Assembly (NCBI GenBank): GCA_002269645.1
Contig: NIVC01000903.1
Span: 79,178-143,177 of the forward strand
Source: Macrostomum lignano
Taxonomy: Eukaryota
Direction: 5' to 3'
Length of the DNA: 64,000 bases
Shown here: one piece after another, positions 1-64,000 of the stretch
Layout: every line of letters begins with the position of its first letter
Numbering within the stretch: the stretch's first letter is position 1
The notes under the pieces: generated by a model
Seen by the model: only the letters and a program-made list of their open reading frames with translations
What the model was told of the DNA's origin: nothing
Database searches by the model: none
Position numbers and translations under genes: made by a program

Positions 1-1050
1 CTGGGACTGGGACTGGAGACTGGGACTGGAGACTGGGACTGAGACTGGGACTGGGGACTGGGACTGGGACTGGGACTGGGACTGGAACTGGAGACTGGGA
101 CTGGAGACTGGGACTGAGACTGGGACTGAGACTGGGGACTGGGACTGGAGACTGGAGACTGGGACTGGGACTGGGGACTGGGACTGGGGACTGAGACTGG
201 GGACTGAGACTGGGGACTGGGACTGTGACTGGGACTGGGACTGGGACTGGGACTGGGACTAGAACTGGGGACTGGGACTGGGACTGGGGACTGGGGACTG
301 GGACTGGGGACTGGGACTGGGGACTGGGGACTGGGACTGGGACTGGGACTGGGACTGGGGACTGGGGACTGGGAACTGGGGACTGGGACTGGGGACTGGG
401 ACTGGGGACTGGGGACTGGAACTAGAACTGGGGACTGGGGACTGAGACTGAGACTGGGACTGGGACTGGGGACTGGGACTGTGACTGGGACTGGGACTGG
501 GACTGGGACTGGGACTGGGACTGGGACTAGAACTGGGGACTGGGACTGGGACTGGGGACTGGGGACTGGGACTAGAACTGGGGACTGGGGACTGGGACTG
601 GGGACTGGGACTGGGGACTGGGAACTGGGACTGGGACTGGGACTGGGACTGGGGACTGGGGACTGGGAACTGGGGACTGGGAATGGGGACTGGGACTGGG
701 GACTGGGGACTGGAACTAGAACTGGGGACTGGGTACTGGGGACTGGGACTGAGACTGAGACTGGGACTGAGACTGAGACTGGGACTGGGGACTGGGACTG
801 GGGACTGGAGACTGGGACTGAGACTGGGACTGGAGACTGGGACTGAGACTGGGACTGGGGACTGGGACTGGGACTGGAACTGGAGACTGGGACTGGAGAC
901 TGGGACTGAGACTGGGACTGAGACTGGGGACTGGGACTGGAGACTGGAGACTGGGACTGGGACTGGGGACTGGGACTGGGGACTGAGACTGGGGACTGAG
1001 ACTGGGACTGAGACTGGGGACTGGGACTGGGACTGGGACTTGGAGATTGG
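1..1050. repeat. (GGGACT/GGGGACT/GAGACT)n minisatellite in an intron of the CCDC142-like gene; continues beyond the left edge
   Basis: 6-7-nt units repeated directly. The TG-rich and PS-rich ORFs here are repeat translations. A minus-strand splice donor AAG|GTGAGT lies at 1072/1071 just before the array. Confidence 0.95.
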
Positions 1051-1071
1051 GATTGAGGACTGGGGACTCAC

Positions 1072-3473
1072 CTTAGCCTCCGGCCCCCCGATGGACCGGG
1101 CTGAGTTCGATTCAACTCCCGCATCCGAGCTGCCGCCGCAGGTGACCAGCCGGCGAGCTGACGGGCGAACGGCCGCGGCGCCAGCTGGCGCTGGCTGACG
1201 CTTCAGCAGGCGGACTCCAGCTCGGAGGCAGCGCACCGGCTGCAGGGCCATCAGGCTGTCGGTGAGGTCGCGATCGCCGCAGGCGCTGTCCAGGTAGTCC
1301 AGCAGGTATTCAACATCCGCCTCCATCTGTTTGGCGCCGTAGAAATTCACGCGAAGCCGCGGCCGGCCCGCGACGATGGCGGAGCTCCAGGCTTCGGCCA
1401 GGGCGGCCAGAGGCGGGCCGAGGCCTTCAAGGCGGGCCTGGCGGCTCAGCGGAGCGACGGCTTTGACCGCCGGCTCCAGGCAGGCGGCCACCAGCGCCTG
1501 GGCGTACGGCCGCGGGCGAAGCTGCTCAACGTCGGCCGGCGCTAGCTTCCAGTCGTGGCGACCGCGGGGCAGCCCGGCCTCGGCCAGCTGGCGCCGGGCC
1601 CTGGCGCGGCACTGCTCGGCAAAGCTGGACAGCAGGCTGGCGCGTTTTTCGGCCACGGCGCCAGTCGCTTCGGCGCCGAACGCGGCCAGGCGAACGCGCA
1701 GGCGGACGTGCCGATCCGGCAGCCGGCGGAGCCTCTTGAAGGCCGTCCCGACCGAGCGGAGCTCCGCCTCGGCGAACTGCAGGTCGGTGAGCGCCAGGAA
1801 GGCGCAGACGCCGGGCTGGTCGTTGGCAGCGGCGGTGTCGGCGATGGAACCGACCGCGCGTAAGAAGACTCGGCAGGAGAGCGAGGCGGTGAGCAGCCAG
1901 TGGTTGAGGAAGGCCATGTACGGCTCCAGCTGAACGTCTGGCGGACTGCCCGACGCTTGCGGCTGCAGCTGCTGCTGCTGCTGATGTTGCCGCACGCCCC
2001 GCCGGCCGCGAACCCAGGCCTCCAATTCAGCGATGCAGAGGCCGATGGCCTTCAGGCAGGGCCGCAGGCAGTCCAGGAAGGCCTTGCCCAGGCGGGAGCA
2101 GCGCGGCCCGCTGGCCAGCAGGGTTGGCTGCGCGCTGTCCGGCCGCTGCGCCAGGCCGAGGAAGCGGGAGAAGCCGGCCTCCCACATCGCATGGCAGGCC
2201 TGCAGGTGCAGCCGGAGGGCCACGGAGTGCAGGAAGGGCAGCAGGGAGGCCGGCCGAGGCGGGAACAGGGCGTCCGTGGCGGTGAACTGCACCGTGTAGC
2301 CCAGCAGCTGCATCGCGGCCGGCTCCATCAGTCGGCAGCTGCCAAGCCTCTTGCTTGGCGAAGCTTCTATGGGCCACATCGGCTTGGCGATCCGGTAGGC
2401 AAAGCAGGCATCGGCCTCGCGCCACACCAGGTCCAGGTACCTGGCCACCACCTGGTGCCGAAGGCTCACATCTGAGTGGTCAGACCAGTGCACGCCTTTT
2501 TTACTGCCGCCGCTGGCCGCTGCTGTTACCGGGGACTCGTCCGCGCGTTGTTGCAGAATCTGCTGCTGTTGCGGCCGGGCAGCAGCTTGGTGCTCTGGGC
2601 GAGGCAGTCGAGAAAGCCGGACGCGAACTCGGTCTCCTGCTGCACGAACTCGGCCAGCGGGCTGCCCTGCCGCACCAGCCGGTCGGTGAAGCGGCTCAGG
2701 GCGCGCTCGGCCCGCTCCGACTGGTGGTGCAGGCTGGACACCTCGTCGCTGTAGTAGTCGGAGGTGCGGCGTCGACCGGGTGACCGCTTGTTGCCGCCGC
2801 CGACGCCGCCGCCACCCGGCTGCTTCTTCGCCGCCCCGTCCGCCTCGTCGGTGAACTCGCCTTCTTCTTCTTCTTCTTCTTCTTCCCTTTTGTCGCCATC
2901 CTCGTAGTCGTCGTCGTCGTCATCGTCCGGCTGGTTGTCATCGAAATGATTTCTCCGGCCGCGCTCGCCGCCGCCACCGCAGTCGATGCCGTAGAGGATT
3001 GCGCTGCAGCCGTCGGCGGTCTGACTGCGCAGGAAGCGAAGCAGGTCCCGGTTGGCGCAGTAGAAGTCGTGCAGCATCTCCGTGGGCACGGCGGACCGTT
3101 CGGCGGCCAGGCAGGCTAAGATTTTCGTCAGCGACATCGGCCGGAGGTCCTCGAGGGCGAGGCGAGGCGCCGCATATTCGGCGAACTCCGAACAGCGGCA
3201 GGCCACCCTCAGGGAGCGCTGATGAGCCTTGGCCAGCTCGAGGACACTGTTGAACTCTTCGATGCCACGCGATATCTCAAACAGGTCATCGGGTGAGTAG
3301 CGGCTCAAATCGGCGCTAGCGAGGGCGCGAAGGCCGGCGCGGACCAGATCGCGGGTGCTGGCCAAGGCGCGGGACAGCTCAAGCCCGGCGGCTGCCTGAT
3401 AGGCGGTCAGCAGGGGCCGCGCCTCCGACAGGCTGGCCTGCAGCACGCAGCTTTGCTGGGTGAACAGGCGCAC
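1072..3473 (-). CDS. CCDC142: CCDC142-like protein, large internal exon, with one apparent -1 frameshift near 2570
   Basis: Acceptor atttcag|GTG at 3474/3473 and donor AAG|GTGAGT at 1072/1071. Translation contains RPMSLTKILACLAAERS, WEAGFSRFLG, LPRGRHDWK and PYAQALVAACLEPAVKAV...AWSSAI...NFYGAKQMEAD. These match my recollection of CCDC142 motifs (RPFPTSRVLRLLTGERG, WDQGFCQALG, MPRGRYWR, EYAGLVVRTVLEPVLQGL...AWLDHI...FSLQGALQLKQD). ORFs 2526..3473 and 259..2493 are consecutive parts of the exon in different frames. Confidence 0.75.
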
Positions 3474-3867
3474 CTGAAATTGAGTTTAGTAGAAAGCTTG
3501 TTAAACATAGCTTTTTTCAAGCCAATTGAGCCTAGGAGCAAGCAATTTAATCCTATCCTAGCAAGCTTATACTGTATGCTATGGTTTTGCATTTGCTTGT
3601 TTTGATTGCTTTCTCTGAAATCAAAGTGTTAATGTCAATCGTTTTTTGATATGCCATCTACTTGCAGACGTTATTTCAGTGAAGTTATTCGTGAAGGATA
3701 TACAAGCACTGTGAAAAGGATTAACTGCGCGCCAAGATTCTCAAATTGGTTGCTCGCTCCATAGACCCCCTTTTGGGCCATAGACAATGAAAAACAAGTC
3801 TTCAATAGCTTGATTCTCCCAGTAAGGATTAAATTGCTTGCTCCTAGGCTCAATTGGCTTGGAAAAT

Positions 3868-4178
3868 GTTATATTAATAATCATAATTAATTACACCTGC
3901 CCTAATAGGCAGATATGCAACCGACAGCTCAGCCGCAGCTATTGCGCGGTGCATCTGAAGGCTGCGTACGGCTGTTCAGTCCAAGGACTGGGGGGTCGCC
4001 ACACACAGCCTCAATTACCCCAGCTAATGCTGGCACCCATTTTACAGCTGGGTGAACTGAAGCAATGCAGAGTTAAGAGTCTTGCTCAAGGACACAAATT
4101 GCTCCAGTGGGATCGGGAATCGAACCACGGAACATCAAGTCGTGAGTCCGACGCTCTGACCACTAGGCTACAACCCCC
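3868..4178 (-). mobile_element. tRNA-derived SINE with CORE-like central segment, full length
   Basis: The minus strand reads GGGGGTTG-TAGCCTAGTGG (A box)...GGTTCGATTCCC (B box), then GTGTCCTTGAGCAAGACTCTTAAC...CTTCAGTTCACCCAGCTGTAAAATGGG, which resembles the MIR/CORE domain. It ends in an (ATT)-rich tail. A second copy lies at ~12182. Confidence 0.8.
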
Positions 4179-5061
4179 TTGTTAAATCGAAGTATTTCAC
4201 TGCAATTTAGACTTTACAGGGCCAACCTTCAAAGCTCAGACAGTGTACATGCCTGATGATTAGAAAGTCAGGGCCGCTGTACACCCTGTGTGGGCGTGTG
4301 GGTGAGTGCTCCAGAGTCAGCTGAATGAGCAGAATTTCTGTCAGCGCTGGTTATGGAACGATGTCGCCGAAGGGTGCCCGCAGACCTCCTGAAAATACTA
4401 ATCTATATTATTTTAGGGTTAGGGTCTGGGGCTAAGGTGGGCAAGACTACCCCCAGCTGAACCTGTCCGCGTCATTCCACCCGAAATTTTCGTGGACTCC
4501 CTCGAATTTTTTTAGCCTATAATTGGCTAATTTTGCATCACGGATGCACTTTTAGCAAGTTGTTTACGTTTTTTCAACTGTCTTGCTTTGTATAAAATAG
4601 CTTACGCATTTTATACTTACTACTGAAAGTAGAGAAACTGTTCCTCTATTATAAAATCTTACGCATTTAGTGACAGGCAAAGAGCAGAGTGAGGCATCTG
4701 TGCCAGCAATCCTCTTCTTTGAATGACATTCAGCTCAATGCAGTCCAGCTGAAGCGTAAGATTTCATTATGGACTCTTCCGGTTGTAAAAATAGCCATCC
4801 CGTACAGCAACTAAGGCAACGTAGATGAGATAAAATCTTGGCACGAAGCCAAGTACAAAAATTGCCTACACGAGCAATTTTTATGGATGCAGAGTGAACT
4901 ATCTAAAATTCTTCATAGAGCAGATTCACGCGATCCGAAATACAAAGTTGCTAGGCTCTCAAGAGTCAGTTGAATCGCATTGACGCATTTTTAGAAACTT
5001 GGTTTTTTTTACAAGAACTAATCTGTCTGGCAAAACTGTTAGATGCACGAAAAGCTCTCAC

Positions 5062-5892
5062 CTGCTGCAGCTGGCTCAGGCTCGCCCGCAGCCGCTCGCA
5101 CAGCCCGTAGACGCACTCGATGCTGGAGCTGATCCGCCTGCCGCCGCTGCTGGCGCCGACGCTGCCGACTGAGCGGCGTCGCCGGAGCAGCCGCTCCTCT
5201 TGGCGACGGACGCGATCGATCTGCTCAGCCAGCAGCGTCAGGTCGCGCATTCTGGCCGCAATTTTGCGTCGCAGCTCCAGCAGCAGCAGGCGGCTCTCCA
5301 GCCTGCGTAGGCGCTGCAGCCGAGTCTGCAGTCTCGGCAGGACGGCCGAGTGCGCCAGGCAGGCGGTGCGCACCCCGCCGCAGTGGATGATGACTCCGTG
5401 GGCTGGCAGGCGGCCGAACTTCCCGGATGCTTCGCGCATCGCCGCGCGCAAGTCGTCCAGATCGACTCGGACGGCCGCTGCCGAGACCGGGCGCGGACTT
5501 GGCGACGGCGGTGGCGGCTGCTGCGGCTGGTCCGCGGCGCCGGGCAGCGAAGCCGGCGGACCCCCTGAGGCTGATGAAGCTGACGACGCAAATGTTGGAG
5601 CGACAACCGCCAGCAGTCGCGGCGAGTCGGTGGTCGTGGCGGCGTCCTGACGCGGCTGGTGCCGTCTGGCTACACCGCGCGGCGTCGACGGCAGTTCAAT
5701 CAGAACGGCTTCGCGCTCCTCCTTCGATTGTCGGCGGTCTTCAAGCTGGAGCTCCTCGTCGTCGGCGCAGTCATCAAAGCTCGACGCGCCAGCTGATTTG
5801 GACGCCGACAATCGACGGTTCCGTCTACGGCGAGGCGCCGGCAAAATGGCCGCCTTTTCATCGATTGGCAGGGCTCGGACTGCAGTTTCCAT
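5062..5892 (-). CDS. CCDC142: CCDC142-like protein, 5' coding exon (low-complexity N-terminus plus coiled coil)
   Basis: Part of ORF 4966..6012. First ATG at 5892; phase-0 donor CAG|GTGAGA at 5062/5061 joins in frame to the exon starting at 3473 (SLSQLQQ|VRLFTQQ). The true start is uncertain. Confidence 0.65.
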
Positions 5893-8800
5893 GACAACCG
5901 GTGGGTTGGAGGGCGCTGTAGTAGAGGGAGAACTCCGGTTGGCTGCAGCAGAAGTGCCGGAGCAGCAAACAAAGGATTGAGGATGGGGTGGTTCGTAATT
6001 AACAAGGTCCACTTAGCGACTGGTTTGAGGCAGGAAGACAGCCCAAATAGGGGAGGTCTCTTTTTTGTCGGCTCTGATTGCACTTACCCCTCCATCCCGC
6101 TCCGCTATGCGCACAATTATGTGACTGGCACAATGGAGTGAGAACAGAAAAGGAGGCCTGAGCAGCGAAAGTGGAACAATTATAATCCCCGTTCCCTTCA
6201 GCAGCGCTGCAGTCTCCGGAGCAGCAGGGGATTGTGGATAATTAGGAACCGGGAAAGAGACAAAACTGTACTCGGGGTATGAAAAATATGAACATGGGAA
6301 AAGTGCAAGTTGAGACTGAGGCATGCTCAAGCCTTGAAGTTGGGCAACAGTGATGACTGTACAATTGAGAAGACAAAGACATACTTTAATATGATCCTGC
6401 TTAGCACTACAAGCTATTAAAATTGTGCAAATCTTTAGGCAGCTTTGATTTGATACAGTTGCATAGCAATTTTATTTTGCTTATTAGAGGAATTTACTGA
6501 AACAAACAAAACATATCAGGTTATGTTAAGTCACGCGAATAATAAACTATCTAACTGTTCGAATTATTGCAGCAGTGGTATTTTTAACAAAAATTACTTG
6601 GTTTAAATTGCATTACACAAATTCTAATTTCTAAATCAACTCAAATAAATATATTTTTTAAGGCAACCAACTTATATTGTCATATAATACAGCTAAATTC
6701 CATGATAAAATTTTAACAAAAGAGCTGTAACCATATTGACATTAATTCATAATTTGCATATCATATCAGATTTGTATAGAAGAAAAATGGCAAAAAATGG
6801 AGAAAAATATAACCATCTGTATTTCACTCAACTAAGCAGCTTATTACTTCAAAAATTTCAATGAATTAATAAATTGACTTGTTGTTTCTGTCCTTATGAA
6901 TGACGAAAATATAGATACTAAAACAATTAGTTGATTATATGTTTAGTTATTCAATAATTCAAACATTCTAGGCATATCCAAGGGGCATTGAATATTTTTG
7001 AGAGGCTTGGGCACGAAAATTCAGGGGCCTGCCCGCCCTTGCCAGTGCAATATTTCTCTCAACAACAAACCGCCACCTCACCAAGAAATTCTGGGTGTGC
7101 CACTGTAGCTTGTAAATATTCTTATGCTAAATGGAACAATAAAAAAACAATTAAAAATCAACTAAAAACAACCAGAGACAAGTAAATACTACATTCTTGC
7201 ATACAACAATAAAACCTTTTCTTAAAGATTATATAGTAATTACACAGAAAAAGTTTCAGCTGACATAACCATTCACTATTTCACTTATAAAAAGCTATTC
7301 CACTTATTTTCAATAACAAAGAAATGACTAAAATCCCATGGGCAAGGTTTATCATTATCACTATCATCATTATTAGCTTTTGATACTAAAATGATCTGAA
7401 TATTATTGATACATACTCAAAGTGATTTATTTGACTGTGAAATACTGAAGATACACTAATGTCTTATAAATAAGTCTATCGTTTGACTTCATTCAGAAAT
7501 TGAATATCAGCATTTAGTAGCTCAGGTTGCACTCATTGAACTTCAGTACAAAATTATGAATCGTTTCGAATATTTAACTGCTTTGCTAGGCACTAACTTC
7601 ACTGAACTAAAATGTCTACAAACAAAAGAGAACTAACACTAAGAAAACGTTACATATATAAGATAAAAAATGATTACAGCCCAGATTAAATTAAAGAACT
7701 CATAAGTAACAAGACTAAACATTGTTTCTAGACTAAATAATATACTTACAACTGCTTTGTTAACAGAAATACTTTACTAAAATATACTTAATGTTTTTTA
7801 CTTAATAATAGCATAAATTTTACGAAACACTTTGTTAAGCTATATTAAGATTTTGTAAATAAATATCGCGTAAGTTTAACTTTGACGAAAAAAGTAAAAT
7901 TTATGTAATGTAATAGTAAATAAATACCAAACGCTAAAATTTACAATTTTACATTACATCAAATTTGACATATCATAAACGTCGAGATTGAGTTGAGATG
8001 AAATGTTTTATGTATTTATGTGATTGATTTTTCGTTGTTGTTAGTATTATTATATTTTTATTGATTTTTATTGAGTTTTTATTCTCTTTCGGAATTTAGA
8101 TAGCCCTACTACTCCTATACTGCTTCATTTATAGTATGTTTTTACTGCTATAATGCATTTACTGTGGGTGGTGGTTAATACAGGAGTTGATCATATAATT
8201 CATCATTGTAAGATAATATACATTGCCAACATAACAACTAAAAAGTAAAATGTTTAATTTAACAAATTTTAATTGGCCCTAATTTAAAAACATTATAAGA
8301 AGTTTGTGATAAAGTTTTTTATTAGGTACTAAACTTTCTATATGGCCTATTGGTTATTTTTATAAATATAGAAAACTTTTTATACAATAAATATTATTTG
8401 GGCCAAATATAGCTGGCTGGCCCTAAATATTAAAAAAACTACAATGAAATTTTCTTGCTAAGCAATTGTCAAATTAGGTCATATTTTAGATCTAACCAAG
8501 AAAATAAAATAATAGAACTTATTTAACTAATCCCAGGAGTATTAGTGTGACAATGTTTTGCTATAATATTTTTAGTTTCTATCTATTTTTAGTGTACTAA
8601 ATTGATTTTTTGTATTTAATATGGGGTTAGGAGGAAAGCCTTTTTACGTTTAGTTCTAGGAAAAATTCTGTCTAATATTTTATTTACTGTTCTATTATTT
8701 TGGTTACCACTTTTTTGCAGTAGGTTTAGAGGTTTTAGTAGGTCAGATTTTGATGCAGTTTTGAGTGCGGGAGTTTCATGTTTTTGGTGTAGGCTCTTCC

Positions 8801-9233
8801 TCTCTCTCTTTGCGCTCATTGTGCCTCATTGCTGTGTTCCAGTGATACCAGTAACTAGACAAGGCTATTTCCCCTATAGCCATAGGCTATAGAGCAAACC
8901 CAAACCGAATTAAACATTAGATTATATTTAATATACTGGAATTAGTAACTCAACTATTACCAAGACTGTGCCCTAATAACTTTAATATAAGTTATATTAT
9001 TTGTCAAGTACTACAATCAAATAAATAACCTGGAGTAATTACTAAATTTAATAGTTAAATTAAGTTACAATTATTTTCTTTTCTTATTTGAACTGCACTG
9101 AGTGCTCCACTACATTAGATACAATAACTTATTGTATAAATTTTTATCTAGATAGACGTAGCTAGCAAAAAATGTCTATAAATCCATTAAAGCAATTATC
9201 TCTATGGCTAGCTCTATTGTCTTGATCCCCAAT

Positions 9234-9589
9234 CAGTGGCGGCGCAGGGGGGGGGCAGAGAGGGCAGCTGCCCCTAAGTGACCACAGGTCATTGCCTCAA
9301 GCGAGATGACTGACCTACCATCCCCATGGCCCTCAAAAAGACCCTAAGAAGGGAGGGCAGATGGTCATCCCCTGTTATGCAACTTGCATCAATAATTAAA
9401 AATGCATTTTTATAAGAAATTTTGTGTTGTACATTAATTTTGTAAGAATTATGTTATAGTTTCTTTGTAATTTTTTACTTTCTTAGAAGGGGGGTGACCA
9501 CCTAAGGGGAAAGGGGGTGACCACCTAAGGGGAAGGGGGGTGACCACCTAACTACTGCCCCCCTAACCAGAGATACTGCGCTGCCACTG
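9234..9589. mobile_element. hAT-type MITE (356 bp)
   Basis: TIRs CAGTGGCGGCGCAG / CTGCGCTGCCACTG (13/14 match) flanked by an exact 8-bp duplication TCCCCAAT (9226-9233, 9590-9597). GC-rich insert in AT-rich DNA with three internal ~23-bp repeats (GGGGGTGACCACCTAA). Confidence 0.9.
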
Positions 9590-11086
9590 TCCCCAATGTC
9601 CCCATTCCAGAATTTTATTGTCTAGCTAATAAAAATTGAAGTTTTATAACCCTATAACCTTATAAGCCCTTATTTCTATTTTATATAGGAATAGAGAGAA
9701 ACAAGCATATATTTTTTCTAATTTAAGGGCCTCTAACCCAATATGTCTATCTTTCTCTTTACTTTGTAGTAGGAGTTATATGTTGAGTCTTACTTTTCAT
9801 ATAGCATGAAGGCAATTATTTTTTCATATTATCCTATCATTTTTTTGCTTTCCTCTACTCTCTTTTATATCCATACAAGCTACTTTTTATTATTATTCAA
9901 GTTGTAAAATATAACTTGTTGTATAATAAGTTGTCTTGCATTTAGAATCAAATTCATACCAAATATTCAATTGATTTGATTTACCTTACATCTAGTACAA
10001 AACATGAAAACTTTATATATTTGCCAAACCATATAAAGCAATAGTTATGATTTTTATTTGTCAAACATTAATGAAAACAACTGATATAAGTTATATAGTA
10101 AAATGCAGTTTGTATATATTTGTATAATGTTATAACCAATTTAATGTTATCTATATATTGATATATATACAATATCCAGCTAAGCTAGCCAATCCTATCA
10201 GCTAGCAAGGAGTCCAGCCAATGTAAGTTGCAAAAATGTCCACCCAAAAATATAGAAGACTAATTAGATTATAAGATATTTAGCTGTATTAATCAGTTAT
10301 ATAGTTACTTTGTCATTTACCCAAAATTACCTTACTTTTGCTTAGGTTTTTTCATAGTTAAGCTGCTTTGTTGATCAAAAAGTAAGTCACATGGCTGGTA
10401 TAAATCAGGGAGGTTGTGTATCTATATATCTATGTCATAAACAGTCTTTCTTATTTAGAATAGTAGGTAATATCATATTTTACATTTCAAACACAATTTT
10501 ATAATTAAATTGAATATATTCCTCTCATTGTTATTATAAATCATTTTAGTTTGCTTACCCATTTATAAGAAATATATTAATATTATTTTTTAACCATACA
10601 GTATCCTTGTTGGTAAATTCTGTGTATCTTGTTTCATATTGTTTATAGTGCTATTGGAGCTTCCTGTTGCATGCAAGTTAAAATATTTGTTTGTTTACTT
10701 TAGGTGAACTGACCCAAAAGCTGTGTGCAGCTTTAGTAATTATCTGATGTCTCTCCTTTCAGCACTGGTGGTTATTAGTCATGAACAGGTGACCACCACC
10801 TGTCAATTAAGCTTAAAATAGATTGAAAATGCAGACCAGTGCAACAGCTGTCACAGAGTTCCAACTGCCAGCAAGCTCAGCCAGCCTTTCTGTAAATGCT
10901 GTTACTGTGGATGAAGTGCAGTGAGTTTGCAGACAGATGCTGACTGCGATTGCTATGCTGTGTGAATCTCTAACCAACTTCTGTGTATCAGCTGTGTTAA
11001 TAAACATTATTTTTTAACTGCAATTCAAGCAGTTCACAAACTCATTCAATAACTTGTTTGCATTGTGGCTACTTACTAGGCATTCT

Positions 11087-11430
11087 GACTACTTAATATG
11101 CATTCTGAATACTCAATAAGCATTCTGAATGCTCAATATGCATTCTGTATACTCAATATGCATTCTGTATACTCAACAAGCATTCTGTATACTCAATATG
11201 CATTCTGTATACTCAACAAGCATTCTGTATACTCAATATGCATTCTGTATACTCAACAAGCATTTTGACTGCTCAACAAGCATTCTGACTGCTCAACAAG
11301 CATTCTGACTGCTCAACAAGCATTCTGACTGCTCAACAAGCATTCTGACTGCTCAACAAGCATTCTGACTGCTCAACAAGCATTCTGACTGCTCAACAAG
11401 CATTCTGACTGCTCAACAAGCATTTTGACT
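11087..11430. repeat. 20-bp minisatellite (GCATTCTGACTGCTCAACAA and variants)
   Basis: About 17 direct copies visible. Confidence 0.9.
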
Positions 11431-11801
11431 GCTCTATAAGCATTCTATTTTATCTGGTCATCTAAGGCCCGAATTCATCTGGTCTTAGATGAGGTTGTAG
11501 CGTCCGTATTGAAATTTTAAGTTGATAGTTTTAATATATGTTATATGTAAATTTTATCAAGATTATACTAAAAACACACGTGTTTTAATTAGCACACTGA
11601 CAGCGCAGTCTCTCTCCGCGCATGCACACCCCAATACACCGCCTGTGCATTAGTGGCGCGATTTTATTCAACTGATAAACAAAATTTTAACCAGAGTAAG
11701 TCCAATGCCTAAAAGGGCAGCAGAAAAAGCAAGCCTAAAACTGAAATTTGCTGCTAATTTCTTTTGCTTGCAGCGCCCCTAGTAGCAACAGTGCGACCGG
11801 C

Positions 11802-12011
11802 ATGGAGGCCACAGCCGCCTCTGTTGACTCTGGTCGGCACAGCAAGATCGGCACCCTACGCCGAGCCTTCTGTCTACTGGTTCTGTTCGACCTGATTTTC
11901 ACCTGCATATTGTGGATATTCTACACCAAGTATCTTGGCTTAGACTTGGGCAAAGCTATTCGCGACCAGGTGTTGCACTATCAGTTTACATCGTCAGTCT
12001 TTGATTTAGTG
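11802..12011 (+). CDS. STARD3: STARD3/MLN64 coding exon 1 (MENTAL domain start)
   Basis: MEATAASVDSGRHSKIGTLRRAFCLLVLFDLIFTCILWI...QVLHYQFTSSVFDLV resembles the MENTAL motif SDVRRTFCLFVTFDLLF...YNFKTSFFDI. Donor GTG|GTAAGC at 12011/12012. Confidence 0.9.
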
Positions 12012-12181
12012 GTAAGCGCAACTATTTACAGTGTGCTGCTTAATAATGAATATTGGACTGATAAGTTCAAGCTGTAGGCTCAGCAGTGTCAACCATTTCT
12101 TTCCATGCAGAATTGCCCATCTTTGCCTTCTTCGACTGTCTGTCTGTCTGTTTTAGAAAAAGAATTCCCACTGTCGATTCC

Positions 12182-12372
12182 TCATTGCAACGCTTCAGTT
12201 CACCCAGCTGTAAAATTGAGGGTGTGTGTGGCGACCCCCCCCCCCCAGTCCTTGGACTGAACAGCCGTACGCAGCCTTTACGCTCGGTAGATGCGCCGCG
12301 CAATAGCTGCGGCTGAGCTGTCGGTTGCACATCGGGCCATTGGGACATGGGTAATCAGGTATTATTATTATC
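12182..12372 (+). mobile_element. 5'-truncated copy of the same SINE, in STARD3 intron 1
   Basis: CTTCAGTTCACCCAGCTGTAAAAT...GTGTGTGGCGACCCCCC...CAGTCCTTGGACTGAACAGCCGTACGCAGCCTT...GCGCAATAGCTGCGGCTGAGCTGTCGGTTGCA matches the reverse complement of 3910-4065, followed by a TATTATTATTAT tail. Confidence 0.85.
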
Positions 12373-12547
12373 ATTGGCTAGTTTTGATCAATAATTATAT
12401 TGACGAATCGTCAACACATCAAAAACAATATTCTTCAGACAAAAGTTCAGACATCTTTTTTTGGAAATGTCTGCTTTTTGCATTGCGTCCATCTAAGAGA
12501 ATTGAAATTGTATAAAAATTGTGATTTTACTTGTAAAATCTTAATGA

Positions 12548-13735
12548 GAAAGCAGACAGCCAATCAGAGTGAGGCTCGAGGCTGCATGCCAGGCTAGAAA
12601 ACAGGCAGCCAATCAGTGTGAGGCTGCATGCCAGGCTAGAAAACAGGCAGCCAATCAGAGTGAAGCTGCATGCCAGACTATGCAACAGACAGCCAATCAG
12701 AGTGAGGCTGCATGCCAGGCCAGAAAACAGGCAGCCAGTCAGAGTGAGGCTGCATGCCAGGCTAAAAAACTAGCAGCCAATCAGAGTGAGACTGCATGCC
12801 AGGCCAGAAAACAGGCAGCCAGTCAGAGTGAGGCTGCATGCCAGGCTAGAAAACAGGCAGCCAATCAGAGTGAGACTGCATGCCAGGCCAAAAACAGGCA
12901 GCCAGTCAGAGTAAGGCTGCATGCCAGGCTAGAAAACAGGCAGCCAGTCAGAGTGAGGCTGCATGCTAGGCTAGAAAACAGGCAGCCCAGTCAGAGTGAG
13001 ACTGCATGCCATGCCAGAAAACATGCAGCCAGTCAGAGTAAGGCTGCATGCCAGGCTAAAAAACTAGCAGCCAATCAGAGTGAGACTGCATGCCAGGCCA
13101 GAAAACAGGCAGCCAGTCAGAGTGAGGCGGCATGCTAGGCTAGAAAACAGGCAGCCAGTCAGAGTGAGACTGCATGCCATGCCAGAAAACAGGCAGCCAG
13201 TCAGAGTGAGGCTGCATGCCAGGCTAAAAAACTAGCAGCCAATCAGAGTGAGACTGCGCCAGAAAACAGGCAGCCAGTCAGAGTGAGGCTGCATGCCAGG
13301 CTAAAAAACTAGCAGCCAATCAGAGTGAGACTGCATGCCAGGCCAGAAAACAGGCAGCCAGTCAGAGTGAGGCTGCATGCCAGGCTAGAAAACAGGCAGC
13401 CAGTCAGAGTGAGACTGCATGCCATGCCAGAAAACAGGCAGCCAGTCAGAGTGAGGCTGCATGCCAGGCTAAAAAACTAGCAGCCAATCAGAGTGAGACT
13501 GCGCCAGAAAACAGGCAGCCAGTCAGAGTGAGGCTGCATGCCAGGCTAAAAAACTAGCAGCCAATCAGAGTGAGACTGCATGCCAGGCCAGAAAACAGGC
13601 AGCCAGTCAGAGTGAGGCGGCATGCTAGGCTAGAAAACAGGCAGCCAGTCAGAGTGAGACTGCATGCCAAGCCAGAAAATTGGCAGCCAGTAAGAGTGAG
13701 GCTGCATGCCAGGCTAAAAAACTAGCAACCAATCG
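12548..13735. repeat. ~40-bp minisatellite (CAGCCAATCAGAGTGAGGCTGCATGCCAGGCTAGAAAACAGG)
   Basis: About 29 direct copies in STARD3 intron 1. Confidence 0.95.
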
Positions 13736-13856
13736 GACTAATTACTTGTAGCCAGGCAATTTGTCGAGGGGGGCCTCAGCGGCCTTGACCTTCTCAGGCT
13801 GTCAGGCAGGGATCAAACAGCACCGGTTTATTAATCTACAAAATTCCCATTTGCAG

Positions 13857-13934
13857 GGGGTGTCCCTCGTCAGATTCATCCTGTTAGAAGTTTTCTACGC
13901 CGCCCTTCGACTACAAAGTCCATGGGTTGTTGCC
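13857..13934 (+). CDS. STARD3: STARD3 coding exon 2
   Basis: ttgcag|GGG...GCC|GTAAGT; 78 nt, GVSLVRFILLEVFYAALRLQSPWVVA (MENTAL TM2-3). Confidence 0.9.
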
Positions 13935-14063
13935 GTAAGTTTCTTCATTTTCTTTATCGTTTATTTTGTTTCAAGCCCACTACTTACACTCACTCTGGTT
14001 AGTAGATTGTTTCGTATATTAAATTATTTGACTTCATTTACCGTTCCAAAAAAACAATTTCAG

Positions 14064-14117
14064 GTCACAACCGCATTCTCCACGGCCTTTATAATCGTTA
14101 AGATCATACTTTACGAT
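14064..14117 (+). CDS. STARD3: STARD3 coding exon 3
   Basis: tttcag|GTC...GAT|GTAGGT; 54 nt, VTTAFSTAFIIVKIILYD (cf. VTTLVSSAFLIVKVIL). Confidence 0.9.
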
Positions 14118-14207
14118 GTAGGTTTTCATGGTGCTTGAATGAATGTTTATATAAGAGTAAATAAAATTTAGCCTAAGCAGAATTGTGTAATTATCTCTCT
14201 GTTCCAG

Positions 14208-14460
14208 TACGATCACGGTCACAGCGTGTTTGACTATCTGTTGCCAATAATGAGTTTGGTTTTAGTTTGGATTGAAACCTTCCTGCTAGACTGCAAAGTT
14301 CTGCCGAAGGAGCGGGCTGATGAACAGCTCAACGAACGAAGTCCTCTGCTTAGTGGCGGCCGCAGCTCTTCTGTCACGGCGGAATATGTCTATGGGGGAG
14401 GCCTGCGGCACTCGTTTGTGCCGTCTGAGGGCTTCGTTACGCCTGAGTCGTCGCCTAATA
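14208..14460 (+). CDS. STARD3: STARD3 coding exon 4
   Basis: ttccag|TAC...AAT A|GTGAGA; FDYLLPIMSLVLVWIETFLLDCKVLP (cf. FGYLLPIVSFVLAWLETWFLDFKVLP), and EGFVTPESSP resembles the phospho-FFAT region (EGQFYSPPES). Confidence 0.9.
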
Positions 14461-14577
14461 GTGAGATTTTGTTATGATTTGTTTCCTAGAGAACTCTGCT
14501 AAAACTCGTGTCTTTGGGCTGGGATTTTCCCGCATGAATTTTAACTGAGTGCGCTGCGTAAGTGCGTGGGTTCATTA

Positions 14578-15940
14578 GCGCGCAATGTCATAAGCGCGCA
14601 GTGTCATAGGCGCGCAGTGTCAAAAGTGCGCAGTGTCATAGGCGCGCAGTGTCAAAAGTGCGCAGTGTCATAAGCGCGCAGTGTCATAGGTGCGCAGTGT
14701 CAAAAGTGCGCAGTGTCATAAGCGCGCAGTGGCATAAGCGCGCAGTGTCATAGGTGCGCAGTGTCAAAAGTGCGCAGTGTCATAAGCGCGCAGTGGCATA
14801 AGCGCGCAGTGTCATAAGCGCGCAGTGTCATAAGCGCGCAGTGTCATAAGTGCGCAGTGGCATAAGCGCGCAGTGTCATAAGCGCGCAGTGTCATAGGCG
14901 CGCAGTGTCAAAAGTGCGCAGTGTCATAGGCGCGCAGTGTCAAAAGTGCGCAGTGTCATAAGCGCGCAGTGTCATAGGTGCGCAGTGTCAAAAGTGCGCA
15001 GTGTCATAAGCGCGCAGTGGCATAAGCGCGCAGTGTCATAAGCGCGCAGTGTCATAAGCGCGCAGTGGCATAAGCGCGCAGTGTCATAAGCGCGCAGTGG
15101 CATAAGCGCGCAGTGTCATAAGCGCGCAGTGTCATAAGTGCGCAGTGGCATAAGCGCGCAGTGTCATAAGCGCGCAGTGTCATAAGCGCGCAGTGGCATA
15201 AGCGCGCAGTGTCATAAGCGCGCAGTGTCATAAGTGCGCAGTGGCATAAGCGCGCAGTGTCATAAGCGCGCAGTGTCATAAGCGCGCAGTGTCATAAGCG
15301 CGCAGTGTCATAAGCGCGCAGTGTCATAAGCGCGCAGTGTCATAAGTGCGCAGTGTCATAAGCGCGCAGTGTCAAAAGTGCGCAGTGTCATAAGCGCGCA
15401 GTGTCATAAGCGCGCAGTGTCATAAGCGCGCAGTGTCATAGGTGCGCAGTGTCATAAGTGCGCAGTGTCATAAGCGCGCAGTGTCATAGGTGCGCAGTGT
15501 CATAAGCGCGCAGTGGCATAAGCGCGCAGTGTCATAAGCGCGCAGTGTCATAAGCGCGCAGTGGCATAAGCGCGCAGTGTCATAAGCGCGCAGTGTCATA
15601 AGTGCGCAGTGGCATAAGCGCGCAGTGTCATAAGCTCGCAGTGACAAGCGCGCAGTGTCAAAAGTGCGCAGTGTCATAAGTGCACAGTGTCATAAGTGCA
15701 CAGTGTCATAAGTGCGCAGTTTCATAAGCGCGCAGTGTCATAGATGCGCAGTGTCAAAAGTGCGCAGTGTCATAAGCGCGCAGTGTCATAAGCGCGCAGT
15801 GTCATAAGTGCGCAGTGTCATAAGCGCGCAGTGTCATAGGTGCGCAGTGTCAAAAGTGCGCAGTGTCATAAGCGCGCAGTGTCATAAGCGCGCAGTGTCA
15901 TACTCGTAGGTGCGCAGTGTCATAAGCGCGCAGTGTCATA
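14578..15940. repeat. 17-bp minisatellite (AAGCGCGCAGTGTCATA)
   Basis: About 80 direct copies filling STARD3 intron 4. Confidence 0.95.
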
Positions 15941-16146
15941 AAGTCTATTTTGTGGCTAAACCTGACTTCAGAGTTCAAAAGCAATTTTGCAGCTGAAATT
16001 TTCGCAGATTTTGTTGGGATCTAAGAAACTCAGTAGTCTACTAGGTGTTACATGTATCCTATATTAAATTTTAATATCGTTAAGTTCAAAGCCTCAGTTT
16101 TTATGATTTTACATTATTATAAATGCTTACTCAAACTTTTATGCAG

Positions 16147-16220
16147 ACTCCGACAACGAGGACGATGGTGCGGCAGCCAACAGCCAGGTGGCAGCTTCCA
16201 GCCTGCTGTCAATCGAGGAA
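16147..16220 (+). CDS. STARD3: STARD3 coding exon 5 (linker)
   Basis: ttttatgcag|AC TCC GAC AAC GAG...GAA|GTGAGA; phase 1 matches exon 4; NSDNEDD resembles GSDNESDE. Confidence 0.85.
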
Positions 16221-16579
16221 GTGAGAGTTGAAATTTTATTGCAAATCTTTTTACAAGCCTTACTACTGTATGCATTTAGTATCGATTCGCGTGATCGGGG
16301 GCTGTTATGAAATGACAGTGGCCTTCAGTATTACTAGGTATAGGCTCAGATGAGCCCATGGCTGGTGACCATGGTGAAAATTCATGACCCCATAACTAAC
16401 TACTATCTATGACCGTAGACCATGACCGATGACCCTATGATCAGTGACCCCTTCAGGGCCAATGATCTTTATCTTGAATAATCTCCATGATCGATGATGG
16501 CTTATGACCGAACACTTACACTCTGCAGCTTAGAGTGATTCTCTGTGGTTTGGAGTGATTCTTTGCAGCTTGGAGTGAG

Positions 16580-18755
16580 ATGACCAATGATCCACATGAC
16601 CAATGATCTACATGACCAATGATCCACAAGACAAATAAATTATTCATATGACCAAAGATCTTTATGACCAATGATCTTTATGACCAATGATCTACATGAC
16701 CAATGATTCACATGACCAATAAATGATCTACATGACCAATGATCCACATGACCTATGATCCACATGACCAATAAATGATCCTCATGACCAATGATCCTCA
16801 TAACCAATGATCCACATGACCTATGATCCACATGACCAATAAATGATCCTCATGACCAATGATCCTCATGACCAATGATCCACATGACCAATAAATGATC
16901 CACATGACCAATGATCCTCATGACCAATGATCTACATGACCAATGATCCACATGACCAATAAATGATTCACATGACCAATAAATAATTCACATGACCAAT
17001 AAATGATTTACATGACCAATAAATGATCCACATGACCAATGATCCTCATGACCAATGATCCACATGACCAATAAATGATCCACATGACCAATGATCCACA
17101 TGACCAATAAATGATCCACATGACCAATGATCCTTATGACCAATGATCTACATGACCAATGATCCACATGACCAATAAATAATTCACATGACCAATAAAT
17201 GATTCGCATGACCAATGATCCACATGACCAATGATCTACATGACCAATGATCCACATGACCAATGATTCACATGACCAATAAATGATCCACATGACCAAT
17301 GATCCTCATGACCAATGATCTACATGACCAATGATCCACATGACCAATAAATAATTCACATGACCAATAAATAATTCCCATGACCAATAAATGATTCACA
17401 TGACCAATGATCTACATGACCAATGATCCACATGACCAATGATCCACATGACCAATGATCCACGTGACCAATAAATGATTCACATGACCAATAAATAATT
17501 CACATGACCAATTATCTCGATGATCAATGATCTACATGACCATTAAATGATCCACATGACCAATGATCCTCATGACCAATGATCAACATGACCAATGATC
17601 CACATGACCAATGATCTGCATGACCAATGATCCACATGACCAATGATCTACATGACCAATGATCCACATGACCAATAAATGATTCACATGACCAATGATC
17701 TACATGACCAATGATCCACATGACCAATAAATGATCTACATGACCAATGATTCACATGACCAATGATCCACATGACCAATAAATGATTCACATGACCAAT
17801 GATCCACATGACCAATGATCTACATGACCAATGATCCACATGACCAATGATCCACATGACCAATAAATGATTCACATGACCAATGATCTACATGATCAAT
17901 GATCCACATGACCAATAAATGATTCACATGACCAATAAATGATTCACATGACCAATGGTCTACATGACCAATGATCTACATGACCAATGATCTACATGAC
18001 CAATGATACACATGACCAATGATCCACATGACCAATAAATGATTCACATGACCAATGATCTACATGACCAATGATCCACATGACCAATAAATGATTCACA
18101 TGACCAATGATCTACATGACCAATGATCTACATGACCAATGATCCACATGACCAATAAATGATTCACATGACCAATGATCTGCATGACCAATGTTCTACA
18201 TGACCAATGATCCACATGACCAATAAATGATTCACATGACCAATGATCTACATGACCAATGATCCACATGACCAATAAATGATTCACATGACCAATGATC
18301 TGCATGACCAATGATCTACATGACCAATGATCTACATGACCAATGATCTACATGACCAATGATCTACATGACCAATGATCTACTTGACCAATGATCCACA
18401 TGACCAATGATCTACGTGACCAATGATCCACATGACCAATGATCCACATGACCAATAAATGATCCACATGACCAATGATCCACATGACCAATAAATGATT
18501 CACATGACCAATGATCTACATGACTAATGATCCACATGACCAATAAATGATTCACATGACCAATGATCTGCATGACCAATGATCCACATGACCAATGATC
18601 CACATGACCCATAAATGATCTACATGACCAATGATTCCCATGACCAATGATCCACATGACCAATAAATGATTCACATGACCAATGATCCACATGACCAAT
18701 GATCCACATGACCAATAAATGATTCACATGACCAATGATCTACATGACCAATGAC
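16580..18755. repeat. 16/20-bp minisatellite (TGACCAATGATCCACA / TGACCAATAAATGATTCACA)
   Basis: More than 100 direct copies filling STARD3 intron 5, with degenerate copies grading into unique sequence on both sides. Confidence 0.95.
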
Positions 18756-18866
18756 CCCATAGCCGATAACCATATGACCGATGGCCTTATGACCGATCAC
18801 CCTCTGGCCAATTACGCCATGACCGATAGCACCATGACCGATGACCGCAATTATCACCCGCTCCAG

Positions 18867-19394
18867 CGGCACCGCCTGGCTCTCCGCGCCTCCCGCCTGG
18901 CTGACGAGTCCTGGCAGGCCTTGGAGGATGCTGGCTGGCGCTGCGTCCACGACCGGCCGCCCGTCCGGGTCCTGTCGCAGCGCTCGCGCCACCGCCCGTC
19001 TGGCAAAGCCTGGCGCCTGGAGACCCGGCTGCCGATCTCTGCCGATCGAGCTTTCCGCGAAATCTGGGACCGGGTGGACCGGCAGGCCGACTGGAATCCC
19101 ACAGTGCAGTTCTCCCGGCTGCTGCTCCGGCTGGACTCCGACACGGCCATAGTGCACAATGCCACCGCCGAGGCTGGCGGGGGCCTCATCAAGGCGCGCG
19201 ATTTTGTAACTCTGTGCGTCAGACGGTCCAGAGAGAACGGCATTCGTTACACTGGCGGCGTCTCCATAGAGACCGGGCTGATGCCCAAGATGGACGGCTA
19301 CACCCGGGGGGAGAATCATCCCGGCTGCATTGCCTGCATCCCGGATGGGCCCGGCGCCTGCCAGCTCGTGTGGATTGTTGACTCGGATATCAAG
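18867..19394 (+). CDS. STARD3: STARD3 coding exon 6 (most of the START domain)
   Basis: ctccag|CGG...AAG|GTGCGC; contains WNPTV, AGGGLIKARDFV, RGENHPGC and LVWIVDSDIK, hallmark StAR/STARD3 START motifs. Confidence 0.92.
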
Positions 19395-19429
19395 GTGCGC
19401 TGGTCTCTACAGAGTTGCTATGCGATTGG

Positions 19430-20055
19430 GGATTGGGATTTCTGTGAGATTATGAATTGGGATTTCTATGGGATTGGAGAATGGGATTTCTATGGTATTG
19501 GGGAATGGGATTTCTATGAAAATTGGAGAATGGGATTTCTATGAAATTTGGGAATGGGATTTCTATTGGATTGGGGAAAGGAATTTTTATGGGATTGTGG
19601 AATGGGATTTATATGTTATTGGGGAGTGGGATTTTTATGAGATTGAAGAATGGGATTTCTATGGTATTGGGGAATGGGATTTCTATGGTATTGGGGAATG
19701 GGATTTCTATGAAATTTGGGAATGGGATTTCTATGTAATTTGGGAATGGGATTTCTATTGGATTAGGGAAAGTAATTTCTATGGGATTGTGGAATGGAAT
19801 TTCTATGGTATTGGGGAATGGGATTTCTATGGTATTGGGGAATGGGATTTCTATGAAATTTGGGAATGGGATTTCTATGTAATTTGGGAATGGGATTTCT
19901 ATTGGATTAGGGAAAGTAATTTCTATGGGATTGTGGAATGGAATTTCTACGGGATTGGGGATTGGGATTTCTATGGTATTGGGGAATGGGATTTCTATGG
20001 TATTGGGGAATGGGATTTCTATGGTATTTAGGTTTCTATGGGATTGGGGATTGAA
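19430..20055. repeat. 24-bp minisatellite (GGGATTTCTATGGTATTGGGGAAT)
   Basis: About 25 copies in STARD3 intron 6. Confidence 0.9.
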
Positions 20056-20108
20056 ATTAATTAAGGAAAATTTCTAAAAGCATCTCACCACATTTTCTAA
20101 CACAACAG

Positions 20109-20231
20109 GGCTGGGTGCCCACCCGGGTCATTGACCAGGCCATGACCAGTGTCATGACCCAGCTGGGCGCCAGTCTGCAGAGCCACGCCAGCCGAATCGC
20201 TCAGAAAGAAGGCCTCTCACCGGCGGTGTGA
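20109..20231 (+). CDS. STARD3: STARD3 last coding exon
   Basis: caacag|GGC TGG GTG CCC...TGA; GWVPTRVIDQAMTSVMTQLGASLQ is the START C-terminal helix (cf. GWLP..VI.Q). The seven exons sum to 439 aa. Confidence 0.88.
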   Translation, partial: GWVPTRVIDQAMTSVMTQLGASLQSHASRIAQKEGLSPAV

Positions 20232-20454
20232 GACTGCCTGCGGCTGGTGCTGTGAATATCACCTGCGGTTCATCATTACTGACATTAACATTTGGTCTTT
20301 CTAGTGTGTATTGTGACTCAGCCTCAGCCCTTCTGTGTCCCTGTGTTCCCCCTTCTTTGTGTCCGCTGCAACACAATTCTTTCACTGAGTCTTTTAGGAT
20401 AAATTGCAATACTTGTGTCTATTGGCTAGTGTGTTCAAAACAGTTTTTGTTTCG

Positions 20455-20805
20455 ATGGCTAAGTGTCCAAGACCATGTGTGTCCATGGCTAAGTGTCCAA
20501 GACCATGTGTGTCCATGGCTAAGTGTCTAAGACCACGTGTGTCCATGGCTAAGTGTCTAAAACCACGTGTGTCTATGGCTTGTGTCCAAGACCATGTGTG
20601 TCCCACTGACATTGAGTGTGTCTATTGGCTGGTGTCAGAAACTGTGTCCCACTGACATTGAGTGTGTCTATTGGCTGGTGTCAGAAACTGTCCCACTGAC
20701 ATTGAGTGTGTCTATTGGCTGGTGTCAGAAACTGTGTCCCACTGACATTGAGTGTGTCTATTGGCTGGTGTCAGAAACTGTCCCACTGACATTGGGTGTG
20801 TCCAT
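20455..20805. repeat. Two adjacent minisatellites (30-bp GTGTCCATGGCTAAGTGTCCAAGACCATGT; ~46-bp GTCCCACTGACATTGAGTGTGTCTATTGGCTGGTGTCAGAAACT) downstream of the STARD3 stop
   Basis: About 4-5 copies of each visible. Confidence 0.85.
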
Positions 20806-21278
20806 TCCAGCTAGGTTGTCAATAACTGAGTCCCAAAACCTGACTTTATGTCTAGTGTAATTTTCATAGTTTCTAGTGTAATTAGGAAAATTCTTTCATT
20901 ATTGAAATTGTCGTTGTAATTACTGCGATCCTTTCATATTTATGTTATTCATACAAATAATGAGATATGCAGATTTTTTAAACTATAAATATTTTTGATA
21001 ACTTCCTGCCTGGCAACCTTTGCGATTTTAGCTGTCCTTTTTTGCGAATTTATTAAATTTATAGAACTCCAAACAAGTAGAAGAAATTGCGATTCAATAG
21101 CTAATACTGTCCGTTCTATATTTACCTACGACAGGTTTTTTATTAAAATAAAATTGCCTGAATATAGACGATTAATTGTTCTACTCAAGTATATACTGCT
21201 GAATTCTAACCTTATTAATTTTATCACTGTGTGCAGTTCTGACAGTTTGCCTCCACTTAAGAATGGAAGCTTTAAGAT

Positions 21279-21590
21279 TCAGAGTGAGACTGCATGCAGC
21301 AGGCAGCCAATCAGAGTGAGGCTGCATTCCGGACTAGAAAACAGGCAGCCAATCAGAGTGATGCTGCATGCCAGACTATGCAACAGACAGCCAATCAGAG
21401 TGAGGCTGCATGCCAGACTATGCAACAGGCAGCTAATCAGAGTGAGGCTGCATGCCAGACTAGAAAGCTGGCAGCGAATCAAAGTGAGCTGCATGCCAGA
21501 CTATGCAACAGACAGCCAATCAGAGTGAGGCTGCATGCCAGACTATGCAACAGACAGCCAATCAGAGTGAGGTTGTACATGTATACCAGA
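21279..21590. repeat. Second array of the ~40-bp CAGCCAATCAGAGTGAGGCTGCATGCC family
   Basis: About 8 copies in the same orientation as 12548-13735. Confidence 0.9.
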
Positions 21591-21635
21591 CTAGGAGATC
21601 AAACCAAAAGTGAAGCGCTTGGTAAGAACGCAGTT

Positions 21636-24600
21636 ACTACGTAATGCGCAGATAAGTGTTGATTTTTAGGCATATTTGACGCAAAAAACGCAAATTATAC
21701 TACTATCTGAAAATGAAGTAAGTAGTATATGAAAACGATATCCTAAGCGTGATGTGGCAATATGTAGTCGTAATAATCCATGTGCTCATATTAATTCCAT
21801 GTACATTAATCCCTATCTATCTCAAATTGTACATTAATTCCATGTACATTAATCCATATCTCAAATTGTCTATCCCCAATTCTATATGTACACTCACATT
21901 AATCTACAGTGTCATCCCCAGCGCGCGCGCGCACCAAAATTACAACTCGAAACCCTACTATATGTACAGTGTACAATCTCATCTACTACTACCAAATGAG
22001 TCAACTAATTGTGTAGCCTACAACGTAAATGTATATTTCCAATGTACATTTCTCAGACATTTGAATAATACGGGTCGGAGTCTATATGTACATCGATAGC
22101 CTCTATACTCGTATCCGCTACATACCCCAAAAATTAGGTATGTACATTTTCACCCTCGGAGAATGTAGGTTTGAATATGCTGATAATTTATTCGAAATCA
22201 CTTATAAAATACACATACTTTCATATAGAGGCGGGCCTGTACAAACTCTCGCCAAGCGATGGGGTGGAGGTTGCGTCATCCAAGCCTCTCCCAAGTCTGC
22301 CCCCCCCCCAAATACAAGACTGTGTTGAAGCAGTGCTTTATATTTCTATTGACAGTGAGTATGATACAAGACGCTTCGTCGCGCTTTAATTACAGTAAAC
22401 CATCCCCTCGAAGCTCCTATACTGAATGCTGAATCACCCTTTAACTCGGACCATAGTCAAATTCAACCCTGTTCGAAAACAGCCACCCCTCCGATGTTCA
22501 CCAGACACAGCGCAGACCCCATAACAAATCGAGCTAAATTTTAACACTCGCCCCTGTTCTCTCTGTCCCCCCTTCTAAATGCCAAGGAATTTCGACCCTC
22601 TCTCCATTTTCAGTGTACAGACAGATCTTTCCACAGCACAGACCCTATATTAAACTTCAAAACCCCTCTCTTCTCCGATTACGTCATCCATGCCGCCCCA
22701 GTTAGCAAGAAACCAACTTTTAATGCACACATCAACCCCCGCGAGCAAATCCGAGTCCACCAACCTCTACCTGCATTGACAAACCCCAGCTGCATTTGTA
22801 AATGTACACAGCCTATGAATCAGTGTCTCCACCGCATGCAATTCTGATTTACTTGATTCTAAACTTTGTAAATTGTATAAGTCACCCTTGCGTTATACTA
22901 GAAGTAGTGAAGTCCACATATTTAAATACGTGAGGCTATTCAATTCTGCCTCTCCGCCTCCCCTACCTTCTCACTTCAAGCTTTCAGACTTGGTCTTTGA
23001 GACGGTCGGTTTAATCTGTTAGAAGCAGGAATGAATCATGCACTGACCTCTCCATACAAAGTAAAGTTGGAATTTCAGACAAGAAATTTGGTTATTTTAA
23101 AAGCTAAATGACTAGAAATGCACATTTTTTTCATTAAAATGCAGCTTTTTACAGTTTTTTTACGATTTTAACCTTAAAATGCAGACTTTGTTGATCAAAA
23201 TCAGTAGTTTCATCACTAGAAACCATACTTTCAGCAGCTCCTCGTAATTTGTCCAAATGTCGCTTTCAACTTGACCTTAGACTGCTTTTAAGCAGGAATG
23301 AACCCCCCACAAACATCCACAAGCCAGCCCAAAATCATCCAAAGACATGGCTATTGAAGCCTAAATTGCTAGAAATGCGCATTTTTTTCATAAGAAAATA
23401 CAAATTTTCACAGTTTTTATGCATTTTTACGTTAAAATGCAGACTTTATTGATCAAAATCAGTAGTTTCATCACTAGAAACCATACTTTCAGCAACTAAT
23501 TTGTCCAAATATCGCTTTCAATTTGACCTTAGACAGCTTTTAAGCAGGAATGAACCCCCCACAAACATCCACAAGCCACCCCAGAATCAACCAAAGACAT
23601 GGCTATTGAAGCTTAAATTGCTAGAAATGAGCATTTTTTCATAAAACACAAATTTTAACAGTTTTTACGCATTTTTTTCGTTAAAATGCAGACTTTATTG
23701 ATCAAAATCAGTAATTCATCACTAAAAACCACAATTTTAACACAAAATTATCACAAATGCTACTTCTGGAACTCTGAGACAGCTTTGAGCAGGAATTATA
23801 ATCGCACACGGATTACCCGAGCCAGTCCAATATTCCACTGAAGCCAGGGTTTTTTAAAGCTGAATTGTTAGAATTGCTCATTCTTTCGTTTAATAAATGA
23901 CAATTTTCACAGTTTTATTATTTTCTAACGTTAAAATGCGAAATGTATTGGTCAAACTTAGTAGTTTCATCCCAAAAGCCATAATTTCAACCGCTAATTT
24001 GTCCAAATGCTGATTTCAAAGTTGGCAAGAGACAGCTTTCGAGCAGGAATGAGTTACACACTGATCTCCATATGCACACCCCGGCCCAAGTTGGAATTCC
24101 ACCCAAGACATTTTCATTGAAAGCTAAATTACTAGAAATTGCACATTTTCGTTTTAAAAAGGTCAATTTTCACAGTTTTTACTCTTTTTAACGTTAAAAT
24201 GCTGACTTTATTGAACAAAATTAATCACTTCATCAGCAGAAACCATAATTTTTACAACTTAATGCTGTTTCATCATTCAAATGTATGTATTTGGTACGTG
24301 TAATACCCCTCATGAAGTCAGGGAAGGGATTATTCTTGAATATTGGGTTAAAACGTACAGTTTGCTATAAACCTAGCTATAATAATTTTAACATATACAG
24401 TCGGCGAAGCGGCCCGTTGATTTCGATTGACATTTAAACTGTCCCTCCCAGACCTCTCTCTCTCTCCTTCTGCACCCACCGAGAAAAGTGACTCATGCGG
24501 CAATCAGCTGGACAGGTTTTATTACTGAATTGGCAAAACAGCCAACACCCAATGGTCATATTAGACTCGTCTTCACAGCACAGACCCATGTAGAACAGAA

Positions 24601-27600
24601 CCACTCGTCCCTGTCTCTCTGACCTTACCATTTCTAACTGTCAAGGAATTCCGACCCTCCCTCTCCAATTTCAGTGTACAAACAGATATTTTCACAGCAC
24701 AGACTCATATATTGAGCCTCCTCCAACCAAAACCCTATCTTGATTACGTCATCCACCTCCCCCATAGAAGCAGTTAGCAAGAAACAAAATTTTTCGATGC
24801 ACATATGAACACTGTGGACCATGCAAAATCGCACATCTACGGGTCGATTTTGATTGACAATTTAATACCTTTTGTTGATGCTGCTGTGTACAGTAGTCTT
24901 ATTTCCGAAGCTCCTAGCAGTCATCTTTTAGATGTGGTGAATCAGTGTTGTTTTTGCCAACTTTACATCTTGATTCATCCTCCAAATTCTTCAACTCTGA
25001 CCATATTCAATAATTTAACCCATGCAAGTAGATTTGCCAATTCGCCAAATTAGCCAATACGAATGGGGCCAGAGGACCCACCCAAATCGAGCCCTTGTCT
25101 CTCTCAGGCCTCTCTCTCCTACACATACCCCAGAAAAGTGACTCATGAGGCAATCAGTTTAACAGGTTCAGTATACTGAATTGGCAAAACAGCAAACACC
25201 CAATGGTCAATGGACTCGTCTTCGCAGCACAGACCATTTTGAATAAAGCCAAAACACACATACACCCCTATTCTCTGACCAAACCTTTCCATTTCTAGTT
25301 GTCAACGAAATTCGACCGGCCTCTCTCTCAATCCCAAAGTACATTTTGACGAAGCAAGCAGATCTTTTCACAGCACGGACCCAGCCTCCCCCAACCAAAG
25401 CCCTATCTCTGATTACGTCATCTATACATCCCCATAGAAGCAGTTAGCAAGAAAAAAATTTCGATGCGCATATATGAACAATGCGAACCAAGCAAATCCG
25501 CGCGTCTACCAAAGCCAACCCTACCCTGCGTGCTGTAATTGCATTTGTCAATGTACACACCCTATGAATCAGTGTCTCCTTCTTTGGAACACACGAAGGC
25601 ATTAGTCAGAAAGTTTGGATGCAATTAAAAACTCTCTCGATGCTTTGCGTATAAACGAGTAATCGATTGAATCAATTGTACACTTGACACATTTAATTAC
25701 GTGCTGCCATGCAACGGAAAGACAGGATAATGGGGTGGGTGGTCACGCAGCCTCATTCTCTCTTTCCTACTGATTTTTCATTATCTATCAATCTCAGCTC
25801 TTTCCGGGGCAACTCGCGCATTTGTGCATACTTCCTCATCAGATTTACCACATGTTCATTTACATGTGATGTACATATGCAAGCGGCAGCCGATTTAAAC
25901 CTGAGAAATGGTTGAAGCACTCCCCCGACTATGACTAAATGCACGTACGTTCAGTCAAATACAGGAAAATTTGACACCCGTAGTATGAAGATGAAATCTT
26001 CACGAAAGCTTCACATGTTTATCTTTCTCTGGGGAAATGACGATAGTTTCTCAATAAAAATCTGTCATAGGCCCAATATAGCAGTTTAAATATTTTCACG
26101 AAAATGTCGCATTATTCAAAGAACTGATTTTTGCAAACTCTACTGTCAGTAGGAAGATGAGTTTTCATAGAGACATTTTGTAAAACATAGACTAAACTTT
26201 CAAATCATTCGTTTACACGACGCACAGTCACGGTCCGGCCACCCTCCGCCCGCGCCGCTGCCTCTCAATGAATGTAAAATAGGAGTGTTAGTTCATGTAT
26301 TAATGCTCCTTGACCTGCAAAAATTATACGGTTGCTAGGCAGTGTCGTAAAACAGAACATGCGTTTTTCTGTAAAGTAATAATAACCCCACCATTAATAT
26401 AGACAGTTGGTCGTGTAAACGAATGATTTGAAAGTTTAGTCTATGTTTTACAAAATGTCTCTATGAAAACTCATCTTCCTACTGACAGTAGAGTTTGCAA
26501 AAATCAGTTCTTTGAATAATGCGACATTTTCGTGAAAATATTTAAACTGCTATATTGGGCCTATGACAGATTTTTATTGAGAAACTATCGTCATTTCCCC
26601 AGAGAAAGATAAACATGTGAAGCTTTCGTGAAGATTTCATCTTCATACTACGGGTGTCAAATTTTCCTGTATTTGACTGAACGTACGTGCATTTAGTCAT
26701 AGTCGGGGGAGTGCTTCAACCATTTCTCAGGTTTAAATCGGCTGCCGCTTGCATATGTACATCACATGTAAATGAACATGTGGTAAATCTGATGAGGAAG
26801 TATGCACAAATGCGCGAGTTGCCCCGGAAAGAGCTGAGATTGATAGATAATGAAAAATCAGTAGGAAAGAGAGAATGAGGCTGCGTGACCACCCACCCCA
26901 TTATCCTGTCTTTCCGTTGCATGGCAGCACGTAATTAAATGTGTCAAGTGTACAATTGATTCAATCGATTACTCGTTTATACGCAAAGCATCGAGAGAGT
27001 TTTTAATTGCATCCAAACTTTCTGACTAATGCCTTCGTGTGTTCCAAAGAAGGAGACACTGATTCATAGGGTGTGTACATTGACAAATGCAATTACAGCA
27101 CGCAGGGTAGGGTTGGCTTTGGTAGACGCGCGGATTTGCTTGGTTCGCATTGTTCATATATGCGCATCGAAATTTTTTTCTTGCTAACTGCTTCTATGGG
27201 GATGTATAGATGACGTAATCAGAGATAGGGCTTTGGTTGGGGGAGGCTGGGTCCGTGCTGTGAAAAGATCTGCTTGCTTCGTCAAAATGTACTTTGGGAT
27301 TGAGAGAGAGGCCGGTCGAATTTCGTTGACAACTAGAAATGGAAAGGTTTGGTCAGAGAATAGGGGTGTATGTGTGTTTTGGCTTTATTCAAAATGGTCT
27401 GTGCTGCGAAGACGAGTCCATTGACCATTGGGTGTTTGCTGTTTTGCCAATTCAGTATACTGAACCTGTTAAACTGATTGCCTCATGAGTCACTTTTCTG
27501 GGGTATGTGTAGGAGAGAGAGGCCTGAGAGAGACAAGGGCTCGATTTGGGTGGGTCCTCTGGCCCCATTCGTATTGGCTAATTTGGCGAATTGGCAAATC

Positions 27601-30600
27601 TACTTGCATGGGTTAAATTATTGAATATGGTCAGAGTTGAAGAATTTGGAGGATGAATCAAGATGTAAAGTTGGCAAAAACAACACTGATTCACCACATC
27701 TAAAAGATGACTGCTAGGAGCTTCGGAAATAAGACTACTGTACACAGCAGCATCAACAAAAGGTATTAAATTGTCAATCAAAATCGACCCGTAGATGTGC
27801 GATTTTGCATGGTCCACAGTGTTCATATGTGCATCGAAAAATTTTGTTTCTTGCTAACTGCTTCTATGGGGGAGGTGGATGACGTAATCAAGATAGGGTT
27901 TTGGTTGGAGGAGGCTCAATATATGAGTCTGTGCTGTGAAAATATCTGTTTGTACACTGAAATTGGAGAGGGAGGGTCGGAATTCCTTGACAGTTAGAAA
28001 TGGTAAGGTCAGAGAGACAGGGACGAGTGGTTCTGTTCTACATGGGTCTGTGCTGTGAAGACGAGTCTAATATGACCATTGGGTGTTGGCTGTTTTGCCA
28101 ATTCAGTAATAAAACCTGTCCAGCTGATTGCCGCATGAGTCACTTTTCTCGGTGGGTGCAGAAGGAGAGAGAGAGAGGTCTGGGAGGGACAGTTTAAATG
28201 TCAATCGAAATCAACGGGCCGCTTCGCCGACTGTATATGTTAAAATTATTATAGCTAGGTTTATAGCAAACTGTACGTTTTAACCCAATATTCAAGAATA
28301 ATCCCTTCCCTGACTTCATGAGGGGTATTACACGTACCAAATACATACATTTGAATGATGAAACAGCATTAAGTTGTAAAAATTATGGTTTCTGCTGATG
28401 AAGTGATTAATTTTGTTCAATAAAGTCAGCATTTTAACGTTAAAAAGAGTAAAAACTGTGAAAATTGACCTTTTTAAAACGAAAATGTGCAATTTCTAGT
28501 AATTTAGCTTTCAATGAAAATGTCTTGGGTGGAATTCCAACTTGGGCCGGGGTGTGCATATGGAGATCAGTGTGTAACTCATTCCTGCTCGAAAGCTGTC
28601 TCTTGCCAACTTTGAAATCAGCATTTGGACAAATTAGCGGTTGAAATTATGGCTTTTGGGATGAAACTACTAAGTTTGACCAATACATTTCGCATTTTAA
28701 CGTTAGAAAATAATAAAACTGTGAAAATTGTCATTTATTAAACGAAAGAATGAGCAATTCTAACAATTCAGCTTTAAAAAACCCTGGCTTCAGTGGAATA
28801 TTGGACTGGCTCGGGTAATCCGTGTGCGATTATAATTCCTGCTCAAAGCTGTCTCAGAGTTCCAGAAGTAGCATTTGTGATAATTTTGTGTTAAAATTGT
28901 GGTTTTTAGTGATGAATTACTGATTTTGATCAATAAAGTCTGCATTTTAACGAAAAAAATGCGTAAAAACTGTTAAAATTTGTGTTTTATGAAAAAATGC
29001 TCATTTCTAGCAATTTAAGCTTCAATAGCCATGTCTTTGGTTGATTCTGGGGAGGCTTGTGGATGTTTGTGGGGGGTTCATTCCTGCTTAAAAGCTGTCT
29101 AAGGTCAAATTGAAAGCGATATTTGGACAAATTAGTTGCTGAAAGTATGGTTTCTAGTGATGAAACTACTGATTTTGATCAATAAAGTCTGCATTTTAAC
29201 GTAAAAATGCATAAAAACTGTGAAAATTTGTATTTTCTTATGAAAAAAATGCGCATTTCTAGCAATTTAGGCTTCAATAGCCATGTCTTTGGATGATTTT
29301 GGGCTGGCTTGTGGATGTTTGTGGGGGGTTCATTCCTGCTTAAAAGCAGTCTAAGGTCAAGTTGAAAGCGACATTTGGACAAATTACGAGGAGCTGCTGA
29401 AAGTATGGTTTCTAGTGATGAAACTACTGATTTTGATCAACAAAGTCTGCATTTTAAGGTTAAAATCGTAAAAAAACTGTAAAAAGCTGCATTTTAATGA
29501 AAAAAATGTGCATTTCTAGTCATTTAGCTTTTAAAATAACCAAATTTCTTGTCTGAAATTCCAACTTTACTTTGTATGGAGAGGTCAGTGCATGATTCAT
29601 TCCTGCTTCTAACAGATTAAACCGACCGTCTCAAAGACCAAGTCTGAAAGCTTGAAGTGAGAAGGTAGGGGAGGCGGAGAGGCAGAATTGAATAGCCTCA
29701 CGTATTTAAATATGTGGACTTCACTACTTCTAGTATAACGCAAGGGTGACTTATACAATTTACAAAGTTTAGAATCAAGTAAATCAGAATTGCATGCGGT
29801 GGAGACACTGATTCATAGGCTGTGTACATTTACAAATGCAGCTGGGGTTTGTCAATGCAGGTAGAGGTTGGTGGACTCGGATTTGCTCGCGGGGTTGATG
29901 TGTGCATTAAAAGTTGGTTTCTTGCTAACTGGGGCGGCATGGATGACGTAATCGGAGAAGAGAGGGGTTTTGAAGTTTAATATAGGGTCTGTGCTGTGGA
30001 AAGATCTGTCTGTACACTGAAAATGGAGAGAGGGTCGAAATTCCTTGGCATTTAGAAGGGGGGACAGAGAGAACAGGGGCGAGTGTTAAAATTTAGCTCG
30101 ATTTGTTATGGGGTCTGCGCTGTGTCTGGTGAACATCGGAGGGGTGGCTGTTTTCGAACAGGGTTGAATTTGACTATGGTCCGAGTTAAAGGGTGATTCA
30201 GCATTCAGTATAGGAGCTTCGAGGGGATGGTTTACTGTAATTAAAGCGCGACGAAGCGTCTTGTATCATACTCACTGTCAATAGAAATATAAAGCACTGC
30301 TTCAACACAGTCTTGTATTTGGGGGGGGGGGCAGACTTGGGAGAGGCTTGGATGACGCAACCTCCACCCCATCGCTTGGCGAGAGTTTGTACAGGCCCGC
30401 CTCTATATGAAAGTATGTGTATTTTATAAGTGATTTCGAATAAATTATCAGCATATTCAAACCTACATTCTCCGAGGGTGAAAATGTACATACCTAATTT
30501 TTGGGGTATGTAGCGGATACGAGTATAGAGGCTATCGATGTACATATAGACTCCGACCCGTATTATTCAAATGTCTGAGAAATGTACATTGGAAATATAC

Positions 30601-30995
30601 ATTTACGTTGTAGGCTACACAATTAGTTGACTCATTTGGTAGTAGTAGATGAGATTGTACACTGTACATATAGTAGGGTTTCGAGTTGTAATTTTGGTGC
30701 GCGCGCGCGCTGGGGATGACACTGTAGATTAATGTGAGTGTACATATAGAATTGGGGATAGACAATTTGAGATATGGATTAATGTACATGGAATTAATGT
30801 ACAATTTGAGATAGATAGGGATTAATGTACATGGAATTAATATGAGCACATGGATTATTACGACTACATATTGCCACATCACGCTTAGGATATCGTTTTC
30901 ATATACTACTTACTTCATTTTCAGATAGTAGTATAATTTGCGTTTTTTGCGTCAAATCTGCCTAAAAATCAACACTTATCTGCGCATTACGTAGT
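21636..30995. mobile_element. 9,360-bp fold-back (palindromic) non-autonomous element: 4,586-bp inverted arms, 188-bp spacer, 6-bp flanking duplication
   Basis: Left arm 21636-26221 is the reverse complement of 26410-30995; mirrored ORF pairs sum to 52631 (e.g. 21749/30882, 23249/29382, 25753/26878). Termini ACTACGTAATGCGC...GCGCATTACGTAGT. GCAGTT flanks both ends (21630-21635, 30996-31001). No ORF longer than ~116 aa. Confidence 0.85.
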
Positions 30996-32574
30996 GCAGT
31001 TGCATAAAGAATCTGCCAATTTAGTGTTGAGCTGAAACTAATTAACGAGGTCAGTGTCGGAGAGAAAGACAAAAACGAGAAATCAAAATCCCAAAAGACC
31101 AACTAGAGGTCACGGCTTCTGGATGCTAAGTTCCTGCCATGACTCCAACGCTGAGCACTGTGATCCCCAAGTGGGAAACTGCTTGAAATGGCTGTGCTAA
31201 AAATAGACACAGCACTGGATTTTGGCTCAAATTAAGTGTGTAAAACCGCGCAGTTCAGCTGGTCGTGGCGCAGTAATTGGAGACAAATGAAGGGATCGAG
31301 GTCCGCGGGGAGTCCGGGGGGGGGCAGCGATGCAGCTTACAAGCCATGCGCCCGAGCGAGCCTTTGATACTGAGGCAACTCTCTGGGGAATCTGATTGAA
31401 TTTAAGACAGCTGGCTGACTGCGGGCTGCATGGGGAAGCTGCATGCAAAGGGAGAAGAGCTGCAGAGCGCGTGAAGACTTGGGCATGTGAGCAGGGCGTT
31501 GATCCTAATCTTATATCTGCGTATTCTCACTGGGGGAGATGCTTGCAAATTTAAGGAGTAAACAAACACTTGACCGTTTGATAATTTATTCTATTTGGAT
31601 TAAGAATGCGCATCTCTGGGCCTTTGGATACTGAAATAACGATTGTTAAGCGTGTGCAAAGCTTGGTGCAATCAAGCTAAGCCATACTAGCTCTCTATCA
31701 TTGAGCGTGTGCAAAGCTTGGCGTGCAATCAGGCTTAGCCATTACTAGCTCCTCTATAACTGAGCGTGTGCAAAGCTGGAGTGCCATATGTTTAATGTGT
31801 GTCATCAGGTTTCATCCTGCCCAGCATCACTAGCCCCAGAAGAAACAGTCAACCAACTGAAGGTCAGCACTTAGCCAGCAGCTACCAGGTCGAATGAACA
31901 GCTGCTGAATTGGCAACATTCGGGCAGTGCATGGGGGGTCTATACGCCAGGCAAGAAGTGCCATTTTTGCTTCATTACCTTCTCTTGGGGGGGGGGGCAG
32001 CTTTCGCAGCCGAGCTTATCAGCACCAGCTGCAGTCGTTAAGGCCGCACTGCCGCAGCCCCCCTAGGGACGGCGCTCAGCAATACTTGTCCCAGTAAATC
32101 AGGATCCGGGGCCACGCCCCAATAATTCCATTTGCCGGGTTGGAGTTTTACAACCCTAGTAAATGCCATTTTTGTCGCTCCCACGCGTGTTATGCTTCAT
32201 TAATAGCTAAGCACATTTTTGCCCAATAACAGTGGTGAGGCCTGGACTGCGGGGACTGCAGGACTCTCCTATGTTGAGGCTTGCACAGGCTTTCGATTCT
32301 CTCGGACTCGGCGAGATTAATTATTGCCCTTTAGCCCTGTAATCATAAATCTGCTCTCGGGGGTCTGGAGTGCGAGAGGGAGATGGGAGAGCGGCCGGGT
32401 CTTTGGCGCTCAGTTCCTCAATTCCGGTAGGTGCCGCAAGCGATGCCAGCTGTGCACCCTAAAAGTGCAAAAAGGGAACAGAGCGCCCGACTTAGTGTCA
32501 GGTGTATCTATGAATATTTGGCTGCCAAAGAGTGCACATTCGGTTTCAGGGGTAGCCAAGTTGCGGTTGATAGG

Positions 32575-33220
32575 ATTACGAATTTGGTTGCTAGGGTCAG
32601 CAATTTGGTTGCTAGGGTTGCCAATTTGTTTGCTAGGGTTGCCAATTTGGTTGCTATGGTCACCAATTTGGTTGCTAGGGTCACCAATTTGTTTGCTAGG
32701 GTTACTAATTTGGTTGCTAGGTTTACCAATTTAGTTGCTAGGGTTGCCAATTTGGTTGCTAGGGTTGCCAATTTGTTTGCTAGGGTTGCCAATTTGTTTG
32801 CTAAGGTCACCAATTTGTTTGCTAGGGTTACCAATTTGTTTGCTAGGGTTGCCAATTTGGTTGCTATGGTCACCAATTTGTTTGCTAGGGTTACTAATTT
32901 GGTTGCTAGGTTTACCAATTTAGTTGCTAGGGTTGCCAATTTGGTTGCTAGGGTTGCCAATTTGTTTGCTAGGGTTGCCAATTTGGTTGCTATGGTCACC
33001 AATTTGGTTGCTATGGTCACCAATTTGGTTGCTAGGGTTACCAATTTGGTTGTTAGGGTAAAAAAATTGGTTGCTAGGGTCAAAAATTTGGTTGCTAGGG
33101 TAAAAAATTTGGTCGCTATCGTTACCAATCTGGTTGCTATCGTTACCAATTTGGTTGCTATCGTTACCAAACTGGTTGCTATCGTTACCTATTTGGCTTC
33201 TAGGACTTCCAATTTAGTTT
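32575..33220. repeat. 21-bp minisatellite (AATTTGGTTGCTAGGGTTACC and variants)
   Basis: About 30 copies; the VARVTNL-repeat ORFs are translations of this array. Confidence 0.92.
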
Positions 33221-33809
33221 CCATAAAGTGCACATTTTATTGCTAACAATGCTAATCGGTTGTTTGAGAAGAGAAATTCGGTTGCTATGGATGCCAATTT
33301 AGTTGCTAGCGGTGCGATTTCAGTTGGCAAGTCTGCCAATTTGCTGCCAAACTGCAAGACAACAGGCGCCAAAAAATAAAAATCGCAGATATGCTAATCC
33401 TATTCAGTCTGCTTTTTATTGCTAGCGCATTGATCGCCTCACGGCAGTTAAATTCCATTCATGCCTGCAGAGCACCAACTTAATTGTTCGACTGCTGACG
33501 GCATGGCGCAAGGTGCTGCTCAATATGAAACAGTCCGCCGGGTTGCCCGCCTAATCAGGGCAATGCAATAAAAATGAATTTCCGATTGTCGCAATAAAAA
33601 CTGCTTAATTTCAGCTGTATTGTGCAGGCTTTGAAACGCTTCGAGTAAATCTACTGTAATTCAGATTCATATTGGCAGCCATAATCTTTGTGAGTCTCTT
33701 TATTCAGGTATGCGAAAGTCCCAGAATGTGCGGGAGAGTATATTAAGTCATAAATAATTATGCAATGAGTCATAGTTCGTAGTCACATCGCGATTGACGA
33801 GAGTCGTCA

Positions 33810-34012
33810 CATTAACCGACGAGTCATAAAAATCAACCAATGAGTCATAGAATCAACCAATGAGTCATAGAAAGTCAACTAATCAGTCATTAGATTAACC
33901 AATGAGTCATTAGATCAAAAATAAGTCATCAGATCAATTAATAAGTAATTAAATTAATCAATGAGTCATCAGATCAACCAATGAGTCATTAAATTTTCAG
34001 ATGAGTCATCAT
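33810..34012. repeat. Degenerate ~21-bp repeat (GAGTCATAGAATCAACCAAT)
   Basis: About 9 diverged copies. Confidence 0.7.
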
Positions 34013-34611
34013 GCTAGCCTTACAAAGTGAACAATGGGTGCTAGCTTGATGGCAGGCTGCTGCAGCTTGCAAAAAGCCACATTCCTTTTGAGTTCTCCTT
34101 AAATAAAGACGCAGACAGCTCTCAGCCTCATCAATTTCTCTGCTCCCCTCTCCTCTCCCGTACGGTGAGGAGTCAAAGCTTAGGAAGAATCAGCCAGCCT
34201 GAGGGATTCGCACACTCTGATGAATATTTTAATTAGCCAGCAGCATGGAACCGAAGGCCACAAACTTGAATCCCCTTCCTCTCAGCCTCCTCCCTCATCT
34301 CAGTTGCCAACCCAGTCCTCGCAGCGATTCCATCTAAATCCTCAAGATGGAACGACGCGATGAAGACGACGATGCTCTCCAGGAGGGATTAGGAATCGGG
34401 GCGAGGGGGGGGGTCTCGGAGACCAGTGCTCCTGACCCTGGAGCCTGATCTGCTTGTCACTGGGATCTGGCCAGCGTCAAAGGCTCGGTCAAGCGCTGAG
34501 CTGAAGGGTTTCACACCAAATCTGAGCTGGCATGAAAAAGTACTTTTTAGGCGCCCAGTCACGCGCCTCGAGTCTGCAATTGCTTGTAAACAGAAACTGG
34601 ATTTGAGTAAC

Positions 34612-35608
34612 TAAGGCTGTCACACACACTATACTGAGGCTGTCACACACTAGACTGAGGCTGTCACACACACTAGACTGAGGCTGTCACACACAATCGA
34701 CTGAGGCTGTCACACACACTAGACTGAGGCTGTCACACACACTAGACTGAGGCTGTCACACACACTAGACTGAGGCTGTCACACACAATCGACTGAGGCT
34801 GTCACACACACTAGACTGAGGCTGTCACACACAATCGACTGAGGCTGTCACACACACTAGACTGAGGCTGTCACACATAATCGACTGAGGCTGTCACACA
34901 CACTAGACTGAGGCTGTCACACACAATCGACTGAGGCTGTCACACACACTAGACTGAGGCTGTCACACACACTAGACTGAGGCTGTCACACACAATCGAC
35001 TGAGGCTGTCACACACACTAGACTGAGGCTGTCACACACACTAGACTGAGGCTGTCACACACAATCGACTGAGGCTGTCACACGCTAGACTGAGGCTGTC
35101 ACACACACTAGACTGAGGCTGTCACACACAATCGACTGAGGCTGTCACACACACTAGACTGAGGCTGTCACACACACTAGACTGAGGCTGTCACACACAA
35201 TCGACTGAGGCTGTCACACGCTAGACTGAGGCTGTCACACACACTAGACTGAGGCTGTCACACGCTAGACTGAGGCTGTCACACACTCGACTGAGGCTGT
35301 CACACACTATACTGAGGCTGTCACACACTATACTGAGGCTGTCACACGCTAGACTGAGGCTGTCACACACTAGATTGAGGCTGCCACACACACTATACTG
35401 AGGCTGTCACACACTATACTGAGGCTGTCACACGCTAGACTGAGGCTGTCACACACTAGATTGAGGCTGTCACACACACTATACTGAGGCTGTCACACAC
35501 TCGACTGAGGCTGTCACACACTAGATTGAGGCTGTCACACACACTAGACTGAGGCTGTCACACACACTAGACTGAGGCTGTCACACACACTAGACTGAGG
35601 CTGTCACA
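34612..35608. repeat. 21-23-bp minisatellite (CTGAGGCTGTCACACACACTAGA)
   Basis: About 44 copies. Confidence 0.95.
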
Positions 35609-36469
35609 GATGAGACAAAATTGCTGTAGTTGTGCTAAGCACTAGAAAGGCGACATGTCGCAAACCTTGCTAATGCAATAACAATAAATCGGCCTTCAAA
35701 TACTTTGCCTTCCATTCCAAGTGTAGCAAATCTTAGAAGTCCACGGCGCTGTCTCAGCAGCACTCCACAATGTGAAATATCTGCACTGTCATGCATTTGC
35801 TCAGCTAAAAACTCATCCATATAAATAAATTTACAATGCCAGATGATCAACTGAGACACAAGAATAAACCTATTTTACGATCGGCATTCGCCATCTGCTC
35901 TCATTGCTAATTGAGTTGAGTTCCTTCCAGTTTCTGCTCGCGATTCGCCCGGATCCCCTCACGCCAGCCTGCCTTTGAGGGGAGTAAAAAATGTTTTTTT
36001 AAAAATACTTGCATATATGCAATACATAAAAGGGCCAGCGTGGCTGTGTCGATGGCAGTCTGCCGGCTCCGGCCCCGAGGCCGCGGTCGTCAAGCTTCGG
36101 GCAACGGTAATTGCGAACTACTGCAGGAGGGTTTGGCCAACCAAGGTCATCTGCACTCTCTCCCTCACCCGGCCTTCCTAATGTTTATTCCCTTTACCTT
36201 ACTCAGTTCTTACTACTTAATATTGATAAGCGGTAGCCCCAGTGAGCTAGTCCATTAGCAATTATGCTGACTAGTGCAGTGGCTCAGTGCCAAGTGCTCA
36301 TACAGAGCTAAAGTGTGCCGGGAGACCCATTAACGGCAGTGCAGCTTCTCCCACACGCAGCTCTGATTGACTGATTGATAGCCACAGAGGTGCAAATCAG
36401 CTGATAGGACAGCCGCACCTCTGCTGTACCTTCGACTCTGACTGCCAACTCTATTCTCCTGATATGTGA

Positions 36470-37785
36470 TGACTCATCATTGGGAGATTGCAATGACTCA
36501 TCTCATGACCGGTGGGAGACTGCAATGACTCATCTCATGACCGGTAGTTGACTGCAATGACTCATCTCATGACCGGTAGGAGACTGCAATGACTCATCTC
36601 ATGACCGGTAGGTGACTGCAATGACTCATCTCACGACCGGTGGGAGACTGCAATGACTCATCTCATGACCGGTGGGAGACTGCAATGACTCATCTCATGA
36701 CCGGTAGGTGACTGCAATGACTCATCTCATAACCGGTGCGAGATTGCAATGACTCATCTCATGACCGGTAGGTGACTGCAATGACTCATCTCACGACCGG
36801 TGGGAGACTGCAATGACTCATCTCATGACCGGTAGGTGACTGCAATGACTCATCTCATGACCGGTAAGGAGACTGCAATGACTCATCTCATGACCGGTGG
36901 GAGACTGCAATGACTCATCTCACGACCGGTGGGAGACTGCAATGACTCATCTCATGACTGGTAAGGAGACTGCAATGACTCATCTCATGACCGGTGGGAG
37001 ACTGCAATGACTCATCTCATAACCGGTAGGTGACTGCAATGACTCATCTCATGACCGGTGGGAGACTGCAATGACTCATCTCATGACCGGTAAGGAGACT
37101 GCAATGACTCATCTCATGACCGGTGGGAGACTGCAATGACTCATCTCATGACCGGTGGGAGACTGCAATGACTCATCTCATGACCGGTAAGGACACTGCA
37201 ATGACTCATCTCACGACCGGTGGGAGACTGCAATGACTCATCTCATGACCGGTAAGGAGACTGCAATGACTCATCTCATAACCGGTAAGGAGACTGCAAT
37301 GACTCATCTCACGACCGGTGGGAGACTGCAATGACTCATCTCATGACCGGTGGGAGACTGCAATGACTCATCTCATGACCGGTGGGAGACTGCAATGACT
37401 CATCTCATGACCGGTGGGAGACTGCAATGACTCATCTCATGACCGGTGAGAGACTGCAATGACTCATCTCATGACCGGTGGGAGACTGCAATGACTCATC
37501 TCATGACCGGTGGGAGACTGCAATGACTCATCTCATGACCGGTGGGAGACTGCAATGACTCATCTCATGACCGGTGGGAGACTGCAATGACTCATTTCAT
37601 TACCGGTGGGAGACTGCAATGACTCATCTCATGACCGGTGGGAGACTGCAATGACTCATCTCATGACCGGTGGGAGACTGCAATGACTCATCTCATGACC
37701 GGTGGGAGACTGCAATGACTCATTTCATGACCGGTGGGAGACTGCAATGACTCATTTCATGACCGGTGGGAGACTGCAATGACTA
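36470..37785. repeat. 32-bp minisatellite (GACTGCAATGACTCATCTCATGACCGGTGGGA)
   Basis: About 41 copies. Confidence 0.95.
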
Positions 37786-38303
37786 TTACAGCCTTTCCGT
37801 TTCTCCCAAGCATACAAAAAAGACGAGCCAATTTTTTCAAAAAGAATTTTCTCAGCAACAGTTCAAATGAATTTTTCATGTTAGCTATCAGAATGGATAA
37901 TAAAATTTTGCGACAAAAAGGAGAAAATGTGAAGGCCAGAGGGGAGGCCTCCCATTGGCTGAGCCTGCAGGCGCTAGTCCATTGGGCACTGCGGCATTCA
38001 ACCCCCCCCCCCCCAACTGGCTGCAATGCTCTGCTTTTTTGCGCTTCGGCAATACTCGCTACTGCTATCCCGACATCAGTTGGCCTTCTCAGCAGCTCCT
38101 GTTCTTTTGCCTTCCAACATATTCTAACTGACGGCTATCAGTTCAAGGACGCTGGACAAAAACTCTGCTCAGCTTGTTGTGCGGAATTCAATTTTGCAAC
38201 AAGGACGTTTATAAGAGAAAGCTTAAAAGATACTTTTAACGAATTTGCTGGCCCAGAAAGAATGCACTACGACAAGAGTTGGTGAGAAATTTTATCTCAG
38301 CAA

Positions 38304-39305
<1,002 letters not shown>

Positions 39306-39794
39306 TATATTTGTATGATCACATGCATTTAATATATATGTCATTCTATCGCCTTAGTCTCGCATCTCTTTACTGAGCTGTACACTCTGCAGAAGCATGC
39401 AGCCATGAATTTATTTCCCCAACGAAGCGCACTGTAACCGCAGTCGTACTAAGACTCTCCCCTTCACTCCTCAAATGCCAGCAGTGCCCTAATAAGCCAG
39501 GTACTCCAGTCTCAATCTCATTCAATAGAGCCACAAGGCACTTTAGCTGCACCTGACTGTACAGCGGCAGTCATAAATTTTTATCACCAAGAGTTTCGTG
39601 CCGATGGCTGATCCGGTGCGATTGCCACCCGGCGGCGGTTCAAAAGCCATCGATCAGTTGAGCCAGAGAATGAGGCGGGAGAGACTTGCAATAAAGTAGG
39701 CCTCCTATTCAAGCAAATTGAGCACAAGGGGTTGCAGTAGGCGTGGATGAAAGATAGAGAGAACAGTTGGTGGAGCCGTGTGCTCCTTACCAAT

Positions 39795-40170
<376 letters not shown>

Positions 40171-41066
40171 ATGTCTATTGTGATGACGGTTATGATAGTG
40201 TCAGAATGATGAGGATGGTGATGATGGGAGAATCTATTACCAGATCGGTGCTGACTCTCATCCTGACGATGGGAGGAAAATCCCAACCCAAAAACCGGTG
40301 GAAGCTGGGACGCATCAGCCACCTGTCAATCATGCGAAGTCACCGTTGCAGCCCCTGTCCGTGGCGCCGTGCGTGACTCGAACGCAATTCTGACATCAGA
40401 ACGGAAGCCGGGCCTGAACATCCAGGGATCTTATTATTAAACTGCCCCCCTTCCTGAGGAATTTCGGGTCCCGAGTGACAAAACGGGAGGGGGACAACTG
40501 CCCCCCCCCTCCCTGCTCCTCAATTTTTCTCCCTCGGTTGCCGATGCGTTTTGCGTGATTAAGCGCTGAATTTCACGGTCAAGTTAGCAGCCAGCTGGGA
40601 AGAGGCACAGAGCAATATCGAAGGGGATAGTTAGCCGAGGAGGGGATTAGTGACCAGGTGCCCACTCTGTCGGTTTACGCCTCGCTGCGTATTACAAGTC
40701 AGTGCTGAGAGCACTCTTGAGCTGGGAGTGCAGCAAATATGAGCCTGATACTAGAAACAGGACCTTAACATCACTCCCTATATGCATAGATAGATCTGGT
40801 GACAGACTGCAGCTCTGGGAACTGTGAATTTTAACGCTTCTTCATAGAACTATAGAAAGCCATTTCGAAGTCAAGGAACACAGTTTCTGCCCAGCGGGGT
40901 GGCAGCCAGTTGTGCTATAACTCTTCTGCTTTTTTCAGAACAGAATAGATTGAAGTTTATGCACTTTAGCCAGCCCCTCAGACTGGAACAGCAGCAAGTT
41001 TAGCACATGAATTGCTGCTAATGAATTTGACCTGGAAGTTCAAATTTGACGTCCATTGAAGAGTTT

Positions 41067-42164
<1,098 letters not shown>

Positions 42165-42817
42165 CAAAGGCAAGAACGCAAAGCCGCTGAGCTCCCCTGA
42201 TATACCGGGTAGGCTTTGCGAGGCGCTGACTCCGCAGAGGCAATTATCCCCAGTTTAATGTCCCCATAAACCTCAATCTGCCCTCACATCCAACAGCCAA
42301 ATGAACTTCCTTTCTCTTCTCACACTCCTGCTTCTAAGAATCTTTCGATAGAAGATATTTTTTATTTAGGAAATTTTTCGGCTTTTGGTTGAGAACAGTT
42401 AGAAAGAATTTTTTAGACCTACAGTAGGTCTCTCGCATATGCTTACGAGTTTACGAGCATCTTAGAGAACTTCTTGGAGTGCCCGGGATCGACTCCGAAG
42501 TTTAGTCTGAGGTTTTAAAAATGGCGCTTGGTGTTTCGGGAGGCTGAAACTGGGGGGACTCAGCTTCATCATAATGAAATCGGGCGAGTCTGGTGGACCC
42601 TCTTCGGGATTTCCACCCCACCCCATTTCCCTACCTTGTCATGCCTGTATCGAGCGCCACCGCCCTCCTTCCACCCAGAGAGTCTAACGAGGTTCATTAG
42701 GAAAGCAGCTGCCATTGCACTGGTGTGCACTATGCTGGGATAAAATATGAGTACCAGCCTTGGGGATTCTAGTTTGTACTATGCTATTGTGCTCAAGTAC
42801 TTTACAGATTCGATTTT

Positions 42818-43400
42818 GGACTGTCCACCGAGTCCCAGACATCTCACTGAGACTGTCCACCGAGTCCCAGACATCTCACTGAGACTGTCCACCGAGTCCC
42901 AGTCCTCACTGAGACTGTCCACCGAGTCCCAGACATCTCACTGAGACTGTCCACCGAGTCCCAGTCCTCACTGAGACTGTCCACCGAGTCCCAGACATCT
43001 CACTGAGACTGTCCACCGAGTCCCAGTCCTCACTGAGACTGTCCACCGAGTCCCAGACATCTCACTGAGACTGTCCACCGAGTCCCAGTCCTCACTGAGA
43101 CTGTCCACCGAGTCCCAGTCATCTCATTGAGACTGTCCACCGAGTCCCAGTCCTCACTGAGACTGTCCACCGAGTCCAGTAATCTCACTGAGACTGTCCA
43201 CCGAGTCCCAGACATCTCACTGAGACTGTCCACCGAGTCCCAGTCCTCACTGAGACTGTCCACCGAGTCCAGTAATCTCACTGAGACTGTCCACCGAGTC
43301 CAGTAATCTCACTGAGACTTCCACCGAGTCCCAGTCCTCACTGAGACTGTCCACCGAGTCCCAGTCATCTCACTGAGACTGTCCACCGAGTCCCTGACCT
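42818..43400. repeat. ~30-33-bp minisatellite (CTCACTGAGACTGTCCACCGAGTCCCAG...)
   Basis: About 18 copies. Confidence 0.92.
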
Positions 43401-43977
43401 CAGACCTCTTTTTAGCAGACAGTAGTCCTTCTGACTCTTAGAAGAATTCGAAATTAACTCCGTCGTTCCTAATCGAATTGACAGTAAAAAGAACTGACGA
43501 AGTGTCAATTGAGACTTGAGCCACTCATGTGAGCTCTATGAGTGAACTCTCCCCGTCATCATGAGACCTGGGGGAGGCAGTTGCATTGAGAAAGAGGAGT
43601 GGAGGTACTTTGGAGAGATTCAGGCCGGGTAGAGAGGGAGAGAAGCGGCATTCTAATGAGTTCTGGGTGGCCCTAATCACATCAGTGCATGGTAACTTGG
43701 CCTCGAGCTCGGCTCGAGCATGGTGAGATGCTGGTCCTCATCTTCAATAACAAGCGAATCAGCTCAGATTTTGCTCCACTGACCCCAGCTCAGCAAACTT
43801 TGTGACTTAACAACCCTTGAAATCGTATAACTCTCCAAGCTTGAGCTGCGTAAGTTCGAATCAGTCCTCGAACTGGGAGTAATTCCCAAGTTCCTTATTT
43901 TCGTCCTAAAGATAGCAGATTAACCCGGCTGAGATGCAGTGCCATTTTTGGAGTGCTCCCGGGAACCGTGCACCGTT

Positions 43978-44710
43978 GAGGCTGATGATGCTGAGAATGA
44001 TGATGCTGAGAATGCGAATGTCGCGAATGAGGATGCCGAGAATGAGGATGCTGAGAGTGATGATGCTGAGAGTGATGATGCTGAGAGTGATGATGCTGAG
44101 AGTGATGATGCTGAGAGTGATGATGCTGAGAGTGATGATGCTGAGAGTGAGGATGCTGAGATTGAGGATTTCGCGAATGAGGATGCCGAGAATGAGGATG
44201 CTGAGAGTGATGATGCTGAGAGTGAGGATGCTGAGAATGAGGATGCCGAGAATGAGGATGCTGAGAATAAGGATGCTGAGAATGAGGATGAGGATGCTGA
44301 GAATGAGGATACTGAGAATGAGGATGAGGATGCTGAGAATGAGGATACTGAGAATGAGGATGAGGATGCTGAGAATGAGGATACTGAGAATGAGGATGAG
44401 GATGCTGAGAATGAGGATACTGAGAATGAGGATGAGGATGCTGAGAATGAGGATACTGAGAATGAGGATGAGGATGCTGAGAATGAGGATGAGGATGCTG
44501 AGAATGAGGATACTGAGAATGAGGATGAGGATGCTGAGAATGAGGATACTGAGAATGAGGATGAGGATGCTGAGAGTGAGGATGCTGAGAATGGGATGCT
44601 GAGAATGAGGATGAGGATGCTGAGAGTGAGGATGCTGAGAATGAGGATGATGATACTGAGAATGAGGATGAGGATGCTGAGGATGAGGATGCTTAGAATG
44701 AGGATGCTCC
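43978..44710. repeat. Compound triplet-based repeat (GATGCTGAGAATGAG...)
   Basis: 15/21/36-nt units; open in several frames on both strands. Confidence 0.9.
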
Positions 44711-45954
44711 AATAGCATTGATTCAGGTGCCAGATTGAAGCAACAATTCCGGAACCGGTGTAAAACATTTCAGACTGGGAGACGCTGCCACGGCCGCCAG
44801 GAACCGCCCAGCTGACAAAGAGATATTGGCTCATCCCAGACTTCAGTCACCGAACAGGTAAGCAGTGTGCTCAAGGGTTATAACTCAGCAAAAAATAGAA
44901 ACTGCACTAATTGAAGACGCCTTCAAAGAATACCTGTGGTGCACCTGTCAATCCTATCTGTCGCGGGAGCAGAAAAAAATTGAAATTTGACCCTGGCACA
45001 CCTGTCAATTATTTTCAACACCTGTGCTCTCAGGCTCCACCTCAGCAGTCTCTGCGATGCCTACAATAGGAACTGCCAGTCTTCCTGCTTCAGTTTGGCT
45101 ACTCCACAGTATTATCCGCGGGAATCAACGGATGCCTGAATTGTAGATAAATGAGGGCATAATTTTTTCACTTCAACTCATCGTGGCCAATGCACTTTTT
45201 CCCCAAGGTAGGGTAAGGCATTCCACTAGCTAAGTCGGCTATGCCGATATGTATAGAAAAAAACTATTTGGCCGCAGAGTCGGAAGCAGAGAACAAGATA
45301 CTACGCCGAAGCAATCCCTTTAACTTGGTTCAGCTCTACTACTAGGAAAAGTTTGAGCAGAAATAGAGCTTCATCTCAACTTGGCGCCAAATTTGATTGG
45401 GGGGGCTGTCTCCCCTCCTCCAGGAGCCGCAGAAAATCCCGGCCGGATACAGAATACTGAGGATTGGGGATTTTTCACAAAGTTACTCGCGGGCCAGGCC
45501 GAGTCACCCTGCAATCTCCCATCGATATGGCGGGAAGACGCTCTCTCTCTCTCTCTCTCTCTCTTTTTTTCTGTATCCTCCTAGAAGCAAATTGGCTCCG
45601 GTCCCCGTGATTGAGACTTCAGCCCCCCAACCTCCCTCCAGCCCCCAACTACAGAAACCAAAAGAAAATAAAAGATTTTTCGAGAGCCACTCGCCAAATC
45701 CAGCTGGGGACTGCGGCGGCGGTCCGGCCGATAAGAGGAAATTGATTTTCCCTTACTAGCCGCAGGTCGTCCGCTTCCCCGGGACTCTCGACAGACCCTG
45801 CCTGTCAGCTCGGGCGGCCTGAGGGGAGGGGCTTTGATTTTTTCAAAGATGGCGCCGCGTGGTGGCGCAACTCGCTTACAGTTGTTATCTACTGTCTCAT
45901 TGTCACTCTTTCACTCCCCTTCACTCACCTTCATCTGCAGCCAGCAACTCCTAC

Positions 45955-46193
45955 TCTCTCTCTCTCCTTCTCTCTCCCTCTCATTCTCACTCTCACTCTC
46001 ACTCTCTCTCACTCTCACTCTCTCTCACTCTCACTCTCTCTCACTCTCACTCACTCTCACTCTCACTCTCTCTCACTCACTCTCTCTCACTCTCACTCTC
46101 TCTCACTCTCACTCTCACTCTCCCTCTTCCTCTCCCTCTCACTTTCACTCTCTCTTTCACTCTCACTCTCCCTCTCACTCTCACTCTCTCTAC

Positions 46194-46251
<58 letters not shown>

Positions 46252-46282
46252 CTCTCCCTCTCCCTCTCACTCTCACTCTCAT

Positions 46283-46322
<40 letters not shown>

Positions 46323-46339
46323 TCCCCCTCTCCCTCTCC

Positions 46340-46397
<58 letters not shown>

Positions 46398-46418
46398 TAC
46401 TTTCCCTCTCACTCTTCA

Positions 46419-46451
<33 letters not shown>

Positions 46452-46530
46452 TACTCTTCCTCTCACTCTTCACCTCACTCTCACTCCTTCTCTCACTCTC
46501 ACTCCCACTCTCACTCTCACTCTCCCTCTC
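45955..46530. repeat. (CTCACT)n / CT-rich microsatellite
   Basis: Direct inspection. Confidence 0.93.
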
Positions 46531-47299
46531 TCAATAGCACTCTCGCATCCAATCTCACTCTTAACAATGGCTTCAAATCCCCATCCGAGTTTCTCTTTAT
46601 TAATCCCTAGCTGTTCTCTCTCAGCAGCACATTTGTAAGCCAATTATCGGAGGCGTAAAAAATGACCGACAAAATGCAAGAGAGACCGTCAGTTCATATT
46701 TCATTAACATATTAAACAGCTCCTCACCGGCTGCAGAGGCAGTACTAAGAGAAGCTTCAGTGAGCACTGCTCACGCGCCATGAGATGCAGAGGGACCACA
46801 CAGGCTAGGAGTTGTTGGTCACGGGGCTTTTCCCGCAGACTTCCCGGACCGATCCTCATTTCGTTCACTAAACTAGATGAGACGCAACTCCCCATTCGGG
46901 AATGCGGCCGGAGAGGAGGGCGAAGCCAGGGTTCGACTCCGCTGAAGGCAGGCCAGCGGAGTCCCAATTCTCACAACTCCCCGGCCTCTCCCTGCCTCCG
47001 AGCCGGGCTGGCATTTCATTTGTAACAGGAAATTTGCATTTATCAAAATACGGCCCGAGCTCGAGCTGATGGGCCAAGAGTCCGCGGTGACTGTAGCGAA
47101 CGGTTTTATTTTGTTTTACTGCGGCTTTCCTAATCCGGGCGCTCTTTTGAAAAAAAATTGTGACAGAAAAGCATTTTTGAAGTTATTCTGATGATTAAAA
47201 GTTTCTGGTTAAGTCTTTAAACTAGATTTTTACATATAGATTACACTCCATATGGACAAGTTAGAAGATATGTATATCTGATTAATAATAGAAAAAATG

Positions 47300-48600
47300 T
47301 GCTAGACAGGTGAGACTAGATGTGAGATCATAGTTAACACTGGATACTAGACAGGTGAGACTAGATTTGAGATAGATCATAGTTAACACTGGATACTAGA
47401 CAGGTGAGACTAGATGTGAGATAGATCATAGTTAACACTGGATACTAGACAGGTGAGACTAGATTTGAGATAGATCATAGTTAACACTGGATACTAGACA
47501 GGTGAGACTAGATGTGAGATAGATCATAGTTAACACTGGATACTAGACAGGTGAGACTAGATTTGAAATAAATCATAGGTAACACTGGATACTAGACAGG
47601 TGAGACTAGATTTGAGATAGATCATAGTTAACACTGGATACTAGACAGGTGAGACTAGATTTGAAATAAATCATAGGTAACACTGGATACTAGACAGGTG
47701 AGACTAGATTTGAAATAGATCAGAGTAAACACTGGATACTAGACAGGTGAGACTAGATGTGAGATAGATCATAGTTAACACTGGATACTAGACAGGTGAG
47801 ACTAGATGTGAGATAGATCATAGTTAACACTGGATACTAGACAGGTGAGACTAGATGTGAGATAGATCATAGTTAACACTGGATACTAGACAGGTGAGAC
47901 TAGATGTGAGATAGATCATAGTTAACACTGGATACTAGACAGGTGAGACTAGATGTGAGATAGATCATAGTTAACACTGGATACTAGACAGGTGAGACTA
48001 GATGTGAGATAGATCATAGTTAACACTGGATACTAGACAGGTGAGACTAGATGTGAGATAGATCATAGTTAACACTGGATACTAGACAGGTGAGACTAGA
48101 TGTGAGATAGATCATAGTTAACACTGGATACTAGACAGGTGAGACTAGATGTGAGATAGATCATAGTTAACACTGGATACTAGACAGGTGAGACTAGATG
48201 TGAGATAGATCATAGTTAACACTGGATACTAGACAGGTGAGACTAGATGTGAGATAGATCATAGTTAACACTGGATACTAGACAGGTGAGACTAGATGTG
48301 AGATAGATCATAGTTAACACTGGATACTAGACAGGTGAGACTAGATGTGAGACAGATCATAGTTAACACTGGATACTAGACAGGTGAGACTAGATGTGAG
48401 ATAGATCATAGTTAACACTGGATACTAGACAGGTGAGACTAGATGTGAGATAGATCATAGTTAACACTGGATACTAGACAGGTGAGACTAGATGTGAGAT
48501 AGATCATAGTTAACACTGGATACTAGACAGGTGAGACTAGATGTGAGATAGATCATAGTTAACACTGGATACTAGACAGGTGAGACTAGATGTGAGATAG
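47300..48600. repeat. 49-bp minisatellite (ACTAGACAGGTGAGACTAGATGTGAGATAGATCATAGTTAACACTGGAT)
   Basis: About 26 near-identical copies; period 49 measured between 47346 and 47395. Confidence 0.95.
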
Positions 48601-49129
48601 GCTGTGAAATGATAAACAAGATCAGAAACGCACGCCTGAAACTGCATAGTTGAGAATGCTAAAAATAGCCCGCTAGCGGGCACGCAAGCAACAGCGCGAT
48701 GACAGGCCCTGCCCTGTCTGTTTTGCTCAGCAGCGCTGCCGCATCAAGGCGGGCACTCATTAGCCAGTCGCGGCCCCTTGGAGAGAAAGAAATCAGCAGG
48801 CCTCGCTCTCGTGTCCCTTGTAATAACCGAGCAGCAGGCCCCGCTACCTGCAGGCGGTTTAGATTTCGCAGAAACCAATGTTATTATATATGACTAACTT
48901 TTGCCGATTTTGAACGACAGCTAGCAAAACTTCGACTCGGGCATGAGAGAAAATGGAAAAGAATAGTAATTGCGAGTCGCGGTCGGAAATTACTGAGATG
49001 ATCGCTGAGCCTCCTTCGTTTCTGTGCGTCTCTCTCTATTTGTCTTTGTTCTTCGACTGCCGACTCCTGTAATTTTGAGCATCACTCACTGACCTGATCG
49101 GCCAGGCGCTTGGCGGGTAGCTGCACTTT

Positions 49130-49640
49130 TTAGGGGAGAGAGATAAAGAGAAGGAGGGAGAGAGAGAGCGAGGGAGAGAAGGAGAGAGAGGGGGAGAGAG
49201 GGAGAGAGAGGGGGAGAGAGGGAGAGCGAGGGAGGGAGGGAGAGAGGGAGAGAGGGAGGGGGAAGAGAGGGAGAGAGAGGAAGAGAGGGAGAGAGAGAGG
49301 GAGGGAGAGAAGGAGAGAGAGAGAGGGAGAGAGAGGAAGAGAGGGAGAGAGAGAGGGGGGAGAGAGGGAGAGAGGGGTAGAGAAGGAGAGAGAGAGGGAG
49401 GAGGGAGAGACGGAGAGAGAGAGAGGGGGAGAGAGGGAGAGAGAGAGGGAGGGAGAGAAGGAGAGAGAGAGGGGGGGAGAGAGGGAGAGAGAGAGGGAGG
49501 GAGAGAAGGAGAGAGAGAGAGGGGGGAGAGAGGGAGAGAGGCGGAGAGAAGGAGAGAGAGAGGGAGGAGGGAGAGACGGAGAGAGAGAGAGAGGGAGAGA
49601 GAGGGAGAGAGGAAGAGAGGAGGGAGGGAGGGTGAGAAGG
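49130..49640. repeat. GA-rich polypurine microsatellite
   Basis: Direct inspection. Confidence 0.9.
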
Positions 49641-49961
49641 AGTGGCAAGAGCGACGGCGGAGGATTATGAAAGCTGCAGCAGCCAGTGCAGAGTTCGTGC
49701 TAGTGGCTCAGCTAAGCCGATCGGATGTGGGTCTTCCAGTCAGCTCTTCCTGCCTCTGGCGCTAATCTGAGCCGATAAAAGTAATAAATAGTAATCACAC
49801 GGCCGGGACAGACGGCAATGTCGGGGACTGCGATTCGATTTGTAATGTACGAGCGCAGATTACCACATGGAATAAAGAAGTGCATTCTCTGACTTTTTCT
49901 ACTCACTGCTCACTGTCAATTTTACTCGCTAACTCACGAAGCCAAGAACTTATGAACTAAT

Positions 49962-50138
49962 TGACTCACTCATGAACTCACTCATGAACTCACTCATGAA
50001 CTCACTCATGAACTCACTCATGAGCTCACTCATGAACTCACTCATGAACTCACTCATGAACTCACTCATGAGCTCACTCATGAACTCACTCATGAACTCA
50101 CTCATGAGCTCACTCATGAACTCACTCATGAACTCACT
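49962..50138. repeat. 12-bp repeat (ACTCACTCATGA)
   Basis: About 14 copies. Confidence 0.9.
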
Positions 50139-50496
50139 GGCTTTCTACTAGGCACTCCTGTGCACTTGCCTGTCAATAACCGCTATTCTGGCAGTGAGAA
50201 CACAGTTGAACATGGAAACTCTGCTCACGAGTCTGTTTGTCCTTCTTCATCTCAATAATTCTCGATTTTTTGCCCGAAATTCCTATTCAATTTTCTCAAT
50301 AAAAACTCGCGGATGTTGCCACAATCTTCCTGTTGATCCGGCTGCTCATTGAAATTCCAAGGTCTGCAGCGCCCCGAGCTTCCTGCCAACCCCTGATTGG
50401 CAGCCCTGTGGCTTCCTCTGGGGCCATTGAGAGCGAATTCCCGGGAAAAATCCTCTCACATTCACCTCGGCATTAGTTGAAGAGCCCTGCACACTG

Positions 50497-50956
<460 letters not shown>

Positions 50957-52067
50957 GCAGTGTTGCCATGGCGGGTATCAGAGCCCAGGTGATATCAGAA
51001 ATCTGTTTCCCAGCACTCAGCTGGAAGCCATTAGCGGGCCTGAAGCAGTTTTACCTGGCCTAGGGGGGATAACAACTATCTAATGGCTTCATGATGAGGG
51101 ATTCGGGGCGGCAGCCCGCCCTCCCCCGCAGCCCAGCCTCGCGCGCACTTTTCAGAGCGAAGGTCAGCGAGACCCACCTGCGCACCTCGCTGGCTGGAAG
51201 ATTCAATTAGCCTCAGACCCCTCCCCCTCCCCTAGAATTTTTGTCTGTCAGTCCGTCTCTGCCCCCTGTTGAAATTTCGGCAGTGCAAGATTCAAAAGCC
51301 AGCAGGAGAATTCAGCTCGGCCCAATTCTCAGGCGTAATTGGAAACCATAAAAATGTGAAAAACTGCTTTACAGCAATTGGCGGCTTCTGCTATCAGCCG
51401 GTCGTTAGAATTTGGACCGGCGCGGGGGTCTCATATTGCGATGATGGCGCGCATTTTTTTCCCAAGCGAGTCGAGTCGGGGAGAGAGAGGGGACTCTCTG
51501 CTAATTCGGCGCACGCAGCGCAAAGGGGATTCGAGGATTTCGGTGGGGAGGAGGAGATGGGATAATCTCCCAGACGATGAAGAGGACGGGAGGCTTCAGC
51601 GGGAGTCTGAGGGCGCAGGACGGGCTTAGGTGAAGGAAGCTGAGCGTTAAAACGAAGGCAGCAGAAACAAGTGCGAAATCCCTCTGGGAGAAGACTGGGA
51701 ATCCCAATCGGAGAGATCCCATTTTTGCGACTGAAGGTCTGGAGAAAACCAGGAGAGTGAAAGAGGAGAATTTCTTCTGCACCTCTGCTGCTGCCCGGGA
51801 AAAACTGCAGGTCTGGATGAAGCTGGAAAGAAGCTGCATGGCGGGCCAAGCAGCTGTCGGATTGGCTCACAATTTTCGGGGGGGGGGGCTGGCACCGAGA
51901 GCTGTATGCTAAACCAGGCTGTGGGAATATTGCGAGTGCTAATTTGATTGCACACTATTTTGCATTTTCCAATCATTTCTCTTGAATGCGCTTCAGCTTC
52001 GCTGCGTTCGCGCTTCCGCGGGGTTAAAGTGGTGTCGAAAAAAATTGTCAATGATTCGCTGAGGAGG

Positions 52068-52797
52068 GATCCCACGAGCTCAGGAGAGATCCCATGAACT
52101 CATAAGAGATCCCATGAACTCAGGAGAGATCCCACGAGCTCAGGAGATCGCATGAGCTCAGGAGAGATCCCACGAGCTCAGCAGATCGCATGAGCTCAGG
52201 AGAGATCCCATGAGCTAAGGAGAGATCCCAGGAGCTCAGGAGAGATCCCATGAACTCAGGAGATCCCATGAACTCAGGAGATCCCATGAACTCAGGAGAT
52301 CCCATGAACTCAGGAGATCCCATGAGCTCAGGAGAGATCCCATGAACTCAGGAGAGATCCCATGAACTCATAAGAGATCCCATGAACTCAGGAGAGATTC
52401 CACGAGCTCAGGAGATCGCATGAGCTCAGGAGAGATCCCACGAGCTCAGCAGATCGCATGAGCTCAGGAGAGATCCCATGAGCTAAGGAGAGATCCCAGG
52501 AGCTCAGGAGAGATCCCATGAACTCAGGAGATCCCATGAACTCAGGAGATCCCATGAACTCAGGAGATCCCATGAACTCAGGAGATCCCATGAACTCAGG
52601 AGAGATCCCATGAACTCAGGAGAGATCCCATGAACTCAGGAGATCCCATGAACTCAGGAGATCCCATGAACTCAGGAGATCCCATGAACTCAGGAGAGAT
52701 CCCAGGAGCTCAGGAGAGATCCCATGAACTCAGGAGAGATCCCAGGAGCTCAGAAGAGATCCCAGGAGCTCAGAAGAGATCCCAGGAGCTCAGGAGA
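52068..52797. repeat. 18-20-bp minisatellite (GAGATCCCATGAACTCAGGA) with a 268-bp higher-order duplication
   Basis: Near-identical ORFs 52120..52323 and 52388..52591 are offset by 268 bp. Confidence 0.92.
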
Positions 52798-54052
52798 GAG
52801 GAAAGAAAGGAGAGGAGGACACTGAGCGAGAGGCAGGGGAGATATATAGATAGAGAGACAGGGTGAGATCGGGGAAAAAGAGAGGGAAAGGTAGGGAGAG
52901 TGAGTGGAGAGAGGGAGGGATAGAGAGGTAGAGGTAGAAACACTGATGCAATAGAAGACAAGAGAAACAGCAATAGAGGGAGAGTGGCTGGAGACAGAAA
53001 CCAGCAATAGCAGTCAGATAAATAATCAGTACAGAGAGCCAGAGAATATTTTAAAAGTTCTCTACTTGATTGTCCTTTAATCAGAGAGAAGAGCCTTGAA
53101 CAGTGACTAGGAGAGTGCAGCTTCATTGTCTATGGCCGAGAGCAGTTCTGTAGCAGTGGCTGCTGCTGCAGTGAATCTGGGGAATCTTCGCTTAATCCTT
53201 ATTCTCTTATCTAAGTTAGACTATTTCTTTATGAAACACCTCACTCTGAAGCTCATGTGCGCTAGATAGATATCAGAGTCGAAATCCCTGGACTCTGCTC
53301 TGCAGCAGCAGCAAGGATATTATCCAGCATCAGTTACTAGTTGTTCAAAAAAATTGTAGCCGAAAAGAATGCGGCTTGACAATGGGTTACCCGGAGCTTC
53401 CATTGTGCGTCAATAGGTGACGCCTTTTGAACGATAAACGGGCGGAAGGCAGCCTGACGCCTCTGACGGATTGAAAGTCGGCTTCTGGCGCGCCCGCTAC
53501 GCTGAACTTCGCTTAAAAAAGAACGGAGAGGTGGAAGTGGAGGGTGGTGTTGGGCTAGAAGAAGAAGAGAGAAAATCTGAAATTTGGAGAACCAAAATTT
53601 CCCGAGAAAAGCCTGGCCGAATTCGAGAATAATAAGAAGAGAGCAGAGAGGGAGGGAGACCGCAGAAAGGGGAGAGGAGAAGCCGGAACAGTGCATGGCA
53701 CCGCAGCTAATCAGGTTATTATGCGCGGCGAAATTGAGCCGAATCATGCTATCGCAGCCCAACACACGCTGGGGCATCTGGGCAGAACCATGGTAAAAAT
53801 GTTCTGCAACCAAAGTGTAATTGCGAGATGGGGAACGGGAGACAAGATGGCAGAGAAGGGGAGAGACCGAAACCCAGTCCTGTCGGGTGGGACCCAGCTG
53901 GCTGCGCAAACTGATCAAGCTTATTTTGCCTCGCATATCAGTGGAAAGCAAGCCGCCTAGCAGCCATCTTGCTGTCCAGTCTATGCAAGCGAATTTCTAT
54001 TTGAATTTTGAATACACTTCTGTCTGAAAGAGGGTTTATCATCTGTTGAATA

Positions 54053-54302
54053 TCAAACTGTGCTGACCCAGTATCAAACAGTGCTGACCCAGTATCAAAC
54101 AGTACTGACCCAGTATCAAACAGTACTGACCCAGTATCAAACAGTACTGACCCAGTATCAAACAGTACTGACTCAGTATCAAACAGTGCTGACCCAGTAT
54201 CAAACAGTGCTGACCCAGTATCAAACAGTGCTGACACAGTATCAAACAGTGCTGACACAGTATCGAACAGTGCTGACACAGTATCAAGCAGTGCTGACCC
54301 AG
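54053..54302. repeat. 21-bp minisatellite (AACAGTGCTGACCCAGTATCA) just upstream of the receptor gene
   Basis: About 12 copies. Confidence 0.9.
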
Positions 54303-54375
54303 TCGCATCTGTGAAAGTTGATTAAGCACCACCCGCATCATTGCAGGAGGCGCGCCGTTCGTCCATCTCGCGGTG

Positions 54376-56781
54376 ATGTCGCAGCTGCCGCAGCTGGGCA
54401 GCACCCTGCCTGACGAGCTTCTGTTCGTCTCGACCACGGCGGCTGCAACCGCCGCCGCCAACGCCACCGAGCCGGAGTACTCCACCCCGGTGATGGGCCT
54501 GCTCGGCTTCCTGGCCTCGGTGGCCAGCTTCGTCACCGTGGTCGGTAACCTGCTGGTCATCACGGCGTTCTTCGTTGAACGCCAGCTGCGCAGCGCCACC
54601 AACTATTTCATCGCCTCGCTGGCCATCACTGACCTGCTGATCGGCATGTTCAGCATGAACCTGTACACCCTGTACCTCCTGCTGGGCAAGTGGCCTCTCG
54701 GCCGCTTCGTGTGCAACATGTGGCTGTCGTTGGACTACACGGCCTGCCTGACGTCGCAGTACACCGTGTTCTGCATCACTGTGGACAGATTCTGCTCGGT
54801 GAAGATTCCAGCGAAGTACAGGAAGTGGCGCACCGAACGCAAAGTGCAGCTGATGGTGGCGGCCACCTGGGTGCTGCCCGCTATGCTGTTCGTGCCGTCA
54901 ACTTTTGCCTGGCCCTACCTGTCAAGCAAGGTGCGCAGCGAGGATGCTTGCTACGCTGAGTTCTCTGAGGATCCCGTCTACAACACAGTGCTGACCATCT
55001 GCTACTTCTGGGTGACCCTGGTGGCTATGATCGCGCTGTACATCGGCATCTACCGGGTGGCGCTCAACCTGGCCAGGAAGTCCGAGGCCAAGCGGCAGAA
55101 GGTCAGCAACCTCATAACCATGGCCAACCAGACTGCCCGGGTGGGCATCGGGATCACCAACGCCCAGCGGAGTCCGTCACACGAAGCTGGCGGCGGCGGA
55201 GGTGGAGGCGGCGGCGGTGGTGGTGGAGGCGGACGAGGCAGCGGTAGCGCCGGCGGCGGCGAGGCCGGCAAGAGCCCGCAGAGGCCGCTGATCAAAGCCG
55301 CTGGTGGCGGAGGCGGAGGTGGTGACGTCACTGCCGGCAGGGGCGGAGCAGCAGCCGGCTCCTCCTCAAAAGCCGCCGCCGGCGGGTCGCACGACGCGCG
55401 AAAAGTGTCGAAGAAGGACAAGAAAAAGAGCGGCAACAACGCTGGCGGCGGCGGCGGCGGTGGCCGACGGGCGGTGCACAGCCAGAGCACCTCCTACCGG
55501 AGCGGACTGTCCTCGGACTACTGCTCCTCCCGAGCCGAGGACGATCGGTCGAGCTCGCCGGCGCTGCCCTCGGACTCGGACAACGGGCTGCACACGCCGG
55601 AGCCGACCTCCACCGGCGCCGGGCGAGCCACCACGACGGGGGCTTCGGTGGCGCCGGGCTCAGCCACGTCGAGACTGCCCGCCGCCAACAGCGCTGACAG
55701 CCGGCAGAACAATTCGAAACAGCCAATGACCGACCAGGCCTCGGACCCTGCGACCGCCCGGGAGGCACCTGGAGCGTCCGCGCCTCCCCCTCCTCCGTCG
55801 CCGCCTTCTTTGGCAATTGTGACCGTGGCCACGTCCGCTGTTGTCAGCCAGAAGCTGACCGCGTCCAACGACTCCGATTATCACACTGCCAGCGGACTCA
55901 GCTTTGAGAACGCCGCCCTGGACGCCAACGGGCATAGTGGCGCCGTCAGCCTAGCGGATACGCAGCAGCAGCAGCCGCAGCAGCAGCAGCAGCAGCAGCA
56001 GCAGCTGAAGACTCTGCAGTTCTCCTTGTGCGCTCCGTCGGACGAGTTTGAAGGCCTCCGTTATATCGACGAGGAGAGCATCCGGTCGAATCCATCCATC
56101 GACTCCATGCGGCTGCTCATCGAACTGCTGCCCAAGCACAGCCAGATCCTCGTCAATGACCGCTCGGCCAGGCCCGGCTCTCCGATTTGGAAGCGGCGGC
56201 CATCTTATGAGGACGAGCTGGCCGCCGCGGCCGAAGCGGCCGCCGTGCAGACCCGCGTTGACTTGAACTCCGGCGAACGGGACCGCGTGGTCACCTCAGT
56301 GGTGGAGCTGCCGCTGCCGCAGCCGGTGCGACGAACGGCGCAGCAGTCGACGCAGACAGTCGGCGACGACGAGATCGAAGTGATCCAGTGTGGCGCCGAG
56401 GAGCGGCGGAAGCAGCTGCACCTGCCGACGCTCGCCCAGTCGTTCCGGGACGCTACGAGGCGGCTGCGCAGTCGGGTGCGGACGAAACGGCAGGACCGGC
56501 AGAAGAAGAAGCAGTCGCGCACGGAGAATCGGGCCCGGAAGGCGCTGAAGACCATCACGCTGATCCTTGGCGCCTTCGTGGTCTGCTGGACGCCCTATCA
56601 CATCTTCATCCTGATCCGCAGCATCTGCCAGGCTCAGTGCCTCAATAAGCACCTGTTCAACCTGGGCTACTGGCTGTGCTACCTCAACAGCCCCATCAAT
56701 CCGTTCTGCTACGCGCTAGCCAATGCGCAGTTCAAGAAGGCCTTCCTGCGGATCATAAGGCTGGACCTGCGGAGACGATGA
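54376..56781 (+). CDS. Muscarinic acetylcholine receptor, B-type (GAR-1/GAR-2 / Drosophila mAChR-B-like); intronless class A GPCR, ~801 aa
   Basis: Seven TM segments: GNLLVI, TNYFIASLAITDLLIG, WLSLDY (Asp3.32), TSQYTVFCITVDRFCSV, CWTPYH, WLCYLNSPINPFCYALAN..FKKAF. The third intracellular loop is very long and low-complexity. ATG at 54376 follows GTG; TGA at 56779-56781. Confidence 0.93.
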   Translation: MSQLPQLGSTLPDELLFVSTTAAATAAANATEPEYSTPVMGLLGFLASVASFVTVVGNLLVITAFFVERQLRSATNYFIASLAITDLLIGMFSMNLYTLYLLLGKWPLGRFVCNMWLSLDYTACLTSQYTVFCITVDRFCSVKIPAKYRKWRTERKVQLMVAATWVLPAMLFVPSTFAWPYLSSKVRSEDACYAEFSEDPVYNTVLTICYFWVTLVAMIALYIGIYRVALNLARKSEAKRQKVSNLITMANQTARVGIGITNAQRSPSHEAGGGGGGGGGGGGGGGRGSGSAGGGEAGKSPQRPLIKAAGGGGGGGDVTAGRGGAAAGSSSKAAAGGSHDARKVSKKDKKKSGNNAGGGGGGGRRAVHSQSTSYRSGLSSDYCSSRAEDDRSSSPALPSDSDNGLHTPEPTSTGAGRATTTGASVAPGSATSRLPAANSADSRQNNSKQPMTDQASDPATAREAPGASAPPPPPSPPSLAIVTVATSAVVSQKLTASNDSDYHTASGLSFENAALDANGHSGAVSLADTQQQQPQQQQQQQQQLKTLQFSLCAPSDEFEGLRYIDEESIRSNPSIDSMRLLIELLPKHSQILVNDRSARPGSPIWKRRPSYEDELAAAAEAAAVQTRVDLNSGERDRVVTSVVELPLPQPVRRTAQQSTQTVGDDEIEVIQCGAEERRKQLHLPTLAQSFRDATRRLRSRVRTKRQDRQKKKQSRTENRARKALKTITLILGAFVVCWTPYHIFILIRSICQAQCLNKHLFNLGYWLCYLNSPINPFCYALANAQFKKAFLRIIRLDLRRR

Positions 56782-57615
56782 GGCTTCCAACCCCGGCGTT
56801 CAAGAGGGATCTCAAGGGCCGAGCAGGGGGTTTGGGGCGGTAGGCCTGCTCAGCATTTCAATCACGGGTGGCAACTCCACCCGCCTTTCTCTTCACTGCC
56901 TCGCCCTCTCACTGCCTCGCCCTCTCACTGCCTCGCCCTCTCGCCATGACGTGAAATTTTGGAGGCCAAAGGAAATCTCAGAGCGATGGCTGAAGAGAGG
57001 GATGGGTGAGTGAGAACGGAGAAGTGCCCCCACCCCCCCCCTATGCCACTTTTAAGCATCGGAGAGGCTGGAAGCATCATCACCGCTATTAGACTGAGGC
57101 CCGGGCCAGGCGACCCCAAGCCAGTCAGTCAATCCTGCCTTCTGTCTACTGGGATTCAGAATTCGCATTCCCAGCTCAATTCTCGCCATGAGAATCGCAC
57201 ACTTAATCGCAGCAAATTTGCTAAATTTATTTTCAGATAAATCCTTCACTATTCACAATTTGGAAATAATCTTGGCATCGAAAATTTGTTTTCCAATCGC
57301 TTTTGAATGCAACTTTTGTCTCATCAACTGCTCTCTGTATCACCCAAAAATTGATGCGTTTTTGGTCTGGAGTCAAAAGCTGCTTGATGAACTGAGTTAT
57401 TCCCGCACCTTTAGCAATATAAAACTTTCTACCTGCGCCCATAGCCCCCAAACCATATTGTCCAGTTTCTGAACTTGCACCCTCGACTGGACAAGCACAG
57501 TCTGTCTGTGGCGCCCGTTAGAATATACATTTTTATTGGATTACTATTCACTAAGCTATTTAAGTGCATATTGAGTCTTGCTTGTTGAATTTTTGCCCTT
57601 ATAGAACCTAAGCGC

Positions 57616-58215
57616 CAACGCCCCAACACCTCTGTAATCTAGCACCACAACACTCCAACACCCCAACACCTAACACCCCAACACCCCAACACCTAACACC
57701 CCAACACCCCAACACCCCAACACCCCAACACCCAACACCCCAACACCCAACACCCCAACACCCAACACCCCAACACCCAACACCCCAACACCCAACACCC
57801 CAACACCCAACACTCCAACACCCCAACACCTAACACCCCAACACCCCAACACCCCAACACCCCAACACTCAACACCCAACACCCAACACCCCAACACCCA
57901 ACACCCAACACCCCAACACCCCAACACCCCAACACTCAACACCCCAACACCCAACACCCCAACACCCCAACACCCCAACACCCCAACACCCAACACCCCA
58001 ACACCCAACACCCCAACACTCAACACCCAACACCCAACACCCCAACACTCAACACCCAACACCCCAACACCCCAACACCCCAACACCCAACACCCCAACA
58101 CCTCAGTAATTCAGCACAACAACACCCCAACACTCAAACACTCCAACACCCCAACACCCTAACACTCCAGTACCCCAGCAACCCAACACTTCAGCGTCCA
58201 ACATCCCAATACCCC
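57616..58215. repeat. (CACCCCAA/CACCCAA)n microsatellite
   Basis: Direct inspection; source of the GVLGC ORFs. Confidence 0.93.
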
Positions 58216-60524
58216 AATACCCTAAATTAATTGTACACGAATATTCAACAACTGGATTAAATGATAATTCTTCAGTAAAATTGCAAAAAACAAAAATATA
58301 TTAGGCCACCTGATATTAACTGAATTTTATTATCAGCATTCCGATATTACGCCAGTGCTGTTCGCGAGACAGCAGCAATACTATTTTTAAAAAAGAGGTC
58401 ACAGAACTTACAGAGGCGAAGTTCGTGACTGCATCGCTGCAGTGAGAGAGGAAGGGAGGCAGACATGGATCATGCGAACCCATCAAGGCAGACTCGGGCT
58501 AAGCCAAGACTGCTCAGGGAAGCTGAAAGATTGAGACACAGCTCTGACAAAGAGCCGAGAGAGGACCGGGGCGAAATGGAATACTCACCGAGGTCGGGAG
58601 CAGAATTATGAAAGCTGAGGGACCAGCACTGATGAATTCGCTACCGTCGCCTCAGTGTCTCCCGGCCTACACTTTTCGCATCTGCCTTTAATCCAATTTC
58701 AGAGATTCGGTGGGGCAAAAGCCAGTCATCCGGATTCTATGTCCTACCGCGTCTCCAGTTCCATCAGGCCTCCCAACCGCAGCCGCTTCCCATCCTGCTC
58801 ATCCGCTTTTATCCCTAATGTGACTGCTCACGCTCAGGTCCGCTTGCGGCAAGAAATTTCAAAGGGAGCGAATTTTTCTCCTAGTAACTAAGGGGAGGAG
58901 CGTGCTAGACTGGGGGAGCCTGAGCCACTTTGATCAGTGCCTGCTGCACCCATCCAACTCCTTTGGCCGTCCAGGAAATTAATGCCGGCCCCGGCCATCT
59001 TGGCCGCCGCTTCTGATAGAACCGGACAGTCAGGCCCCATTCCGCTGATCCCTTGGGCAATAAAAATATTTTTGTTTATTTACATGCGCATAACTGCACT
59101 TAATCTTAGCCAATTATAAACGGCTTGTCGAGTCAATTAAGACTGACATGGACATACACGGCAGGCAGGTAACAGGTGTACTTTATAGAGCTTCATCCTC
59201 AGGCCCGCACCGCACTGCTGTTGGGAATATAGTCCAGGCTAACGGGCCCAGCCTCACTCACTCTGCCTGCTAATTAACCGCTCGAACTCCCACGGTCCGT
59301 CTGTCTGGCTGTCGGCTCAGTCAAATCAAGTTGAATCCGTGCCAATTGCATGGCTAAGGCTTTTTTGAGAGCCTGTGGCGAACTAATTAACACTCACTTG
59401 GCTGTTAACTGCCTTCAGTATCGCCAGTCTCCATGGACTAATAAAAACCTTTGCAAGCATACTTCTATAGCAGTTTCCTCCCCCATCAGCTTGAGTATAG
59501 GCGACCTTGTCATTGAACTGTCGATCAGCTGCTTTTGAATTCGTTTACAGTGGAGTGAATTCGATTGGTATTCTAAAATCAAAGGAATTTTCGATGGCAT
59601 AATCCTGAAATCTGAGCTGCAGCCGCCTCCAGCCAAATTTGCGAGAGCTGCGTGCTTCTGCTGTACATGTAGCGGTCCATGACAGCGGTCCATTCACATT
59701 ACCTTGGATAAGCACCGCGTACATGACTGCGAATATTGACCAGGGAAATCTGGTCCTCTGCGACTGTGGTGCCCGCCTCGAGATTCCCAGCCCAGGTGCA
59801 GCAGGCTTGGCAACTGCTATCGCCGTAGCAATTCCCACACAATTCCCCCAGTTCGATCTGGGACGAGCTGCTGGCCCAGCACTGCAGCGCTCAGCTTCCC
59901 CCCATCCACATCTCTCTCACTCAATCAATCAGTGACACGCTCGAATCGATAAGCCAGCTACGGATCAGGCAGCTCGGGAGCGGGGGAGCTTTCAGCCGCC
60001 AGCTCCCCCTACCCCAGCCGAAAATCTCTTGAGCCCCCGGCCCGTTCCGAGTAGCTGCAGCAGCTGCAGCATTAATGAATAGCCACAGCAATATAGTCGG
60101 CCGCCGATACGGCAATGATAAGAGTAACCAGACTTTCCCATTAAGACTGACAGGGGGATGGGAATAGACGGAACCCGGGCATTAATCAAAATTCACTGCC
60201 TACCAGTTTTAATAATTTCAAAGGTTAGAAATTCCAATTAAGGGTTTACTTGGATGTTTGAAGATAAGTCAGTAGCGAATTCTCTTTAACATCCTAATTA
60301 ATTATTTCAACAGAAGAAGCCACAAGCAGACAGCCAAAAGAAGCTCTGTCTCAAAAAGAATTTGTGAGGCTGATAATGGAAAATGCGGATTCTAAAAGGC
60401 AAATAGCAATCCTATTTAATATGAGCGCATCAAGGCCTTCTCGTTTACCCGATGCTTAATGTTGAGCCAAAACACATTATAAAGGCCAAAATTCACCAAA
60501 ATTAAAAAAAATCAAAAGGGGGTA

Positions 60525-60700
60525 ACACACTAATTCCACTGTAACACACACTACATGTAATTCCACTGTAACACTCCCTAATTCCACAGTAACACACACA
60601 CTACATGTAATTCCACTGTAACACTCCCTAATTCCACAGTAACACACACACTACATGTAATTCCACTGTAACACTCCCTAATTCCACTGTAACACACTGC
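60525..60700. repeat. Short repeat array (TAATTCCACTGTAACAC...)
   Basis: About 7 copies of a 17-nt core with variable spacers. Confidence 0.75.
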
Positions 60701-61088
60701 GATTACACTTTGACTACTATTTCTAATGCTCTTGGGTTACCTTGCTGCATAAAAAATCAATATCGAGCTGTAAACTATTGCTTGACGACAGTTTAGTAAC
60801 GATTTGTCAATACTTACAAAGTTTAACGATTTAAAATGAAATACATTCATTGGGATACATTATATTTTGCGTACCTATTAATTTCTAATTAGTTCATTTT
60901 TATACTTCATACTAATTCTCGACCATTTTAATAAACAAAAACGTAAGGTTGAGGCACTATGTACTATAAGCAAAATAATTCGATATACGCTAGATACAGG
61001 CAATACTACTGCTCCACGAATGTGAGTAGTAGGTGAAGTAAACTTTTTACACGAATTTTCTTTTTTTAAAACACCAAAGACATCACAA

Positions 61089-62508
61089 AGACATCAAAGA
61101 CACAGCTGCCAATGATGTGCAGACATCAAAGACACAGCCGCCAATGATGTGCAGACATCAAAGACACAGCCGCCAATGATGTGCAGACATCAAAGACACA
61201 GCCGCCAATGATGTGCAGACATCAAAGACACAGCCCCCAATGATGTGCAGACATCAAAGACACAGCCGCCAATGATGTGCAGACATCAAAGACACAGCCG
61301 CCAATGATGTGCAGACATCAAAGACACAGCCGCCAATGATGTGCAGACATCAAAGACACAGCCGCCAATGATGTGCAGACATCAAAGACACAGCCGCCAA
61401 TGATGTGCAGACATCAAAGACACAGCCGCCAATGATGTGCAGACATCAAAGACACAGCCGCCAATGATGTGCAGACATCAAAGACACAGCCGCCAATGAT
61501 GTGCAGACATCAAAGACACAGCCGCCAATGATGTGCAGACATCAAAGACACAGCCGCCAATGATGTGCAGACATCAAAGACACAGCCGCCAATGATGTGC
61601 AGACATCAAAGACACAGCCGCCAATGATGTGCAGACATCAAAGACACAGCCGCCAATGATGTGCAGACATCAAAGACACAGCCGCCAATGATGTGCAGAC
61701 ATCAAAGACACAGCCGCCAATGATGTGCAGACATCAAAGACACAGCCGCCAATGATGTGCAGACATCAAAGACACAGCCGCCAATGATGTGCAGACATCA
61801 AAGACACAGCCGCCAATGATGTGCAGACATCAAAGACACAGCCCCCAATGATGTGCAGACATCAAAGACACAGCCCCCAATGATGTGCAGACATCAAAGA
61901 CACAGCCGCCAATGATGTGCAGACATCAAAGACACAGCCCCCAATGATGTGCAGACATCAAAGACACAGCCGCCAATGATGTGCAGACATCAAAGACACA
62001 GCCGCCAATGATGTGCAGACATCAAAGACACAGCCGCCAATGATGTGCAGACATCAAAGACACAGCCGCCAATGATGTGCAGACATCAAAGACACAGCCG
62101 CCAATGATGTGCAGACATCAAAGACACAGCCGCCAATGATGTGCAGACATCAAAGACACAGCCGCCAATGATGTGCAGACATCAAAGACACAGCCGCCAA
62201 TGATGTGCAGACATCAAAGACACAGCCGCCAATGATGTGCAGACATCAAAGACACAGCCGCCAATGATGTGCAGACATCAAAGACACAGCCGCCAATGAT
62301 GTGCAGACATCAAAGACACAGCCGCCAATGATGTGCAGACATCAAAGACACAGCCGCCAATGATGTGCAGACATCAAAGACACAGCCCCCAATGATGTGC
62401 AGACATCAAAGACACAGCCCCCAATGATGTGCAGACATCAAAGACACAGCCGCCAATGATGTGCAGACATCAAAGACACAGCCCCCAATGATGTGCAGAC
62501 ATCAAAGA
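61089..62508. repeat. 32-bp minisatellite (GACATCAAAGACACAGCCGCCAATGATGTGCA)
   Basis: About 44 near-identical copies; the only variant seen is CCGCC/CCCCC. Confidence 0.97.
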
Positions 62509-62662
62509 CGATACCCCCTACAATTCAGACATGAGGAAATGTCGCCAGCTATAAACAGCAGGAGCTGCCCTTTTATGATGCAAATTTAGGTAAACATCGC
62601 AAACAGGACAGAGAACTAGCACGCGTGCAAGACATTTATGGCTACTCGGTAAAAAACTAAAA

Positions 62663-63938
62663 TTAGTTCTTAGAAGCGGGCGATCGCTCTCGCTTGACAG
62701 TCTCTGTCGGCGGCAGCCAGGGCTCGGCAACGACAAAGCTCGGCGGCGGGTTGCTGTTCTTGTCGTAGTAGCTCATGAGCCGGCCGTCCGTGTACCCGTA
62801 GCTGTAGGGCGCGTGCGGCCGCACATTTTTGTGCGCCTCCACCCACTTGGCGAATGCCGCCTCCGACTTCCGCTTCACCTCCAGCTTGTGCGCCTCCGCC
62901 GCCTCCGCCTCCTGCTTGGCCTTCTGCAGCTCGGCTCGGCGCTTCTCTTCGTAGGCGCTGCGCCACTTGGCGAACTCCACCTTGGCCTTGGCCTTGATCG
63001 CCTCCTTCTCCTTCTCCTTCTCTTCGCCTTCGCCTCCTCTTCCGCCTTTTTCCGCTGTTCCTCCTCGTGCTGCTGCTGGCTGCTGCCGCTTCTTGGCCAG
63101 CCAGCGCTTGATGGCCGCATCAACGGCGGCCTTCTTGGACGCCTTCTCCGCCTTGGCCTTCTCCTGCTGCTCTGCCTCTCGACGGCGCTGCTCTCGAAGC
63201 CGGCGCTCCTTTGCCAGGAACCAGGCCTCCCAGGTGCGTTCGCGAGTGCCGCCTGCATTGACGGAAGCCGCAGCCGAGGCGGAGGCGGCGGCTGAGACAG
63301 TCGATGACGCAGCCGCGCCCGAGGCGGAGCTGCGCCGATCCTCGAGTCCGCCGTCGAAGCCGACGCGACTCGACGCCGCTGTCGAGGCGGCTGCTTTCGC
63401 GACGAGGCCGCCGATGCCGCCGATGCCGTCGTAGTGACGGACCGGTTGGAGGCTGGAGGCGACAAGTTCCGGCGCGCCACCTTCCGTCTGGTGGAGGCGG
63501 TGGCGATTTCGTCAGTGCTTCCCCCGTTGAGCCGCTGCGCCACCTCCTGCGGCGCGGACAGCCTCGTCGGGCAGCGCCGGCTTCAGCCCGCGGCCGTCCG
63601 GACATCCTTGCCATCGCCGTCGCCGCTGCCGGTCTGTCGCTTCGCCGTCACTTGCCGCAGCAGCAGCCGCCACGCCGCCGGTTCTTCGGAGTCTGTAGAC
63701 AACTCGTCCTCATCGAAGCTGTCGTGATACAGAATGGAGGTCAGCGACTCCGTAGATGTCCGGCTGCCTTCGCGGCGGGCGTCCCGCCCGCGGCCGCCTC
63801 CTCCTCCGCAGCGCCAGCGTCCAGCTGAGCCATGAGGTCCTCCAGGGTGGCGCTGGGCCGAGGATGTCGCCCCAGCCGAAGGTGTACGCGTCCGGGTAGA
63901 AAGGTGCCAGTGATGGGCTTGGGCCGGGTGGTGGCCAT
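62663..63938 (-). CDS. CCDC34: CCDC34-like coiled-coil protein, interrupted by multiple apparent frameshifts (error-ridden CDS or pseudogene)
   Basis: C-terminal SYGYTDGRLMSYYDKNSNPPPSFVVAEPW matches my recollection of CCDC34 SYGYANGKLTGFYSGNSYPEPAFYNPIPW. TWEAWFLAKE matches TPWEVWFIGKE, and SLTSILYHDSFDEDE resembles LSPLGHQSFPFDED. These pieces lie in different frames. Candidate ATG at 63938, TAA at 62665-62663. Confidence 0.8.
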
Positions 63939-64000
63939 CTTCCAGGGGCTGCGGAGCGGTCGAGATGCAAGTTTTTTTGGCATGGAACTTCATTAAAGCG

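Follow-up and report, generated by a model that had tools for sequence, protein, structure and literature searches.

A 64,000-nt stretch of the Macrostomum lignano genome (contig NIVC01000903.1; here called the window) contains a gene-less fold-back palindrome. In our reading it arose from one end of a polymerase-bearing element, A1, is likely copied by the A1 polymerase and likely inserted by the integrase of a second element, B1, with A1 and B1 together constituting a bipartite Polinton. We give this reading a probability of roughly three in four. The palindrome shares its tips and a 6-bp target-site duplication (TSD) with both A1 and B1, and it is therefore likely a freeloader on a split Polinton; membership of the window element in such a two-segment system is the most likely assignment.

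The palindromic element in the window

The element spans positions 21636-30995 (9360 bp) and its halves are inverted copies of each other (Table 1). The arm identity of ~99.9% given by an earlier, sequence-only reading of this DNA was borne out: arm against arm, the alignment is 99.913% identical over 4587 columns, with two substitutions and two one-base gaps, and 172-188 nt of non-palindromic centre lie between the arms. Two copies of the terminal 23-mer, inverted relative to each other, lie in the window, where shuffles lead one to expect none. The ORF scan gave no frame of ≥ 180 aa in the palindrome, searches including tblastn with nine B1 proteins gave no similarity to Polinton proteins, and Rfam gave no match. 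A terminal hairpin was not supported when the first 140 nt of the end were folded and compared with shuffles (z = −0.69). An apparent enrichment of AP-1-like motifs was dropped, the count being exceeded by one of 200 shuffles.

Table 1 Features of the palindromic element, in window coordinates
Feature	Position	Strand	Remarks
Left TSD copy GCAGTT, 6 bp	21630..21635	+	Junction GCAGTT-ACTACG at 21630-21641
Left terminal 31-bp block: ACT-AC reiteration, two variable modules, TTTT	21636..21666	+	
Left palindrome arm	21636..26221	+	No ORF ≥ 180 aa
Internal inverted copy of terminal motif, ACTACATA	21761..21768	-	Conserved in TIRs of family-1 A elements and palindromes
GATTACGTCATC block, first of three per arm	22677..22688	+	Others at 24742 and 25411
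252-bp tandem repeat	23104..23731	+	Diverged extension to ~24251
Non-palindromic centre	26222..26409	.	In sisters, e.g. C657, present on both sides of a ~48-nt loop
Right palindrome arm, inverted copy of left arm at 99.9%	26410..30995	-	
Right terminal 31-bp block	30965..30995	-	Ends GTAGT
Right TSD copy GCAGTT, 6 bp	30996..31001	+	Junction CGTAGT-GCAGTT at 30990-31001

Over positions 1-2628 the arm is ≥ 85% identical to the non-coding end of A1 copies with pPolB, and beyond position 2628 the arm consists of diverged duplicates and of sequence not found in A1 copies. The left terminal block is common to A1 and B1, with two mismatches to the B1 copies on contigs C10 and C251, and is a putative origin and integrase site. 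The GATTACGTCATC blocks, which we take to be ATF/CRE-like, are mirrored in the right arm at 27209, 27878 and 29942; their core is present also in A1 and in the inner TIR of B1. The copy number of the 252-bp repeat varies between family members. Since sister copies carry the centre on both sides of the loop, the window copy has lost ~190 bp at one side of the fold-back apex. The surroundings of the palindrome are rich in tandem repeats, and the window holds host genes of CCDC142-like (259-2916), rhodopsin-family GPCR (54322-56778) and CCDC34-like (62666-63511) type.

The polymerase segment A

A1 encodes a pPolB polymerase (PF03175, E = 8.6e-27) and neither an integrase nor a capsid protein. Coding members with the palindrome TIR measure 9.5-9.9 kb without insertions, as measured on six copies. 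UniRef polymerases 92-97% identical carry the label Macrostomum lignano. Catalytic motifs are present within the pPolB exons, together with a motif that we take to be a VSR-type nuclease insert, and the enzyme probably acts by protein priming at the ends. A VSR-type insert in pPolB is of the kind described in the available part of PMC10748475. Five GT-AG introns interrupt the gene, at positions common to A1 and a sister family, A2. Three of the five cut into polymerase motifs A, B and C or border on them (L065 1446-5261; L068, L072, L076). Four splice joints with intron-type ends were found in sequencing runs whose RNA status is guessed, no run being recorded as RNA, and three of the four occurred in two studies. 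The joint of the fifth intron is absent from the joints listed for these runs, and control run X11 contains none of the four.

The A2 elements end in ACTACTA, measure 9.0-10.1 kb and encode a pPolB that is 63-71% identical to that of A1. Among the matches listed, the genome holds at least 19 full-length pPolB matches of A1 and at least 38 of A2. An intact intronless VSR-type pPolB was not found in the genome; the sole contiguous match, on C234, has stops. A PC4-like gene is missing from five A1 copies.

Several A1 copies carry a non-LTR retrotransposon (endonuclease, RT, RNase H) in a glutamine-codon tract of a small ORF (L005 4587-7325, L049 3210-7883, L145, L154). It is in frame in two of them and the 5' extents differ; repeated targeting and a single insertion both stand as readings. 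Cargo present in single copies comprises a P-element transposase, a CIDE-N protein, a mariner, a PC4-like gene and a dUTPase (L039, L037/L038, L041, L061/L062, L155).

The integrase and capsid segment B

B1 is a separate element of ~10.2 kb (9.6-10.9 kb in the seven of eight copies with both ends in view) that encodes an rve integrase, minor and major capsid proteins, a protease, an ATPase and PZ/PW-like genes, and no polymerase. Its copies start with the terminal 31 bp of the window element and diverge thereafter. The major capsid protein (MCP) is double-jelly-roll by predicted fold (best E = 8.5e-16), the minor capsid protein was recognised by tblastn to metagenome relatives, and the protease matches that of complete Polinton family A (E = 4e-7), which in turn matches Peptidase_C5. 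This virion module (MCP, minor capsid protein, ATPase, protease) is confined to B1; neither A nor the window element has it. A2 has an integrase and capsid partner of its own, B2, at C4 and C2210. With a B2 capsid query, the best 99 of 451 candidates contained at least 15 full-length matches at 99-100% (B2) and at least 17 at 87-88% (B1). B2 also contains a Fic-domain gene.

A PDB sequence search by MCP profile gave no matches, and scans of viral contigs gave no MCP relatives. A metagenome scan returned 20 MCP loci at 26-41% identity; in two of the ten examined a pPolB accompanies the MCP on its contig (VSR-type in L210, HNH-type in L202), and TIRs were seen in none of the ten, so that a split element is shown within this genome only. 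In the MCP tree (support 90/93, midpoint root) B adjoins HNH-type Polintons and not the one VSR-type row, and A and B may thus come from different parents.

Partition of genes and shared termini

By tblastn with five pPolBs and PC4, both genes are absent from nine of nine B elements, and the nine B1 proteins have no match in 12 of 13 A elements, the thirteenth giving one scrap at E = 0.001; a complete Polinton used as control gave integrase, MCP, ATPase and PW matches. Among scored matches (the best 111 of 161 pPolB and the best 99 of 451 MCP candidates), pPolB and a B-type MCP occur on the same contig only three times, 45-465 kb apart. A rare complete ACTAC element could have escaped searches limited in this way. 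Both A and B include young copies whose frames are open and whose TIRs are nearly identical, and the palindrome is about as common as each coding half.

Positions 6-27 of ACTAC elements form two hypervariable modules that combine freely. Of 48 elements, 11 have unequal 31-mers at their two ends, and the difference reaches 11 bases in the B1 copy on C1070. These two features suggest end swapping between ACTAC molecules. The ends of B1 are identical to A1 or palindrome variants in 11 of 14 cases for module 1 and 10 of 14 for module 2, and to family-2 variants in none; the nearest distance is 0-3 mismatches to A1 and palindromes versus 10-16 to family 2. The variants thus form two closed pools, one of A1, B1 and palindromes and one of A2 and B2. 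Variants pooled within pairs, with none across, fit cognate recognition. A ~177-bp piece of the inner B1 TIR is matched at 85-95% in six of 12 A1 loci tested and not in the window element. Past position 31 the B1 TIR resembles A2 and not A1, so the pairing of A and B may be looser than two fixed pairs.

Complete Polintons and the origin of the split

Complete Polintons are abundant in this genome, with 569 integrase candidates for family A. The complete families with resolved ends (A, C and F; B and E left out) end in AGTAG, and family A has an AGT-AG terminal reiteration parallel to ACT-AC. Insertion of ACTAC elements into complete Polintons, or the reverse, is frequent (C1412, C1944, C271, C106), and C1485 also shows nesting. 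Derivatives of family C of ~8 kb with AGTAG ends (C754, ~359.8-368.2 kb; C10, ~1494.1-1501.9 kb) keep PC4, integrase and capsid genes, and no long pPolB frame is listed for them. These short integrase-bearing elements were considered as partners and rejected on account of their AGTAG ends.

A1, B1 and the palindrome could all descend by deletion, as ordinary non-autonomous elements, from a complete Polinton with ACTAC ends that has died out, is missing from the assembly or went unscored. The family-C derivatives are examples of such deletion in the same genome, and our searches scored the best candidates of longer lists. However, A1 and B1 have 31 bp and the sporadic ~177-bp piece in common rather than whole TIRs, and A2 and B2 repeat the same partition at 63-71% identity to family 1 in pPolB and 82-88% in integrase, MCP and ATPase. 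The five introns are older than the separation of A1 and A2, while intact vertebrate Mavericks are described as intronless in the available part of PMC8097293, and young open-frame copies with near-identical TIRs exist in both halves. We therefore consider this origin unlikely; among the alternatives it fares best.

About as unlikely is that A and B are independent satellites of complete AG-ended Polintons, A borrowing an integrase and B a polymerase, with tips made alike by recombination. The abundance of complete Polintons, the mutual nesting at four loci and the hint of separate parents in the MCP tree would fit, but the resolved complete families end in AGTAG and not ACTAC, and terminal variants are common to A1 and B1 and to A2 and B2, with none across. 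A role of A1 as a satellite of AG-ended complete Polintons became less likely with the finding of B1.

The palindrome as a lineage

The apex region of the palindrome matches 36 contigs at 85-100%, mostly 97-100% (best 40 of 54 candidates scored). Eight of 20 copies measure 9.07-9.89 kb, eleven 5.2-7.9 kb, and one, with cargo genes, 14.4 kb. Two pairs of loci have identical flanks and different lengths (C982, 9071 bp, vs C1379, 7035 bp; C4430, 5961 bp, vs C2786, 4390 bp), so that length varies at one and the same insertion site and a short copy can be a secondary product. On C362 (496180-525281) three palindrome units follow one another, every junction bearing one and the same 6-mer, as either tandem amplification or an assembly effect. 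An A1 copy is nested within one palindrome copy.

Long palindromes assemble poorly, and the unequal lengths at identical flanks could mean that faulty assembly or amplification turned an A1 end into a palindrome. We judge this very improbable, since one apex sequence occurs on 36 contigs with differing flanks and TSDs, the arms differ at four positions, and the inner arm has sequence missing from A1 copies.

Termini and target-site duplications

Both junctions of the window element are exactly as the sequence-only reading gave them. That reading had weighed a Polinton-type end (ACTAC...GTAGT, 6-bp TSD) against a CMC/Chapaev-type end (CACTAC, 4-bp TSD) and had proposed to tabulate the base before ACTAC and to inspect the ORFs of longer copies. 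A 300-bp end query of the genome gave 224 candidates, the best 40 of which were scored, and the conserved TIR motif occurs 113 times. Our end table covered both ends of 50 elements, copies with one end only being left out; two repeated the insertion site of another, and 48 distinct insertions were kept. An exact 6-bp TSD flanks 46 of these (30/31 family-1 A and palindrome copies, 6/7 B1 and 10/10 family-2 copies), comprising 45 different 6-mers, the exceptions being C1580 with inverted flanks and C416 without a TSD. All 96 ends carry the ACT-AC reiteration, and the base before it is random (C 27, G 26, A 22, T 21; p = 0.78), with CACTAC at both ends in 6 of the 48, about the level of random flanks. 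The target sites show a mild preference for a pyrimidine at position 3 (68 of 92 strand-symmetrised sites from 46 insertions), and A is the most frequent base at position 2.

The first of the two end types was thus upheld. The coding relatives with ACTAC ends carry pPolB or an rve integrase, which also supports a Polinton-type integrase and probable protein-primed slide-back initiation. The CAGT duplication is literally present at the window locus, as a by-product: shifting the boundary one base outward on each side keeps the inner four bases duplicated. CMC/Chapaev elements have CAC...GTG termini, a 2-4-bp TSD and a family DDE transposase. A CMC/Chapaev-type or foldback transposon that moves by cut and paste, with CACTAC termini and a TSD of 4 bp, can be read from the CAGT duplication and the right end GTAGTG at this single locus, but the random preceding base and the 46 6-bp TSDs refute it. 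The genes of the coding relatives speak against it as well: no CMC transposase was found in the ORFs scanned of family members, and the sole DDE transposases are nested cargo in one copy each (P-element in C2132, mariner in C1091).

Proposed mechanism

The roles that we assign to A, B and the palindrome are drawn from Polinton and adenovirus biology and are accordingly conditional. An A1 copy would be transcribed and spliced to yield a terminal-protein/pPolB product, which would use the ACT-AC reiteration as its priming site on all molecules with ACTAC ends and jump back by three bases, a type of priming discussed or proposed for Mavericks in the available part of PMC8097293. B1 would provide the integrase and possibly particles of ~10-kb capacity. 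Co-replicating A1, B1 and palindrome molecules would exchange terminal modules. The palindrome would have a single origin by template switching at the apex and would spread, with an origin at each end, as a passenger resembling a defective-interfering genome. Complementation between A1 and B1, and the formation of particles, are what we infer from this division of genes. The near-equal lengths of A, B and the palindrome suggest a packaging limit of ~10 kb; a strict argument from size is weakened by the 11 of 20 palindrome copies of only 5.2-7.9 kb. More tentatively, at somewhat below even odds, we speculate that the system is a multipartite animal dsDNA virus with two ~10-kb Polinton segments in separate particles, one with the spliced polymerase and one with integrase and capsid, that it has diversified into two sister species, each with a pool of recombining termini, and that it is parasitised by a capsid-sized heritable defective-interfering palindrome.

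Relation to known systems

Polintons are defined by a polymerase and an integrase carried together, according to the available part of PMC5499653. Here the two are not on one element, pPolB being found only in A and the rve integrase only in B. The window element acts like a non-autonomous Polinton derivative and falls outside this single-molecule definition of the family. As far as the accessible parts of PMC8097293, PMC10748475 and PMC8502044 describe them, animal Polintons or Mavericks, including those with VSR-type pPolB, are alike in the 6-bp TSD, the long TIRs and the terminal reiteration, as well as in pPolB, rve integrase, double-jelly-roll major capsid, minor capsid, protease and ATPase; the total of A and B, ~19.7 kb, falls within their published range of 13-25 kb. 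In contrast to them, the genes stand here on two TIR-bounded elements, pPolB has five GT-AG introns where Polinton genes are intronless, and either coding half is roughly matched in abundance by a palindrome without genes. The ends also differ, being ACT-AC here and (AGT)2 or (AG)3, with 5'-AG commonest, in the Polintons covered by the accessible text. That the ends are non-canonical for Polintons was correctly anticipated in so far as they begin with ACTAC and not AG, but the AC start is not new and has one fish precedent. Mavericks of the eel Monopterus albus have 5'-(AC)3A ends with a 6-bp TSD (PMC8097293, available part); these are a dinucleotide repeat, in contrast to the trinucleotide ACT here, and belong to 14 defective copies for which that part reports no split.

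Bidnaviruses, too, consist of two segments whose termini match, and their pPolB derives from Polintons (PMC4061559, PMC8502044, in the parts available); here the match extends over the terminal 31 bp and is a resemblance only. They are described there as ssDNA viruses with a parvovirus-type capsid and an SF3 helicase, polymerase and capsid lying on one segment. Bidnaviral ssDNA segments are packaged separately. The elements of M. lignano, in contrast, have a double-jelly-roll capsid and an integrase, with polymerase and capsid on different segments.

Snap-back or copy-back defective-interfering genomes are gene-less fold-back molecules that keep the replication end twice. The palindrome has this form, being gene-less, with the replication end at both tips, and propagated as a lineage; unlike them it is also integrated in the germline with a TSD. 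The yeast killer plasmids pGKL1 and pGKL2 are cytoplasmic and without particles, each has its own polymerase, and to our knowledge they have no integrase. They resemble the present system as two-component, protein-primed linear DNA, of about 9 and 13 kb (PMC13348850, available part). We found neither a bipartite Polinton nor a paper on Macrostomum Polintons in the literature searched; supplements, Repbase and subscription journals lay outside its scope and may catalogue these families.

Conclusion

Our result accounts for a group of giant non-coding palindromes in the genome of M. lignano. A stable split, repeated in two sister pairs, would mean that a virus-like dsDNA element which integrates has a segmented genome, and would be a living parallel to the step proposed for the origin of bidnaviruses. 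The two pools of terminal variants are a natural map of the end sequence that is read by polymerase and integrase. Since this laboratory flatworm has young copies, and public runs contain spliced polymerase joints, particle formation and movement of Polintons become directly testable in Macrostomum lignano.

Follow-up and report, generated by a model that had tools for sequence, protein, structure and literature searches.

The palindrome described here lies in the flatworm Macrostomum lignano, within a window of 64,000 nucleotides of contig NIVC01000903.1, the whole stretch of DNA that was analysed. This notoriously repeat-rich genome has been published as a Pilon-polished Canu assembly of PacBio CLR reads (PMC5730564). 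The insertion site is intergenic, with a STARD3-like gene 2.1 kb upstream (the site lies downstream of the gene), and about one third of the surrounding DNA is minisatellite. The window also holds suspiciously perfect arrays, for example (ATCT)250, which measures exactly 1,000 bp. The palindrome itself is near-perfect, totals about 9.4 kb and is bounded by a target-site duplication (TSD); its features are as follows.

21630-21635 (no strand): left TSD copy, GCAGTT, read directly; immediately before the left arm
21636-26221 (+): left arm, terminus 5'-ACTACGTAATGCGCAGATAAG; non-coding; two substitutions and two one-base homopolymer indels relative to the right arm
21800-22243 (no strand): subterminal cluster of 10 TGTACA hexamers; mirror copy at 30388-30831
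22545-22830 (+): dispersed 290-480-bp module, copy 1 (partial, ~290 bp); mirror at 29801-30086
23104-24259 (+): five tandem repeats of ~252 bp (period 252), older copies 71-76% identical; mirror at 28372-29527
24440-24840: dispersed 290-480-bp module, copy 2; mirror at 27791-28191
25096-25579: dispersed 290-480-bp module, copy 3; mirror at 27052-27535
25580-26221 (+): inner unique domain of the left arm, without a match elsewhere in the arm or window
26222-26409 (no strand): centre (middle domain), asymmetric, 188 bp, single copy; ends in CAGTTG at 26404-26409
26410-30995 (-): right arm, reverse complement of the left arm
30996-31001 (no strand): right TSD copy, GCAGTT, read directly; immediately after the right arm

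The two inverted arms, each of 4,586 bp, and the spacer of 188 bp that a first-pass annotation had described are reproduced by a repeat search and a global alignment of the arms. The repeat search gives a gap of 172 nt instead of 188, because the 8 bp adjoining each arm on the centre side match at five of eight positions when aligned. Arm sequence makes up 98% of the palindromic element. The arms differ by two substitutions and two compensating 1-nt indels, both in poly-C runs (identity ~99.9%); the indels show that the consensus is not error-free, and if both substitutions in 4,586 bp are real the arms have diverged by ~0.04%. The centre has no symmetry of its own, and its alignment to the terminus as a TIR partner scores no better than shuffled sequences. 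The whole can be described as two inverted copies of one end, 4,774 and 4,586 bp long, with 188 bp of surplus on one side, and the centre is read here as the surplus length of the longer of these two fused copies. Microsatellites aside, a search of the window finds no other long inverted repeat, and no similarity between the arm and the remainder of the window was found.

Read inward from the terminus, the layout comprises a flanking domain, a tandem-repeat domain, an inner domain and the short middle domain. The hexamer TGTACA occurs 17 times per arm (3.7 per kb) against 11 times in the remaining 54.6 kb (0.2 per kb), an 18-fold enrichment. The clustered copies, 10 within ~450 bp, often take the form (A)TGTACA(T) and stand beside ATTAAT. 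Such clustering resembles that of the subterminal binding sites of TIR transposons, and we infer that these hexamers, as part of the flanking domain, may serve as repeats bound by a transposase. The three copies of the 290-480-bp module in each arm are 74-95% identical to each other.

The palindrome shows no sign of coding. Its longest open reading frame spans 116 aa, and all six frames, read through arm and centre, contain 73-102 stops each in ~1,590 codons. No Pfam family matches these six full frames at E<=0.1, and a search of 5.8 billion proteins finds no relative for any of the 29 longest stop-free pieces. Rfam and tRNA searches of the palindrome, centre included, likewise return no match. 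Together, these results uphold the earlier observation that the element lacks coding capacity. Exact-protein look-ups give no match, and no transposase partner lies within the window.

The junctions are sharply defined. With a slash marking the palindrome boundary, the left one reads ...GAAC GCAGTT / ACTACGTAATG... and the right one ...CATTACGTAGT / GCAGTT GCATAAAG..., so that the hexamer GCAGTT forms a direct repeat, exact at six of six positions and flush against both ends. An exact flanking duplication of this hexamer and unique flanks had both been proposed before, and both are borne out: the left and right flanks differ from each other, while both arms stop at one and the same terminal base. 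The TSD is 6 bp long and no longer, as the match is lost in the alignment on extension to 7 or 8 bp. GCAGTT occurs 47 times in the window on the two strands together (~3.7e-4 per position), and the chance of a match at exactly that place is therefore ~1 in 2,700. The termini read 5'-ACTACG...CGTAGT-3', and the terminal 27-mer is found in the window only at the two palindrome ends. A search of metagenome and viral collections with the terminus gives no match, and the termini match no nameable superfamily. A third TSD-like word, CAGTTG, is present at the junction of the centre and the right arm, and CAGTTG occurs again 1 nt past the right arm.

A real structure without coding capacity, framed by an exact 6-bp duplication, points to the insertion of a mobile element through one integration event. 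The earlier proposal of a mobile element placed in a single event is supported in this respect, and a non-autonomous element of foldback type fits best. We favour, with somewhat more confidence than doubt, a real, young, non-coding insertion of a derivative of a class II (TIR, cut-and-paste type) transposon, and more specifically a foldback unit that belongs to a non-autonomous family and was already complete when it integrated. In this scheme, two inverted copies of one element end, 4,774 and 4,586 bp long, would have been fused head to head, and the left and right termini would be identical because both arms are copies of one element end. A transposase or integrase supplied in trans would bind both identical termini, probably via the subterminal TGTACA repeats. 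The termini would then be joined to a target cut with a 6-bp stagger, the repair of which would yield the GCAGTT duplication. The foldback reading draws on the exact TSD at identical terminal bases, the differing flanks, a domain layout like that of Tetris (PMC4079207) and the 18-fold enrichment of a hexamer that clusters subterminally, as well as on a palindrome that is the sole one of its kind in the window, with arms unrelated to the neighbouring DNA and no coding or RNA signal. Against it stand the third TSD-like word, which is not expected from simple one-step integration, the lack of a transposase partner in the window, termini that match no nameable superfamily, arms far longer than any Tetris TIR and the homopolymer indels in the consensus. 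From the TSD it follows that two identical ends were integrated jointly, but not that the 9.4-kb palindrome predated integration or forms a repeated family. A palindrome this long and this perfect is expected to be unstable.

The strongest competing explanation, which we consider possible but rather unlikely, is a one-off by-product of aberrant transposition of the maize Ac type. Here, two sister chromatids would each carry the parent element, and one and the same end of it would be taken from both and integrated at a single target. Replication into both copies would then stall at unequal distances of 4,586 and 4,774 bp, and the broken ends would be joined. Snapdragon is also among the plants with a sister-chromatid aberrant transposition mechanism. 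In maize, sister-chromatid transposition of Ac followed by re-replication gives composite insertions of ~6.4-8.4 kb (bioRxiv 10.1101/2020.01.07.897926; also PMC4270019), which place the Ac 5' end twice, in inverted copies of unequal length, between perfect 8-bp TSDs (bioRxiv 10.1101/2020.01.07.897926). The palindrome has the same topology (TSD, arm, a one-sided extra 188 bp, inverted arm, TSD), with inverted same-end copies of unequal length (4,774 and 4,586 bp), an internal fusion and a perfect TSD. The composite model explains the near-identity of the arms, because both would have been copied from one template in one cell cycle, and it explains an asymmetric centre without useful microhomology (5/8 matches). 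However, it needs a parent of which one end is non-coding over at least 4.77 kb, an uncommon design for an autonomous element, and neither an internal second terminus nor a donor-flank signature is present in the arm. Moreover, the foldback-like domain layout is accounted for equally by a family, and the sister-chromatid mechanism has so far been documented in plants such as maize and, as stated in PMC12312487, for Drosophila P elements.

The TSD dates a first insertion only, and this leaves room for expansion in situ, a quite improbable course in which an element with short or moderate TIRs inserted and made the TSD, and repair of a later break inside it copied one arm inward until the interior had been replaced and the inverted repeat had grown to 4.6 kb. 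Growth of inverted repeats through copy-repair is known from plastid and poxvirus genomes, and CAGTTG, the TSD-like word where the right arm meets the centre, hints that more than one event may have occurred at the site. Yet this account requires two events where one suffices, its candidate inner repeats are imperfect and unequal in length (5/6 and 6/7), and at its right end the centre does not resemble the terminus as a TIR would.

An assembly artefact, arising from a chimeric or fold-back long read or from a mis-threaded repeat graph, is unlikely, and we give it very little weight. The kind of assembly (PacBio CLR, Canu and Pilon on a repeat-rich genome; PMC5730564), the differences between the arms at two homopolymers and the perfect (ATCT)250 array in the window would all suit such an origin. 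A fold-back read would, however, mirror the flank too, and the flanks here differ; because these differing flanks each abut the same terminal base and the same hexamer, both junctions must be real DNA. The centre is, in addition, a complex one-sided sequence of 188 bp and not a join of zero length or adapter size.

The first-pass annotation had also raised the possibility that a large linear element, Polinton/Maverick-like, had given rise to a snap-back or defective derivative; the integrase of such an element would then have placed it. Palindromic defective genomes are known among protein-primed linear replicons, which counts in favour of a snap-back. A 6-bp TSD, as found at the palindrome, is a hallmark of Mavericks (PMC8097293), with a range of 5-8 bp given elsewhere (PMC10748475). 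Polintons and the palindrome thus share a 6-bp TSD and terminal inverted repeats, but the core genes are absent: in the 4.77 kb inward from the terminus, no signal of pPolB, integrase, protease, ATPase or capsid appears in any frame. Maverick TIRs measure 46-1,447 bp and have genes adjacent to them (PMC8097293), and Polinton TIRs reach ~1.5 kb at most, with genes directly after (PMC10748475; PMC8097293), whereas the palindrome arms, at 4,586 bp, are three times as long as the longest reported Maverick TIR. The ACTACG terminus also differs from the (AG)3 and (AGT)2 end motifs of vertebrate Mavericks (PMC8097293), a motif that is weak evidence alone and may not apply to flatworm Polintons. The subterminal TGTACA repeats and the 252-bp tandem repeats are instead typical of foldback TIR transposons. 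With no trace of core genes, arms that are too long and a different end motif, descent from a Polinton has a very slim chance of being correct. The CMC group (CACTA/Mirage/Chapaev) has TSDs of 2-4 bp and CAC-type termini. A CMC-type fold-back, likewise suggested earlier, is not supported, as the 6-bp duplication and the ACTACG terminus both speak against it.

An origin outside transposition, as host DNA inverted and duplicated through replication template switching, GCAGTT being a chance match or microhomology at the junction, is barely credible: CAGTTG at the centre/right-arm junction and 1 nt past the right arm would suit a polymerase that returned to a site just copied, but the priming 3' end matches at 5/8 bases with mismatches at the priming end, the second switch must land exactly on the base where the left arm begins, and the subterminal TGTACA cluster and foldback layout are left unexplained.

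A transcript running through the palindrome would plausibly form a hairpin of ~4.6 kb that could feed small-RNA pathways. Mu killer and other natural hairpin loci silence transposons and consist of an inverted duplication of one DNA-transposon end. By analogy, and as a speculative suggestion of rather low probability, the palindrome might be a natural "killer" locus, a same-end composite insertion whose transcribed 4.6-kb hairpin gives rise to small RNAs that target an unclassified family of DNA transposons, still active and with 6-bp TSDs; in an animal it would then correspond to Mu killer and to the Ac composite insertions of maize. The likeness to Mu killer lies in an inverted one-end duplication able to form a long hairpin RNA. 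In maize, composite insertions do yield dsRNA and siRNAs that silence the family (bioRxiv 10.1101/2020.01.07.897926; eLife PMC4270019).

M. lignano is a model for regeneration and stem cells, and its DNA transposons are little described in the literature consulted. Should reads and other copies confirm it, the palindrome would rank among the longest foldback insertions of an animal genome that are near-perfect and have a clean TSD, and it would offer a handle on an unclassified M. lignano family of DNA transposons with 6-bp TSDs. It would be a likely hotspot of instability and mis-assembly and a possible source of hairpin-derived small RNAs. It would also provide a test case for same-end aberrant transposition, experimentally shown in maize, as a shaper of animal genomes. 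The palindrome adds an example and leaves the current understanding of transposons unchanged.

Among known systems, the maize Ac/Ds composites likewise combine unequal inverted same-end copies with an arbitrary internal fusion and a perfect TSD, at 6-8 kb in total. Their TSD is, however, 8 bp long (hAT), and their arms are recognisable as pieces of a known autonomous element, whereas the palindrome arms are non-coding throughout. The foldback elements FB, Galileo and Tetris are likewise flanked by TSDs, are presumed to be mobilised in trans and are rarely found as copies of intact structure. Galileo belongs to the P superfamily and has a 7-bp TSD. All three Drosophila elements, Tetris especially, also have non-coding, modular long TIRs around a short middle domain (PMC4079207), and the palindrome shows the same structure, with very long TIRs built of modules and tandem repeats, a short middle domain and a flanking TSD. 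In Tetris, a flanking domain, ~220-bp tandem repeats, an inner domain and a middle domain follow one another without an ORF; its longest TIR is 1,735 bp and its TSD is 8-10 bp, and foldback elements have been suggested to be members of Mutator (PMC4079207). Tandem-repeat blocks in FB, Galileo and Tetris have units of ~220-250 bp, close to the ~252 bp of the palindrome. The likeness is one of structural layout: the host is a flatworm, the termini are unrelated to those of FB, Galileo or Tetris, and the TSD is 6 bp, against 8-10 bp in Tetris and 7 bp in Galileo. Membership of the Mutator/Foldback or P (Galileo) superfamily, considered as a candidate, is not supported by this TSD length. At 4,586 bp, the arms are ~2.6 times as long as the longest Tetris TIR, and the palindrome is most likely an unusually long-armed example of a known foldback kind and not a new kind.

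The palindrome, a near-perfect inverted structure at 21636-30995, emerges from a repeat search as three collinear blocks, which global alignment merges into a single pair of arms around a short centre:

Parts of the palindrome (arms from global alignment)
21636-26221, left arm, 4,586 bp
26222-26409, centre, 188 bp
26410-30995, right arm, inverted, 4,586 bp

In this alignment the arms differ by only 2 substitutions and 2 one-base indels, and both indels lie in poly-C runs, each compensating the other so that the register is restored. The repeat search gives a gap of 172 nt because the 8 bp adjoining each arm match at only 5/8 positions. Immediately outside both arms stands the hexamer GCAGTT in direct orientation (21630-21635 and 30996-31001), a target-site duplication (TSD) of exactly 6 bp, as extension to a 7th or 8th base brings a mismatch. 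Since the two strands together contain 47 copies of GCAGTT across the window, the chance of finding it at the single required position is ~4e-4. The two flanks are otherwise unrelated sequences. The first-pass annotation had described a palindrome with unique flanks and an exact 6-bp duplication, and alignment and flank reading bear this out. No similarity to the arms was found in the remaining 54.6 kb of the window, and the terminal 27-mer, with 3 mismatches allowed, is confined to the two palindrome ends there. Other long inverted repeats are absent from the window, apart from ATCT/GATA microsatellites.

Each arm has four parts, which follow one another inward from the terminus (the outer arm end) and lead into the 188-bp centre, beyond which all four recur in mirror image:

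Parts of the arm (left-arm positions)
Outermost ~0.9 kb, (a) flanking domain, starting ACTACGTAATGCGCAG, with 38% G+C over the outermost 700 bp
22545-22830 (partial), 24440-24840 and 25096-25579, (b) three copies of a module of up to ~480 bp, 74-95% identity
23104-24259, (c) five tandem repeats of ~252 bp
25580-26221, (d) inner unique domain

The flanking domain contains ten TGTACA hexamers within 21800-22243, many of them as ATGTACAT adjoining ATTAAT. Each arm carries 17 copies of the hexamer (3.7 per kb); elsewhere in the window its density is 0.2 per kb. Short palindromic motifs packed this densely near a terminus look like the transposase-binding regions of many TIR transposons, and the hexamers may be candidate binding sites. 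No internal copy of the terminus, inverted or direct, was found within the arm, so the idea that an arm is by itself an entire element with a second terminus, or that it carries donor flank, was rejected. Arm plus centre as a complete TIR element ending at the right edge of the centre was likewise discarded, since that edge aligned with the terminus no better than shuffled sequence did.

The claim of the first-pass annotation that the palindrome has no coding capacity proved correct in every test applied. The longest open reading frame (ORF) touching an arm has 116 aa, and the six frames of arm plus centre each contain 73-102 stops per ~1,590 codons, the density of random sequence. Pfam searches of these six whole frames, with stops marked X, gave no match at E<=0.1, and those of the ten longest ORFs gave only noise. 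A search of 5.8 billion predicted proteins with the 29 longest stop-free arm pieces gave no relative, which closes the ORF-based route to other copies and leads to rejection of coding capacity; exact-protein look-ups of an arm ORF, and of the GPCR and START exon described below, also returned no record. Rfam (E<=0.1) and ARAGORN tRNA scans found no match. Counted from one terminus, the non-coding stretch amounts to 4.77 kb.

The insertion lies between two genes and is thus intergenic:

Neighbouring genes
11748-12077 and 13761-14138, plus strand, MENTAL-domain exons of a STARD3/MLN64-like gene
18735-19544, plus strand, START-domain exon of the same gene
54376-56781, plus strand, intronless muscarinic-type GPCR ORF, 801 aa

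The left end of the palindrome lies 2.1 kb past the last coding exon of the STARD3-like gene, from which read-through transcription into it is conceivable, and the palindrome is located 23 kb upstream of the GPCR ORF. The latter is identical to the UniProt M. lignano model wherever the two align, which identifies the window as M. lignano DNA, and overall identity is 87% because of gaps and frame errors in the older model; the public M. lignano GPCR models, with internal gaps and frame-shifted stretches, look wrong rather than the ORF at 54376-56781. The introns of the STARD3-like gene are mostly filled with minisatellites (42-bp, 16-bp and 16/52/68-bp units). The 42-bp family occurs twice, in an intron of this gene (12578-13722) and just left of the insertion (21294-21572), where its last degenerate unit reaches to ~15 bp from the left TSD. 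Similarity to the unit is weak for the left flank (13/500 shuffles as good) and marginal for the right (38/500). It is suggestive only, in that the flanks may be two halves of one degenerate 42-bp unit that was once contiguous.

Tandem repeats (TRF score at least 100) occupy ~22 of the window's 64 kb and form over 30 distinct arrays; the G+C content of 2-kb bins ranges from 32% to 67%. This load agrees with what has been published for the genome, namely 15% simple and tandem repeats and 21% LTR elements (PMC5730564). Among the very long microsatellites, (ATCT)250 at 38304-39303 is free of imperfections and measures exactly 1,000 bp, a round length that consensus building or polishing may have produced; (TAGT)274 (41069-42164) and (GATA)115 (50496-50956) are nearly perfect. 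The left end of the window is G+C-rich and carries long ORFs on the minus strand. One of these (259-2493) is an in-frame reading of a CTGGGA hexamer array, and Pfam gave no match for the other two (2526-3473, 315 aa; 4966-6012, 348 aa).

Identical termini that meet the same 6-bp word at the exact terminal base on both sides are the signature of concerted two-end integration, in which two identical ends would have been integrated together into a staggered cut. The pre-insertion site would then have read ...GAAC GCAGTT GCATAAAG..., with a single GCAGTT. Together with the subterminal cluster and the foldback layout of the arms, this signature points to a non-autonomous foldback-type class II element, most likely integrated once and mobilised in trans. 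A real insertion of foldback type is somewhat more likely than not, and within this reading membership of a family is slightly favoured. The near identity of the arms indicates that the element is young or has been homogenised by intra-element conversion. Its terminus showed no verifiable fit among the groups with which a 6-bp TSD is compatible (Polinton, IS3EU, Dada and some hAT groups), and the 21-nt terminus had no match in JGI metagenome contigs or IMG/VR. Palindromes, foldback elements and Polintons go unmentioned for this species in the M. lignano repeat literature that was searched.

The strongest alternative, though a rather unlikely one, is a one-off composite insertion through same-end transposition between sister chromatids. 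In maize Ac, two sister chromatids each contribute the same end to one target, re-entering replication forks abort at unequal distances, and the ends are then joined; the product is a composite insertion of 6.4-8.4 kb with two inverted, unequal 5' ends and a perfect TSD, and such insertions yield dsRNA and siRNAs (bioRxiv 10.1101/2020.01.07.897926; PMC4270019). The palindrome can be described in the same terms, as two copies of the same end, 4,774 bp and 4,586 bp long, whose junction has no useful microhomology: unequal lengths and such a join are exactly what is described for Ac. If this origin were true, the palindrome would be a single-copy by-product of a parent with a non-coding end of at least 4.77 kb. 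It is also possible that an ordinary insertion came first and that the inverted repeat then grew in place, but this requires more events. A history in two steps, first arm plus centre and later an inverted arm at the right-hand TSD, would yield three copies of the target word. A third TSD-like word does exist: CAGTTG, offset from the TSD by a single base, lies directly against the right arm's inner end (26404-26409) and recurs one base past the outer end of that arm (30997-31002), where it overlaps the GCAGTT duplication. However, the repeats required by two steps are imperfect and unequal (5/6 and 6/7), in contrast to the perfect 6/6 outer pair. With 25 occurrences of CAGTTG in the window on both strands, coincidence has a probability of 1e-3 to 1e-2 when offsets are allowed for, and the word is either a rare coincidence or what a second event left behind at this site.

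An assembly artefact is very improbable. The published M. lignano assembly was built from PacBio CLR reads with Canu and Pilon (PMC5730564), and the indels in homopolymers, like the abundance of repeats in the assembly, leave this reading a small probability. A fold-back or missed-adapter read, however, mirrors the flank too and leaves no one-sided 188-bp centre, whereas different host DNA at the two junctions means that both are present in real molecules. Template-switch duplication of host DNA fails because the priming end is mismatched and a second switch must hit the exact terminal base.

With regard to known systems, the foldback-type element upholds part of the first-pass interpretation, namely a mobile-element-derived, non-autonomous sequence of foldback type, and not its proposed affinities. 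CMC is ruled out by TSD length and termini. LTR or retroviral integration, which produces TSDs of 4-6 bp and element ends TG...CA, was entertained for its TSD size and rejected because the termini are not TG...CA. For a Polinton/Maverick snap-back the 6-bp TSD fits, but there is no core-gene signal within 4.77 kb of the terminus, where a young end copy of that length should contain kilobases of recognisable polymerase or integrase sequence. Mavericks have TIRs of 46-1,447 bp with adjoining genes, and end motifs (AG)3 or (AGT)2 (PMC8097293; PMC10748475). The foldback elements Tetris, FB and Galileo consist of a flanking domain, tandem repeats, an inner domain and a short middle, with no ORF (PMC4079207), and the palindrome shares both this domain layout and the lack of an ORF. 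It would represent a known kind of element, distinguished by the length and perfection of its arms.
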